In this document: in pieces, positions 1 through 24,000 of the stretch
Numbering within the stretch: the first letter of the stretch is position 1
How the letters are laid out: every line of letters begins with the position of its first letter
Source: Acetobacterium malicum
GTDB lineage: Bacteria > Bacillota > Clostridia > Eubacteriales > Eubacteriaceae
Assembly (NCBI RefSeq): GCF_014284495.1
Contig: NZ_WJBE01000001.1
Reading direction: 5' to 3' (one strand)
DNA length: 24,000 nt
Notes under the pieces: model-generated
The model's database searches: none
Told to the model about the DNA's origin: nothing
The model's input: the letters and a program-made list of their open reading frames with translations, nothing else
Made by a program: the position numbers and the translations under genes

Positions 1-1424
1 AGGCCGAATTGGCAAAAGAGAGTAAGCTGCTTGAAACAACTCTGGTTTCGGTGGGCGATGGGGTCATATCCTGTGATAAGGATGGTTATGTTTTATTTAT
101 AAATCGGGTAGCAGAGGACTTAACCGGCTGGACAAAAATTGATGCCTTAGGAAAACCCATTGAAACCGTATTCAATATCATCAATGATCTTAATCGGGAA
201 AAGGCTGGAAATATTGTCGCGGAAATCATTAAAACTAAAGAAATTAGAGAACTCGATAATCATACCCTGCTAATTGCCAGAGATGGTAGTGAACGAGCCA
301 TCGAGGACAGCGCTGCCCCAATAATTGAAGAAAATGGCGATGTGCTGGGTGTCGTTCTGGTGTTTCGGGATTATACCGAGAAAAAGCAGAAACTGGATCA
401 GATCGAGTATTTAAGCTATCATGATCAGCTCACCGGCCTTTACAATCGACGCTTCTATGAAGAAGAACTACGACGGATTGATACGCCAGAGAATTTACCC
501 TTGTCTTTAATTATGGGCGATGTCAACGGTCTTAAACTGGTAAATGACAGTTTTGGACATGTAATGGGAGACCAATTATTAAAAAAAGCCGCTGCGACGA
601 TTACCAGAGCCTGCCGCGCGGAAGATGTGGTGGCAAGATTGGGCGGCGATGAATTTGTTGTGCTGCTACCAAAAACAAATCAAATTGAAGCGGAAGAAGT
701 CATTGCACGCATTGAAGAATTGGCAAAAAGTGAAATAGTTGGAACCGTGGAACTTTCTATTTCATTCGGTTTTGAAACGAAGGTGGATAAGGAACAAGAC
801 ATCCAGCTGATTTTTAAAAGAGCAGAAGACTATATGTATCGTCGCAAACTGACGGAAAGTCTGGGAATGCGGAATAAAACTGTCGGTATGGTAATTGAAA
901 CCTTATTTGATAAATACCAGAAGGAAATGTTTCATTCGGAGCGGGTCAGTCGCCTGTCGGCTGAGGTTGGAAATAAAATCGGACTCAATACCAAAGATTC
1001 CCATGATCTCCAAACCGCCGGATTAATGCATGATATTGGCAAGATTGGGATTGCTGAGGGGATTCTCGACAAGTCAGAAAAACTGAGCGAACAGGATTGG
1101 CTGGAAATACGTCGTCACCCTGAAATTGGATACCGCATATTAAGCTCCGCCAACGAATTTGCTGAAATTGCCGATCATATCCTGGAACACCATGAGCGTT
1201 GGGACGGCAGCGGTTATCCCAATGGACTAAAAGGCGAAGAAATCTCGTTGGAAGCCAGGATTATTGCCATCGCTGATGCCTATGATGCAATGACCAGAAT
1301 GCGTTTGCATATGGATGATCTCACAGTTGAAGAAGCCATTGAAGAAATCAATCGCTGCTCCGGTACGCAGTTCGATCCCGAGATTGCCAGAGTTTTTATT
1401 GATATGATAAAAGACGAAAATTGA
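1..1424 (+). CDS. PAS-GGDEF-HD-GYP c-di-GMP turnover protein (5' end probably outside the window)
   Basis: The frame is open to the window edge, with no in-frame stop upstream of the TTG at 9. PAS-like N-terminus (VSVGDGVISCDKDGYVLFINRVAEDLTGW). GGDEF domain with intact RLGGDEF (GGDEF codons nt 642-656) and an RxxD I-site (RAED, nt 615-626) five residues upstream. C-terminal HD-GYP domain (HDIGKIG ... HHERWDGSGYP). Stop TGA at 1422-1424. Confidence 0.88.
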   Translation, partial: AELAKESKLLETTLVSVGDGVISCDKDGYVLFINRVAEDLTGWTKIDALGKPIETVFNIINDLNREKAGNIVAEIIKTKEIRELDNHTLLIARDGSERAIEDSAAPIIEENGDVLGVVLVFRDYTEKKQKLDQIEYLSYHDQLTGLYNRRFYEEELRRIDTPENLPLSLIMGDVNGLKLVNDSFGHVMGDQLLKKAAATITRACRAEDVVARLGGDEFVVLLPKTNQIEAEEVIARIEELAKSEIVGTVELSISFGFETKVDKEQDIQLIFKRAEDYMYRRKLTESLGMRNKTVGMVIETLFDKYQKEMFHSERVSRLSAEVGNKIGLNTKDSHDLQTAGLMHDIGKIGIAEGILDKSEKLSEQDWLEIRRHPEIGYRILSSANEFAEIADHILEHHERWDGSGYPNGLKGEEISLEARIIAIADAYDAMTRMRLHMDDLTVEEAIEEINRCSGTQFDPEIARVFIDMIKDEN

Positions 1425-1448
1425 GTAAAAAACGATCATGGTATAAAC

Positions 1449-1482
1449 ACGGCCAATCCGTTTGGGAATCTGGCCGGGTTTA
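1449..1482. terminator. Imperfect hairpin between convergent genes (possible bidirectional terminator)
   Basis: CGGCCA (1450-1455) pairs with TGGCCG (1471-1476) around an inner TCC/GGA pairing. Flanking T/A runs are weak on both strands. It sits in the 58-nt gap between two convergent stop codons. Confidence 0.35.
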
Positions 1483-2139
1483 TTAATTGTGTTTTCTAAG
1501 ATTGCGGAGGTTCTGAAACATCACACCGAAGGTTTCGTGTTGGACTTGAGTCGGGTCAAATTTTAACAGTTTAAAAGTGATTTGCACACAAAAACCAATG
1601 GCAAATGCCGAGATTACTGTGCCTAAACCAACCATTCCGCCTAGGAACCAACCAATCAGGACAACGCTGACTTCCAGAATGCCCCGGCATAGGCCGACTG
1701 GCAGTCCGGTTTTTCGGGTCACTGCCACCATCAGGCTGTCTCGGGGTCCGGCCCCAAAGGCCGAGGAAATGTAAAAATATGTCCCCAGTGAGATGATGAA
1801 GAGACCAAGAATAAGTACCAGAGTCCCAATCCAGAAATTACTGAAAAGTGGGATAAAATCTAGAAAAAGGATGAGATCCATAAAGAGACCGATCATAAAC
1901 ATGTTGAAAATAGTCCCCAGTCCAATTTTTTCGCCCAGCAGAAAGACCATCGCAACAATAAGGGCACCCACCGCGGTGTTCACCAGACCGATGCTGACCC
2001 CCAGAGTTTGGCTGATACCACTGTGGAGAACCTCCCAGGGAGCATAGCCGACATTTGCCCGCATGGTCACGATAATGCCCAATCCATAAAGAAAGAGTCC
2101 GAAATTCAGTTTGATAAATCTAAAAATGTAGCCAGTCAT
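1483..2139 (-). CDS. YczE/YitT-like polytopic membrane protein
   Basis: Hydrophobic multi-TM protein with the YczE-type N-terminus (GLGIIVTMRANVGYAPWEVLHSGIS). I chose the start at the ATG (2139-2137, MTGYIF...) because GAGGAGGG lies 4 nt upstream. The ORF-track start at 2202 has no RBS. Confidence 0.7.
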   Translation of the reverse strand: MTGYIFRFIKLNFGLFLYGLGIIVTMRANVGYAPWEVLHSGISQTLGVSIGLVNTAVGALIVAMVFLLGEKIGLGTIFNMFMIGLFMDLILFLDFIPLFSNFWIGTLVLILGLFIISLGTYFYISSAFGAGPRDSLMVAVTRKTGLPVGLCRGILEVSVVLIGWFLGGMVGLGTVISAFAIGFCVQITFKLLKFDPTQVQHETFGVMFQNLRNLRKHN

Positions 2140-2239
2140 AATGCCCTCCTCAAAGAATAATGTTCCCAGTATAACATAAAACGATTTGTGGTCAAAGTCC
2201 AAATCGTGATGGTTCTGAAATATTCGATTCTGTTGATTA

Positions 2240-2271
2240 CATGTTTAACTTATTTTAAAATGTGGTATACT
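2240..2271 (+). promoter_or_regulatory. Candidate extended -10 promoter for the flavoprotein gene
   Basis: TGgTATACT, with TATACT at 2266-2271 preceded by TGg, lies about 50 nt upstream of the ATG at 2322. The -35 region is poor (GTTTAA-like). Confidence 0.35.
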
Positions 2272-2321
2272 AAAAGCAGCAAAATAGAACAGATGGAGCG
2301 TAGCGCTTCGGGAGGTTAGAG

Positions 2322-2957
2322 ATGAAAGTATTAGGCATTAATGGTAGTCCTCATGGAGAAGGAAACACATTTACGGCTTTGAGTATTGCCGGAGAAATTT
2401 TTGCTCAGGAAAGCATTGATTTCGAAATTTTCAACGTTGGTATGAAAGCAGTGCAGGGTTGTACTGGTTGCAATGCTTGCGGTAAAAACAAAAATGAGCA
2501 GTGTATCTTTACCAAAGATGTTGTCAATGAAGGGATTCAAAAAATTAAAGAAGCAGATGGTGTTGTATTTGCCAGTCCCGTCCACTTTTCCGGGATCGGC
2601 GGAAATATGAAGTCATTTATGGATCGAGCCTTCTATGTGGCCGGAGCCAATGGCGGATTATTTCGCCATAAGGTAGCCGGAGCCCTGGTGGCAGTCAGAC
2701 GGTCTGGCGGGGTGGCAACCATCGATCAATTGAATCACTACATCACCTATTCGGAAATGGTTATGGCAACTGGTAACTATTGGAATGTTATCCATGGTCG
2801 TACTGCCGGAGAAGCGTCTCAAGATACTGAAGGTGCCCAGACCATTGAGGTCACTGCCGCTAACATGGTTTGGTTGATGCGTCTTATTGAAAACGGTAAA
2901 GGTGTTGTTGCAGAGCCACATCCCTTTAAAAAGGTATATATGCATTTTGTCAGATAA
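2322..2957 (+). CDS. Flavodoxin-fold NAD(P)H-dependent FMN reductase, iron-sulfur flavoprotein (Isf)-like
   Basis: RBS GGGAGG lies 7 nt upstream. N-terminal MKVLGINGSPHGEGNT fits the FMN-reductase P-loop-like motif. Compact Cys motif C47-x2-C50-x2-C53-x7-C61 at nt 2460-2504. Confidence 0.8.
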   Translation: MKVLGINGSPHGEGNTFTALSIAGEIFAQESIDFEIFNVGMKAVQGCTGCNACGKNKNEQCIFTKDVVNEGIQKIKEADGVVFASPVHFSGIGGNMKSFMDRAFYVAGANGGLFRHKVAGALVAVRRSGGVATIDQLNHYITYSEMVMATGNYWNVIHGRTAGEASQDTEGAQTIEVTAANMVWLMRLIENGKGVVAEPHPFKKVYMHFVR

Positions 2958-2975
2958 AGTATGATCGCTGCAACA

Positions 2976-3007
2976 ATAAAAAAACACGTTAAACGTGTTT
3001 TTTTATT
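2976..3007. terminator. Bidirectional rho-independent terminator
   Basis: AAAAACACG / CGTGTTTTT stem with a TTAAA loop, flanked by an A-run and a T-run. It lies between the convergent stops at 2957 (+) and 3010 (-). Confidence 0.8.
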
Positions 3008-3009
3008 GT

Positions 3010-3855
3010 TTATTTAAATCTCATCGTGACGGGTCCGACCCCGCCATCAATATCGATGCGATGGGGAGCAGATTTTGATCCGGTTCCGGATTCAGAAATG
3101 CTCTCGCCATTGATGGTGATGGGGCCGACACCCTGGTCAGCGGTAATAAAATAATCATTAACATTGGCGTCGATGTCGAGACTGGTCTGACCGACGCCAC
3201 AGTCGATTTCCAGATCACCGGTGACGATCCCCTGAATGTTAACGAGTCCAACGCCGCCTTTGATTTCAAAATCATTGAGTTGAACATCAGAAAAATGAAC
3301 AGCGCCCGCGCCACCGTTGAGTTTACCGGAATTTGCCTGAAGCTGATCGGCCTCAACTTCACCGGCGCCTTGTTTGATAGTCAGTTCATCAGTGATAATT
3401 CGTGACAATTCTGCTCGTCCGGCACCAATCTCAAGTTCCAATTTTTTTAAGTGGGTGTCATTTGGAATTGTAACCACAAGATTTGGCCCATGATCCTTAC
3501 CGATCAGATTGGGAATAATATTGGTGGGCCCGTCATCTTCTATGACAAGCTTGCCATCATCAAGGGTAGCAGTTAAACTTGCGGGGAGATCAGACCCCTC
3601 AACCCGAAAAGCATTCCCGGTTTTAAGCGTGATACTGCCGGTATCGAAATTAATAAAAACAGCTTCCAGCTCACCGGCAAAATCCTGCTGAAAGGTGTCT
3701 CCGTCCGGTTCACTGATCTGGGTCCTGTTTTCTATCAGACCAAATCCCCTCATGATGGCGACGCCACCATTGACAATACTGGCGATGATTCCCAATGCCA
3801 GGACCAGACCGAAGGCAATAGCCAGGTATTTAATCCAACTCTGATTGGTATTCAT
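3010..3855 (-). CDS. DUF4097 / LiaG-like membrane-anchored beta-strand-repeat protein
   Basis: One N-terminal TM helix (WIKYLAIAFGLVLALGIIASIV), followed by repeated G-x-G-containing beta-strand units (GAGRAEL, GAGEVEA, GGAGAVHF, GGVGLVNI, CGVGQTSL, QGVGPITI, GGVGPVTM). The start ATG (3855-3853) overlaps the upstream stop in an ATGA arrangement. Confidence 0.65.
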   Translation of the reverse strand: MNTNQSWIKYLAIAFGLVLALGIIASIVNGGVAIMRGFGLIENRTQISEPDGDTFQQDFAGELEAVFINFDTGSITLKTGNAFRVEGSDLPASLTATLDDGKLVIEDDGPTNIIPNLIGKDHGPNLVVTIPNDTHLKKLELEIGAGRAELSRIITDELTIKQGAGEVEADQLQANSGKLNGGAGAVHFSDVQLNDFEIKGGVGLVNIQGIVTGDLEIDCGVGQTSLDIDANVNDYFITADQGVGPITINGESISESGTGSKSAPHRIDIDGGVGPVTMRFK

Positions 3856-4529
3856 TTGACTTCGGTACCCCCAAAGATATTGGTGCTGTTGATATAAATG
3901 GTTGGCGGATTTTCACCCAGTGGTCGATTGGTTTTATTTGATGCCCCACCAAAAATGGGCGTGGTCGACAATTCGACCCGGACATTGCTGGGAACCATCA
4001 TATCAATGCCGCCAAAGACAGCTGTGGCTGAGATATAAATATCTTCACTGATAACGGCCTGGCGCAAATCAAGAGAAATACTTCCAAAAACCGCTGTCAG
4101 ATTGGCACCGTTAAATTGTTCGCCGGGAAAGTTAATTTCCTGGCCGCCAAAAATCGCTGAATAATCAGGAAGACCATCCTTAGTCATGCCTTGAATCAGC
4201 TTGGCATTTTTACTAAGTCGATCCTTGAACATAATGCTTAAGCCAATGGCAATAATTATGATGGGAAAGATCAGGTCGCCCAACAGCTCCCCATTAAAAT
4301 AGCCCTGGGCAGAAATAAACAATAATACCCCAATCCCTAATCCGATGGTGTTCCAAAGCTGTACGCCGTTTTGCACCATGCTAATGGCACAGGGAACAAT
4401 AATGAACAAGGTCCACCAGCCAGCGAAAAATAATTCAAAATTCCACAGACCAAAAACATTTCCGGCAAAACCAAGGCCGATAGCGACCAATAAAAGCCCC
4501 CAAAGTAAGTTACCAACTTGATTTCTCAT
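3852..4529 (-). CDS. LiaF-like cell-wall-active-antibiotic response membrane protein
   Basis: N-terminal multi-TM region plus a C-terminal LiaF-type repeat region (IFGGQEINF...AVFGSISLDL...AVFGGIDMMVP...PIFGGASN...IFGGTEV). I chose the start ATG at 4529 (MRNQVGN) because AAGGAGAG lies 4 nt upstream. The TTG at 4550 in the ORF track lacks an RBS. Confidence 0.7.
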   Translation of the reverse strand: MRNQVGNLLWGLLLVAIGLGFAGNVFGLWNFELFFAGWWTLFIIVPCAISMVQNGVQLWNTIGLGIGVLLFISAQGYFNGELLGDLIFPIIIIAIGLSIMFKDRLSKNAKLIQGMTKDGLPDYSAIFGGQEINFPGEQFNGANLTAVFGSISLDLRQAVISEDIYISATAVFGGIDMMVPSNVRVELSTTPIFGGASNKTNRPLGENPPTIYINSTNIFGGTEVK

Positions 4530-4558
4530 TTTTCTCTCCTTATTTCGCAATTTAGTTT

Positions 4559-4596
4559 ATTATACCATGCATCTTAAAAAATGAAAATTCTTCCCG
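4559..4596 (-). promoter_or_regulatory. Candidate extended -10 promoter for the LiaF/LiaG-like operon
   Basis: The minus strand reads TGgTATAAT, with the TATAAT complement at 4559-4564 and TG at 4567-4566. This is about 30 nt upstream of the ATG at 4529. The -35 is weak. Confidence 0.5.
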
Positions 4597-4642
4597 CATT
4601 TATTTAAATAACAAAATAAATTGATTAGCGGTCTGATAATAA

Positions 4643-4671
4643 TTGACTTAATGAAACATGGTGGGTAAAAT
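4643..4671 (+). promoter_or_regulatory. Candidate sigma-A type promoter (TTGACT-17-TAAAAT)
   Basis: TTGACT at 4643-4648, a 17-nt spacer, and TAAAAT at 4666-4671. This would give a leader of about 120 nt before the ATG at 4796. Confidence 0.55.
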
Positions 4672-4795
4672 GATAGATAGAGAATCAGTGTAAATGGTTT
4701 TTAAATAGGATAGCTTTTTTGATAACGTGATTTTGAGAAACTCAGATAGAAACTTAAAAAGCAACAAGTCCTAACGATAAATGGAGGAGACTAAC

Positions 4796-5200
4796 ATGGG
4801 ATTAGAAAGTGTTTTATATAAATGTGAAAAGGGTGTAGATCTCAAACAATTGCGGCTTAAGCCCTGGGCAGTGGCTTCTGAAGTGATGGGGCGGTTTAAA
4901 AAAACAAATCAGATTCATCGATGGTTTTTGGAGAATATTCAAAATGGAATTGATGACAGCCGATTTTATCTGGTTGATGAATATCAGTTTAAAAAGCTCT
5001 ATAAGCTGTGTACCACCGTGGATAGTAATCATGATCGGGCTGAAGAATTATTACCCACACTGAAAGGATTTGATATTGGAAGTGCCAAATATGATGAAGT
5101 CTATTTTGAAAATTTAAGCAAGGTGCTGATCATTCTGGGTCACATCAACAATACCTTTGACTTTGAAAAAAATGATCTAGTTTATAGCAGTTCCCATTAG
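4796..5200 (+). CDS. Hypothetical cytoplasmic protein (134 aa), no family recognised
   Basis: The ORF has a strong RBS (GGAGGAG, 7 nt before the ATG at 4796, MGLESV...) and a terminator downstream. No TM helix or signal peptide is seen, and I recognise no catalytic motif. Confidence 0.6.
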   Translation: MGLESVLYKCEKGVDLKQLRLKPWAVASEVMGRFKKTNQIHRWFLENIQNGIDDSRFYLVDEYQFKKLYKLCTTVDSNHDRAEELLPTLKGFDIGSAKYDEVYFENLSKVLIILGHINNTFDFEKNDLVYSSSH

Positions 5201-5233
5201 AAACGCAAAAGATTGAAAAAGATGGTTTCCACG

Positions 5234-5269
5234 AACCAGCTGAAGAAAGCTTCGGCTGGTTTGCTTTTT
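5234..5269 (+). terminator. Rho-independent terminator
   Basis: AACCAGCTGAAG / CTTCGGCTGGTT stem (one G-U pair) followed by TGCTTTTT. Confidence 0.75.
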
Positions 5270-5391
5270 AGAGAAATGAAAGATGTTCATGACAAACATT
5301 AAATTTAAATGAAACTAAAGTATTTTTTACGGTTGACGATTAAATAATAGTAAACGAATATAAGTATTTAGATAAAGAATTCAAATAACAA

Positions 5392-5420
5392 TTGAGATTT
5401 CGAAAATAATCCGATATAAT
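5392..5420 (+). promoter_or_regulatory. Sigma-A type promoter of MCP gene 1 (TTGAGA-17-TATAAT)
   Basis: TTGAGA at 5392-5397, a 17-nt spacer, and a perfect TATAAT at 5415-5420. It is homologous in layout to the promoter at 8038-8066. The implied leader is about 165 nt. Confidence 0.7.
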
Positions 5421-5590
5421 GTTGATCATGAGTAAAATTCCATGAGTGAGATTTATAAAAAACACACCGATGTGGAGAAGAGAAACAACGCCCTCTATCC
5501 CAGGCGCACGGCATAATTATTTGATATATAAAGGGGTAAAAATAAATAAGTATAGGATGATCTCAAGAAAAAATTAGAAGGAGAAAAAGA

Positions 5591-7921
5591 ATGAAACATG
5601 AAAAGAGTTTGTTAGCAAAGATCCTGATGACAGTTGTTTTACCAGTAGCATTAATATTTGGTGCAATTGCAGCTATTGCAATGGTGGTGACAAGTCAGAA
5701 TGTTGATCAGTTTGCAAAGATTCAAAACAATTTGTTGCTGATTTATGTAATCGGTTTAGCTGTTATTGTTGGTGTAATTGTATTGGGAATGAAAGATACC
5801 TCAAACAGAATAACCAGCCTGGCAGAGGCCGCTAAACGGATGGCGGATGGGGACATTGAAGTTGGGTTAAGATCTGATAAGCCTCAGGATCAGTTGGGAG
5901 AAATTGCTTATGCGCTTTCATTACTGGCGGAAAATAATAAGACGCAGTCGGAAATTGCAAAAAAACTGGCAGATGGAGATCTGTCAGAAACGATCAGCCC
6001 ACTATCGGATAAAGACCGGCTGGGAAGTAATTTAGTTGCGGCTCAAAAGTCGATGAAAAAACTCCTCGATTATTTTGTTATGATGCCGGAATTGGTCGAG
6101 AAAAAAGTGTATTATGACAAAAGTGTAGAAAATGACTTAGCCGGTGATTATAAAAAAGCTCTTGGGCAGGCAAATCAGGCCATGGCGACAGTCACCACAA
6201 ATATGGAATATTATTTAGCAATTCTGGATGCTTTACCGTACCGGGTGACCACCACCGATAAAGACATGAAAATGGTTTTTGTCAACAAAATTCTTGAAGA
6301 TCTGATGAAAATGACCGGCACGGCCGAAAAACGGGAAGACATTCGCGGTATCGATTGTCATACCTGTAATCTGGAAATGTGTCATACTGAGAACTGCGGC
6401 GTGACAATGCTAAATGGCAATGGGGATCAATTGAATGAACTTGGCTATGCCGAATATCGCTTTGAATTCCGCGAACGATATTATCGGATGGATACGATGA
6501 ACCTCATCGACAAAAATGGTGAAAAGATCGGTTATGTAGAAGTATCCCACGACACAACACCGGTAATGAGTGTAAATAATTATCGCAGCAATGCGGTAGT
6601 CCGACTGGCGGACAACCTGCATCGCTTATCGGAGGGAAATCTTGATCTTGATTTACATGTCGATGAACCAGGCCAGTATACTAATGAAGTGTATGCGCAA
6701 TTTAAAGCGATTGGAGATAGCTTGACGGAGGTGAAAAATACCATTGGCAATCTGATTGATGATGCAAGTATGCTGACCCATGCGGCAATTGATGGTCAGC
6801 TCGATGCCCGAGCGGATGAAACCAAATTCGCTGGCTCATGGCTGGAACTGATCAGTGGAATGAATGGTATTCTTGGTGAAATAGCGAAGCCGCTCCAAGA
6901 GGTCACGGATGTTATGGATGAGATTTCACAAGGGAATCTGAAAGTTACCGTAAACGGCTCTTATCGCGGGAGTTTTGATGAATTAAAACAGTCGGTTAAC
7001 TCAATGGGGAGCGGATTCAAAAAAATAGTAGGAGAAATTTCCACAGTAACCGAAGAAATCGGCAATGGAAATCTCAATTTGGAAAATGTCAGTTCCTTTG
7101 GTGGCGATTTCAATACGATTTCCGATGCTCTTAATACCATTATTGGAACGCTGAACTCGCTGTTGGGTGATATCAATCATGCTGCTGAACAGGTTAATGC
7201 CGGGGCCAATCAGGTCTCCGACAGCAGCCAGGCCCTGGCCCAGGGGTCGACTGAACAGGCCAGTTCGATTCAGGAACTGACTGCTTCGATTACCGAAATA
7301 GCTGACCAGACCAAGAATAACGCCGTCAACGCAAACAAGGCCAGAGAACTGGCTACCGATGTTATGGGTAACGCGGACAAAGGAAACCATCAGATGACCG
7401 AGATGCAGCAGTCGATGGTGGAAATCAACAAGTCATCGGAAGACATTTCCAAGATTATCAAGGTCATTGATGACATTGCCTTCCAGACCAATATTCTGGC
7501 GCTTAATGCGGCCGTTGAAGCCGCCCGGGCGGGACAGCATGGTAAAGGTTTTGCCGTGGTGGCAGAAGAAGTCCGCACCCTGGCCGCCCGTAGTGCTGAT
7601 GCTGCCAAGGAAACGACCGGCTTAATTGAAGGCTCCATCAGTAAGGTCGCCGAGGGGACAAAAATTGCCGATGAAACCGCCAGTGCCCTGGATGAAATTG
7701 TTGGCGGCATCGCCAAAGTTAACGATTTAATTGGCAACATCGCCACGGCATCCAATGAACAGGCGACCGGCATTGCTCAGATTAACATGGGTGTTGAGCA
7801 GGTTGCCCAGGTCGTTCAACAGAATTCGGCAACTGCTGAAGAAAGTGCAGCCGCCAGTGAAGAACTCTCCGGTCAATCGATCCTGTTAAAACAGATGATC
7901 GACCAGTTCCAATTGAGATAA
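5591..7921 (+). CDS. Methyl-accepting chemotaxis protein: TM hairpin, HAMP, Cys-rich PAS-like domain, poly-HAMP, MA domain
   Basis: RBS GAAGGAG upstream. Two TM helices are separated by only ~13 residues. HAMP-like segments follow ([43 protein letters not shown]). The canonical MCP signalling hairpin is present ([40 protein letters not shown]). Confidence 0.93.
7073..7921 (+). repeat. Near-identical 3' tract shared with the second MCP gene (copy A)
   Basis: Aligns without gaps to 9681-10529 at a constant offset of 2608. Positions 7271-7581 equal 9879-10189 with no difference over 311 bp. The flanks differ only by scattered, mostly synonymous substitutions. Confidence 0.9.
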
Positions 7922-7951
7922 TAATTTATCAGAAAAATGTTTGTATAGATT

Positions 7952-7990
7952 AGAATAACCTTAGGAGTACCCTAAGGTTATTCTATTTTA
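7952..7990 (+). terminator. Rho-independent terminator
   Basis: AGAATAACCTTAGG / CCTAAGGTTATTCT perfect 14-bp stem with loop AGTAC, followed by ATTTTA. Confidence 0.8.
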
Positions 7991-8037
7991 ATGGTACAAA
8001 AAAACTGAAAGAAGGCACTGATTTACAAAAATTGAAG

Positions 8038-8066
8038 TTGAGTTTACTGAAAAAATCATATATAAT
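8038..8066 (+). promoter_or_regulatory. Sigma-A type promoter of MCP gene 2 (TTGAGT-17-TATAAT)
   Basis: TTGAGT at 8038-8043, a 17-nt spacer, and TATAAT at 8061-8066. A second possible extended -10 (TGgTATAAT, TATAAT at 8146-8151) lies inside the leader. Confidence 0.65.
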
Positions 8067-8219
8067 ACTATCAATAATTAAATTATCCTGGCTGAATACC
8101 CTGGCTGTGAAGAGTAACAGCAACGAAATTTATATCGTTTAGTGGTATAATCCTTCCAAGAAGAGTGGTGACGAAAGAAAGAATTGCTTGATAAATAATT
8201 TAATCAAATGGAGGAAAGA

Positions 8220-10529
8220 ATGGAGCATGAAAAAAGTTTGCTGTCAAAAATCCTAATGACAGTTGTCCTACCGACCGTCCTGATTTTTTGCGTGACAGCA
8301 GGTATTTCAATGGTTGTCGTCAGTCAAAATTTCGACCAGTTTGGCGGTATCCAAAATAGTGTGTTGCTGATTTATGCCATCGGTATAGCGTTAATGGTTG
8401 GGGTAAGTGTAATCGGTGTAAAGGGAATATCGGATCGTTTAACTGGCCTGGCTGAGGCTGCTAACCGCCTGGCTGATGGAGAGGTTGAACTTGGTTTAAA
8501 AGTTGATAAACCTCAGGATCAGTTGGGGGAAGTTGCTTATGCACTTTCAGGTATTGCCAAGAGCATGAGATTACAGTCAGAAGCGGCTGGTAAACTGGCA
8601 AAGGGTGATCTGTCAGCAGCAATCATTCCGTCATCGGATAAGGATGTGGTTGGCAACAGTCTGCTAGAAGTCCAGTCATCCATTAAGATGATGAGTGATT
8701 ACCTGATACAACTACCCGAACTCGTTAAAAAGGAAGTGGATCTGAATAAAGTACAAGAAACTGAAATGATTGGCGATTATCAAAAAGGGATCGAACACGT
8801 CAATCAGGCGATCCAGATAGTAGCCGACAAACGCGATTTCTTCCAGGCGATTCTTGATGCGATGCCATACCGAATTACCGTTGTGGATAATGATTTGAAG
8901 TGGACATTTATTAATAAGACCCTTCAGGATCTGAGAATAGCAACCGGGCGCGAGGGCAGTCGCGAATCACTTTATGGTGATGACTGTTGTAAATCAAATC
9001 TGGACATGTGTAAAAATGAAGATTGTGGTGTCAAGGCGTACCGAAAAACAGGCCGAATTGAATTTCCGTTTGCATATCGTGGCGGATATTATCGTATGGA
9101 TACAACGCCGATTATTGACAAACAAGGTCAGACCATTGGCTATGTGGAAACTTCGTTTAACACAAGTGCAACGATGAGCGTCAACAATTATTCAGAAGTG
9201 GAAATTAATCGGCTGGCTGATAATTTAAGACGTTTATCAGCAGGAAATTTGGACTTTGACATGGATATTCAAGAACCAGGTGAATTTACTGGCGAGGTAT
9301 ATGAACAGTTTAAAGCGATTGAAACTAATCTGCGAGAAGTAAAAAATTCCATTGACAGCCTCATTGGCGACGCCATCATTCTGACAACGGCAGCAATGCA
9401 GGGAGACCTGGATGTTCGGGCCGATGAAACCAAATTCAGCGGTTCCTGGCAGGAGCTGATCAGCGGCATGAATGGCATTCTTAGCGTTATGGCAAAACCG
9501 ATGGAAGAGGTCGCGAATGTGATGGATGCCATTGCCAACGGCAATCTTGATGTGATGGTCGAAGGTTATTATCAGGGCAGCTTTGATGTCTTGAAACAGG
9601 CTGTCAATGAAATGGGAATTAACTTTAAAACTATTGTGACAGAGATTTCGACGGTTACCAGAGAAATAAGCAATGGGAACCTCAATTTGGAAAATGTCAG
9701 TTCCTTTGGTGGCGATTTCAACGCGATTTCTGACGCGCTCAATACTATTATTGCGACATTAAACTCGTTGTTGGGTGATATTAATCATGCCGCTGAGCAG
9801 GTTAATGCCGGAGCCAATCAGGTCTCTGACAGCAGCCAGGCCCTGGCCCAGGGTTCAACTGAACAGGCCAGTTCGATCCAGGAACTGACTGCTTCGATTA
9901 CCGAAATAGCTGACCAGACCAAGAATAACGCCGTCAACGCAAACAAGGCCAGAGAACTGGCTACCGATGTTATGGGTAACGCGGACAAAGGAAACCATCA
10001 GATGACCGAGATGCAGCAGTCGATGGTGGAAATCAACAAGTCATCGGAAGACATTTCCAAGATTATCAAGGTCATTGATGACATTGCCTTCCAGACCAAT
10101 ATTCTGGCGCTTAATGCGGCCGTTGAAGCCGCCCGGGCGGGACAGCATGGTAAAGGTTTTGCCGTGGTGGCAGAAGAAGTCCGCACCCTTGCCGCTCGAA
10201 GTGCTGATGCAGCCAAAGAAACGACCGGCTTAATTGAAGGCTCCATCAGTAAGGTCGCCGAGGGGACAAAAATTGCCGATGAAACCGCCAGTGCCCTGGA
10301 CGAAATTGTTGGCGGAATCGCCAAGGTTAATGATTTAATCGGCAACATCGCTACCGCATCCAACGAACAGGCGACCGGCATTGCTCAGATTAATATGGGT
10401 GTTGAGCAGGTTGCCCAGGTCGTTCAGCAGAATTCGGCAACCGCCGAAGAAAGTGCTGCCGCCAGTGAAGAACTCTCCGGCCAATCGATCCTGTTAAAAC
10501 AGATGATTGACCAGTTCCAGCTGAGATAA
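8220..10529 (+). CDS. Methyl-accepting chemotaxis protein, paralog of 5591-7921
   Basis: Same architecture as the first MCP. I chose the start ATG at 8220 (MEHEKSLL, aligning with MKHEKSLL of paralog 1) because GGAGG at 8210-8214 lies 5 nt upstream. The last ~280 aa are identical to paralog 1 apart from two substitutions (T/A and G/A) just inside the tract, whereas the sensor half is far more diverged by eye. Confidence 0.93.
9681..10529 (+). repeat. Near-identical 3' tract shared with the first MCP gene (copy B)
   Basis: Counterpart of 7073-7921; see that feature. Confidence 0.9.
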
Positions 10530-10560
10530 GTCAAACCGACAAAATAAATGATTAGAAAAA

Positions 10561-10587
10561 CCACCTTTTAATAAGGTGGCTTTTTTT
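10561..10587 (+). terminator. Rho-independent terminator of MCP gene 2
   Basis: CCACCTT / AAGGTGG stem with loop TTAAT, followed by CTTTTTTT and preceded by an A-run. Confidence 0.75.
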
Positions 10588-10602
10588 AGAAGGAAGATCA
10601 CC

Positions 10603-11937
10603 ATGAATCGATTAATTGCGAAACTGATACTTTTTACTGACTCAAGTCAGGAGCGTCTGCTTAAGCAGATGGGACAGCTCTATGAGCGTTTTTATCAAGG
10701 TGCAGATACCAGAGAAAGCCTGATTGCCGAAAGTTATCGACAAATAAAAGCACTGCTGGAAATTGCCACTGATTTTGGCTTTGATCGAAACCTCTGGCAT
10801 CATTACCTGACCTTTTTACTGATAACGAATGAAAACCCATTCAGTTTAACTTGTGAAAAGGTGGGGAAAAAAGAGGGCAGTGTTAACTTTTTTGCTCAAA
10901 ACGACTGCAAAATTTTTAAAGAGCTCTTTGATTTTGATTTCACCGAATTGGAATCAGCACTGGGAATTGATTGTTTCACCCGGGTTTCAAATTACCAGGC
11001 CATCAAAAAACCGGAATTTATGTACAATCAGAATGTCAGTGAAAAGGTGAAATCACTGAGTCTGAGATTAGCGGCTGCCGCAAACGAACAAGTATTTTTC
11101 GACGAAATCACGCAGTTCTATGGCGAATACGGAGTGGGTATGTTTGGATTGAACAAAGCCTTCCGGATCATTCCCAAAGTCGATAACACCGGAGTTATCT
11201 TTAACCCCATCAATAACATGGATAAGGTCATGCTGGCAGATTTGGTGGGATACGAAAATCAGAAACAAAAGCTTGTCGAAAATACCAAAGCCTTTGTTGA
11301 GGGACGAAAAGCCAACAATGTCTTGTTGTTTGGCGACAGCGGTACCGGTAAGTCCACCAGTATCAAAGCCATCGTCAACGAATTCTATCATCAGGGATTG
11401 CGGATGATCGAAATTTACAAACATCAATTTCGGGATTTATCAAATGTCATTGCCCAGATTAAAAACCGCAACTATCGGTTTATTATCTATATGGATGATC
11501 TTTCTTTTGAGGAATTTGAAATTGAGTACAAATTTCTGAAAGCTGTCATTGAAGGTGGCGTGGAAACAAAACCCGACAACATTTTGATTTATGCCACTTC
11601 AAATCGTCGCCATCTGATTCGCGAAACCTGGAACGACCGAAATGATATGGAAGCAAATGGCGAGATCCACCGCTCCGATACCATGCAGGAAAAGCTGTCG
11701 CTTGTCAATCGTTTTGGAGTCAGTATTTTTTATGAACGACCCAGTCAGAAACAGTACTTTGGCATCGTCGCCGAACTGGCCAGGCGGGAAGGCCTGAACA
11801 TCTCAGAAGAAGTTCTTTCCGGTGAGGCTAATAAATGGGAATTGCAGCATGGCGGAATTTCTGGCCGAACCGCCCAACAATTCATCAATCATTTGCTTTC
11901 TGTCGCTTCAGAGGAAAATTTAATGGATAAATGTTAA
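10603..11937 (+). CDS. DUF815-type P-loop (AAA-like) ATPase
   Basis: Walker A motif LFGDSGTGKST and Walker B-like IIYMDDLSF. The C-terminal half is typical of DUF815 ATP-binding proteins, and the N-terminal ~220 aa is helical and unassigned. I chose the start ATG at 10603 (MNRLIAK) because GAAGGAAG lies upstream. The GTG at 10576 lies inside the terminator stem. Confidence 0.75.
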   Translation: MNRLIAKLILFTDSSQERLLKQMGQLYERFYQGADTRESLIAESYRQIKALLEIATDFGFDRNLWHHYLTFLLITNENPFSLTCEKVGKKEGSVNFFAQNDCKIFKELFDFDFTELESALGIDCFTRVSNYQAIKKPEFMYNQNVSEKVKSLSLRLAAAANEQVFFDEITQFYGEYGVGMFGLNKAFRIIPKVDNTGVIFNPINNMDKVMLADLVGYENQKQKLVENTKAFVEGRKANNVLLFGDSGTGKSTSIKAIVNEFYHQGLRMIEIYKHQFRDLSNVIAQIKNRNYRFIIYMDDLSFEEFEIEYKFLKAVIEGGVETKPDNILIYATSNRRHLIRETWNDRNDMEANGEIHRSDTMQEKLSLVNRFGVSIFYERPSQKQYFGIVAELARREGLNISEEVLSGEANKWELQHGGISGRTAQQFINHLLSVASEENLMDKC

Positions 11938-11967
11938 CTTAGACAAGATCAGGTCAGAAAAACCATG

Positions 11968-12004
11968 ACACCTGGGACTAATTTTAGTCCCAGGTGTATT
12001 TTTA
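11968..12004 (+). terminator. Rho-independent terminator
   Basis: ACACCTGGGACTA / TAGTCCCAGGTGT perfect 13-bp stem with loop ATTT, followed by ATTTTTAT. Confidence 0.85.
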
Positions 12005-12171
12005 TTGGCCTAATCTGCGTAAATTTTAGTAAGTTGGATATGAATAAAGTAAAGGGTATTAAGATTAATAAGGATTACAAATGAAAATCCATGGCTGGCA
12101 TACACAAAGCTGCGCAGCTTGAAGAATTTGGACTGATATTAACTGGAAGTGAAAAGAACAGGAGAAAGAAA

Positions 12172-13842
12172 ATGAAAATTAAATTTTTAGGAGCGGCACT
12201 ATCCGTAACTGGTTCCTGCCATCTGGTGACGACCGATCACTGTAAATTCCTCCTGGACTGCGGTTTGTTTCAAGGCAGTGAAGCCCTGGAAGAATTAAAC
12301 TATCAGGAGTTTGATTTTAATCCGGCAGAAATTGATTTTATAATTTTGAGTCATGCTCATGTGGATCATTGTGGGCGCATTCCCTTACTTGTCAAGCAGG
12401 GGTTCAAAGGAAAGATTTATTGCACCGGGGCAACCGCTGAAATAGCCGACATCATGCTTCAGGACAGCGGCAATATTCACGAAATGGATGCGAAATGGAT
12501 CAACAAACGCACCATCCGTTCTGGAAAGCGGCAGATTGCTCCACTTTACACCCAGGCAGATGCTGCCCGTTGTAGCCAATATTTCTTTCCGGTGGCATAT
12601 GGACAAACTTTTGAGATCAATCCTTGGATCAAGATCCGGCTCAATGAAGCAGGTCATATACTGGGGGCAGCAATCATTGAAATTTGGGCTGAAGATGACG
12701 GAAAAACCACCAAGCTTGTTTATTCAGGGGATATTGGGGCTGCCAATCAGCGGATGCTCAATAATCCGACTCTGATTGCAGCGGCTGATTATCTGATTAT
12801 GGAAACGACCTATGGGGATCGTGTCCATGAAACCCAACAGGAAAGTGGGAAACGTTTTCTGGATATCATTTTTAAAACCGTTGCACGGGGTGGAACTGTG
12901 GTGGCACCTGCCTTTGCTTTGGGACGAACCCAGGATCTGATCCATGAGCTGGAGCTGTTTTATGATAACCATGAACTACATCAGAATCAGCTTGATAAAG
13001 TCAATGTTTATGTTGACAGTCCGCTGGCTACCGATGCCACCGAAATTTTTCGGAAAAATGCCCACTATTTTAACGATAAAATAAAGGCGCGAATCAAAAA
13101 AGGTGAGGAGCTTTTTTATTTCAGAAATCTTTATTTTACCAAAAGCATCGATCAATCCAAGGCGTTAAACGATGATCCGGCACCTAAGATCATCATTTCA
13201 TCCAGTGGCATGGCTGATGCCGGCCGGGTTCAACATCATCTCAAGCACTATCTCTGGAAACCAAAATCGAGCATTGTTTTTGCTGGCTATCAGGCAGAGG
13301 GAACCACTGGACGGGCAATTACCAGCGGCGAAAAATATGTCCGGATCCTCCGTGAACGGATTCGTGTGAATGCGGAAATCTATTTTCTTGAGGGGTTCTC
13401 TGCTCATGCCGATAAAAATGATCTGCTCAAATGGTTGTCCGGGTTTAAAGAAAAGCCAAAGAAAATCTTTCTGGTACATGGGGAAGAAGAGCCAAAAAAA
13501 ATATTTGCGGAAACAGTCAAAAATATTCTCGGGTATGATTGTACAATCGTGGAAGATGTATCCGAATATGTTCTTGGAGAAGCTGAAGAAGTTGTTTGTG
13601 ATGGCATAAAAAGTCGGATTGATACAAAAAAACAACTGCTTCAAATAAAAACCAATTTACAAGATATGTCTGATGAGCTGGACTCGCTTTTGTCTGAGCC
13701 AGGTATGAAAACAAAAGAAATACTTACAAAAGAGAAAGTTGAAGATATTTCCGATCTTTCAAGTGACCTTGAAAAGATCCTGACGAAACTTAAATCAGTG
13801 GTTGGCGAAAAAGATTTGCAACAAGAAGAGAAAACGGATTGA
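12172..13842 (+). CDS. MBL-fold beta-CASP family hydrolase (CPSF/RNase J-like RNA-metabolising nuclease) with an acidic coiled-coil tail
   Basis: RBS AGGAGA before the ATG at 12172 (MKIKFLGA). Metallo-beta-lactamase motif HAHVDHCG. Beta-CASP/RMMBL-type C-terminal motifs (GFSAHAD, LVHGE). The last ~90 aa are low-complexity and Lys/Glu/Asp/Leu-rich. Confidence 0.8.
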   Translation: MKIKFLGAALSVTGSCHLVTTDHCKFLLDCGLFQGSEALEELNYQEFDFNPAEIDFIILSHAHVDHCGRIPLLVKQGFKGKIYCTGATAEIADIMLQDSGNIHEMDAKWINKRTIRSGKRQIAPLYTQADAARCSQYFFPVAYGQTFEINPWIKIRLNEAGHILGAAIIEIWAEDDGKTTKLVYSGDIGAANQRMLNNPTLIAAADYLIMETTYGDRVHETQQESGKRFLDIIFKTVARGGTVVAPAFALGRTQDLIHELELFYDNHELHQNQLDKVNVYVDSPLATDATEIFRKNAHYFNDKIKARIKKGEELFYFRNLYFTKSIDQSKALNDDPAPKIIISSSGMADAGRVQHHLKHYLWKPKSSIVFAGYQAEGTTGRAITSGEKYVRILRERIRVNAEIYFLEGFSAHADKNDLLKWLSGFKEKPKKIFLVHGEEEPKKIFAETVKNILGYDCTIVEDVSEYVLGEAEEVVCDGIKSRIDTKKQLLQIKTNLQDMSDELDSLLSEPGMKTKEILTKEKVEDISDLSSDLEKILTKLKSVVGEKDLQQEEKTD

Positions 13843-13899
13843 TAATCGGGTAAGATCATTTTTACAAGCAAATGAATAATGAAAAACACTCAGGAGGGT

Positions 13900-14703
13900 A
13901 TGATGAACAAAAAGTTTCAGGAAGCTGATGACAAATTAAAGGCTCAAATTCTTGACCAGATACCAGCCCCGGTCATGGCAGTTAATAAAGAACTGATAGT
14001 GATCTATATGAATGAAGCTGGCAAAAAATTAATAAAAAGAAGTGCAGAGGATATTATTGGAATTGCCTGCAAAGATATAATCTGCACCGATCAGTGTGGA
14101 ACTGACGATTGTGCCATGCTAAAAGCGATGAAGTCAGGGAAGACCTATGCTTCCCGAACCGAAGCAACCTTAGGCGGGCAAACGATTCCTTTAGAGTTTT
14201 CAGCAGTACCTCTGGTTGATGATAGCGGAGAGATCATTGGTGGCCTCGAATTTGTCTTGGACATTACAGAGCGAGTTCTATATGAGAATCGTCTCAAAGA
14301 ACAAAACCATACAATCCGAGAAATGTCCACACCGACAATTAAATTATGGGAAGGTGTTATGGTATTGCCGGTTGTGGGTGTTGTTGACTCAATGAGAGCT
14401 CAGCATATGATGGAAAGCATGCTGACAAAAATCGCTGAAACGTATGCAAAAGTAATTATTTTGGATATTCACGGTGTTGCAGCCGTGGATACGGCCGTAG
14501 CCAATCATTTGATTAAAATAACAAAAGCAACTAAATTGATGGGGTGTGATTGTATTTTGTCGGGAATTTCACCTGCCGTGGCGCAAACAATCATCCAATT
14601 AGGAATTGATATGGAAGCGATCAACACCCGGGCAACACTCAGTGATGCTTTGACTGAAGCATTTTTAATGTTAAATCTGGAAGTGAATAAGAAAAAACAG
14701 TGA
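13900..14703 (+). CDS. RsbR-like stressosome scaffold/sensor: Cys-rich PAS N-domain plus STAS C-domain
   Basis: RBS AGGAGGG before the ATG at 13900. N-terminal PAS-like fold with C-x4-C-x3-C-x4-C (nt 14068-14112). The C-terminal STAS domain has RsbR hallmarks (MSTPTIKLWEGVMVLPVVGVVDSMRAQ, LDIHGVAAVDT, SGISPAVAQTIIQLGID). Thr is present at the positions I align to the RsbR phospho-acceptors (VDT and AQT). Confidence 0.85.
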   Translation: MMNKKFQEADDKLKAQILDQIPAPVMAVNKELIVIYMNEAGKKLIKRSAEDIIGIACKDIICTDQCGTDDCAMLKAMKSGKTYASRTEATLGGQTIPLEFSAVPLVDDSGEIIGGLEFVLDITERVLYENRLKEQNHTIREMSTPTIKLWEGVMVLPVVGVVDSMRAQHMMESMLTKIAETYAKVIILDIHGVAAVDTAVANHLIKITKATKLMGCDCILSGISPAVAQTIIQLGIDMEAINTRATLSDALTEAFLMLNLEVNKKKQ

Positions 14704-14736
14704 AATAATATTTTTGATGGGAATAGGTTGAAAGTA

Positions 14737-15093
14737 ATGGGAGAAGACTATAATACATCCGTAACCGTGATAAAAAATAACCTGATTGTGGCATTTCCAG
14801 CAGAAATGACGGATTCGTGTATTCAAAACATCGAAAAAACAATTATTGATAAAACCTATCAGAAGAATATTCGGGGAGTACTTCTTAATTTTTCAATGGT
14901 GACTGTTATGGATACATATACATACCAGGCTTTTGAAAACATTACAAGGGTATTTTCATTGATGGGGATTCAGACAATCTGGGTAGGTTTGAATCCCGGG
15001 GTAGTTTTTGGTTTGATTGACTTGGACGTTGCGATTAATATAAGAATAAAAATGGCAATTAATCTTGAGATTGGTTTAACGTTGCTCAATTAG
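14737..15093 (+). CDS. RsbS-like single-domain STAS protein
   Basis: A ~118 aa STAS-only protein immediately after the RsbR-like gene. MVTVMDTYTYQAF aligns with the DxxS/T phospho-site loop of RsbS/SpoIIAA-type proteins. Start uncertain: ATG at 14737 or TTG at 14728. Confidence 0.75.
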   Translation: MGEDYNTSVTVIKNNLIVAFPAEMTDSCIQNIEKTIIDKTYQKNIRGVLLNFSMVTVMDTYTYQAFENITRVFSLMGIQTIWVGLNPGVVFGLIDLDVAINIRIKMAINLEIGLTLLN

Positions 15094-15117
15094 AGTAAAT
15101 GGTAAAACTGGTAAAAG

Positions 15118-15594
15118 ATGATGAAAATATCTGATGTATGTTTAACAAAAGAAATTAGCGAAAGAGTCAGGGTCAGAGAAACAAAAAAAATAGATCTTGT
15201 TTTTAGCCACGATAATGAGAACGTGGTTTATTCTGTTCGTAGTATTGCTAAAAAAGCTGGATTTCGTTTAACGGATGAGGTGTTAATAGCCGTAGCTGCT
15301 TCGGAACTATCGACAAATATTTTACGGTATGCTGGAACAGGCATAATTGAAGTAAGTATTGTTACCGATGAAGTCAGCCAGGCCAATGGGATTGAACTGT
15401 TTGCAAGCGATAAAGGACCGGGGATCAATGATATTGAACAGGCATTAACGGAAAACTACAGCTCACAGACAAATAGTTTGGGACAAGGTCTTCCGAGTGT
15501 GCAGCGAATCATGGACGAGTTCTATATCGAATCGGTTTCAGGCAAAGGAACGCGAGTGCTGACACGTAAATGGGTGGGATATGGAGAAAATTGA
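15118..15594 (+). CDS. RsbT-like GHKL serine/threonine kinase (anti-sigma regulatory factor family)
   Basis: N-box ASELSTNILRYAG, G1 box SDKGPGI, G2-like SLGQGLPSVQRIMDEF, and the typical small size (158 aa). Confidence 0.85.
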   Translation: MMKISDVCLTKEISERVRVRETKKIDLVFSHDNENVVYSVRSIAKKAGFRLTDEVLIAVAASELSTNILRYAGTGIIEVSIVTDEVSQANGIELFASDKGPGINDIEQALTENYSSQTNSLGQGLPSVQRIMDEFYIESVSGKGTRVLTRKWVGYGEN

Positions 15595-16168
15595 ATATGC
15601 AATGATACTCCGAGCGCTGCTGTGGGATGTTTCAGAATGCGGTGATCTCGGATATATTAAAGAATATGATAATAAGTGCTTTGTCTGTTTGATTGACATT
15701 CTTGGTCATGGCAAAATGGCAAGAAGTATTGCAGTTAATGCAGAAGAATATCTTGAAGCCAATTATCAACGCAACCTCATTGACGTCATGAACGGTCTCC
15801 ATAAACATTTATATGGTAGTAGAGGCGGAGTTGCCCTAATGTGTCGCCTGGATATACCAGCTGGGAAACTTCAGTATACAGGAATTGGTAATGTCACTGG
15901 AAGAGTAATCGGTTCCAATCAACATCGGATGCTTTCAAAAGATGGAATCGTGGGATTTGGAAGGATTAGTCCAATTATTCGAGAATGTGATTTTTCTGAT
16001 CGCGATCTCCTGATTCTCTATTCTGATGGTATTAAAGAGCACTTCAATTTGCTTGACCATTTGGCATTATTTACTGGCGAGACGGAATCAATCGCAAGTG
16101 GTGTTCTTAAAGAATTTGGCAAAAAAACTGATGATGCTTGCTGTATAGCGTTAAAGTATATTAAATAA
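15581..16168 (+). CDS. RsbX-like PP2C/SpoIIE-family phosphatase
   Basis: The metal-binding motifs CGD...DILGHG and ILYSDGI match small RsbX-type PP2C phosphatases. Size is 195 aa. It overlaps the RsbT-like gene by 14 nt. Confidence 0.8.
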   Translation: MEKIEYAMILRALLWDVSECGDLGYIKEYDNKCFVCLIDILGHGKMARSIAVNAEEYLEANYQRNLIDVMNGLHKHLYGSRGGVALMCRLDIPAGKLQYTGIGNVTGRVIGSNQHRMLSKDGIVGFGRISPIIRECDFSDRDLLILYSDGIKEHFNLLDHLALFTGETESIASGVLKEFGKKTDDACCIALKYIK

Positions 16169-16189
16169 AGGCGGAATCGAGGTAGAGCA

Positions 16190-19100
16190 ATGATCGAATT
16201 GGGTCATACACGGGTCGATAGTAATATTTCTTTGATCGAAGCAAGAAAAAAAGCAAGACATATTGCTTTAAAATTAGGATGTTCCGAAATTAAGGCAGCC
16301 CGAATTGAAGCAGTTTTATCGGAAATGATTCGGCAGTTGCTTAATGACACAAATATGGTTGACTGTATTATTTCAGTCATAAAAAACCAGGATAAAGAAG
16401 GCATTAATATCGCATATGATAACCTGGAGGTACCGTTTAGCTTGAATTGTGCTGAAAAATATGTGAATCCGTTTGAAATTCACGAAAAGCCGGATGGAAA
16501 ATACTTGGTAAATGTCTTTTTTCCTTTCATAACAGTCGAGCCAGATTTCTGTGAGAGCCTCGTCGAAGAAATTCGTATTGAAATTGAGTCACCGACAAGG
16601 GCAGAGTTACTCAAAGAAATTGAGGAAAAGAACAAAGAATTGGCGAGTAGCAGAGAGTTTATCGAATCAGTTCTGGAAAATTTACAGGCTGCAGTTTATG
16701 CAAAAGATTTAAATGGGAAATATACATATATTAACAAACAATGGGAAACGGTAACGGGGATTGATCGAGATGCCTGCATCGGAAAAACGGCGACGGACAT
16801 ATTCAGACCAGATCTTGGTGAAGCGTATGAAGAAAATGATCTCAATGTTATTAAATCAAAGAAAATTCAGATAATCGAAGAACACTCTAATCGGGAAGAA
16901 AACACACAAACCTATTTATCCACAAAAGTACCGATGAAACAGAATGATGATATTATCGGACTTTGTAGTATTTCTACAGATATCACTCAACGAAAAATTA
17001 TGGAAGAAGAGCTTTATAAAGCAAAAAAAACCGCTGAAGAGGCGGCCAAGTCCAAGTCCGATTTTTTGGCAAATATGAGCCATGAAATAAGAACCCCCAT
17101 GAATGCCATACTCGGAATGAGTTATTTAATGGAAAAAACTGATCTGTCCGAAAAACAGAAAGACTATCTCGGAAAAATAAGGTTGTCGGGGCAGCATTTG
17201 TTGGGTGTTATTAATGATATCCTGGACTTTTCAAAAATTGAGGCAGGGAAACTGGATATTGAATGCATTGATTTTAAATTATATGAGGTTTTGGATAATT
17301 TGTCCAATTGTATTAGTGAAAAATGTATGTCAAAAGGTTTGGAACTTGTCTTTGATGTTAATTCGAATGTTCCTAACGAACTATGTGGCGATCCGCTGCG
17401 AATTGGACAAATCCTGATTAACTATGTCAACAACGCCATAAAATTCACGGAACAAGGTGAAATTATTGTCAGAATAAGGAAAGAAGAAACGTTAGCCCAA
17501 GGATTTTTGTTGAAATTTGAAGTTCAGGATACCGGAATCGGCTTGACAACAGATCAGAAAGCTAAGTTATTCCAGTCTTCTCAACAAGCTGATACCTCGA
17601 CCACACGAAAATACGGTGGAACGGGATTGGGACTGGCTATTTCAAAAGATCTGGCGGAATTAATGGGTGGCGAAGTTGGTGTGGAATCAGAATATGGTAA
17701 AGGCAGTAATTTTTGGTTTACGACCCATTTTCGTGTCTCCGGCAAAACGGAGCAATCAATTATCTCAAATGAAGGGTTGGAAAATTTACGTGTATTGGTA
17801 GTCGATGATAATAATCAGGCCCGAATGATTCTATCGGAGATGTTAAATTCCATGAGAATTCGGGTGGATGAAGCAGGGTCGGGTGAGCGTGCCATCGAAA
17901 TGGTTCAAATGGAAGATTTGCGCCAAGATCCCTACGAAATTGTCTTCGTTGATATGCAGATGCCAAATTTAAATGGCATTCAAACTGTTGAACGATTAAG
18001 TCACATCAAACTGAAAAGCCCACCCAAATATGTGATGGTCACTGCTTTTGGAAGAGAAGAAGTATTTTGTAAAGCAGAACGGGCGGGATTTGAACTGGTT
18101 ATGGTCAAACCGGTTAATCTTTGGGTACTGTACGAAACGATGATTAGAATTCTTGAAAAAAACCGACTGAATGAGACCGTCGAAAAAAAAGAAGTTGAGA
18201 CGACCGGTCAAAGGAAAATTTTACAGACAATTTCCGGGGCTAGAATTTTGTTGGTGGAAGATAATGAGTTGAACCAGATGGTTGCACTTGAACTACTTAA
18301 AGAGGCCGGACTGATTGTAGATGTGGCAGAAAATGGTCGGATTGCCGTGGAAATGGTGGCTGAAAATGAATATGATCTGGTTCTGATGGATATGCAGATG
18401 CCGGTACTGGATGGGCTTGAAGCGACCAGGCGGATTCGTTCAGATAGTCGATTTGCGGAACTGCGGATAATTGCGATGACTGCCAATGCAATGGCAAATG
18501 ATCGCGAACGTTGTATCGCTGCCGGAATGAATGACCATTTGCCTAAACCGATTGAACCGAATCATTTGTTTGAAATACTAGCGCATTGGATACCATCAAG
18601 AACAAATATTAATGTTTCAGATGACTGTATCGGTGATACTGATGATGCGGTTTTTCCAGAAGCGGAATTAAACATCAGAATCAGTGGTCTGGACGTTGAA
18701 TTGGGTCTACGGCGGGTTCTCGGTAAGAAAAAACCGTATCTAAATTTGCTGAGAAAATTTATGGCCGGACAACCGAGTTTCATAACAGACCTGGATCAGG
18801 CAGTCAGCAATGGCGATTATACCACCGCTGAGAGGCTTGTCCATACATTAAAAGGGGTATCTGGGAATATTGGGGCAATCGAAATAAGAGAAACGGCAAC
18901 GATTCTTGAGACCGCAATCCGTGAACAACCAAGTAAGGATACATTAAGACCGCTCATTAAAAATCTGGCTACGCAGTTAAAAAAGCTGACTGAATCATTG
19001 CAAACGGCGTTGCCAAAAGAAAAAAAAGCTGTTGACGACAGCGATACTGCTTCCACGAAGGTTGAACTAATACGTTTTTTAGAAGAACTTATGCCGGGGA

Positions 19101-19276
19101 TTCAAACACGGAAACCAAAAAAATGTCTCGATGTTCTTGAAACTTATCGTAAATTTTTATGGCCAGATGAAAGCGAAATCGAAGTCGCTGAGATCTATCG
19201 ACTTGTTTCCAAATATCGATATAAGGAAGCCGCTGAACGCGTAAATTCCTTATTAATCAAATTAAGTGAGGTTTGA
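16190..19276 (+). CDS. Hybrid sensor histidine kinase: degenerate RsbT-like N-domain, coiled coil, PAS, HisKA, HATPase_c, REC, REC, Hpt
   Basis: RBS GAGGTAGAG upstream. H-box [14 protein letters not shown] with His298 at nt 17081-17083. N/G boxes ([27 protein letters not shown]). Two receivers retain the acidic pocket, phospho-Asp, Thr and Lys (VVDDN...FVDMQMP...VTAF...VKP; LVEDN...LMDMQMP...MTAN...PKP). Hpt motif [12 protein letters not shown]. Confidence 0.92.
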
Positions 19277-19278
19277 TT

Positions 19279-20394
19279 ATGAAGAAATTGTCAGAGTGTA
19301 ATATTCTAATCGTCGATGATACAGAAATGAATATTGACATATTGGTTGGTGCGCTGGGAGACGACTATGAACTGTCAGTGGCAATGGATGGGGAAGCTGC
19401 TCTCGAAATGATGGAAATGGAGCTTCCCGATTTAATCTTACTGGACATCATGATGCCAGGATTGAGTGGCTATGAAGTTTGTGAAAAACTTAAAAATAAT
19501 CCCAGAGCGAAAGAAATCCCGATTATTTTCCTGACTGCGATGACTGACATCGAAAGTAAAACAAAAGGGTTTGAAGCTGGGGCCGTCGATTATATTACCA
19601 AACCATTTGAAATACTGGAAGTCAAAGCACGGGTACAGACCCATCTGTACATCACGATTGCAAAAAAAGAGTTAGCTCTGCAGAATGAAATACTTGAGCA
19701 ACGGGTTATAGAACGAACGGAAGAATTGTGCCTGACTCAGGAAATTACCATTGAAGCGCTAGCCTCACTGGCTGAATATCGAGATCCGGATACGGGGGGA
19801 CATATTTATCGTACCAAAAATTATGTAAAAATTCTGGCTGAAAAACTAAGTTCCGTTGAAAAATATAAAAATATTCTAAATGAGGAAGTCATCAAAATAT
19901 TTTACAAGTCGGCACCACTCCATGACATTGGCAAAATCGGTATTCGCGACGAAATTCTTCTAAAACCAGGTAAGTTGACCGTTAAGGAATTTGAAGAAAT
20001 GAAAAAACATACTTTGATTGGTTATAATGCTCTTCGAATTGCGTCATTAAAGCTTGGTGAGAATTCATTTTTGAAACATGCCATGGAGATTTCAAAAAGT
20101 CATCAGGAAAAATGGAATGGGACCGGCTATCCGGATGGTTTGTCTGGCGATGATATCCCCATAGCTGGGAGAATCATGGCGATTGCGGATGTGTATGATG
20201 CACTCATCAGTAAGCGGATTTATAAACCGCCATTTACGCACCGGCAGGCGGTCGTGATTATTAAAGAAGGCCGGGGTATTCATTTTGATCCGCTGATGGT
20301 TGATGCTTTTGAAGATGTTAATGAAGAATTCCGGCAAATTGCGATTAAATATGCCGATTGTGATGAGGAACGAGTGACTTTAAATGAAGTGTAG
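19279..20394 (+). CDS. Response regulator with HD-GYP c-di-GMP phosphodiesterase output (RpfG-like)
   Basis: REC domain (ILIVDDTEMN...LILLDIMMPG...LTAM...TKP) followed by HD-GYP (HDIGKIGI...HQEKWNGTGYPDGL). The ATG at 19279 starts 2 nt after the kinase stop, with AAGTGAGG as RBS. Confidence 0.9.
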   Translation: MKKLSECNILIVDDTEMNIDILVGALGDDYELSVAMDGEAALEMMEMELPDLILLDIMMPGLSGYEVCEKLKNNPRAKEIPIIFLTAMTDIESKTKGFEAGAVDYITKPFEILEVKARVQTHLYITIAKKELALQNEILEQRVIERTEELCLTQEITIEALASLAEYRDPDTGGHIYRTKNYVKILAEKLSSVEKYKNILNEEVIKIFYKSAPLHDIGKIGIRDEILLKPGKLTVKEFEEMKKHTLIGYNALRIASLKLGENSFLKHAMEISKSHQEKWNGTGYPDGLSGDDIPIAGRIMAIADVYDALISKRIYKPPFTHRQAVVIIKEGRGIHFDPLMVDAFEDVNEEFRQIAIKYADCDEERVTLNEV

Positions 20395-20399
20395 TGTTG

Positions 20400-20446
20400 C
20401 TATCGAAAAGACCTGCCGGCTTGACGCCGACAGGTCTTTTCGATAG
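20400..20446 (+). terminator. Very stable hairpin at the operon end (terminator-like, no clean U-tract)
   Basis: CTATCGAAAAGACCTG / CAGGTCTTTTCGATAG perfect 16-bp stem, plus an inner CGGC/GCCG pairing. It starts 6 nt after the stop codon. The downstream sequence is AATGAG, not a T-run. Confidence 0.5.
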
Positions 20447-20546
20447 AATGAGATCAGATAATGACGGAGGTGTTGGTGGTTAAGTCTGTTTTGGTTAAGA
20501 TAAAAGCCATTTCACCGGATGGAATAAGTTACAAGGAGGCGAAACC

Positions 20547-21932
20547 ATGCCAGTAAATTCATTTGAAGATTATCCGATGTCATGGAAACCAACGTTGAAC
20601 CATCAGAATAAACCCCTGTATCTTTCGCTGGCCCGTCAGTTGGAGCAGGATATCAAAAAAGGAAACCTGCTGCCGGGGACAAAACTGCCGCCGCAGCGGG
20701 AACTGGCCGATTTTCTGGATATTAATGTGAGCACCGTATCCAAAGCCTGCAAAGTCTGCGAGTTAAAGGGGCTCCTCAGTGCCACGGTGGGCAGCGGTAC
20801 CTTTGTATCCTTTGATGCGTTGGCGAATGCCTATCTGCTGCCGGATGACAAGCCCCGGAATCTGATTGAGCTGGGCGCAGTTTTTCCGGATACCGCCACC
20901 TTTGGACCATTGATCGGCTGTTTAAAAGAAATGCTTAATGAAGCCGATGCCGATAAATTGTTTAATTACAGCCGTCCCAATGCCAACATCTGGCTGAAAG
21001 ATACAGCCGTGAAACTGATGGAAAAAGGCGGATTCAGTCCGGCACCGGAGAGTATTTTATTTTCCAATGGCGGTCAAAATGCCATCACGGCCATTCTGGC
21101 CGGACTTTGTCGTCACGGCGATAAAATTGGCGCTGACCCCCATACCTATTCTGGACTCAAAACCACTGCTTCAATGCTGGGCATTCAGCTGACGCCGATC
21201 CGTCATCGTGACGGCCAAATGGATCATGAAGCACTGCTTGATGCTTGCCGAAACGAAAATATCAAGGGCGTGTATCTGATCCCGGACAATCACAATCCCA
21301 CCACCCATACCATGACCGCTGATCGTCGCCAGGCTCTGGCTCAAATAGCCAGAGATCAGGATATTTTTATTATTGAAGACGGCGCGTATCATTTTCTGGG
21401 GCAAAACACTCAACCGGCGGTGGCATCTTTTGCGCCGGAGCAGACTATTTATATTGCCAGCATGTCCAAGACTCTGGCCCCCGGTTTACGGATGGCTTAT
21501 CTGTCAGTTCCCCAGGCTTATCGAAAACCGGTGTCGAAAGCCCTGTATAATTTGAATATTTCGGTTTCTCCGTTGATGGCAGTGCTGGCAGCCCGGGTCA
21601 TCGTTTCTGGACAGTTGGATCAGTTTATCGAAAGCCATCAACAGAAAGCCGGACAACGCAATAAGCTGGTAAATCACTATTTACGTGGCTACACCTGTCA
21701 CGGTGAAGAAACCGGAATATTTCGCTGGTTGGAGTTGCCAGGAACAATTAGCGGATCAGCTTTCGAAGTGCTGGCGATGGAAAAAGGGGTTCGGGTTTAC
21801 GGCGCCGAGCGGTTTACGGTCGGAAATAGTTTGCCCAGTCGGGCCGTGCGGATGTCGGTTTGTGCCCCGGAAACCCTAGCCGAACTGGAACAGGGACTGA
21901 TAATCTTGAAAAACCTCCTCGATCATTTGTAA
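20547..21932 (+). CDS. MocR/GabR/PdxR-type regulator (GntR wHTH fused to a PLP aminotransferase-like domain)
   Basis: N-terminal GntR-type HTH (LPPQRELADFLDINVSTVSKACKVCELKGLL). Fold-type I aminotransferase-like C-domain with a candidate PLP-lysine motif SMSKTLAPGLRMAY. RBS AAGGAGG. Confidence 0.85.
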   Translation: MPVNSFEDYPMSWKPTLNHQNKPLYLSLARQLEQDIKKGNLLPGTKLPPQRELADFLDINVSTVSKACKVCELKGLLSATVGSGTFVSFDALANAYLLPDDKPRNLIELGAVFPDTATFGPLIGCLKEMLNEADADKLFNYSRPNANIWLKDTAVKLMEKGGFSPAPESILFSNGGQNAITAILAGLCRHGDKIGADPHTYSGLKTTASMLGIQLTPIRHRDGQMDHEALLDACRNENIKGVYLIPDNHNPTTHTMTADRRQALAQIARDQDIFIIEDGAYHFLGQNTQPAVASFAPEQTIYIASMSKTLAPGLRMAYLSVPQAYRKPVSKALYNLNISVSPLMAVLAARVIVSGQLDQFIESHQQKAGQRNKLVNHYLRGYTCHGEETGIFRWLELPGTISGSAFEVLAMEKGVRVYGAERFTVGNSLPSRAVRMSVCAPETLAELEQGLIILKNLLDHL

Positions 21933-21950
21933 TAGTCCGTGTTAATTTGT

Positions 21951-21987
21951 ACGCCATACATTTAAGTTATTGTATGGCGTATTTTTG
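21951..21987 (+). terminator. Rho-independent terminator
   Basis: ACGCCATACA / TGTATGGCGT perfect 10-bp stem with a 10-nt loop, followed by ATTTTTG. Confidence 0.75.
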
Positions 21988-22039
21988 CGTGTTAAAATAA
22001 GGCTCAAATCTAGTCGAGCGTGAAGGGAGTGTCTGATTG

Positions 22040-22789
22040 ATGAAAAGTTTTGTTTTTGCCTTCAAACAGGCGATACCAGTGTTTTTCCCATACTTGTTTA
22101 TTGGCATCGCTTTTGGAGTTTTGATGAATGAGGCTGGTTACTCAGCCGGTTGGTCATTTTTATCCGGAATTTTTATTTATGCCGGATCGATGCAGATCGT
22201 CATGGTCTCGCTGCTGACCGCCGGGGCCTCACTTGGCACCATTGCCTTGATGACCTTTTTTGTTAATGCCCGACATATTTTTTATGGTATCGCCTTCATT
22301 GAGCAGTTTCGGAAAATGGGGCGGAAATATCCATATATGATTGTGACCCTTACCGATGAGGTATATTCTATTTTTTGTAGCATCGACTATCCAAATGATG
22401 TGGATGCCAGGAAGACCGATTTTTATATCACCCTGATTCTTCATCTGGTCTGGATTTTAAGTTGTCTGGCCGGAGCCCTGTTTGGGCAGCTGATCCCCTA
22501 TGATCTGGCCGGCATTGAATTTTCAGCCACGGCTTTTTTTATTACCGTCTGTATGAATCAATGGCAGTCCATGGATTCCCATCTGCCAGCAATCACCGGG
22601 CTGATCAGCGCCTTGGCTTTTTATTTTATCCTGGGGCCCAGTCAGTTTATTCTGCCAGCCCTGGCTGTTAGCGTCCTGGTGTTGATCGTGATGAAATCCC
22701 GCTGGCCTGACGATCAACAAAAGAAACGTGGTATGGAATTGGAAGCAGGTTTAACAGAGCAAGCGGAGGAAATCAGTTATGAGTATTAA
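22040..22789 (+). CDS. azlC: AzlC-family branched-chain amino acid transporter subunit
   Basis: Polytopic membrane protein with an AzlC-like N-terminus (FKQAIPVFFPYLFIGIAFGV...IYAGSMQ), followed by and overlapping an AzlD-like gene. Start is the ATG at 22040 or the TTG at 22037. Confidence 0.8.
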   Translation: MKSFVFAFKQAIPVFFPYLFIGIAFGVLMNEAGYSAGWSFLSGIFIYAGSMQIVMVSLLTAGASLGTIALMTFFVNARHIFYGIAFIEQFRKMGRKYPYMIVTLTDEVYSIFCSIDYPNDVDARKTDFYITLILHLVWILSCLAGALFGQLIPYDLAGIEFSATAFFITVCMNQWQSMDSHLPAITGLISALAFYFILGPSQFILPALAVSVLVLIVMKSRWPDDQQKKRGMELEAGLTEQAEEISYEY

Positions 22790-23123
22790 CTGGATTAACA
22801 CGCTGGAAGCTCTACTCGTTGTGGCACTGGTTACTATTCTGACAAGATCTTTGCCATTCTTGTTTTTTGGTGGAAGAAAAGAACTGCCGGATACGGTAAG
22901 CTATTTAGGAACAGTTTTGCCGGCAGCCATTATGATTATTCTGGTGGTTTTCTGTTTGCGCAATATTGGTTTGAGTGCCTATCCCTTTGGCTTACCGGAG
23001 CTGTTAAGCGTTGCTGTGGTGATCATTGTTCATCGAACCAGAAAAAACGTTTTTCTCAGCATCAGTGCTGGAACCGGACTTTATATGGTGTTAACCCGGA
23101 CCCTGTTTATAACGGCCAGCTGA
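22779..23123 (+). CDS. azlD: AzlD-family branched-chain amino acid transport protein
   Basis: Small 114-aa, ~4-TM protein (LLVVALVTILTRSLPFLFFG). GGAGGA RBS. It overlaps azlC by 11 nt, matching the canonical azlCD pairing. Confidence 0.8.
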   Translation: MSINWINTLEALLVVALVTILTRSLPFLFFGGRKELPDTVSYLGTVLPAAIMIILVVFCLRNIGLSAYPFGLPELLSVAVVIIVHRTRKNVFLSISAGTGLYMVLTRTLFITAS

Positions 23124-23288
23124 TCATCAGCGTATTTTTTTATTTTCCAGCACCGGAGGTTTTAATAATAATTGTCCGTTTAGTAGTTTTAATATTTATT
23201 ATCAGGAACTAATGCGGTATAATAAGACCACAATTCTTTAAAAGCTGAGGCGTATGAAAAGGATGCACAAATAATACGGGGGGATCGG

Positions 23289-23708
23289 ATGAAAAAGAAA
23301 ACAATATCAAAACTATTGGTGATATTAATAGTAACAAGTCTCTTTTTGACAGCCAGCGGCTGTGTTCACACCCAGAGCTATGGCGGTGGTATTTATACTG
23401 GTGAGTGGAAAGATGGCGTACCCAATGGTTATGGGAAGTTCACTTACTCTGAGAATGTGATTTATGAAGGTGAATGGAAGGACGGCAAACTCCATGGCCA
23501 GGGTACTGCCACCGGATATGATGGAACAAAATTCGAAGGAGAGTGGAAATACGGTAAGCTGGATGGTTATGGCACCAAGACTGATCAAGGAAATACCTAT
23601 GTAGGCGAATTTAAAGAAGGCATGATGCATGGGAAAGGCACACTGACTATGGCTGACGGTACCACCTATGTAGGAACCTTCGCCAATGATCAATACGTCG
23701 GTCCGTAA
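23289..23708 (+). CDS. MORN-repeat lipoprotein
   Basis: Signal peptide with lipobox LTASGC. At least five MORN-type repeats follow (YTGEWKDGVPNGYG, YEGEWKDGKLHGQG, FEGEWKYGKLDGYG, YVGEFKEGMMHGKG, YVGTFANDQY). Confidence 0.85.
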   Translation: MKKKTISKLLVILIVTSLFLTASGCVHTQSYGGGIYTGEWKDGVPNGYGKFTYSENVIYEGEWKDGKLHGQGTATGYDGTKFEGEWKYGKLDGYGTKTDQGNTYVGEFKEGMMHGKGTLTMADGTTYVGTFANDQYVGP

Positions 23709-23727
23709 ATAACAGGAGCAATGATTT

Positions 23728-23762
23728 AAAAAACAGTATGAACTTTTCATGCTGTTTTTTTA
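23728..23762 (+). terminator. Rho-independent terminator
   Basis: AAAAACAGTATGA / TCATGCTGTTTTT stem (one G-U pair) running into a T-run. Confidence 0.75.
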
Positions 23763-23771
23763 TAATCATTC

Positions 23772-23800
23772 TTGACAGAAGATAAAAACTAGTGTAGACT
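23772..23800 (+). promoter_or_regulatory. Sigma-A type promoter (TTGACA-17-TAGACT)
   Basis: Perfect TTGACA at 23772-23777, a 17-nt spacer, and TAGACT at 23795-23800. It lies about 90 nt upstream of the ATG at 23890. Confidence 0.6.
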
Positions 23801-23889
23801 TACTAAATAGGAACACTAAATATAAGTTTGCTTGATCTGATAGATTGGATCGGCAATTTACAGATTTTCAAAAATAAGGACTGATAGTT

Positions 23890-24000
23890 ATGGATATCGT
23901 TGAACGACTGACACAATTTGGACTGACAAGGCATGAGGCTGCTATTTATTTAACCCTGCTTGCTGAAGGTGATCTAAATGGCTACGAGGTGGCAAAGACA
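23890..24000 (+). CDS. TrmB-family wHTH transcriptional regulator (N-terminal 37 aa only; runs off the window)
   Basis: MDIVERLTQFGLTRHEAAIYLTLLAEGDLNGYEVAKT matches the TrmB-type HTH N-terminus. AAGGA lies upstream. This ORF is not in the supplied track because it is truncated. Confidence 0.65.
   Translation, partial: MDIVERLTQFGLTRHEAAIYLTLLAEGDLNGYEVAKT

What the first reader, a model, noticed from the sequence alone, without database searches (positions are those of the whole stretch)
6203..6565. Cytoplasmic four-cysteine PAS-like sensor inserted between HAMP domains of both chemoreceptors
Both MCPs have two TM helices separated by only ~13 residues, so there is no periplasmic ligand-binding domain and sensing must be cytoplasmic or membrane-proximal. 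After the first HAMP comes a PAS-like module ([23 protein letters not shown] ... [22 protein letters not shown]) interrupted by a cysteine cluster. MCP1 has [16 protein letters not shown] (C256/C259/C264/C269, nt 6356-6397). MCP2 has [16 protein letters not shown] (nt 8985-9026). Four Cys are kept in both paralogs although the surrounding sensor sequence has diverged strongly. This argues for a functional metal, Fe-S or redox-disulfide site. The best-known precedent for four Cys in a PAS domain is the oxygen-labile [4Fe-4S] PAS of NreB. The spacing here differs, so this may be a distinct sensor class.
Basis: partly seen in the sequence, partly recalled or inferred. Interest (0 to 1): 0.7.

Follow-up and report, generated by a model that had tools for sequence, protein, structure and literature searches.

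The report
Three-cysteine PAS sensor in anaerobe chemoreceptors
Two neighbouring chemotaxis receptors of the strict anaerobe Acetobacterium malicum carry a cytoplasmic PAS sensor domain with a conserved cysteine cluster in the cofactor pocket; it belongs to a large, apparently uncharacterised family that probably holds an iron-sulfur cluster (or another metal) for redox or oxygen avoidance.

Summary
MCP1 (5591-7921) and MCP2 (8208-10529) are hairpin-anchored chemoreceptors with a cytoplasmic domain (MCP1 residues 203-334) that models confidently as a PAS fold (pLDDT 93). All four Cys of MCP1 lie in a 14-residue cluster.

The claim of four conserved cysteines is only partly right. Three Cys align between the paralogs (C256, C264, C269). 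The fourth is shifted (C259 in MCP1, the position equivalent to 257 in MCP2).

An exhaustive profile search found 794 cluster representatives. In 205 aligned domain copies the triad G-x2-C-x7-C-x-T-x2-C-G is intact in 203, and E317 is present in 201. The fourth candidate ligand varies by subfamily: C298, H315, or C259/C257.

The closest solved relative is the heme PAS of Aer2. Its heme-binding His aligns inside the C264-C269 segment, so the triad sits at the cofactor site. Most carriers are chemoreceptors, some are hybrid kinases, and every named host is an anaerobe.

Three-Cys Fe-S PAS sensors are known (OrpR, NreB), but I found none described in a chemoreceptor. Best reading: an Fe-S (less likely Zn) redox/O2 sensor, a new variant of a known kind. 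Metal content and thiol geometry were not tested.

The parts
5591..7921 (+). MCP1: hairpin-anchored methyl-accepting chemotaxis protein, 776 aa. Identical to WP_186893069.1 of Acetobacterium malicum.
   Evidence: ORF. Pfam MCPsignal 6e-56, HAMP_2 1e-22, HAMP 5e-15. Exact match in the protein collection.
5621..5788 (+). Membrane hairpin: TM1 (about residues 11-33), a 14-residue outside loop ([14 protein letters not shown]) and TM2 (about residues 48-66). There is no periplasmic ligand-binding domain.
   Evidence: Read directly from the translation. No topology predictor was run.
5801..5908 (+). Divergent HAMP-like segment after TM2 (residues 71-106), below the Pfam threshold.
   Evidence: Pfam HAMP E = 0.0027, 18.4 bits against a cutoff of 25.
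6197..6592 (+). MCP1 Cys-PAS sensor domain (residues 203-334). The finding's range 6203-6565 lies inside it.
   Evidence: AF2 with an alignment: pLDDT 93.4, strand/helix order of a PAS fold. Foldseek against PDB: PAS hits at probability 1.0. Family HMM hit at 6194-6592, E = 2e-38.
6356..6397 (+). MCP1 cysteine cluster [17 protein letters not shown]256, C264 and C269 form the family-invariant triad. C259 is a lineage-specific fourth Cys.
   Evidence: Codon coordinates. Conservation: 99%, 100% and 100% for the triad, 3% for column 259. All four are kept in 7 of 7 Acetobacterium-group orthologs.
6539..6541 (+). E317 codon. This Glu on strand I-beta is near-invariant in the family and is predicted to face the pocket. 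It is a candidate non-Cys ligand or hydrogen-bond partner.
   Evidence: E in 201 of 205 copies. Its register relative to Aer2 W283 and the LOV Gln (both at column 319) comes from the alignments, so the pocket-facing orientation is inferred.
6824..7009 (+). HAMP_2/HAMP domain (residues 412-473), followed by a second HAMP stretch. This is the relay between the PAS and the kinase-control module.
   Evidence: Pfam HAMP_2 7.6e-25 with two stretches, HAMP 7e-10.
7346..7813 (+). MCP signalling (kinase-control) domain of MCP1, residues 586-741.
   Evidence: Pfam PF00015 E = 6e-56.
8208..10529 (+). MCP2: tandem paralog, 773 aa, 72% identical to MCP1. The C-terminal ~270 aa are identical in protein.
   Evidence: ORF. 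BLASTP. Pfam.
8823..9200 (+). MCP2 Cys-PAS sensor domain (residues 206-331).
   Evidence: Family HMM hit E = 2e-37. 48% identical to the MCP1 domain.
8985..9026 (+). MCP2 cysteine cluster [16 protein letters not shown]. The triad is C260, C268 and C273. The fourth Cys, C261, sits at the position equivalent to MCP1 residue 257.
   Evidence: for coordinates. for the alignment. The same motif occurs in MCP2 orthologs in loci L001, L003, L005 and L007.
13927..14301 (+). A third Cys-PAS in the window, in the RsbR-like PAS-STAS protein (gene 13879-14703). Motif GIAC-KDIIC-TDQC-GTDDC, that is C-x8-C-x4-C plus an extra Cys.
   Evidence: Family HMM E = 1.3e-15. hhalign against the family profile: probability 98.3%, E = 1.4e-14, with the three core Cys and the Glu aligned. 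Pfam PAS_4 + STAS.

Best explanation
The region encodes a cytoplasmic PAS domain of a distinct, widespread subfamily that I call 'Cys-PAS' here. Its signature is G-x2-C-x7(8)-C-x-[TS]-x2-C-G ... G-x2-E-x3-D.

The three invariant cysteines lie on the E-alpha helix, the E-F loop and the N-cap of the F-alpha helix. That is where other PAS sensors hold their cofactor.

I propose that the triad, together with a fourth ligand that differs between subfamilies, binds an iron-sulfur cluster. The fourth ligand would be C259 in MCP1, the 257-position Cys in MCP2, C298 or H315 elsewhere, and possibly the invariant E317.

Oxidation, conversion or loss of the cluster (by O2, raised redox potential or a reactive small molecule) would reshape the E-F segment and the beta-sheet. 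The change would pass through the C-terminal helix into the downstream HAMP units and the kinase-control tip, alter CheA activity, and steer this strict anaerobe away from oxidising conditions.

Shown: the PAS fold, the conservation pattern, the pocket location by homology, and the domain architecture. Inferred: metal or cluster binding, the cluster type, the signal sensed and the sign of the response.
For: 1. Fold. The AF2 model has pLDDT 93.4 with PAS topology and matches PAS structures by Foldseek.

2. Family size. 794 cluster representatives have E <= 1e-3 and 369 have E <= 1e-10.

3. Conservation. In 205 aligned domain copies the triad is intact in 203 and E317 is present in 201.

4. Wandering fourth ligand. 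Type A (95 copies) has A259 + W293 + C298 + H220. Type W (67 copies) has W259 + F/Y298 + H315. The Acetobacterium type has C259 or C257 with Y298. 166 of 205 copies have a candidate at C298, C259, C257 or H315.

5. Pocket location. The family profile matches the Aer2 PAS-HAMP structure 3VOL at E = 4.6e-5, and the C-x8-C-x4-C subclass profile matches it at 1.1e-7. Aer2's H234 (the heme-ligating His, from my knowledge of Aer2) aligns inside the C264-C269 segment. The conserved Cys of the LOV GRNCRFLQG motif (the photoactive Cys, from general knowledge) aligns with C256.

6. Precedents for three-Cys Fe-S PAS sensors. OrpR uses C52, C61 and C65, also 13 residues from first to last, to bind a redox-sensitive [4Fe-4S] (PMC8359166). 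B. licheniformis NreB uses C63, C66 and C78 to bind a [2Fe-2S] with a labile fourth ligand; its last Cys, like C269 here, immediately precedes the helix (PMC13478379).

7. Hosts. Every named host is an anaerobe: Acetobacterium, Holophaga, Methanospirillum, Treponema, Oscillospiraceae, Lachnospiraceae, Anaerolineaceae.

8. Modularity. The domain feeds chemoreceptors (104 of the 150 best hits), hybrid histidine kinases and a STAS protein. That is the behaviour expected of a self-contained cofactor sensor.
Against: - There are no metal or spectroscopic data.
- I could not obtain model coordinates, so convergence of the thiols is untested.
- Sequence alone cannot separate Fe-S from Zn or from a thiol switch.
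- 20 of 205 copies have none of the candidate extra ligands other than E317.
- The subtype covariation is confounded by phylogeny, because it reflects two clades.
- The host list is small (about ten named taxa). Most hits are unnamed metagenome proteins.
- Homology to OrpR could not be tested because no sequence was available.
- The profile match to the NreB PAS (9WEX) is not significant (E = 0.19).
- Arrays of up to 4-5 copies per receptor are not explained by a simple O2 switch.
Confidence: 0.55

Rival explanations
1. The triad plus a fourth ligand binds Zn(II) or another thiophilic metal ion. The site would be either structural, rigidifying the E-F loop, or sensory for metal, HOCl or oxidant, as in the zinc CZB domain of chemoreceptors.
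For: Closely spaced Cys in a short loop, with variable Cys/His fourth ligands, is typical of zinc sites.
Against: Structural zinc sites normally keep all four ligands fixed, but here only three are invariant. The site lies in the cofactor pocket, not in a peripheral knuckle. As I recall it, the WalK zinc site uses His, Asp and Glu rather than Cys. Pfam reported no CZB hit. Restriction to anaerobic hosts is not expected for zinc, although the sample is small.
Confidence: 0.2
2. The site is a metal-free thiol/disulfide (or persulfide) redox switch. The cysteines would form reversible disulfides under oxidising conditions and so change the PAS conformation.
For: There are three to four Cys within 14 residues, the domain is cytoplasmic, and the hosts are anaerobes. 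Disulfide-switching PAS-linked kinases such as ArcB are known (general knowledge).
Against: A switch needs two Cys, not an invariant triad with fixed spacing, an invariant Gly after the last Cys, a conserved Thr, and a compensating fourth ligand. The motif looks like a ligand-binding loop.
Confidence: 0.1
3. The domain binds heme b through a Cys thiolate. It would be a derivative of the Aer2 heme PAS with a changed axial ligand, sensing gases such as CO, NO or O2.
For: The best solved relative is the Aer2 heme PAS, with the shared GANI segment just before the ligand position. In MCP1, H265 falls on the column aligned with Aer2 H234. Acetobacterium metabolises CO (general knowledge).
Against: Column 265 is N, K, R or G in the family, and Lys in MCP2. 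The column equivalent to Aer2 W283 is V or S. One thiolate would be enough, so three invariant Cys are unexplained. There is no CXXCH motif, and the domain is cytoplasmic, which rules out c-type heme.
Confidence: 0.07
4. The cluster is a chance or purely lineage-specific feature with no cofactor role, in an otherwise ligand-free PAS that serves as a dimerisation or relay module.
For: Pfam does not recognise the MCP1 or MCP2 domain above threshold, and no function is annotated.
Against: The triad is intact in 203 of 205 copies across bacteria and archaea, at domain identities down to about 25-30%. Chance clustering has probability about 1.5e-5.
Confidence: 0.02

Closest known systems
Aer2 (P. 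aeruginosa / V. cholerae): heme-b PAS placed between HAMP domains of a chemoreceptor
   Same: The receptor logic is the same: a cytoplasmic PAS embedded among HAMP units and feeding an MCP signalling domain. Aer2 is the closest solved sequence relative (3VOL E = 4.6e-5 and 1.1e-7). Foldseek TM-score is about 0.6. The cofactor-ligating segment is at the same place in the fold.
   Different: The heme ligand His234 and the O2-stabilising Trp283 are not conserved (columns 265 and 319). An invariant Cys triad takes their place. Unlike Aer2, which I recall as soluble, MCP1 and MCP2 are membrane-anchored by a hairpin. The upstream HAMP here is only sub-threshold.
OrpR (Desulfovibrio vulgaris): sigma54 activator with a three-Cys [4Fe-4S] PAS (PMC8359166)
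   Same: It has three fully conserved Cys in a cytoplasmic PAS of a strict anaerobe. The distance from first to last Cys is 13 residues in both (C52/C61/C65 against C256/C264/C269). A fourth ligand is proposed to be a carboxylate. It senses redox potential.
   Different: The middle Cys is displaced by one residue (C-x8-C-x3-C against C-x7-C-x4-C). The output is an AAA+ sigma54 activator, not an MCP. Sequence homology was not tested here.
NreB: PAS Fe-S sensor kinase ([4Fe-4S] in S. carnosus; three-Cys [2Fe-2S] with a labile SH ligand in B. licheniformis, PDB 9WEX, PMC13478379)
   Same: The Fe-S cluster is held inside a PAS by Cys in the segment that replaces the C/D/E helices. The last Cys sits immediately before the F-alpha-equivalent helix (C78 before helix 79-82; C269 before model helix 68-73). 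A three-Cys coordination with a variable fourth ligand is documented.
   Different: The spacing is C-x2-C-x11-C. The profile match to 9WEX is not significant (E = 0.19). The output is a HisKA_3 kinase. The hosts are facultative aerobes.
Pfam PAS_4 (PF08448) and PAS_10 (PF13596; e.g. PF0695, PDB 3CAX)
   Same: These are the generic PAS models that partly cover the domain. Some family members pass the PAS_4 threshold (P0051, P0102). 3CAX is a top structural hit at 23% identity.
   Different: MCP1 and MCP2 fall below both thresholds. Neither Pfam model encodes the Cys triad. No dedicated model matched in Pfam or NCBIfam.

Membership tests
PAS domain superfamily | Five-stranded antiparallel beta-sheet (A, B, G, H, I) flanked by the C-F helices | tested here: met
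   AF2 model at pLDDT 93.4 with strands 16-20, 25-29, 85-91, 94-104 and 110-119 and helices between them. Foldseek against PDB gives 163 hits at E <= 1e-3; all 50 listed are PAS or LOV domains.
PAS domain superfamily | Match to a curated PAS profile above its gathering score | tested here: not met
   MCP1 PAS_4 scores 19.7 bits against 23.1. MCP2 PAS_10 scores 17.4 against 22.1. Other family members do pass PAS_4.
Aer2-type heme PAS chemoreceptor | Significant sequence similarity to the Aer2 PAS | tested here: met
   Family profile against 3VOL E = 4.6e-5. Subclass profile E = 1.1e-7.
Aer2-type heme PAS chemoreceptor | Heme-ligating His (H234) and distal Trp (W283) conserved | tested here: not met
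   Column 265 holds N 98, K 53, R 22 and G 16 of 205. Column 319 holds V, I or S. Numbering was checked.
Aer2-type heme PAS chemoreceptor | PAS flanked by HAMP domains on both sides within an MCP | tested here: inconclusive
   The downstream HAMP_2/HAMP call is strong (412-473 and following). The upstream HAMP is sub-threshold (18.4 bits against 25). Residues 334-410 have no Pfam call.
NreB-type Fe-S PAS | Cys motif C-x2-C-x11-C(-x2-C) | tested here: not met
   The family motif is C-x7-C-x4-C. MCP1 has C-x2-C-x4-C-x4-C. The NreB motif is taken from PMC13478379.
NreB-type Fe-S PAS | Sequence homology to the NreB PAS beyond the shared fold | tested here: not met
   9WEX_A scores E = 0.19, 15.1 bits against the family profile. 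9WEX is identified as the NreB PAS.
NreB-type / OrpR-type Fe-S PAS | Binds an Fe-S cluster (UV-vis, EPR, Fe and sulfide content) | not testable with these tools
   This needs anaerobic purification and spectroscopy.
OrpR-type three-Cys PAS | Three invariant Cys in the PAS, C-x8-C-x3-C, within 5-8 Å of each other | tested here: inconclusive
   Three invariant Cys with the same 13-residue distance are present, but the middle Cys is offset by one. A C-x8-C-x4-C subclass exists, including the RsbR-like protein in this window. Distances could not be measured because no coordinates were returned.
OrpR-type three-Cys PAS | Sequence homology to the OrpR PAS | not tested
   The OrpR sequence could not be retrieved.
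c-type heme PAS-like sensors (DcrA, GSU0582/0935) | CXXCH motif and a periplasmic location | tested here: not met
   MCP1 reads C-H-T-C-N and C-H-T-E-N-C-G, so there is no CXXCH. The domain follows TM2 and is cytoplasmic.
LOV flavin PAS | GXNCRFLQ motif with flavin-binding Arg, Gln and Asn | tested here: not met
   C256 aligns with the LOV Cys, but the following columns are S/x/[A,W]/x. They are not R-F-L-Q.
CZB zinc-binding chemoreceptor domain | Match to the CZB profile (3 His + 1 Cys helical bundle) | tested here: not met
   Pfam reported no CZB hit at E <= 1 for either MCP. The fold here is PAS.

The most novel reading that the evidence does not exclude
The invariant three-Cys site may hold a site-differentiated Fe-S cluster. 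Its fourth position would be either filled by a weak, exchangeable ligand (E317, H315 or solvent) or capped by a lineage-specific Cys. The receptor would then sense by direct binding of a small molecule at the unique iron, for example sulfide or persulfide as in the 2026 NreB structure, or CO, NO or a thiol metabolite. That would define a class of 'ligand-at-cluster' chemoreceptors. The subfamily-specific fourth ligand would tune specificity, and tandem arrays of up to 4-5 domains would integrate or amplify the signal.
Probability: 0.15. Interest if true: 0.85.

Novelty: new variant of a known kind. Interest (0 to 1): 0.62.

Why it matters
The aerotaxis and energy-taxis receptors I know of use FAD (Aer, AerC), heme (Aer2, HemAT), hemerythrin (DcrH) or zinc (TlpD). 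A July 2026 review of aerotaxis receptors does not mention Fe-S or cysteine at all.

How strict anaerobes such as acetogens and methanogens steer away from oxygen or oxidising conditions is poorly understood. This family is large (at least 794 clusters at 50% identity), lies mostly in chemoreceptors, and was seen only in anaerobes among the named hosts. It is a concrete, testable candidate for that function.

It would also extend the short list of Fe-S PAS sensors (NreB, OrpR) to a third output class. The wandering fourth ligand offers a natural experiment in how coordination tunes a sensor.

For annotation, a dedicated HMM would resolve many proteins now labelled only 'methyl-accepting chemotaxis protein' or 'HAMP domain-containing protein'.

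Tried and rejected
- Word-indexed homolog search with the 161-aa sensor: no hit. With family alignments it returned only 6 and 4 fragments. The tool was uninformative here, so the exhaustive profile search carried the analysis.
- Single-sequence AF2 of MCP1 185-350: pLDDT 37, unusable. It was replaced by the run with an alignment.
A single-protein scan gave only Acetobacterium-group loci.
- Model coordinates are not exposed, so thiol-thiol distances could not be measured.
- Literature searches for the motif (CX7CX4C and variants) and for Fe-S chemoreceptors found nothing relevant.
- OrpR supplements are not held, so there was no OrpR sequence to align.
- The residue-level alignment to NreB 9WEX could not be printed, because it never ranked in the top five.
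- Considered and rejected: c-type heme (no CXXCH, cytoplasmic), LOV/flavin (flavin-binding residues absent), CZB (no profile hit, wrong fold), and a chance Cys cluster (conservation and p of about 1.5e-5).
Full report
**Observation.** The window carries two tandem chemoreceptor genes on the + strand, MCP1 (5591-7921, 776 aa) and MCP2 (8208-10529, 773 aa). Pfam recognises the MCP signalling domain and HAMP_2/HAMP in both. It recognises nothing above threshold in residues ~120-410. NCBIfam matches only the C-terminal half.
- The N-terminus reads as a membrane hairpin: two hydrophobic helices with a 14-residue loop. There is therefore no periplasmic sensor.
- MCP1 has only four Cys in 776 residues, all within 14 residues. 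The chance of that is about 1.5e-5.
- The paralogs are 72% identical overall, 48% in the sensor, and 100% in the last ~270 aa.
- MCP1 is identical to WP_186893069.1 of Acetobacterium malicum, a strictly anaerobic acetogen.

**Correction to the observation.** When the paralogs are aligned ([16 protein letters not shown] against [16 protein letters not shown]), only three Cys are equivalent: C256, C264 and C269. The fourth sits at 259 in MCP1 and at the 257 position in MCP2. Within the Acetobacterium group each arrangement is stable. Seven of seven MCP1 orthologs keep C-x2-C-x4-C-x4-C. MCP2 orthologs in four related loci keep the CC form.

**It is a PAS domain.**
- Isolated sensor segments give only sub-threshold PAS_4 and PAS_10 hits and a weak hit to 3CAX.
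- A single-sequence AF2 run was useless (pLDDT 37).
- With a 59-sequence family alignment the model reaches pLDDT 93.4 and pTM 0.84. It has the canonical order A-beta, B-beta, C/D/E/F helices, G-beta, H-beta, I-beta.
- Foldseek against the PDB returns PAS and LOV domains at probability 1.0. The top hits are WalK PAS, 3CAX and Aer2 PAS, with TM-scores of about 0.6.
- In the model, C256 starts E-alpha, C264 lies in the E-F loop, and C269 caps F-alpha.

**It is a large family defined by three cysteines.** An exhaustive HMMER search of 1.84 billion cluster representatives, using the two-paralog profile, found 794 proteins at E <= 1e-3 and 369 at E <= 1e-10. Many have several copies: up to five matched stretches in that search and up to four in my re-scan. 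I aligned 203 near-full-length copies from the best 150 proteins plus the two window domains.
- C256 is present in 99%, C264 in 100% and C269 in 100% of copies.
- G253, G270, T266 and I263 are each present in at least 90%.
- E317 is present in 98% and D321 in 95%.
- Column 259 is Ala in 56%, Trp in 33% and Cys in 3%. Column 257 is Cys in 7%.
- 52 of 205 copies have only the three core Cys.

The family signature is therefore G-x2-C-x7-C-x-T-x2-C-G ... G-x2-E-x3-D. A C-x8-C-x4-C subclass also exists.

**A wandering fourth ligand.** Two major subtypes differ in a coordinated way.
- Type A (95 copies) has A259, W293, C298, H220 and Q300.
- Type W (67 copies) has W259, F/Y298, H315 and S220.
- The Acetobacterium MCP1 and MCP2 type has C259 or C257 with Y298 and Y315.
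- 166 of 205 copies have a candidate extra ligand at C298, C259, C257 or H315.

Because this tracks two clades, it is suggestive rather than proof of contact. Still, an invariant triad with a fourth Cys or His supplied from different positions is the pattern expected of a four-coordinate metal centre.

**The triad sits at the cofactor site.**
- The closest solved sequence relative is the Aer2 PAS-HAMP structure 3VOL. The family profile matches it at E = 4.6e-5. The C-x8-C-x4-C subclass profile matches it at 1.1e-7.
- Aer2's heme ligand, confirmed as H234 by numbering from W283, aligns inside the C264-C269 segment in both alignments. A shared GANI segment lies just upstream.
- W283 of Aer2 and the conserved Gln of LOV domains align with column 319. 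By beta-strand alternation, E317 and position 315 should therefore also face the pocket. This is an inference.
- The LOV photoactive Cys (GRNCRFLQG) aligns with C256.
- The heme His and Trp, and the flavin-binding residues, are not conserved in the family. The cofactor is therefore not heme b ligated as in Aer2, and not flavin.

**Distribution.**
- 104 of the 150 best proteins have an MCP signalling domain. In a Pfam scan of 50 of them, 36 have MCPsignal and 34 have HAMP_2.
- Most of the rest are fragments. Six of the ten long non-MCP proteins scanned are hybrid histidine kinases.
- The window holds a third copy, in the RsbR-like PAS-STAS protein (13879-14703). hhalign gives probability 98.3% and E = 1.4e-14, with the three Cys and the Glu aligned.
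- Named hosts are Acetobacterium, Holophaga, Methanospirillum (an archaeon; four tandem copies), Treponema, Oscillospiraceae, Lachnospiraceae and Anaerolineaceae. All are anaerobes, but the sample is small.

**Mechanism.** The best-supported reading is an Fe-S cluster bound by the triad plus a variable fourth ligand, acting as a redox or O2 sensor. The signal would pass through the I-beta strand and C-terminal helix into the downstream HAMP units and the kinase-control module, as in Aer2. Two precedents support it.
- OrpR of D. vulgaris has three invariant PAS cysteines (C52, C61, C65). The distance from first to last is 13 residues, as here. They bind a redox-sensitive [4Fe-4S] that converts to [3Fe-4S] (PMC8359166).
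- B. licheniformis NreB has a three-Cys [2Fe-2S] with a labile SH ligand. Its last Cys, like C269, immediately precedes the helix (PMC13478379).

I put Fe-S at about 0.55, zinc or another metal at about 0.2, a metal-free thiol switch at about 0.1, and Cys-ligated heme at about 0.07. None of these can be separated without biochemistry, and I could not measure thiol distances because model coordinates are not exposed.

**Comparison with known families.**
- The domain works like Aer2 in architecture and like OrpR and NreB in its likely cofactor chemistry.
- It is not a member of the Aer2 heme family, because the ligand residues are absent.
- It is not a member of the NreB family. The motif differs and the match to 9WEX is E = 0.19.
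- Membership of an OrpR clade is untested.
- No paper in the library describes the motif or an Fe-S chemoreceptor. A 2026 aerotaxis review does not mention Fe-S or cysteine.

**Verdict.** The feature is real and strongly conserved. The domain is best filed as a new variant of a known kind: a cofactor-binding PAS sensor in a chemoreceptor with HAMP relay domains. It is of moderate to high interest because it is large, unannotated, experimentally tractable, and bears on how strict anaerobes navigate redox gradients.

Noticed in passing
window 13879-14703 (+); Cys-PAS at 13927-14301: The RsbR-like PAS-STAS protein carries a related Cys-cluster PAS (GIAC-KDIIC-TDQC-GTDDC, that is C-x8-C-x4-C plus one extra Cys). 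The same sensor type therefore also feeds a stressosome-like module in this genome. The same gene and motif occur in locus L006 at 13168-13542.
   Followed up: partly
window 13879-20394 (+): Stressosome-like operon wired to two-component and c-di-GMP outputs. It comprises RsbR-like PAS-STAS, RsbS-like STAS (14728-15093), an RsbT-like HATPase (15118-15594), a PP2C/SpoIIE phosphatase (15581-16168), a hybrid kinase with PAS-HisKA-HATPase-REC-REC-Hpt (16190-19276), and a REC-HD-GYP protein (19273-20394).
   Followed up: no
window 7120-7921 vs 9730-10529: The last ~270 codons of MCP1 and MCP2 encode identical protein. The DNA is 93-100% identical per 100-nt window, so all differences there are synonymous. 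This indicates strong purifying selection, or repeated gene conversion, on the signalling half while the sensors diverge.
   Followed up: partly
window 5392-5420, 7951-7985, 8038-8066, 10561-10579: Each MCP looks like its own transcription unit. There are promoter-like sites upstream (11/12 and 10/12 matches) and strong terminator-like hairpins downstream.
   Followed up: no
homologs P0001, P0002, P0003-P0006: Some receptors carry 3-5 tandem Cys-PAS copies. In some the period is ~222 aa (PAS plus HAMP units, e.g. P0001 at 235, 458, 681 and 904). In others the copies abut directly with a period of ~117 aa (P0002 of Methanospirillum). The reason for such arrays is unexplained.
   Followed up: no
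window 9-1424 (+) and 10576-11937 (+): The flanking genes are a PAS-GGDEF-HD-GYP protein (9-1424) and a DUF815 AAA-type ATPase immediately downstream of MCP2 (10576-11937). No che genes lie in the window.
   Followed up: no
window 4781-5200 (+) and 1483-2202 (-): Two ORFs (139 aa and 239 aa) have no Pfam match at E <= 1e-3. The 139-aa ORF lies directly upstream of MCP1.
   Followed up: no

Follow-up and report, generated by a model that had tools for sequence, protein, structure and literature searches.

A cysteine-triad PAS domain as a candidate Fe-S sensor module of stressosomes and chemoreceptors in Acetobacterium malicum and other anaerobes

The window analyzed here, a 24,000-nucleotide stretch of the Acetobacterium malicum genome (contig NZ_WJBE01000001.1), contains two tandem MCP genes followed, after two unrelated genes, by a set of stressosome genes; all features described below lie on the plus strand. 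The stressosome genes begin with an RsbR-like gene (13879..14703 in the list of open reading frames), which encodes a PAS domain, a Jα linker, and a STAS domain according to Pfam (PAS_4 and STAS). Translation probably starts at the ATG at 13903 (M9); an AGGAGG sequence lies just 5' of 13900/13903, and RsbR homologues are 266 residues long. The N-terminal domain, comprising residues 25–133 in the numbering of the open reading frame (13951..14277), was described as PAS-like in the initial annotation. Indeed, it matches Pfam PAS_4 (63.9 bits, cut-off 23.1; E = 1.9e-17), a profile that also hits 73 of 131 scanned family members, and the AF2 model of RsbR (mean pLDDT 84) displays the PAS topology of two β-strands, helices, and three β-strands. 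The best Foldseek match to the whole model is full-length YtvA, the LOV-STAS protein of Bacillus subtilis (PDB 2mwg, E = 1.8e-16), which likewise consists of PAS, Jα, and STAS elements.

The STAS domain of RsbR (14347..14649) contains S171 (14389-91) and T205 (14491-93), which align with the threonines in the IDTER and VVDTMV motifs of Listeria RsbR, the two positions at which RsbT phosphorylates RsbR. With the linker and STAS domain as query, phmmer gives E = 1e-46 to the RsbR of Vibrio vulnificus (7o0i_B), a far better match than to the RsbR proteins of Bacillus or Listeria (~1e-27 for Listeria RsbR). Foldseek matches the RsbR model to stressosome chains, with 56% identity to a 7o0i chain. 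By homology, this RsbR is a bona fide subunit of a stressosome and stands close to its V. vulnificus counterpart, which senses O2 through heme.

The genes that follow encode RsbS, a single STAS domain (14728..15093; found in 77 of 80 related loci), an RsbT-like serine kinase with a HATPase_c_2 domain (15118..15594; 77/80), an RsbX-like PP2C/SpoIIE phosphatase matched by Pfam SpoIIE (15581..16168; 71/80), a hybrid histidine kinase (16190..19276; 74/80), and a response regulator with REC and HD-GYP domains (Pfam Response_reg and HD_5; 19273..20394), which is a predicted c-di-GMP phosphodiesterase. The kinase, the presumed target of RsbT, is composed of an N-terminal domain of ~150 residues, in which Pfam matched nothing and which is kept in 42 loci, followed by an ordinary PAS domain, HisKA, HATPase, two REC domains, and Hpt. 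The order RsbS-T-X-HK(-RR) is conserved among the related loci, and an HD-GYP match on the RsbR strand in 39 of the 80 bears out the proposed link to c-di-GMP. A similar arrangement, in which RsbR-S-T-X precedes a response regulator and a two-component kinase with a PAS domain in place of RsbU and sigma-B, is found in V. vulnificus and V. brasiliensis, whose stressosome senses O2 through a heme-globin RsbR (PDB 7o0i; PMC9237108, PMC4976288). However, the sensor is a heme globin in Vibrio and a PAS domain with a Cys triad here, and the hosts here are strict anaerobes.

MCP1 (5591..7921) has two N-terminal transmembrane helices with a short loop, a PAS module at residues 207–326 (6209..6568), a HAMP_2 array, and an MCP signaling domain. 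MCP2 (8208..10529) is its tandem paralogue, identical to MCP1 over the C-terminal ~270 residues, with the PAS module at residues 211–323 (8838..9176). After the PAS module, Pfam finds two HAMP_2 domains and MCPsignal in each protein, and HAMP_2 recurs in 92 of the 131 scanned family members. The PAS modules themselves stay under the Pfam threshold (PAS_4 19.8 and 17 bits); an HMM built for the MCP-type module scores them at 107 bits (MCP1) and 98 bits (MCP2), the latter module also being placed by alignment. The AF2 model of the MCP1 module (pLDDT 82.9) has PAS topology, and its top Foldseek matches are all PAS domains, including the PAS-HAMP structure 3vol of Aer2. Aer2 from Pseudomonas aeruginosa and Vibrio (3vol, 4hi4) also carries its PAS domain among HAMP/HAMP_2 domains ahead of the MCP signaling domain; it ranks second among the structures matched by the MCP1 module and is the best PDB sequence match to a joint profile of both module types (4e-6), an alignment that covers mainly strands A and B. 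Whereas Aer2 binds heme b via a His in helix Fα, the MCP modules have a Cys triad and no evident pattern of heme ligands. A c-type heme was considered for the CNLEMCH segment of MCP1 (CX4CH-like) and rejected, as the segment is not kept in the family consensus and the domain, tethered to the membrane by two helices, faces the cytoplasm.

All three PAS modules contain a Cys cluster, and translation confirms both the positions first assigned to these clusters (14068-14112, 6356-6397, and 8985-9026) and their common ending C-x4-C-(G/A). In RsbR, the cluster CKDIICTDQCGTDDC (C-x4-C-x3-C-x4-C; 14068..14112) consists of C64 (14068-70), C69 (14083-85), C73 (14095-97), and C78 (14110-12). In MCP1 it comprises C256, C264, and C269 with an extra C259 (6356-6397), and in MCP2 C260, C268, and C273 with an extra C261 (8985-9026). 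The four Cys of this 14-residue cluster are the only ones among the 776 residues of MCP1, and four of the five Cys of MCP2 fall in the cluster. Across 180 RsbR-type sequences, C64 and C73 are present in every one and C78 in 179, so that the Cys motif is indeed kept in RsbR-type homologues. A conserved four-Cys site, as first proposed, did not hold up: C69 occurs in just 15 of the 180 homologues and, judged by its conservation, is lineage-specific, the A. woodii orthologue has only three Cys, and the fourth Cys sits elsewhere in each of RsbR, MCP1, and MCP2. The conserved unit that emerges from the alignments is a Cys triad, C-x8-C-x4-C in the RsbR type and C-x7-C-x4-C in the MCP type, where 213 of 216 module instances have C-x6-9-C-x4-C.

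The triad is surrounded by residues of varying constancy. In the RsbR type, His72 is found in 146 of 180 sequences (81%), and the resulting Cys3-His set, being typical of zinc sites too, counts against an Fe-S cluster. The RsbR of A. malicum has Gln instead of His at position 72, and the A. woodii orthologue, with Q72 and S69, lacks a fourth Cys/His candidate at these positions, a further observation that weighs against an Fe-S model. The triad stands alone, with no Cys at 65, 69, or 79, in 65 of the 180 RsbR types (36%), and it does so in 26% of MCP-type modules; three Cys therefore appear to suffice, as in characterized three-Cys Fe-S PAS domains. An acidic residue follows at C+2 in 134 of 180 RsbR types (74%; D66 in A. 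malicum). E124, on strand Iβ (14248..14250), is a candidate non-Cys ligand or relay residue; it is present in 179 of 180 RsbR family members, invariant in the joint alignment, and conserved at a frequency of 0.93 in MCP-type modules. Together with an invariant Asn and two Gly, this Glu forms the superfamily signature beyond the triad. C64 lies in helix Eα and aligns with the Cys of the LOV motif GKNCRFLQ in YtvA, and the AF2 model places C73 and C78 in the loop directly before helix Fα. Unlike YtvA, however, RsbR lacks the GXNCRFLQ signature and the flavin-binding residues, and the family has, besides the first Cys, two more invariant ones as well as an invariant Glu. A LOV/flavin chemistry was accordingly rejected, since the NCRFLQ motif is missing and the family consensus, GKxCxDxFxSxHC, has G-x-x-C alone in common with it.

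The cluster had been thought to occupy the same position in the fold of all three proteins, and it does: the Cys are in register in BLASTP alignments of RsbR with the two MCPs (E = 7e-9 and 5e-7), in MAFFT alignments, and in profile alignments. The claim that all three carry the same module stands in part. They belong to one superfamily, as hhalign relates the RsbR and MCP profiles with a probability of 99.8 and E = 2.3e-29, but they fall into separate subfamilies, with only ~25–28% identity and a first spacing of x8 in RsbR and x7 in the MCPs. This kinship goes beyond generic PAS similarity: the profile match persists when the Cys region is masked (E = 4.9e-23), and the MCP-type HMM gives 65 bits for the RsbR of A. 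malicum and a median of 69 bits for the RsbR family, compared to 20 and 12.5 bits for the window's own pair of ordinary PAS domains. With 745 matches in 1.84 billion representative proteins, this MCP-derived profile evidently does not collect PAS domains in general. Both subfamilies have C-x-T-x-x-C and the invariant N, G, G, and E in common, RsbR-type C-x8-C modules are found in MCPs elsewhere, and both subtypes occur in tandem within the same MCPs. By profile comparison, the RsbR and MCP modules are two subfamilies of one Cys-triad PAS superfamily. A narrow HMM of the RsbR N-domain fails to set the MCPs of the window apart from ordinary PAS (30 bits for MCP1, 24 for MCP2, and 28 for the Cys-free PAS domain of the hybrid kinase), which counts against a shared module.

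A four-Cys PAS domain was initially thought to be an unusual stressosome input, an impression that the databases correct. The best 120 matches to full-length RsbR are all PAS+STAS proteins of the Cys-triad type, and 115 stretches of species-representative genomes encode a relative; to judge from these counts, the module is unstudied and not rare. A word-indexed search returned a single truncated protein for the RsbR N-domain alone and six proteins for the MCP sensor region, a low yield that reflects a limit of the index rather than rarity, as full-length and exhaustive HMMER searches found the families. Where names were available, the 80 RsbR loci come from Clostridia, Thermotogae, Spirochaetes, Desulfobacterota, Fibrobacteres, Victivallales, and Bacteroidales, all anaerobe lineages, and the three named among ten examined MCP-type clusters are Methanospirillum, Methanomassiliicoccales, and Holophaga. 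In this survey, the Cys-triad PAS domain was seen only in anaerobe lineages, including methanogenic archaea. It is fused to STAS domains, Aer2-like poly-HAMP MCPs, and histidine kinases, in keeping with the chemotaxis and stressosome outputs first attributed to it, and hemerythrin and protoglobin domains co-occur with it in the same proteins. Coupling between MCPs and the stressosome was considered as a general feature and rejected: of the 80 loci, just 3 have Cys-PAS MCPs as neighbors, and these belong to the Acetobacterium clade. Given this, and given the two unrelated genes that intervene in the window, the idea that one signal coordinates motility and c-di-GMP-dependent behavior finds no support. 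No solved structure carrying the triad was found among PDB sequences in single-sequence and profile searches, and the literature searched reports neither a Cys or Fe-S PAS domain as a stressosome input nor an Fe-S chemoreceptor; Fe-S or cysteine-based receptors are likewise absent from the account given in a 2026 review of aerotaxis receptors.

Among characterized PAS domains, those of OrpR and NreB, which hold Fe-S clusters, appear to be the closest analogues of the Cys-triad type. OrpR, a sigma-54 activator from Desulfovibrio vulgaris Hildenborough, holds a redox-sensitive [4Fe-4S] cluster in a PAS domain with three conserved Cys (C52-x8-C61-x3-C65) and D/E54 (PMC8359166). Compared by this described motif, the RsbR type resembles it in being an anaerobe PAS domain with exactly three conserved Cys in the same region of the fold, a C-x8-C first spacing, an acidic residue at C+2, and a fourth ligand that is not known to be a Cys. 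The second spacing differs, however, being x3 in OrpR and x4 in the RsbR type, and the output of OrpR is an AAA+ sigma-54 activator, whereas the Cys-triad modules are connected to STAS or MCP domains. The MCP modules are further removed from OrpR by their C-x7-C-x4-C spacing and by lacking the acidic residue at C+2. The NreB PAS domain of Bacillus licheniformis (C-x2-C-x11-C) is a sulfide sensor with a three-Cys [2Fe-2S] cluster and a labile fourth ligand, and that of Staphylococcus carnosus (C-x2-C-x11-C-x2-C) is a [4Fe-4S] O2 sensor (PMC13478379). Like the triad modules, NreB is a cytoplasmic PAS domain with its Cys in the Eα/Fα region, the Fe-S cluster being known for NreB and putative for the triad, and the labile fourth ligand in B. 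licheniformis recalls the variable fourth position of the Cys-triad PAS domain. NreB nevertheless has a wholly unlike spacing, a histidine kinase output, and facultative Bacillota as hosts, and a PDB profile search gave no NreB match to the Cys-triad profile. A motif of the NreB type, C-x2-C-x11-C(-x2-C), is ruled out by the C-x7/8-C-x4-C spacing. The x8/x7-then-x4 spacing equals none of the three characterized Fe-S PAS motifs, a point that counts against Fe-S.

On balance, we lean slightly towards a model in which a single PAS superfamily of anaerobes uses its triad to hold an Fe-S cluster and drives both stressosome and MCP outputs. The PAS fold, the conserved motif, the kinship of the modules, their domain architectures, the conserved operon, and the taxonomic range are observed here; what the cofactor is, what it senses, and which way signaling runs are inferred. 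Alternatively, the triad could bind zinc, with His72, an additional Cys, or Glu124 as a further ligand, either as a purely structural site that stabilizes the Eα/Fα loop or as a redox switch whose zinc-thiolate center loses Zn when oxidized. Such a switch would make it functional kin of ZAS anti-sigma factors, Hsp33, and the chemoreceptor zinc-binding (CZB) domain. Cys3-His and paired-Cys compositions are classical Zn ligand sets, and both are represented here, by the prevalent His72 of the RsbR types and by the extra Cys that often stands beside a triad Cys (C65 or C79). The tolerance of a variable fourth ligand in both subfamilies and a motif spacing unlike that of known Fe-S PAS domains also speak for zinc, but an anaerobe-only distribution would be unexpected for such a site, His72 adjoins Cys73 in a geometry awkward for joint binding of one Zn, and in roughly a quarter to a third of the family there are three Cys only, with no obvious conserved fourth ligand except Glu124. 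The characterized PAS domains in which a Cys triad is conserved hold Fe-S clusters, and overall we consider zinc rather unlikely. A metal-free thiol switch, forming disulfides reversibly or undergoing persulfidation or nitrosylation on exposure to oxidants, has a precedent in ArcB, whose PAS domain contains redox-active cysteines, and would suit invariant, clustered Cys in a sensor domain of anaerobes. Such a switch needs two Cys, however, yet three are invariant with fixed spacing across bacteria and archaea; movable fourth ligands better suit a coordination site, and the invariant buried Glu would be left unexplained, so that we regard this chemistry as highly improbable. Scarcely credible is a reading in which generic PAS homology alone unites the three modules, with convergent Cys clusters and no common sensor module: the low RsbR-N HMM scores of the MCPs, the modest identity, and the spacing offset by one residue would favor it, but it conflicts with the clear separation by the reciprocal HMM, the masked profile match, the residues shared by both subfamilies, the x7 and x8 subtypes side by side in the same MCPs, and the selectivity of the MCP-derived profile.

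In the Fe-S model, the triad would hold the cluster in the pocket where PAS domains canonically bind their cofactors. A variable residue would take the fourth coordination position, namely His72, Cys65, Cys69, or Cys79 in RsbR types and a downstream or inner Cys in MCP types, or possibly Glu124 or Asp66; alternatively, an exogenous ligand would occupy it. Exposure to O2, a redox shift, NO, or sulfide would cause the cluster to be oxidized, converted, or lost, and the resulting change in the PAS β-sheet and Jα linker would be passed on to the STAS core of the stressosome. This in turn may alter how RsbT is sequestered and how it phosphorylates RsbR (at S171/T205) and RsbS, and RsbX would reset the stressosome. 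Freed RsbT would act on the hybrid histidine kinase, which in turn would control the REC-HD-GYP protein, the predicted c-di-GMP phosphodiesterase, through a phosphorelay. In the MCPs, the module is situated between the membrane anchor and the HAMP array, as in Aer2, and may bias CheA to give redox- or aerotaxis-like behavior. A broader proposal, which we put forward tentatively and with some doubt, is that the Cys-triad PAS domain is an ancient Fe-S sensor shared by bacteria and archaea that live anaerobically. Its cluster would be site-differentiated, ligated by three Cys with the fourth position open or exchangeable, and the module would serve strict anaerobes as a general O2, redox, NO, or sulfide input to three separate systems, namely stressosomes, chemotaxis arrays, and histidine kinases.

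What stressosomes sense has long been in question, and to our knowledge the sole input defined so far is O2, sensed via the heme-globin RsbR of Vibrio. The locus described here represents a well-conserved type of stressosome that spans many anaerobic phyla and has a sensor with a candidate cofactor site, which makes it a directly testable system, and the related MCP module is a candidate receptor class for the avoidance of oxidants by strict anaerobes and methanogens. If the Fe-S model is true, no stressosome sensor and no taxis receptor based on Fe-S would have been known before these, and the number of known kinds of Fe-S PAS domains would about double. The specificity of each paralogue would then be tuned by the movable fourth ligand, and its natural variants would provide a series for studying how cluster coordination tunes sensing.

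Translation of the window places the three Cys clusters exactly where the initial annotation had located them: at 14068-14112 in the RsbR-like protein (CKDIICTDQCGTDDC; ORF 13879-14703, + strand, which sets the residue numbering used here), and as 14-residue segments at 6356-6397 in the chemoreceptor MCP1 (5591-7921, + strand) and at 8985-9026 in MCP2 (8208-10529, + strand). The 776 residues of MCP1 include only four Cys, every one of them inside the cluster, and four of the five Cys of MCP2 likewise lie within its cluster; such clustering far exceeds chance. In RsbR, Pfam assigns residues 25-133 to PAS_4 (1.9e-17) and residues 157-257 to STAS, and translation probably begins at the ATG at position 13903, because homologues are 266 aa long and an AGGAGG lies just 5' of this codon. 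The MCP sensor regions fall below the Pfam PAS thresholds. Residues 189-345 of MCP1 were modeled by AF2 with PAS topology (pLDDT 82.9), the top structural matches being PAS domains, including Aer2 PAS-HAMP. MCP1 and MCP2 are tandem paralogues that share one and the same C-terminal ~270-residue protein sequence, encoded by DNA that is 93-100% identical per 100 nt, whereas their Cys-PAS sensors share only 34-44% identity. Two related MAG contigs with ~90% DNA identity to the window carry one MCP each at this place, with an MCP2-like sensor in L001 and an MCP1-like sensor in L002; the pattern could stem from a duplication with exchange of sensors or from collapse of the two copies during assembly.

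The 120 best matches to full-length RsbR are all ~266-aa PAS+STAS proteins (57-98% identity), the closest named relatives among them being from Acetobacterium. Across 180 non-redundant RsbR-type members, C64 and C73 are invariant (180/180), C78 and Glu124 in the last strand are each found in 179, Thr75 in 162, His72 in 146 (Gln in the window RsbR), and D/E66 in 134. The cluster had been described as a Cys4 unit, but its Cys outside the triad, C69, occurs in just 15 of these members. Extra Cys adjoin the triad at position 65 in 34 and at position 79 in 77, while 65 members have no Cys at 65, 69, or 79, and the A. woodii orthologue has the three triad Cys and no other. With C69 rare and the extra Cys movable or absent, the RsbR-type unit is a triad of Cys spaced C-x8-C-x4-C, to which a fourth residue may be added at varying places, and not a Cys4 cluster. 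Two database proteins (P0020 and P0021, 416 aa) have a hemerythrin domain N-terminal to the Cys-triad PAS and STAS, and thus two candidate O2/redox sensing domains on a single RsbR.

The whole RsbR model is most similar to full-length YtvA in a structure search, with a PAS/J-alpha/STAS arrangement. The first family Cys aligns with the Cys of GKNCRFLQ in YtvA, the LOV adduct-forming residue, and the second and third lie in the loop running into helix F-alpha of the AF2 model, so the triad is predicted to line the canonical PAS cofactor pocket. No solved structure with the Cys triad was found in a PDB sequence search, where the joint profile matched Aer2 PAS (4e-6), NifL, and PF0695 best.

An exhaustive search of 1.84 billion representative proteins with a profile built from both MCP modules gave only 745 matches with E <= 1e-3, of which 321 had E <= 1e-10; by this measure the profile delimits a discrete family, not PAS domains at large. 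The best 150 proteins contain 216 module instances, of which 213 have C-x6-9-C-x4-C, and the first spacing among 212 distinct instances is x7 in 198 and x8 in 13. The triad stands without further Cys in 26% of modules, one or two Cys are added 16-21 residues downstream in 68%, and an inner extra Cys, as in MCP1 and MCP2, is seen in 9%. Modules occur in tandem, with up to five per protein. An MCP signalling domain is present in 96 of 139 scanned proteins, mostly with HAMP_2 arrays, HisKA in five, and protoglobin in two. Three of ten clusters looked up were named (Methanospirillum, Methanomassiliicoccales, and Holophaga); archaeal chemoreceptors of the first two carry such modules (e.g., P0127 and P0231).

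The proposed kinship of the three modules beyond generic PAS similarity is borne out by profile-profile comparison of the two families (Prob 99.8, E = 2.3e-29, 106 columns), which still gives E = 4.9e-23 with the Cys region deleted from both alignments. The RsbR and MCP clusters also align in register by pairwise BLASTP (E = 7e-9 and 5e-7). With the MCP-type HMM, the window RsbR reaches 65 bits (RsbR family median 69) versus 20 and 12.5 bits for the two ordinary PAS domains of the window. N45, G61, C64, C73, C78, G121, and E124 are invariant in the joint alignment, both types share C-x-T-x-x-C, and poly-HAMP MCPs also hold RsbR-type x8 modules (85-107 bits with the RsbR-N HMM) adjoining x7 modules. 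The narrow RsbR-N HMM counts against a specific relationship, giving 30 bits for MCP1 and 24 for MCP2 versus 28 for the Cys-free hybrid-kinase PAS, and the window MCP modules are distant from that of RsbR (~25-28% identity). We conclude from these comparisons that the modules form one superfamily with two subfamilies.

The RsbR phospho-site positions are occupied by S171 and T205. The linker and STAS match the RsbR from the stressosome with which Vibrio vulnificus senses O2 (1e-46) far better than Listeria RsbR (1e-27). Pfam identifies the genes 3' of rsbR, in order, as RsbS, RsbT, an RsbX-like PP2C, a hybrid kinase (PAS-HisKA-HATPase-REC-REC-Hpt), and a REC-HD-GYP regulator. In 80 related loci, all from anaerobe lineages of many phyla, RsbS and RsbT each occur in 77, RsbX in 71, and a kinase in 74, most frequently ordered RsbS-RsbT-RsbX-HK-RR; the HD-GYP part has a match on the RsbR strand in 39. 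The standard-spacing triad is found in 79 of their 81 RsbR ORFs, the exceptions being a C-x8-C-x5-C variant (L046) and a short 169-aa ORF. In two Desulfovibrionaceae loci, the hybrid kinase 3' of RsbR-S-T-X (L063, 12348-15491; L045, 12310-15477) likewise contains a C-x8-C-x4-C PAS in which the conserved Glu is present, so that the same module occurs twice in one pathway. The first ~150 residues of the window kinase (16190-16640) are conserved in 42 related loci yet match no Pfam family, RsbU_N included, which makes them a candidate RsbT-docking domain.

A 2023 survey of PAS families gives NreB as its sole Fe-S example (PMC10468136). NreB from B. licheniformis has a [2Fe-2S] cluster whose ligands are three Cys (C-x2-C-x11-C) and a labile sulfur (PMC13478379), and the PAS of D. 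vulgaris OrpR binds a redox-sensitive [4Fe-4S] cluster and has three conserved Cys, C52-x8-C61-x3-C65, plus D/E54 (PMC8359166). We infer cofactor, signal, and sign of response alike; the model with the best support has an Fe-S cluster sensing O2, redox state, or some small molecule, given three invariant pocket Cys, a tolerated variable fourth ligand, the anaerobe-only distribution, companion O2-binding domains (hemerythrin and protoglobin), and these two precedents of three-Cys Fe-S PAS sensors. The main rival is a zinc site, Cys3-His being a classical set of ligands for zinc. Heme c attachment at CNLEMCH of MCP1 (6365-6385; CX4CH-like) was rejected, as the family does not keep the motif and the domain is cytoplasmic, and the likeness to a variant heme c motif is probably coincidence.

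Cys-PAS MCPs adjoin the stressosome operon in 3 of the 80 loci, all in the Acetobacterium clade. Between the window MCPs and rsbR lie genes for a beta-CASP metallo-beta-lactamase nuclease (12091-13842), whose best NCBIfam match is the type VII CRISPR Cas14 model (420 bits, below the cut-off of 800), and a DUF815 AAA ATPase (10576-11937); both recur in only 3 of the 80 loci, and nothing was seen to tie them to the sensor system. Besides the REC-HD-GYP regulator, the window encodes one other c-di-GMP enzyme, a PAS-GGDEF-HD-GYP protein at its left edge (9-1424) whose PAS lacks the triad. That one signal coordinates motility and c-di-GMP, as initially suggested, is plausible by cofactor class, but finds neither conserved linkage nor close module similarity behind it.

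In the literature searched, no stressosome or MCP was found described as carrying a Cys-triad PAS, and a 2026 review of aerotaxis names no receptor that relies on Fe-S or cysteines. Vibrio stressosomes have the same RSTX plus two-component layout, their sensor being a heme globin (PMC9237108). Under the Fe-S model, the module in RsbR would feed a stressosome/hybrid kinase/HD-GYP route, and its paralogues in the MCPs would feed chemotaxis.

Follow-up and report, generated by a model that had tools for sequence, protein, structure and literature searches.

How might a stressosome deliver its signal when no sigma factor stands at the end of the pathway? The question is raised by a cassette of six co-directional ORFs (13900-20394, + strand) in the Acetobacterium DNA examined here, arranged in the order RsbR-RsbS-RsbT-RsbX-hybrid kinase-REC-HD-GYP. 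As had been claimed for this locus, the window, by which we mean the whole 24-kb stretch of DNA that was analysed, contains no sigB, rsbU, rsbV or rsbW gene, and no further STAS, RsbT/W-like, PP2C or sigma ORFs were detected in it. The original prediction held that the RSTX genes are wired to the kinase/HD-GYP pair and that the path from released RsbT to such outputs is poorly understood. The latter view agrees with the report of Heinz et al. 2022, in which RsbU_N was undetectable in most such outputs and an interaction between VvRsbT and VvD1 of Vibrio vulnificus was not detected (PMC9237108). Our reading of the locus, to which we assign a probability of about 70%, is that a complete stressosome input is joined to a two-component output through an RsbT-like domain at the N-terminus of the kinase. 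This domain did not figure in the original prediction and is the most informative feature of the cassette.

Organization of the cassette and related loci

The six ORFs encode an RsbR-like co-antagonist (from 13900, or 13879, to 14703; Pfam PAS_4 and STAS), an RsbS-like single-STAS antagonist (from a TTG at 14728 or an ATG at 14737 to 15093; STAS), an RsbT-like GHKL Ser/Thr switch kinase (15118-15594; HATPase_c_2), an RsbX-like single-domain PP2C feedback phosphatase (15581-16168; SpoIIE/PP2C) whose gene overlaps rsbT by 14 nt, a hybrid histidine kinase (16190-19276; PAS-HisKA-HATPase_c-REC-REC-Hpt) and a REC-HD-GYP response regulator (from a TTG at 19273 or an ATG at 19279 to 20394; REC and HD_5). 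The Pfam annotation agrees with the domain identities originally proposed for all six proteins, and the packing is operon-like: the intergenic gaps of 33, 24, -14, 21 and 2 nt were reproduced exactly when computed with ATG starts. A Shine-Dalgarno sequence, AGGAGG, lies immediately 5' of the RsbR ORF, and the single very stable hairpin that had been placed at the cassette end is found, by sequence, folding and terminator scan, at 20401-20446 (+ strand). It consists of a perfect outer stem of 16 bp (20401-20416 paired with 20431-20446) plus an inner stem, with a dG of -34.2 kcal/mol and a z of -7.85 (0 of 200 shuffles were as stable), and, as an intrinsic terminator, it might work bidirectionally, since an A-run and a T-run flank it. 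In the terminator scan of the region this was the sole terminator-like site on the + strand.

The gene order is shared with other genomes. The order R-S-T-X-HK-RR(HD-GYP) is conserved in seven clostridial loci (L001-L005, L009 and L010), other Clostridia among them, in the Betaproteobacteria, where it is represented by Niveibacterium (L033), and in a metagenome locus (L036). Among 16 assessable loci that were found via RsbR and extend past RsbS, the first gene after RST(X) opens with the N-terminal domain of the Acetobacterium kinase in every case (E 1e-57 to 6e-13). In the reverse search, all seven members of the domain family with sufficient flanking DNA lie directly 3' of R-S-T-X, and an eighth, on a short contig, follows a C-terminal fragment of RsbX. 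The N-terminal module thus marks the first post-RST(X) gene in all of the loci examined, regardless of the output enzyme, and the RSTX-output junction is conserved in the Firmicutes, Proteobacteria, Planctomycetia, Atribacteria and Nitrospinaceae. This conservation of synteny across phyla is strong support for the proposed coupling between the RSTX genes and the kinase/HD-GYP pair. It is highly improbable that the two sets of genes are unrelated units brought together by accident: promoter-like hexamers do occur inside the cassette, but at a frequency equal to chance, whereas only 21 nt separate rsbX from the kinase gene, the terminator scan shows no + strand site before 20401, the same junction with its own specific domain recurs in the five taxa, and co-transcription spans the equivalent junction in V. 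vulnificus (PMC10436020).

The closest known arrangement is that of the vibrios. The stressosome locus of V. vulnificus and V. brasiliensis, on which Pane-Farre is said to have reported in 2005, likewise carries RSTX followed immediately by a PAS-containing sensor kinase and a regulator that most likely hydrolyses c-di-GMP, and likewise has no RsbU/V/W/SigB at the locus. As judged by gene and domain order, the Acetobacterium cassette has essentially the V. vulnificus rsbRSTX-VvD1-VvD2 layout, and the novelty originally claimed for the architecture was overstated, because accounts of that locus, of its co-transcription and of mutants in it had already been published (PMC9237108, PMC10014275, PMC10436020). 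It is also treated by Jia 2016 (PMC4976288), and its two-component system is functionally tied to the stressosome (Cutugno 2023; PMC10436020, PMC10014275). What is new is the RsbT-like domain of the kinase and not the layout of the cassette. The Acetobacterium locus differs from that of the vibrios in belonging to a strictly anaerobic, Gram-positive acetogen, in the two REC domains of its kinase and in the HQE..NG sequence of its HD-GYP domain. It resembles the Moorella thermoacetica MtR-MtS-MtT-MtX-MtG locus (Quin et al. 2012, as cited in PMC4976288 and PMC12143880) as an RSTX module of a clostridial acetogen that would act on c-di-GMP and not on a sigma factor. The Moorella output, as described in PMC12143880, is a single RsbU_N-GAF-GGDEF protein that makes c-di-GMP and is reached through RsbU_N, whereas the Acetobacterium output would be a phosphorelay to a predicted c-di-GMP-degrading HD-GYP protein, with entry through an RsbT-like pseudokinase and without RsbU_N.

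The predicted stressosome core and its switch proteins

In a stressosome, RsbR and RsbS assemble into a pseudo-icosahedral complex with a mass of some 1.5-1.8 MDa, in which RsbT is kept sequestered. The Acetobacterium RsbR has the build expected of a stressosome component, with a variable sensor at its N-terminus and, after a linker, a C-terminal STAS domain (nt 14347-14649; 3.7e-16) that holds both Thr phospho-acceptors. The linker and STAS domain together (residues 119-263) match V. vulnificus RsbR (7O0I_B) at 1e-46 and Listeria RsbR at 5e-27, and T198 (VDT) and T230 (AQT), two of the phospho-acceptors named in the original prediction, align with two Thr positions of Listeria RsbR that we take to be the phospho-threonines T175 and T209. 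The third, T63 of RsbS (MDT; T60 when counted from the ATG at 14737), aligns with the phospho-Ser of B. subtilis RsbS (the S59 position). RsbS itself is a single STAS domain (Pfam 5e-8) with matches to B. subtilis RsbS (6JHK, 1.7e-10) and V. vulnificus RsbS (7O0I_a, 3.7e-10). That an RsbR/RsbS core assembles is a prediction drawn from the STAS domains, which closely resemble those of the cores solved for Vibrio and Listeria. The phospho-acceptor site of RsbS is S or T in most of the related loci and is absent in several, so the switch logic may vary among loci; the Thr of Acetobacterium is phosphorylatable, whereas I, L or G occupies the site in those globin-type loci that were examined.

The sensor domains of these proteins also differ. 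In the vibrios the RsbR sensor is a haem globin, and globin-type RsbR was found in three of the related loci (L011, L012 and L017), whereas the Acetobacterium N-terminus is a Cys-rich PAS domain (nt 13942-14277; PAS_4, 1.9e-17). The original description of a "Cys4" PAS is correct in that four Cys residues are present, in the motif C57-x4-C62-x3-C66-x-T68-x2-C71 (nt 14068-14112), but the family motif is better given as Cys3(+His/Cys): the RsbR family alignment shows no variation at C57, C66 and C71, and C62 is Acetobacterium-specific.

RsbT, encoded 24 nt after rsbS, is a small GHKL kinase (HATPase_c_2, 1e-8; SpoIIAB family TIGR01925, 1.4e-12) with an N-box (N67), a G1 box (DKGPG at 98) and a G2 box (GQGLP at 122) when aligned to SpoIIAB, and on this alignment its kinase site is intact. 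RsbX (SpoIIE/PP2C, 3.5e-6) is a single PP2C domain that keeps the metal-binding Asp motifs cGD, DilGHG, sDG and tDD; it is most similar to Moorella MtX (3ZT9, 2.6e-19 over the full length), while the match to B. subtilis RsbX (3W40) is at 1e-3. The alignments thus bear out the earlier statements that the RsbT boxes and the RsbX metal motifs are kept. With the RsbRST-RsbU-RsbVW-SigB systems of B. subtilis and Listeria the cassette shares the RsbR/S/T core, the phospho-acceptor positions and an RsbX-type reset phosphatase, but it has no RsbU, RsbV, RsbW or SigB, and RsbX follows directly after RsbT.

The N-terminal domain of the hybrid kinase

The kinase had been described as HisKA-HATPase-REC-REC-Hpt, and while these domains hold, the description missed the RsbT-like segment at the N-terminus, which precedes a PAS domain. 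The first ~160 residues gave no Pfam or NCBIfam match, and residues 1-160 of 33 family members gave zero Pfam matches, RsbU_N (PF08673) included, even at E<=1. An AF2 model of the N-terminal domain (aa 1-121, 16190-16552; pLDDT 86, pTM 0.75) has an alpha/beta fold. RsbU_N, a four-helix bundle, was considered as an identity for this region and ruled out by the fold and by the lack of a PF08673 match. In a Foldseek search with the domain the top 19 matches were all SpoIIAB, RsbW, UsfX or SiaB, with an E of 1.8e-4 for SpoIIAB and, for RsbW, TM scores of 0.66-0.80 when normalised to the target. With TM scores of about 0.5 when normalised to the query, the modelled likeness to the anti-sigma GHKL kinases is moderate.

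The relationship to RsbT emerges at the level of profiles alone. By hhalign the domain matches 22 RsbT sequences (95.2%, E 2.9e-8) with a gap at the ATP-lid region, and its profile weakly matches RsbT ORFs directly, whereas BLASTP of RsbT against the domain was not significant. Both share a pattern in helices 1 and 2 (..R....LG....... RIe.a.SE..), and the consensus ARKKxR of the domain retains an Arg in register with the conserved helix-1 Arg of RsbT (R23), which we presume to be equivalent to R20 of SpoIIAB. We conclude from these profiles that the domain is an RsbT homologue. Although SpoIIAB, RsbW, UsfX and SiaB are its closest folds, it has neither their ATP-site motifs nor their lid: the N-box Asn is replaced by Gln or is variable, the G1 and G2 boxes are missing and the whole ATP lid is absent. 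The lid gap and the altered N-box therefore mark it as a putative pseudokinase, not a GHKL member in the catalytic sense, and as a copy of RsbT that is predicted to be catalytically dead.

The domain is followed by a helical linker (aa 122-159, 16553-16666) that leads into the PAS domain and is defined by alignment and by the AF2 model, in which it forms helices at 122-133 and 137-159. Its consensus, PSReELm-EI--KN-EL, is the best conserved part of the N-terminal module, with L140 and L151 invariant and conservation of at least 90% at E139, E143 and N148. The family comprises 872 clusters. Its fusion partners are HisKA kinases in 65 of 76 cases and also include PP2C, class III cyclases, GGDEF and HD_5, and the domain invariably stands at the N-terminus of an output enzyme, to which it is joined via the conserved helix. 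This range of fusions is what would be expected, by analogy with RsbU_N, of a portable receiver of stressosome signals, and we infer that the domain serves as a stressosome-to-output coupler. It was also found in a Vibrio maerlii orthologue and in globin-type loci of Thalassotalea, the evidence from Vibrio being that of V. maerlii. The domain may supply the connection, so far missing, through which stressosomes reach outputs other than sigma factors.

A proposed path from free RsbT to the HD-GYP regulator

According to the mechanism that we propose, RsbR and RsbS would form the core on which RsbT is held, and the Cys-rich PAS pocket would sense a signal, probably redox, a metal or a gas. RsbT would then phosphorylate T63 of RsbS and T198 and T230 of RsbR and leave the core, which RsbX would reset, and the free RsbT would engage the kinase at its pseudokinase domain and the linker that follows. 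The parallel would be the binding of RsbT to RsbU_N and the ordering of the RsbU linker; it has been reported that RsbT activates RsbU by ordering a linker (PMC12143880). In B. subtilis and Listeria, released RsbT acts on an N-terminal receiver that precedes a helical linker, a logic that we assume to be common to Acetobacterium, whereas the receiver itself would be an alpha/beta GHKL-like fold instead of the four-helix bundle of RsbU_N. For the contact between RsbT and the pseudokinase we prefer, tentatively and with somewhat less than even odds, that the two related domains pair with each other in the manner of GHKL anti-sigma kinase dimers.

The failure of Heinz et al. to detect a VvRsbT-VvD1 interaction is evidence against stable binding of RsbT (PMC9237108), and two other routes deserve to be weighed. 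The kinase might be a client of the stressosome, its pseudokinase domain docking on the STAS surface of RsbS/RsbR as RsbT does; phosphorylation of the core by RsbT would then eject or admit the kinase, whose activity would be set by its bound or free state. The undetected interaction would fit this arrangement, as would the homology to RsbT, whose defining partner is the STAS core, and the retention of the helix-1 Arg. In structures of SpoIIAB with SpoIIAA, much of the contact with the STAS protein is made by the lid segment of SpoIIAB-type kinases, since the phospho-acceptor has to reach ATP, and this is the very segment that the domain lacks. A dimeric kinase of ~1000 aa would, moreover, compete with RsbT for few sites on the core, and the fusion of the domain to PP2C in the position of RsbU fits more simply with the binding of RsbT, on the RsbU_N analogy. 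We regard the client arrangement as unlikely.

Less likely still is a transient phosphorylation of a kinase Ser/Thr by RsbT, with the N-terminal domain as a substrate or docking site rather than a stable partner. The kinase site of the Acetobacterium RsbT does appear to be suited to such a role, but B. subtilis RsbT reportedly does not need its kinase activity to activate RsbU, a result attributed to Kang et al. in 1998. The invariant positions of the N-terminal module are K21, L140 and L151, with no Ser or Thr among them, and the sole near-invariant Ser in the wider family is S44, in an SE motif common to RsbT. Heinz et al. proposed this route for Vibrio (PMC9237108), and, according to the summary of Quin et al. 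2012 given in PMC4976288, the diguanylate cyclase that lies downstream in Moorella is phosphorylated by RsbT.

With RsbT bound to the pseudokinase domain, as we prefer, autophosphorylation of the kinase would be altered and phosphate would pass from H298 to a REC Asp, to H885 of Hpt and to D58 of the regulator. The residues for this relay form a complete set in the kinase core (16667-19276), which comprises PAS (nt 16667-16999), HisKA with H298 (nt 17051-17248; 7.7e-21), HATPase_c (nt 17387-17728; 1.6e-25), REC1 with D588 (nt 17798-18154), REC2 with D734 (nt 18245-18580; 1.5e-48 for the two REC domains) and Hpt with H885 (nt 18746-18985; 2.9e-12). NCBIfam models for BarA, TorS and ArcB score 404-505 bits, under their equivalog cut-offs, and we class the kinase on these scores as a hybrid phosphorelay kinase of the BarA/TorS/ArcB type that is not an orthologue of any of them.

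In the last step the phosphorylated regulator would switch its HD-GYP domain and c-di-GMP would fall. The regulator has a REC domain with D58 (nt 19303-19635; 6e-27) and an HD-GYP domain (nt 19720-20307; HD_5, 1e-26) that matches PA4781 (4R8Z, 1.2e-53), PmGH (4MCW, 1.2e-41) and V. cholerae V-cGAP3 (5Z7C, 2e-27). Aligned to PA4781 and PmGH, it has the HD dyad (H217-D218, in PLHDIGK) and the GYP loop (285-287, in GTGYP). An HD-GYP output of c-di-GMP hydrolysis had been claimed, and the domain is indeed present, but its signature SHQEKWNGTGYP is non-canonical, reading HQE..NG.GYP instead of HHE..DG.GYP: in the metal-binding HHE, Gln (Q278) stands in place of the second His, the Asp of DG is Asn, and an Asp stands at the position of the third-metal Glu of PmGH. 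The Gln and Asn substitutions make phosphodiesterase catalysis uncertain, and degradation of c-di-GMP by the regulator is predicted, not assured. These substitutions, the conservation of the variant in Acetobacterium and two related loci (L005 and L007) and the alignment with V-cGAP3, a cGAMP phosphodiesterase, might suggest instead a nucleotide-binding sensor or adaptor, or an enzyme that cleaves another cyclic dinucleotide such as 3'3'-cGAMP. We consider this doubtful. All of the remaining ligands align with PmGH and PA4781 (HD, the H of KKHT, the first His of HHE, the D of ADVYDAL and the GYP loop), Gln is still able to ligate metal, and HHE is kept in orthologues from the same cassette (L004, L009 and L010), which suggests that the change to HQE is tolerated within one function.

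The relay has a further counterpart in Xanthomonas, where RpfC is a membrane-bound, DSF-sensing hybrid kinase with an Hpt domain and RpfG is a REC-HD-GYP c-di-GMP phosphodiesterase. The two systems share the HisKA-HATPase-REC-Hpt relay to a REC-HD-GYP protein, whereas the Acetobacterium kinase is predicted to be cytoplasmic, has two REC domains and would take its input from a stressosome module.

Layout, conservation and known counterparts of the cassette

The six ORFs of the cassette (13900-20394, + strand) are all co-directional and, with ATG starts, are separated by 33, 24, -14, 21 and 2 nt, which reproduces exactly the tight packing described in the original prediction. The domain assignments made there also agree with the Pfam annotation, which gives PAS and STAS for the RsbR-like gene 1, a single STAS for the RsbS-like gene 2, HATPase_c_2 for the RsbT-like gene 3, SpoIIE/PP2C for the RsbX-like gene 4, PAS-HisKA-HATPase_c-REC-REC-Hpt for the hybrid kinase (gene 5) and REC plus HD_5 for the regulator (gene 6). 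The cassette is closed, as had been claimed, by one very stable hairpin (dG -34.2 kcal/mol, z = -7.85), which starts 6 nt past the cassette end, has an outer stem of 16 perfect pairs and was the sole + strand terminator-like site detected within the cassette interval by a terminator scan. An Rfam scan of the whole window matched no RNA family. No additional STAS, RsbT/W-like, PP2C or sigma ORF was found in the 24-kb window, in line with the original remark that it holds no RsbU/V/W or SigB-type gene.

The linker and STAS domain of the RsbR-like protein match the V. vulnificus stressosome RsbR (7O0I) at 1e-46 and Listeria RsbR at ~5e-27, and its T198 (VDT) and T230 (AQT) coincide with both phospho-Thr positions. 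The RsbS-like protein matches RsbS of B. subtilis and Vibrio and carries Thr63 at the position of the B. subtilis phospho-Ser, so that the phospho-acceptors proposed for these two proteins align with known sites. The N-box Asn, G1 box and G2 box noted for the RsbT-like protein are all kept in the alignment, as are all the Asp motifs of the RsbX-like PP2C, whose metal motifs had been called intact and whose best structural-database match is Moorella MtX (3ZT9, 2.6e-19). Among the related loci in other genomes and metagenome contigs (handles beginning with L), the RsbS acceptor position is Ile, Leu or Ala in L011 (10418-10780), L012 (10418-10774), L017 (10483-10917), L004, L009 and L010; the aligned residue in the solved V. 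vulnificus RsbS is Gly. RsbT and RsbX are still present in the loci with Ile, Leu or Ala at this position, and the switch may there operate through RsbR phosphorylation alone.

In a conservation scan with one genome per species, the locus was 99% and 97% identical in Acetobacterium MAGs and 88% identical in an A. woodii MAG. The order R-S-T-X-kinase-REC/HD-GYP recurs in Vallitalea, Velocimicrobium, Ca. Limiplasma, the betaproteobacterium Niveibacterium terrae and a metagenome contig, and the related loci of Thalassotalea and an alphaproteobacterium, whose RsbR is of the globin type, keep RSTX with a hybrid kinase. On the evidence of synteny we reject the reading that RSTX and the two-component pair are unrelated neighbours. 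The rsbX gene is missing between rsbT and the kinase gene in L008 (6868-9118) and L015 (1613-3404); in L015 the N-terminal domain of the kinase is spread across two ORFs, a split that points to a frameshift or an assembly error.

A locus of this type has been described in V. vulnificus, where rsbRSTX is followed by VvD1, a sensor kinase of ~1060 aa with PAS, and by VvD2, which completes the two-component system and is "most likely involved in c-di-GMP hydrolysis". There, all six genes share a transcript, and phenotypes have been recorded for deletions of each of the two modules (PMC10014275, PMC10436020, PMC9237108). Both this locus and the cassette combine RSTX with a PAS-containing kinase and a regulator with a predicted role in c-di-GMP hydrolysis, and the architecture of the cassette is therefore of the known Vibrio type and not new wiring. 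The original prediction of a stressosome wired to a phosphorelay and an HD-GYP protein was a real observation, correctly interpreted, but of an arrangement that was already known. As far as the literature consulted shows, the new point is instead the RsbT-like pseudokinase module that opens the kinase, for which we found no prior description.

The RsbT-like module of the hybrid kinase

Stressosomes occur widely, and to our knowledge their signalling is understood solely where RsbT meets the RsbU_N receiver domain, in Bacillus, Listeria and Moorella. B. subtilis RsbU and Moorella MtG are established cases of coupling via RsbU_N (PMC12143880), and RsbU_N is undetectable in most downstream proteins, those of Vibrio included (Heinz et al. 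2022, PMC9237108).

Residues 1-155 of the hybrid kinase had no Pfam or NCBIfam match, permissive thresholds included, and when this N-terminus was used by itself as the query of a word-indexed homologue search, nothing was returned. The region is common to the orthologues recovered with the full-length kinase, and its family was detected only by way of that search followed by an exhaustive profile search. From an alignment of 33 orthologous N-termini, AlphaFold produced a confident model (pLDDT 86, pTM 0.75) with the topology beta-alpha-alpha-beta-beta-beta-beta followed by two helices. The top Foldseek matches of this model in the PDB were all anti-sigma-type GHKL kinases, namely SpoIIAB (E 1.8e-4), RsbW (target-normalised TM 0.66-0.80), UsfX and SiaB. 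An RsbU_N domain is excluded, both by the lack of a Pfam match and by the different fold of the model.

Profile-profile comparison of the same alignment with 22 RsbT sequences of related loci gave a probability of 95.2% (E 2.9e-8, 114 columns), with the G1-lid-G2 segment of RsbT opposite gaps and the N-box Asn unconserved. Used directly as a profile, the alignment matched RsbT ORFs weakly (E 3e-6 to 2e-3), and BLASTP of the window RsbT against the N-terminal domain gave no significant match; the case for homology is thus made by the profile and structure comparisons. The most conserved part of the module is the helix at aa 137-159, with the consensus PSReELm-EI--KN-EL. Taken together, the profiles and the model argue that the kinase N-terminus is an RsbT-derived pseudokinase domain (aa 1-121; here, N-domain) followed by a conserved helix.

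When 1.84 billion representatives were searched exhaustively with HMMER, 872 clusters matched the N-domain at E <= 1e-3, and 317 did so at E <= 1e-10; in nearly all cases the match begins at residue 1. Among 76 members scanned for output domains, the N-domain is fused to HisKA in 65, to REC in 34 and to Hpt in 21; fusions to PP2C (4/76), class III cyclase (3/76), GGDEF (1/76) and HD_5 (1/76) also occur. The gene right after RST(X) opens with the N-domain (E-values 1e-57 to 6e-13) in all 16 of the RsbR-retrieved loci that reach past RsbS (L001-L005 and L007-L017; L006, which ends inside rsbS, was left out). In the reverse test, seven of seven family members, chosen across the full range of the match list, lie directly 3' of R-S-T-X; the gene of an eighth, with the N-domain fused to PP2C, is on a short contig (L038) and is preceded there by the C-terminal part of an RsbX. 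The hybrid kinase of Vibrio maerlii, 51% identical to the Thalassotalea kinase, has the N-domain as well (E 4.5e-20). Judged from sequence, such a distribution would be expected if the N-domain were a portable receiver for stressosome signals, a structural alternative to RsbU_N, and the presence of the N-domain at the exact junction in every assessable related locus turns the question of how the signal leaves the stressosome into one for binding and mutagenesis experiments.

We give roughly even odds (about 0.5) to the reading that the pseudokinase domain and helix are a general adaptor between RsbU-less stressosomes, including the Vibrio type studied by experiment, and their outputs. The adaptor would act by mimicry of RsbT, either pairing with freed RsbT or filling RsbT sites on the core, and no fewer than 872 protein clusters would contain it, joined to histidine kinases, PP2C phosphatases, nucleotide cyclases or c-di-GMP enzymes. 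If true, this would answer the coupling question left by Heinz et al. 2022, and RsbU_N would have a second counterpart to which it is unrelated in structure.

Two arrangements among these family members stand out. In L038 (1-2772), the contig of the eighth member, the RsbX fragment and the N-domain-PP2C gene (protein P0143) are followed by DUF6272 and SiaC genes, an order that resembles a stressosome module with a SiaABCD-like partner switch as its target. In L032 (2555-4689) and L040 (5001-6730), the gene immediately 3' of R-S-T-X encodes an N-domain-(PAS)-class III nucleotide cyclase, and in both of these independent contigs a hemerythrin gene lies 3' of the cyclase.

Possible routes from the core to the regulator

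In the mechanism that we propose, the RsbR/RsbS core would retain RsbT, a signal at the RsbR PAS would raise core phosphorylation and free RsbT, and RsbX would reset the core. On the dimeric kinase, freed RsbT would engage the N-domain together with the linker and alter autophosphorylation, and a four-step relay, whose residues are intact (H298, D588, D734 and H885 of the kinase and D58 of the regulator), would lead to the regulator and switch its HD-GYP domain. Direct binding of RsbT to the N-domain is the step that we favour, at slightly less than even confidence, because of the analogy to RsbU_N and because the N-domain takes the place of RsbU_N on PP2C phosphatases. The inability of Heinz et al. 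2022 to obtain an RsbT-VvD1 interaction (PMC9237108) is consistent with the main rival, namely that the pseudokinase domain itself docks on the STAS core, although the missing lid of the N-domain speaks against such docking. A third option, next to direct binding and core docking, is that the kinase is phosphorylated in an RsbT-dependent manner.

The HD-GYP domain aligns with those of PA4781 (1.2e-53) and PmGH (1.2e-41), and it retains HD, GYP and the majority of the metal ligands; the signature, however, deviates, with a His-to-Gln change, reading SHQEKWNGTGYP in the window, SHHERWDGRGFP in PA4781 and EHHERWDGTGYP in PmGH, and the c-di-GMP hydrolysis originally predicted as the output is accordingly putative as regards both activity and substrate. 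The His-to-Gln change is common to Acetobacterium, L005 and L007, and HH is retained in L004, L009 and L010. A second HD-GYP-type domain of the window belongs to a PAS-GGDEF-HD_5 composite (9-1424, + strand), the N-terminus of which is possibly cut by the window edge.

The Cys-rich PAS sensor and neighbouring genes

The PAS domain of RsbR belongs to a subfamily in which C57, C66, T68 and C71 are invariant. The proposed Cys4-PAS input describes Acetobacterium, where Cys62 is an extra Cys, but across the subfamily only the other three cysteines are invariant. The residue before C66 is His in most members and Gln in Acetobacterium, and this Gln together with Cys62 may represent a swap of ligands. 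C57 occupies the position of the photoactive Cys when the domain is aligned to LOV domains; a LOV identity is nevertheless rejected because the flavin-binding NCRFLQ motif is not retained. A single-sequence structure model of the domain was unusable (pLDDT 51). Tandem arrays of 2-8 copies of the Cys-rich unit (kCydlfkTpHCkTekCaC) are also present in large proteins from L018-L031 (e.g. L031, 8519-12343; L021, 9254-12709), the hosts being Desulfobulbales/Desulfocapsaceae, Myxococcota and Thermoguttaceae MAGs.

Two tandem chemoreceptor genes of the window (5591-7921 and 8208-10529, + strand) are 72% identical to each other, with nearly identical signalling domains, and each has a PAS-like region at ~aa 207-322 that Pfam does not call. 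A Cys-rich-PAS profile built from RsbR matches both (E 6.7e-10 and 1.3e-7); both align at the three invariant Cys, and the first one also at Thr68. Chemotaxis and the stressosome seem to receive input from one type of sensor, so that in this acetogen a single signal may control chemotaxis as well as c-di-GMP.

A gene (12091-13842, + strand) for a beta-CASP/RMMBL metallo-hydrolase with an RNase J-like fold and a long charged C-terminal tail is separated from rsbR by just 57 nt; the terminator scan detected no terminator between it and the cassette, and it is syntenic in three Acetobacterium loci and not in the other loci. On the opposite strand (3010-4550, - strand), the gene of a LiaF-like membrane protein (LiaF-TM, LiaF_C) and a DUF4097 'toastrack' gene overlap by 4 nt and look like a cell-envelope stress pair unconnected to the cassette.

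Follow-up and report, generated by a model that had tools for sequence, protein, structure and literature searches.

In some stressosome operons, among them operons of Vibrio, an undescribed input domain takes the place of RsbU_N and probably connects the output enzymes to the stressosome. The domain (hereafter N-domain) forms the N-terminus of a hybrid histidine kinase of Acetobacterium malicum and is very probably a paralogue of RsbT that, judging from its sequence and a structural model, is unable to bind ATP. Together with a coiled-coil connector it is a portable N-terminal input module of about 150 residues. Stressosomes are widespread, and the sole understood route from them to an output runs from RsbT to RsbU_N. 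The module lies in the RsbU_N operon slot of four or more types of output enzyme and is a candidate for the coupling element that has been missing; the surface residues that can be named for it are R19, K21, R23, R38 and R48.

The stressosome operon and hybrid kinase of A. malicum

The window analysed is a stretch of 24,000 nucleotides from contig NZ_WJBE01000001.1. Its relevant features are as follows:

13879..14703, + strand: RsbR-like co-antagonist (PAS and STAS), 274 aa; Pfam PAS_4 1.9e-17, STAS 3.7e-16
14728..15093, + strand: RsbS-like STAS scaffold protein, 121 aa; Pfam STAS 5.3e-8
15118..15594, + strand: RsbT-type serine kinase, 158 aa, with intact catalytic motifs and without the classical switch residues; Pfam HATPase_c_2, HATPase_c
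15581..16168, + strand: RsbX-like single-domain PP2C phosphatase, 195 aa; Pfam SpoIIE 3.5e-6; overlaps rsbT by 14 nt
16190..16543, + strand: N-domain, predicted degenerate RsbT-derived pseudokinase, residues 1-118; HMM searches in both directions, hhalign, AlphaFold, Foldseek; N-box Asn, G1 and G2 absent
16544..16663, + strand: conserved connector with acidic helix (about 122-133), helix cap S/T-R-x-E-L and coiled-coil helix (137-158); conservation, heptads, AlphaFold
16655..19276, + strand: output part of the hybrid kinase (PAS, HisKA, HATPase_c, two REC, Hpt); Pfam
19273..20394, + strand: response regulator with HD-GYP, putative c-di-GMP phosphodiesterase; Pfam Response_reg 6e-27, HD_5 1e-26

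Between positions 13879 and 16168, the Pfam assignments give the gene order of a stressosome module: sensor-STAS, STAS scaffold, HATPase_c_2 kinase and single-domain PP2C, the RsbX-like gene lying at the same position in related loci. The RsbR-like protein carries a VDT motif, which we take to be a phosphorylation site by analogy with T171 of Bacillus subtilis RsbR; the suspicion, raised by the sequence DIHGV, that this protein lacks a phosphosite was rejected on the presence of this putative site. In RsbS, the MDT phosphosite motif aligns with the IDS site of Listeria RsbS, and the phosphosite is retained in 22 of 23 RsbS proteins from operons with the N-domain. All the motifs of an active kinase are present in the A. 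malicum RsbT (N-box SELSTN, G1 DKGPG, G2 SLGQGLP); R19, K21 and R48 of classical RsbT correspond to V, S and T in this protein. As RsbS retains its phosphosite and RsbT its catalytic motifs, STAS phosphorylation would still be the switch in these systems.

The ORF at 16190-19276 (+ strand) encodes a protein of 1028 amino acids in which the N-terminal region is followed by PAS (156-269), HisKA (288-353), HATPase_c (400-513), two REC domains and Hpt (853-932). The Pfam matches (HisKA 7.7e-21, HATPase_c 1.6e-25, REC 1.5e-48, Hpt 2.9e-12) identify it as a hybrid histidine kinase. Its stop codon is overlapped by 4 nt by the start of the HD-GYP regulator gene, and a REC-HD-GYP gene likewise comes next after the kinase in loci L010, L011, L012, L095, L096 and L099. 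The N-domain spans 16190-16543, slightly beyond the limit of 16534 initially assigned to it. Residues 1-118 match no model in Pfam or NCBIfam; in 14 members of the family, Pfam at E ≤ 10 yielded neither GHKL nor anything else consistent, NCBIfam likewise, and PDB sequence searches, with a single sequence or a profile, returned nothing relevant. Among the papers searched, none dealt with the domain; the initial statement had been that no description was known of this way of coupling a stressosome to a two-component output. For annotation purposes, the N-domain constitutes a new family.

Relationship of the N-domain to RsbT

The first-pass annotation had described a degenerate RsbT-like domain at the N-terminus of the kinase. 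Profile and structure searches of this region led to RsbT and to the RsbW/SpoIIAB/UsfX/SiaB group, bearing out that description. An HMM of the N-domain family matched classical RsbTs of 134 residues from soil with about 45 bits (HMM positions 6-78 on RsbT residues 7-79) and RsbT of Listeria monocytogenes with 32.8 bits (7-77 on 7-77); Listeria RsbW scored just 0.3 bits. In the reverse search, an HMM of classical RsbT gave the A. malicum N-domain 32.8 bits and reported 31 of 31 family members (median, 19.4 bits), against 3.9 bits for the best of 620 shuffled controls. Comparison of the family with the co-operonic RsbTs by hhalign yielded a probability of 79% (E 1.6e-5). The N-domain and classical RsbT agree at only about 23% of positions in residues 7-76, and a BLASTP search with the N-domain against RsbT of its own operon found nothing (E = 20). 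This null result misleads, since it is classical RsbT that the N-domain resembles; the operon's own RsbT is a poor match to the N-domain family HMM (12 bits). These sequence comparisons confirm that the N-domain resembles RsbT far above chance, and point to homology with RsbT rather than with RsbW or SpoIIAB.

The homology extends over β1-α1-α2-β2-β3 with the same residue numbering and includes R19, K21, R23, L29-G30, S44-E45 and R48 as common features, while the C-terminal FFDxF...DG of the N-domain aligns with LMDEF...GxGT of RsbT. Specific to the family are MIELG at the extreme N-terminus and E40; R38 is also found in Listeria RsbT, the soil RsbTs having Leu. Both proteins are encoded in rsbRST operons, RsbT as a free protein and the N-domain fused to an output enzyme.

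A template-free AlphaFold model computed from a 14-sequence alignment (pLDDT 83, pTM 0.75) gives the N-domain the topology β1-α1-α2-β2-β3-(short helix)-β4-β5; the single-sequence prediction was unusable (pLDDT 51). When the model was searched against the PDB with Foldseek, the top 20 matches were all RsbW, SpoIIAB, UsfX or SiaB (E 5e-4 to 2e-2, probability 1.00, target-normalised TM up to 0.74). The predicted fold is the Bergerat-type α/β fold of the anti-sigma-type (GHKL) kinases. Although these proteins are the nearest structural matches of the N-domain, they are not matched at the level of sequence, as the low score of Listeria RsbW and the empty PDB profile search indicate. A further difference is that these proteins bind ATP and sigma factors.

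Four elements of the catalytic site found in RsbT, the N-box Asn, G1, G2 and the ATP lid, are lacking in the N-domain, and catalysis is not expected of it. The N-box Asn, present in 89 of 90 RsbTs (24/24, 33/34 and 32/32), occurs in none of 25 N-domain members and is Q49 in A. malicum. The G1 motif DxGPG, which appears in every RsbT class shown, is missing from all members, its columns being gaps in 24 of the 25. Also missing throughout is the G2 motif SLGxGLP, with no GxGxG-like motif anywhere, and the ATP lid has lost about 21 alignment columns. Replacement of the N-box Asn, loss of G1 and shortening of the lid/G2 segment had all been proposed for the A. malicum protein and extend to the whole family. 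Since the N-box Asn, G1, G2 and some 20 lid residues are absent in every member, the N-domain is classified as a pseudokinase, and neither ATP binding nor serine kinase activity is predicted from these motif losses. That the likeness to RsbT arose by chance, or that the domain is an atypical kinase that is still active, is highly improbable: the BLASTP search against the operon's own RsbT was empty and no Pfam match appeared even at E ≤ 10, but the HMM matches in both directions reach 33-46 bits against 3.9 or less for shuffled sequences, the Foldseek top 20 come from one family, and every ATP-binding motif is missing in every member.

Operon slot, output enzymes and Vibrio members

An exhaustive phmmer search with the N-domain gave 13 representative clusters; word-index homologue searches returned 0, 2 and 1 proteins, numbers that are no measure of family size. 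The N-domain always forms the N-terminus of its protein, and after it come an acidic helix and a conserved coiled coil. It is carried by hybrid histidine kinases, plain histidine kinases, a class III adenylate cyclase and a PAS-PAS-PP2C phosphatase, with one case of a tandem copy. In look-ups seeded from N-domain proteins, which provide unbiased contexts, rsbR-S-T(-X) lies directly upstream in 10 of 11 cases; the exception, P0005 (locus L098), has no rsbRST in the 4 kb upstream, which is all the contig holds. Thus, the expected co-occurrence with RsbRST neighbourhoods was found with this single exception.

A survey seeded from RsbT yielded 27 loci with the N-domain, 34 with RsbU_N and none with both. 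Either domain is found in the first gene after rsbT or rsbX. RsbU_N, the input domain through which RsbU, MtG and some histidine kinases are known to bind RsbT, is a four-helix bundle, in contrast to the predicted α/β GHKL fold of the N-domain. The possibility that the N-domain is itself RsbU_N (PF08673) was rejected on the basis of this predicted fold and of the lack of a profile match: an RsbU_N HMM built for this analysis matched nothing in any N-domain locus. In a search for likeness of the connector to RsbU_N or its linker, an HMM of the full module gave no hits on the RsbU_N outputs. The two domains share the operon slot and the output range (histidine kinases, hybrid histidine kinases, PP2C and cyclase-type enzymes), and in both cases a helical linker leads on to a dimeric effector (PMC12143880, PMC9237108). 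The N-domain is an analogue of RsbU_N by position, not a member of that family. Because the module fills the slot held by RsbU_N in other rsbR-S-T(-X) operons, it is likely, on this comparison of gene neighbourhoods, to couple its output enzyme to the stressosome.

In the connector (residues of about 119-158), conserved positions among 27-31 members are S/T136, E139, L140, K147, N148 and L151. S/T136 is found in 27 of 27 members and, within the N-domain, S44 in 30 of 31. The heptad pattern runs a141, d144, a148 (Asn in 24/27) and d151, and the AlphaFold model places helices at 122-133 and 137-151. In the Vibrio kinase of locus L096, no other part matches as well as this linker.

Members of the family are found on two Vibrio chromids, one of them clear (V. 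aquimaris, 89 bits) and the other divergent. The divergent copy belongs to an operon of Vibrio sp. THAF191d that encodes a protoglobin-STAS RsbR, RsbS, RsbT, RsbX, a PAS hybrid kinase of 1057 amino acids and a REC-HD-GYP protein. The N-terminus of this kinase aligns to the N-domain family over 131 columns (hhalign 92.8%, E 3.9e-7; HMM 24 bits); the copy is very divergent, and its linker alone scores well by itself. From the kinase onward, the operon corresponds gene by gene to that of A. malicum; RsbR senses through a globin in the former and through PAS in the latter. The THAF191d kinase, the protein compared here, has an architecture of the V. vulnificus VvD1 type. According to Heinz et al. 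2022 (PMC9237108), most downstream signalling proteins, VvD1 included, are without a recognisable RsbT-binding domain, and an interaction between VvRsbT and VvD1 was not detected, which argues against RsbT as the partner of the N-domain.

Switch-surface residues and possible modes of coupling

In operons with RsbU_N, RsbT has R19 and K21; in operons with the N-domain, RsbT is without them. The contrast listed here probably reflects few evolutionary events, and the counts are not independent observations:

Arg19: N-domain 23/25; RsbT with RsbU_N outputs 34/34; RsbT of N-domain operons 0/24
Lys21: N-domain 25/25; RsbT with RsbU_N outputs 22/34 (Lys or Arg); RsbT of N-domain operons, the four commonest residues V, S, T and E account for 18/24, none basic
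Arg48: N-domain 21/25; RsbT with RsbU_N outputs 33/34; RsbT of N-domain operons 3/24

R23 occurs in 17 of 25 N-domain members, and position 24 is not Asn. The RsbTs of N-domain operons have a remodelled helix α1, in which R19 is replaced by V or I, and often an N-terminal extension. R20 of SpoIIAB, the equivalent of RsbT R19, contacts the STAS protein SpoIIAA, and Hardwick's 2007 work reportedly found the RsbS- and RsbU-binding surfaces on RsbT to overlap. In the account of the interface for which PMC12143880 cites Hardwick 2007, R19, R23 and N24 of RsbT are partner-binding residues buried between RsbT and RsbU. Binding by RsbT is separable from catalysis, since the kinase-dead D78N variant still binds RsbS and RsbU (PMC11821858). 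Retention by the N-domain of switch residues that the operon's RsbT has lost is compatible with a docking role and does not identify the partner.

The first-pass annotation had suggested that the kinase might dock on the STAS scaffold or compete for it with RsbT, or else heterodimerise with RsbT. Docking on STAS is favoured over binding to RsbT. In the mechanism that we favour, whose chances we put a little short of even, the two jobs of RsbT would be divided between two paralogues, the output kinase itself docking on STAS. The free RsbT would have kept catalysis and lost the switch-surface residues, and the dead copy on the output would retain this surface (R19-x-K21-x-R23 in helix α1, plus R48). 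Through it, the hybrid kinase would dock on the unphosphorylated STAS domains of RsbS and RsbR as classical RsbT does. Upon a signal, active RsbT would phosphorylate the STAS sites and the N-domain would be released or repositioned; the parallel dimeric coiled coil would carry this change to the PAS-DHp core, altering autophosphorylation and hence the flow through REC-Hpt to the HD-GYP response regulator, with RsbX resetting the system. Several points weigh against STAS docking. The ATP lid is part of the STAS interface in SpoIIAB-SpoIIAA complexes, so its deletion from the N-domain speaks against such docking. R19 and K21 would not be obligatory for STAS recognition, since the co-operonic RsbT must engage STAS without them, and both are documented in the literature as RsbU-binding residues. 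P0005 stands without rsbRST in its available 4 kb of upstream sequence (locus L098).

Alternatively, the N-domain may be a receptor for released RsbT and a functional analogue of RsbU_N, the kinase and pseudokinase forming a heterodimer through the ancestral dimer interface of this kinase family. Binding of RsbT would then stiffen the coiled coil or shift its register, and so switch the output kinase. We consider this unlikely, at perhaps half the chance given to STAS docking. The N-domain does lie exactly in the RsbU_N slot and excludes RsbU_N from it, and the remodelled α1 and frequent N-terminal extension of the operon's RsbT could reflect a changed partner. The nearest structural relatives, RsbW and SpoIIAB, form homodimers, and a duplicated RsbT would begin with affinity for RsbT if RsbT dimerised likewise; this need for RsbT to homodimerise counts against the receptor. 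The logic of the coiled coil agrees with the mechanism proposed for RsbT-RsbU (PMC12143880), but the interaction of VvRsbT with VvD1 went undetected (PMC9237108) and a Vibrio kinase of VvD1 type carries a divergent N-domain. Nor does a receptor for RsbT account for why the N-domain conserves RsbT's own partner-binding residues.

The same conservation (R19, K21, R23 and R48) is left unexplained if the module is a phosphorylation target or pseudo-substrate platform, transiently phosphorylated by RsbT on the module or its connector, for instance at S/T136, with the RsbT-like fold as a mere dimerisation scaffold. The near-invariance of S/T136 and S44 would suit such a role, but S/T136-x-x-E139 looks like a common N-capping box of a helix and the RsbT substrates known so far are STAS domains, making this reading improbable. 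We give a similarly low chance to a cis-acting mimic of RsbT:RsbU_N, in which the basic α1 packs on the acidic helix 122-133 and coiled coil of its own dimer as a built-in activator or dimeriser, regulation entering elsewhere, e.g. through PAS. The acidic helix and coiled coil invariably follow the N-domain, RsbT touches the linker of RsbU in a model already published (PMC12143880), and P0005 has no adjacent rsbRST; against this, the near-obligate location directly after rsbRST(X), in front of PAS-less outputs as well, argues for an input from the stressosome.

STAS docking, if correct, may have a wider bearing. It is conceivable, if somewhat more doubtful than the mechanism itself, that a class of stressosomes ranging from Bacillota to Vibrio uses the output enzyme, and not free RsbT, as its mobile switch. 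RsbT would have been duplicated, one copy being catalytic without the switch surface and the other keeping the surface without binding ATP. A coiled coil would join the second copy to kinases, cyclases or phosphatases, and the STAS scaffold would capture and release these enzymes directly. If so, this would answer the question left by Heinz et al. 2022 of how stressosomes without RsbU_N outputs relay their signal, the V. vulnificus VvD1/VvD2 system among them. Such a system would be a bacterial example of kinase/pseudokinase subfunctionalisation. Among prokaryotes, the N-domain offers a clear instance of a pseudokinase that stems from its partner kinase. Its net charge does not co-vary with the acidic tails of RsbS (rho 0.07), which counts against STAS docking; its weak correlation with the charge of RsbT (rho -0.47, p 0.03, uncorrected for phylogeny) favours no model. 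Acidic tails of this kind are found on many of the RsbS proteins of N-domain operons.

An RsbT-derived domain at the head of the hybrid kinase

The hybrid kinase belongs to a co-directional cluster whose genes were assigned with Pfam:

13879-14703, RsbR-like protein (PAS-STAS)
14728-15093, RsbS-like protein (STAS)
15118-15594, RsbT-like kinase
15581-16168, RsbX-like PP2C protein
16190-19276, hybrid histidine kinase (1028 aa)
19273-20394, REC-HD-GYP response regulator

Gene order is identical in the nearest genomes, Acetobacterium MAGs with 95, 92 and 64% identity. The rsbT and rsbX genes overlap by 14 nt (15581-15594) and the kinase and regulator genes by 4 nt (19273-19276), consistent with translational coupling inside one operon. 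Pfam identifies, in order, PAS (from residue 156), HisKA, HATPase_c, two REC and Hpt domains in the kinase and assigns nothing to residues 1-155.

The first-pass annotation had aligned much of the N-terminal region (the region, residues 1-118, is here called the dead domain) by eye with RsbT. BLASTP against the operon's own RsbT gave no match, Pfam at E <= 10 gave no consistent match for 14 family members, and NCBIfam and PDB sequence searches returned nothing. An exhaustive phmmer search of 1.84 billion cluster representatives yielded only 13 relatives, all matching at their extreme N-termini in differing architectures. When the domain alignment was compared with seven co-operonic RsbTs, however, hhalign placed domain residues 21-77 on RsbT 39-96 (79% probability, E 1.6e-5), recovering the same α1-α2(N-box)-β-β region as the by-eye alignment. 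Every ORF in 80 RsbT-centred metagenome loci was then searched with a dead-domain HMM. Classical 134-aa RsbTs scored about 45 bits (HMM positions 6-78 on residues 7-79) and Listeria monocytogenes RsbT 32.8 bits (7-77 on 7-77), as against 0.3 bits for Listeria RsbW. Conversely, an HMM of 66 classical RsbTs gave the window domain 32.8 bits and reported all 31 family members (median 19.4 bits), the best of 620 composition-matched shuffles reaching 3.9 bits; with matches in both directions, the proposed RsbT-like identity stands. Over residues 7-76 the domain shares 23% identity with classical RsbT and 17% with the RsbT type of the same operons, values low enough to account for the negative BLASTP result. 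Its ancestry and fold place the domain in the RsbT/HATPase_c_2 lineage. Neither Pfam nor NCBIfam has a model for it, and literature searches found no description of it.

AlphaFold2, run without templates on a 14-sequence alignment, modelled the domain (pLDDT 83, pTM 0.75) as β1 (2-9), α1 (12-28), α2 (33-53), β2 (57-66), β3 (69-79), a short helix (88-91), β4 (95-99) and β5 (105-112), followed by helices at 122-133 and 137-151. The N-box, G1, G2 and lid motifs define nucleotide binding in the GHKL superfamily. When 25 dead domains and 90 RsbTs were aligned jointly, 89 of the RsbTs had the N-box Asn and none of the dead domains did (Q49 in the window); the G1 DxGPG and G2 SLGxGLP motifs of the RsbTs are missing from all 25, and about 21 alignment columns of the ATP lid are deleted. 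The substitutions and shortening read from the window sequence alone are thus family-wide. These combined losses argue that the domain, judged by sequence, is a pseudokinase derivative of RsbT that fails on every catalytic count, and not a functional member.

A domain in the place of RsbU_N

In the unbiased direction, starting from dead-domain proteins and then inspecting their neighbours, STAS, STAS, RsbT and usually RsbX genes lay directly upstream in 10 of 11 look-ups, upholding the suspected tie to RsbRST neighbourhoods. The sole exception was the family member P0005 (L098:4045-6090, on an 8-kb contig), preceded by a dCache sensor protein and a PAS-GGDEF-EAL protein; no rsbRST genes occur in the 4 kb upstream to the contig end, and they may lie farther away. 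Hpt, REC and HD-GYP parts are in separate genes at this locus. RsbX is missing between rsbT and the output gene in L020, L026, L077 and L100:4391-5001.

Outputs following classical RsbT-RsbX pairs in the RsbT-seeded loci bear Pfam RsbU_N, as in RsbU_N-HisKA_3-HATPase with a LuxR regulator, RsbU_N-HisKA-HATPase-REC and RsbU_N-PAS-HisKA. With an HMM built on the RsbU_N segments of these loci, RsbU_N was found in 34 loci and the dead domain in 27, with no locus carrying both. Therefore, the slot that RsbU_N fills elsewhere is occupied in these rsbRST(X) operons by a dead RsbT paralogue joined to a coiled-coil connector, which is an analogue of RsbU_N by position and presumed role and not a member of its family. 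The system is of a known kind, stressosome partner-switching output coupling, in a new variant. RsbU_N is present in only some stressosome outputs, and most, Vibrio vulnificus VvD1 included, lack it (Heinz et al. 2022, PMC9237108); a specific, testable answer is thereby offered to a question called open in the Vibrio stressosome literature.

The architectures headed by the domain include at least hybrid kinases and class III cyclases (each type both with and without PAS), plain HisKA-HATPase kinases, and a PAS-PAS-PP2C (SpoIIE-family) phosphatase (L023:6969-9026), which is an RsbU-like output with RsbU_N replaced by the dead RsbT domain. Both cyclase-type outputs have a 133-aa hemerythrin gene directly after them (L004:4288-4689 and L005:9329-9730), which suggests an O2/iron-linked accessory in those operons. 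One kinase carries two tandem copies, in a variant operon (L009:2059-6931, GCA_029262255.1) that runs from two single STAS proteins, a STAS-RsbT fusion (276 aa) and a PP2C protein through this kinase to REC and KaiB-family proteins. In L014 (1760-2979) the domain forms an ORF of its own (186 aa), and HisKA-HATPase is encoded by the next gene (217 aa), whereas the close relative L077 (2283-3590) has both in one 435-aa protein; the difference reflects either a genuine split or a frameshift or assembly error.

A conserved connector always follows the domain, with S/T136, E139, L140, K147, N148 and L151 as conserved positions and a heptad of a141, d144, a148 (Asn) and d151. Parallel dimeric coiled coils are typically marked by a buried Asn at such an 'a' position.

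Switch residues and candidate partners of the dead domain

Operons with the dead domain retain a catalytically intact RsbT, and the phosphorylatable STAS site is kept in 22 of their 23 RsbS proteins. Their RsbTs differ at the switch positions; the protein classes compared are probably clades, so the counts reflect few evolutionary events.

Residues at switch positions (dead domain; RsbT with RsbU_N outputs; RsbT of dead-domain operons)
Arg 19: 23/25; 34/34; 0/24 (V, I, S)
Lys 21: 25/25; 22/34 (Lys or Arg); four commonest residues V6, S5, T4, E3, none basic
Arg 48: 21/25; 33/34; 3/24 (Thr in 21)

R23 is retained in all three classes. In Bacillus subtilis RsbT, R19, R23 and N24 are implicated in RsbU binding and buried in the modelled RsbT-RsbU interface (PMC12143880), and kinase-dead RsbT D78N still bound RsbS and RsbU (PMC11821858). 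Because the residue pattern is complementary, switch surface and catalytic site, joined in classical RsbT, appear here to be divided between two paralogues.

The dead domain would act through binding and not catalysis, its state being passed to the dimeric effector via the coiled coil, the logic described for RsbU_N (PMC12143880). Its partner could well be the STAS proteins, a reading to which we give a little under an even chance: the output enzyme would itself be a stressosome client, freed once active RsbT phosphorylates RsbS/RsbR. Conservation of the RsbT partner surface in the domain and the lack of RsbU_N in these operons favor such docking, as does the published Vibrio work, in which no VvRsbT-VvD1 interaction could be obtained (PMC9237108). 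On the other hand, the ATP lid is deleted, and the co-operonic RsbT must still meet the STAS proteins, yet lacks R19 and K21. That the domain is instead a receptor or heterodimer partner of this RsbT seems unlikely, and we consider improbable both a cis-acting mimic of the RsbT:RsbU_N complex and, to the same degree, a phosphorylation target. STAS docking remains our preferred, if tentative, reading.

Compared with classical 134-aa RsbTs, most RsbTs of dead-domain operons, that of the window (15118-15594) included, are extended at the N-terminus by about 10-25 residues; exceptions are found in L014, L025 and L077, where RsbT has 132-133 aa. A poly-acidic C-terminal tail (34-59 residues, net charge -8 to -29) is found on 9 of 19 RsbS proteins of dead-domain operons (those encoded directly upstream of rsbT in L010, L014, L017, L019, L022, L023, L024, L026 and L077), as against 0/20 in RsbU_N-type operons; it is absent from the window RsbS. 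The charge of the tail shows a weak correlation with that of RsbT (rho -0.47, p 0.03, uncorrected) and none with that of the dead domain.

Vibrio operons and the window neighbourhood

Two Vibrio chromids from a plasmid collection bear the system. The V. aquimaris operon encodes a triple-PAS RsbR, then RsbS, RsbT and RsbX, a hybrid kinase in which the domain is clearly recognised (89 bits), and REC-HD-GYP. That of Vibrio sp. THAF191d encodes a protoglobin-STAS RsbR of the V. vulnificus type, RsbS, RsbT, RsbX, a 1057-aa kinase with the architecture of the window kinase, and REC-HD-GYP. This kinase begins with a divergent member (24 bits, HMM positions 11-155; hhalign 92.8%, E 3.9e-7, over 131 columns) in which the connector is best conserved and the R-x-K motif is kept. 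Both Vibrio RsbTs likewise lack R19 and K21. By analogy of operon architecture, the result may extend to VvD1.

In the window, a PAS-GGDEF-HD-GYP protein at the edge (9-1424) is a second c-di-GMP enzyme close to the operon. Tandem paralogous methyl-accepting chemotaxis proteins (5591-7921 and 8208-10529; 776 and 773 aa; HAMP_2 and MCPsignal) have N-terminal regions of about 400 residues without a Pfam match at E <= 1e-5. Other neighbors include a DUF815 AAA-type ATPase (10576-11937) and an RNase-like gene of the beta-CASP/RMMBL metallo-beta-lactamase fold (12091-13842), whose end lies 37 bp before rsbR.
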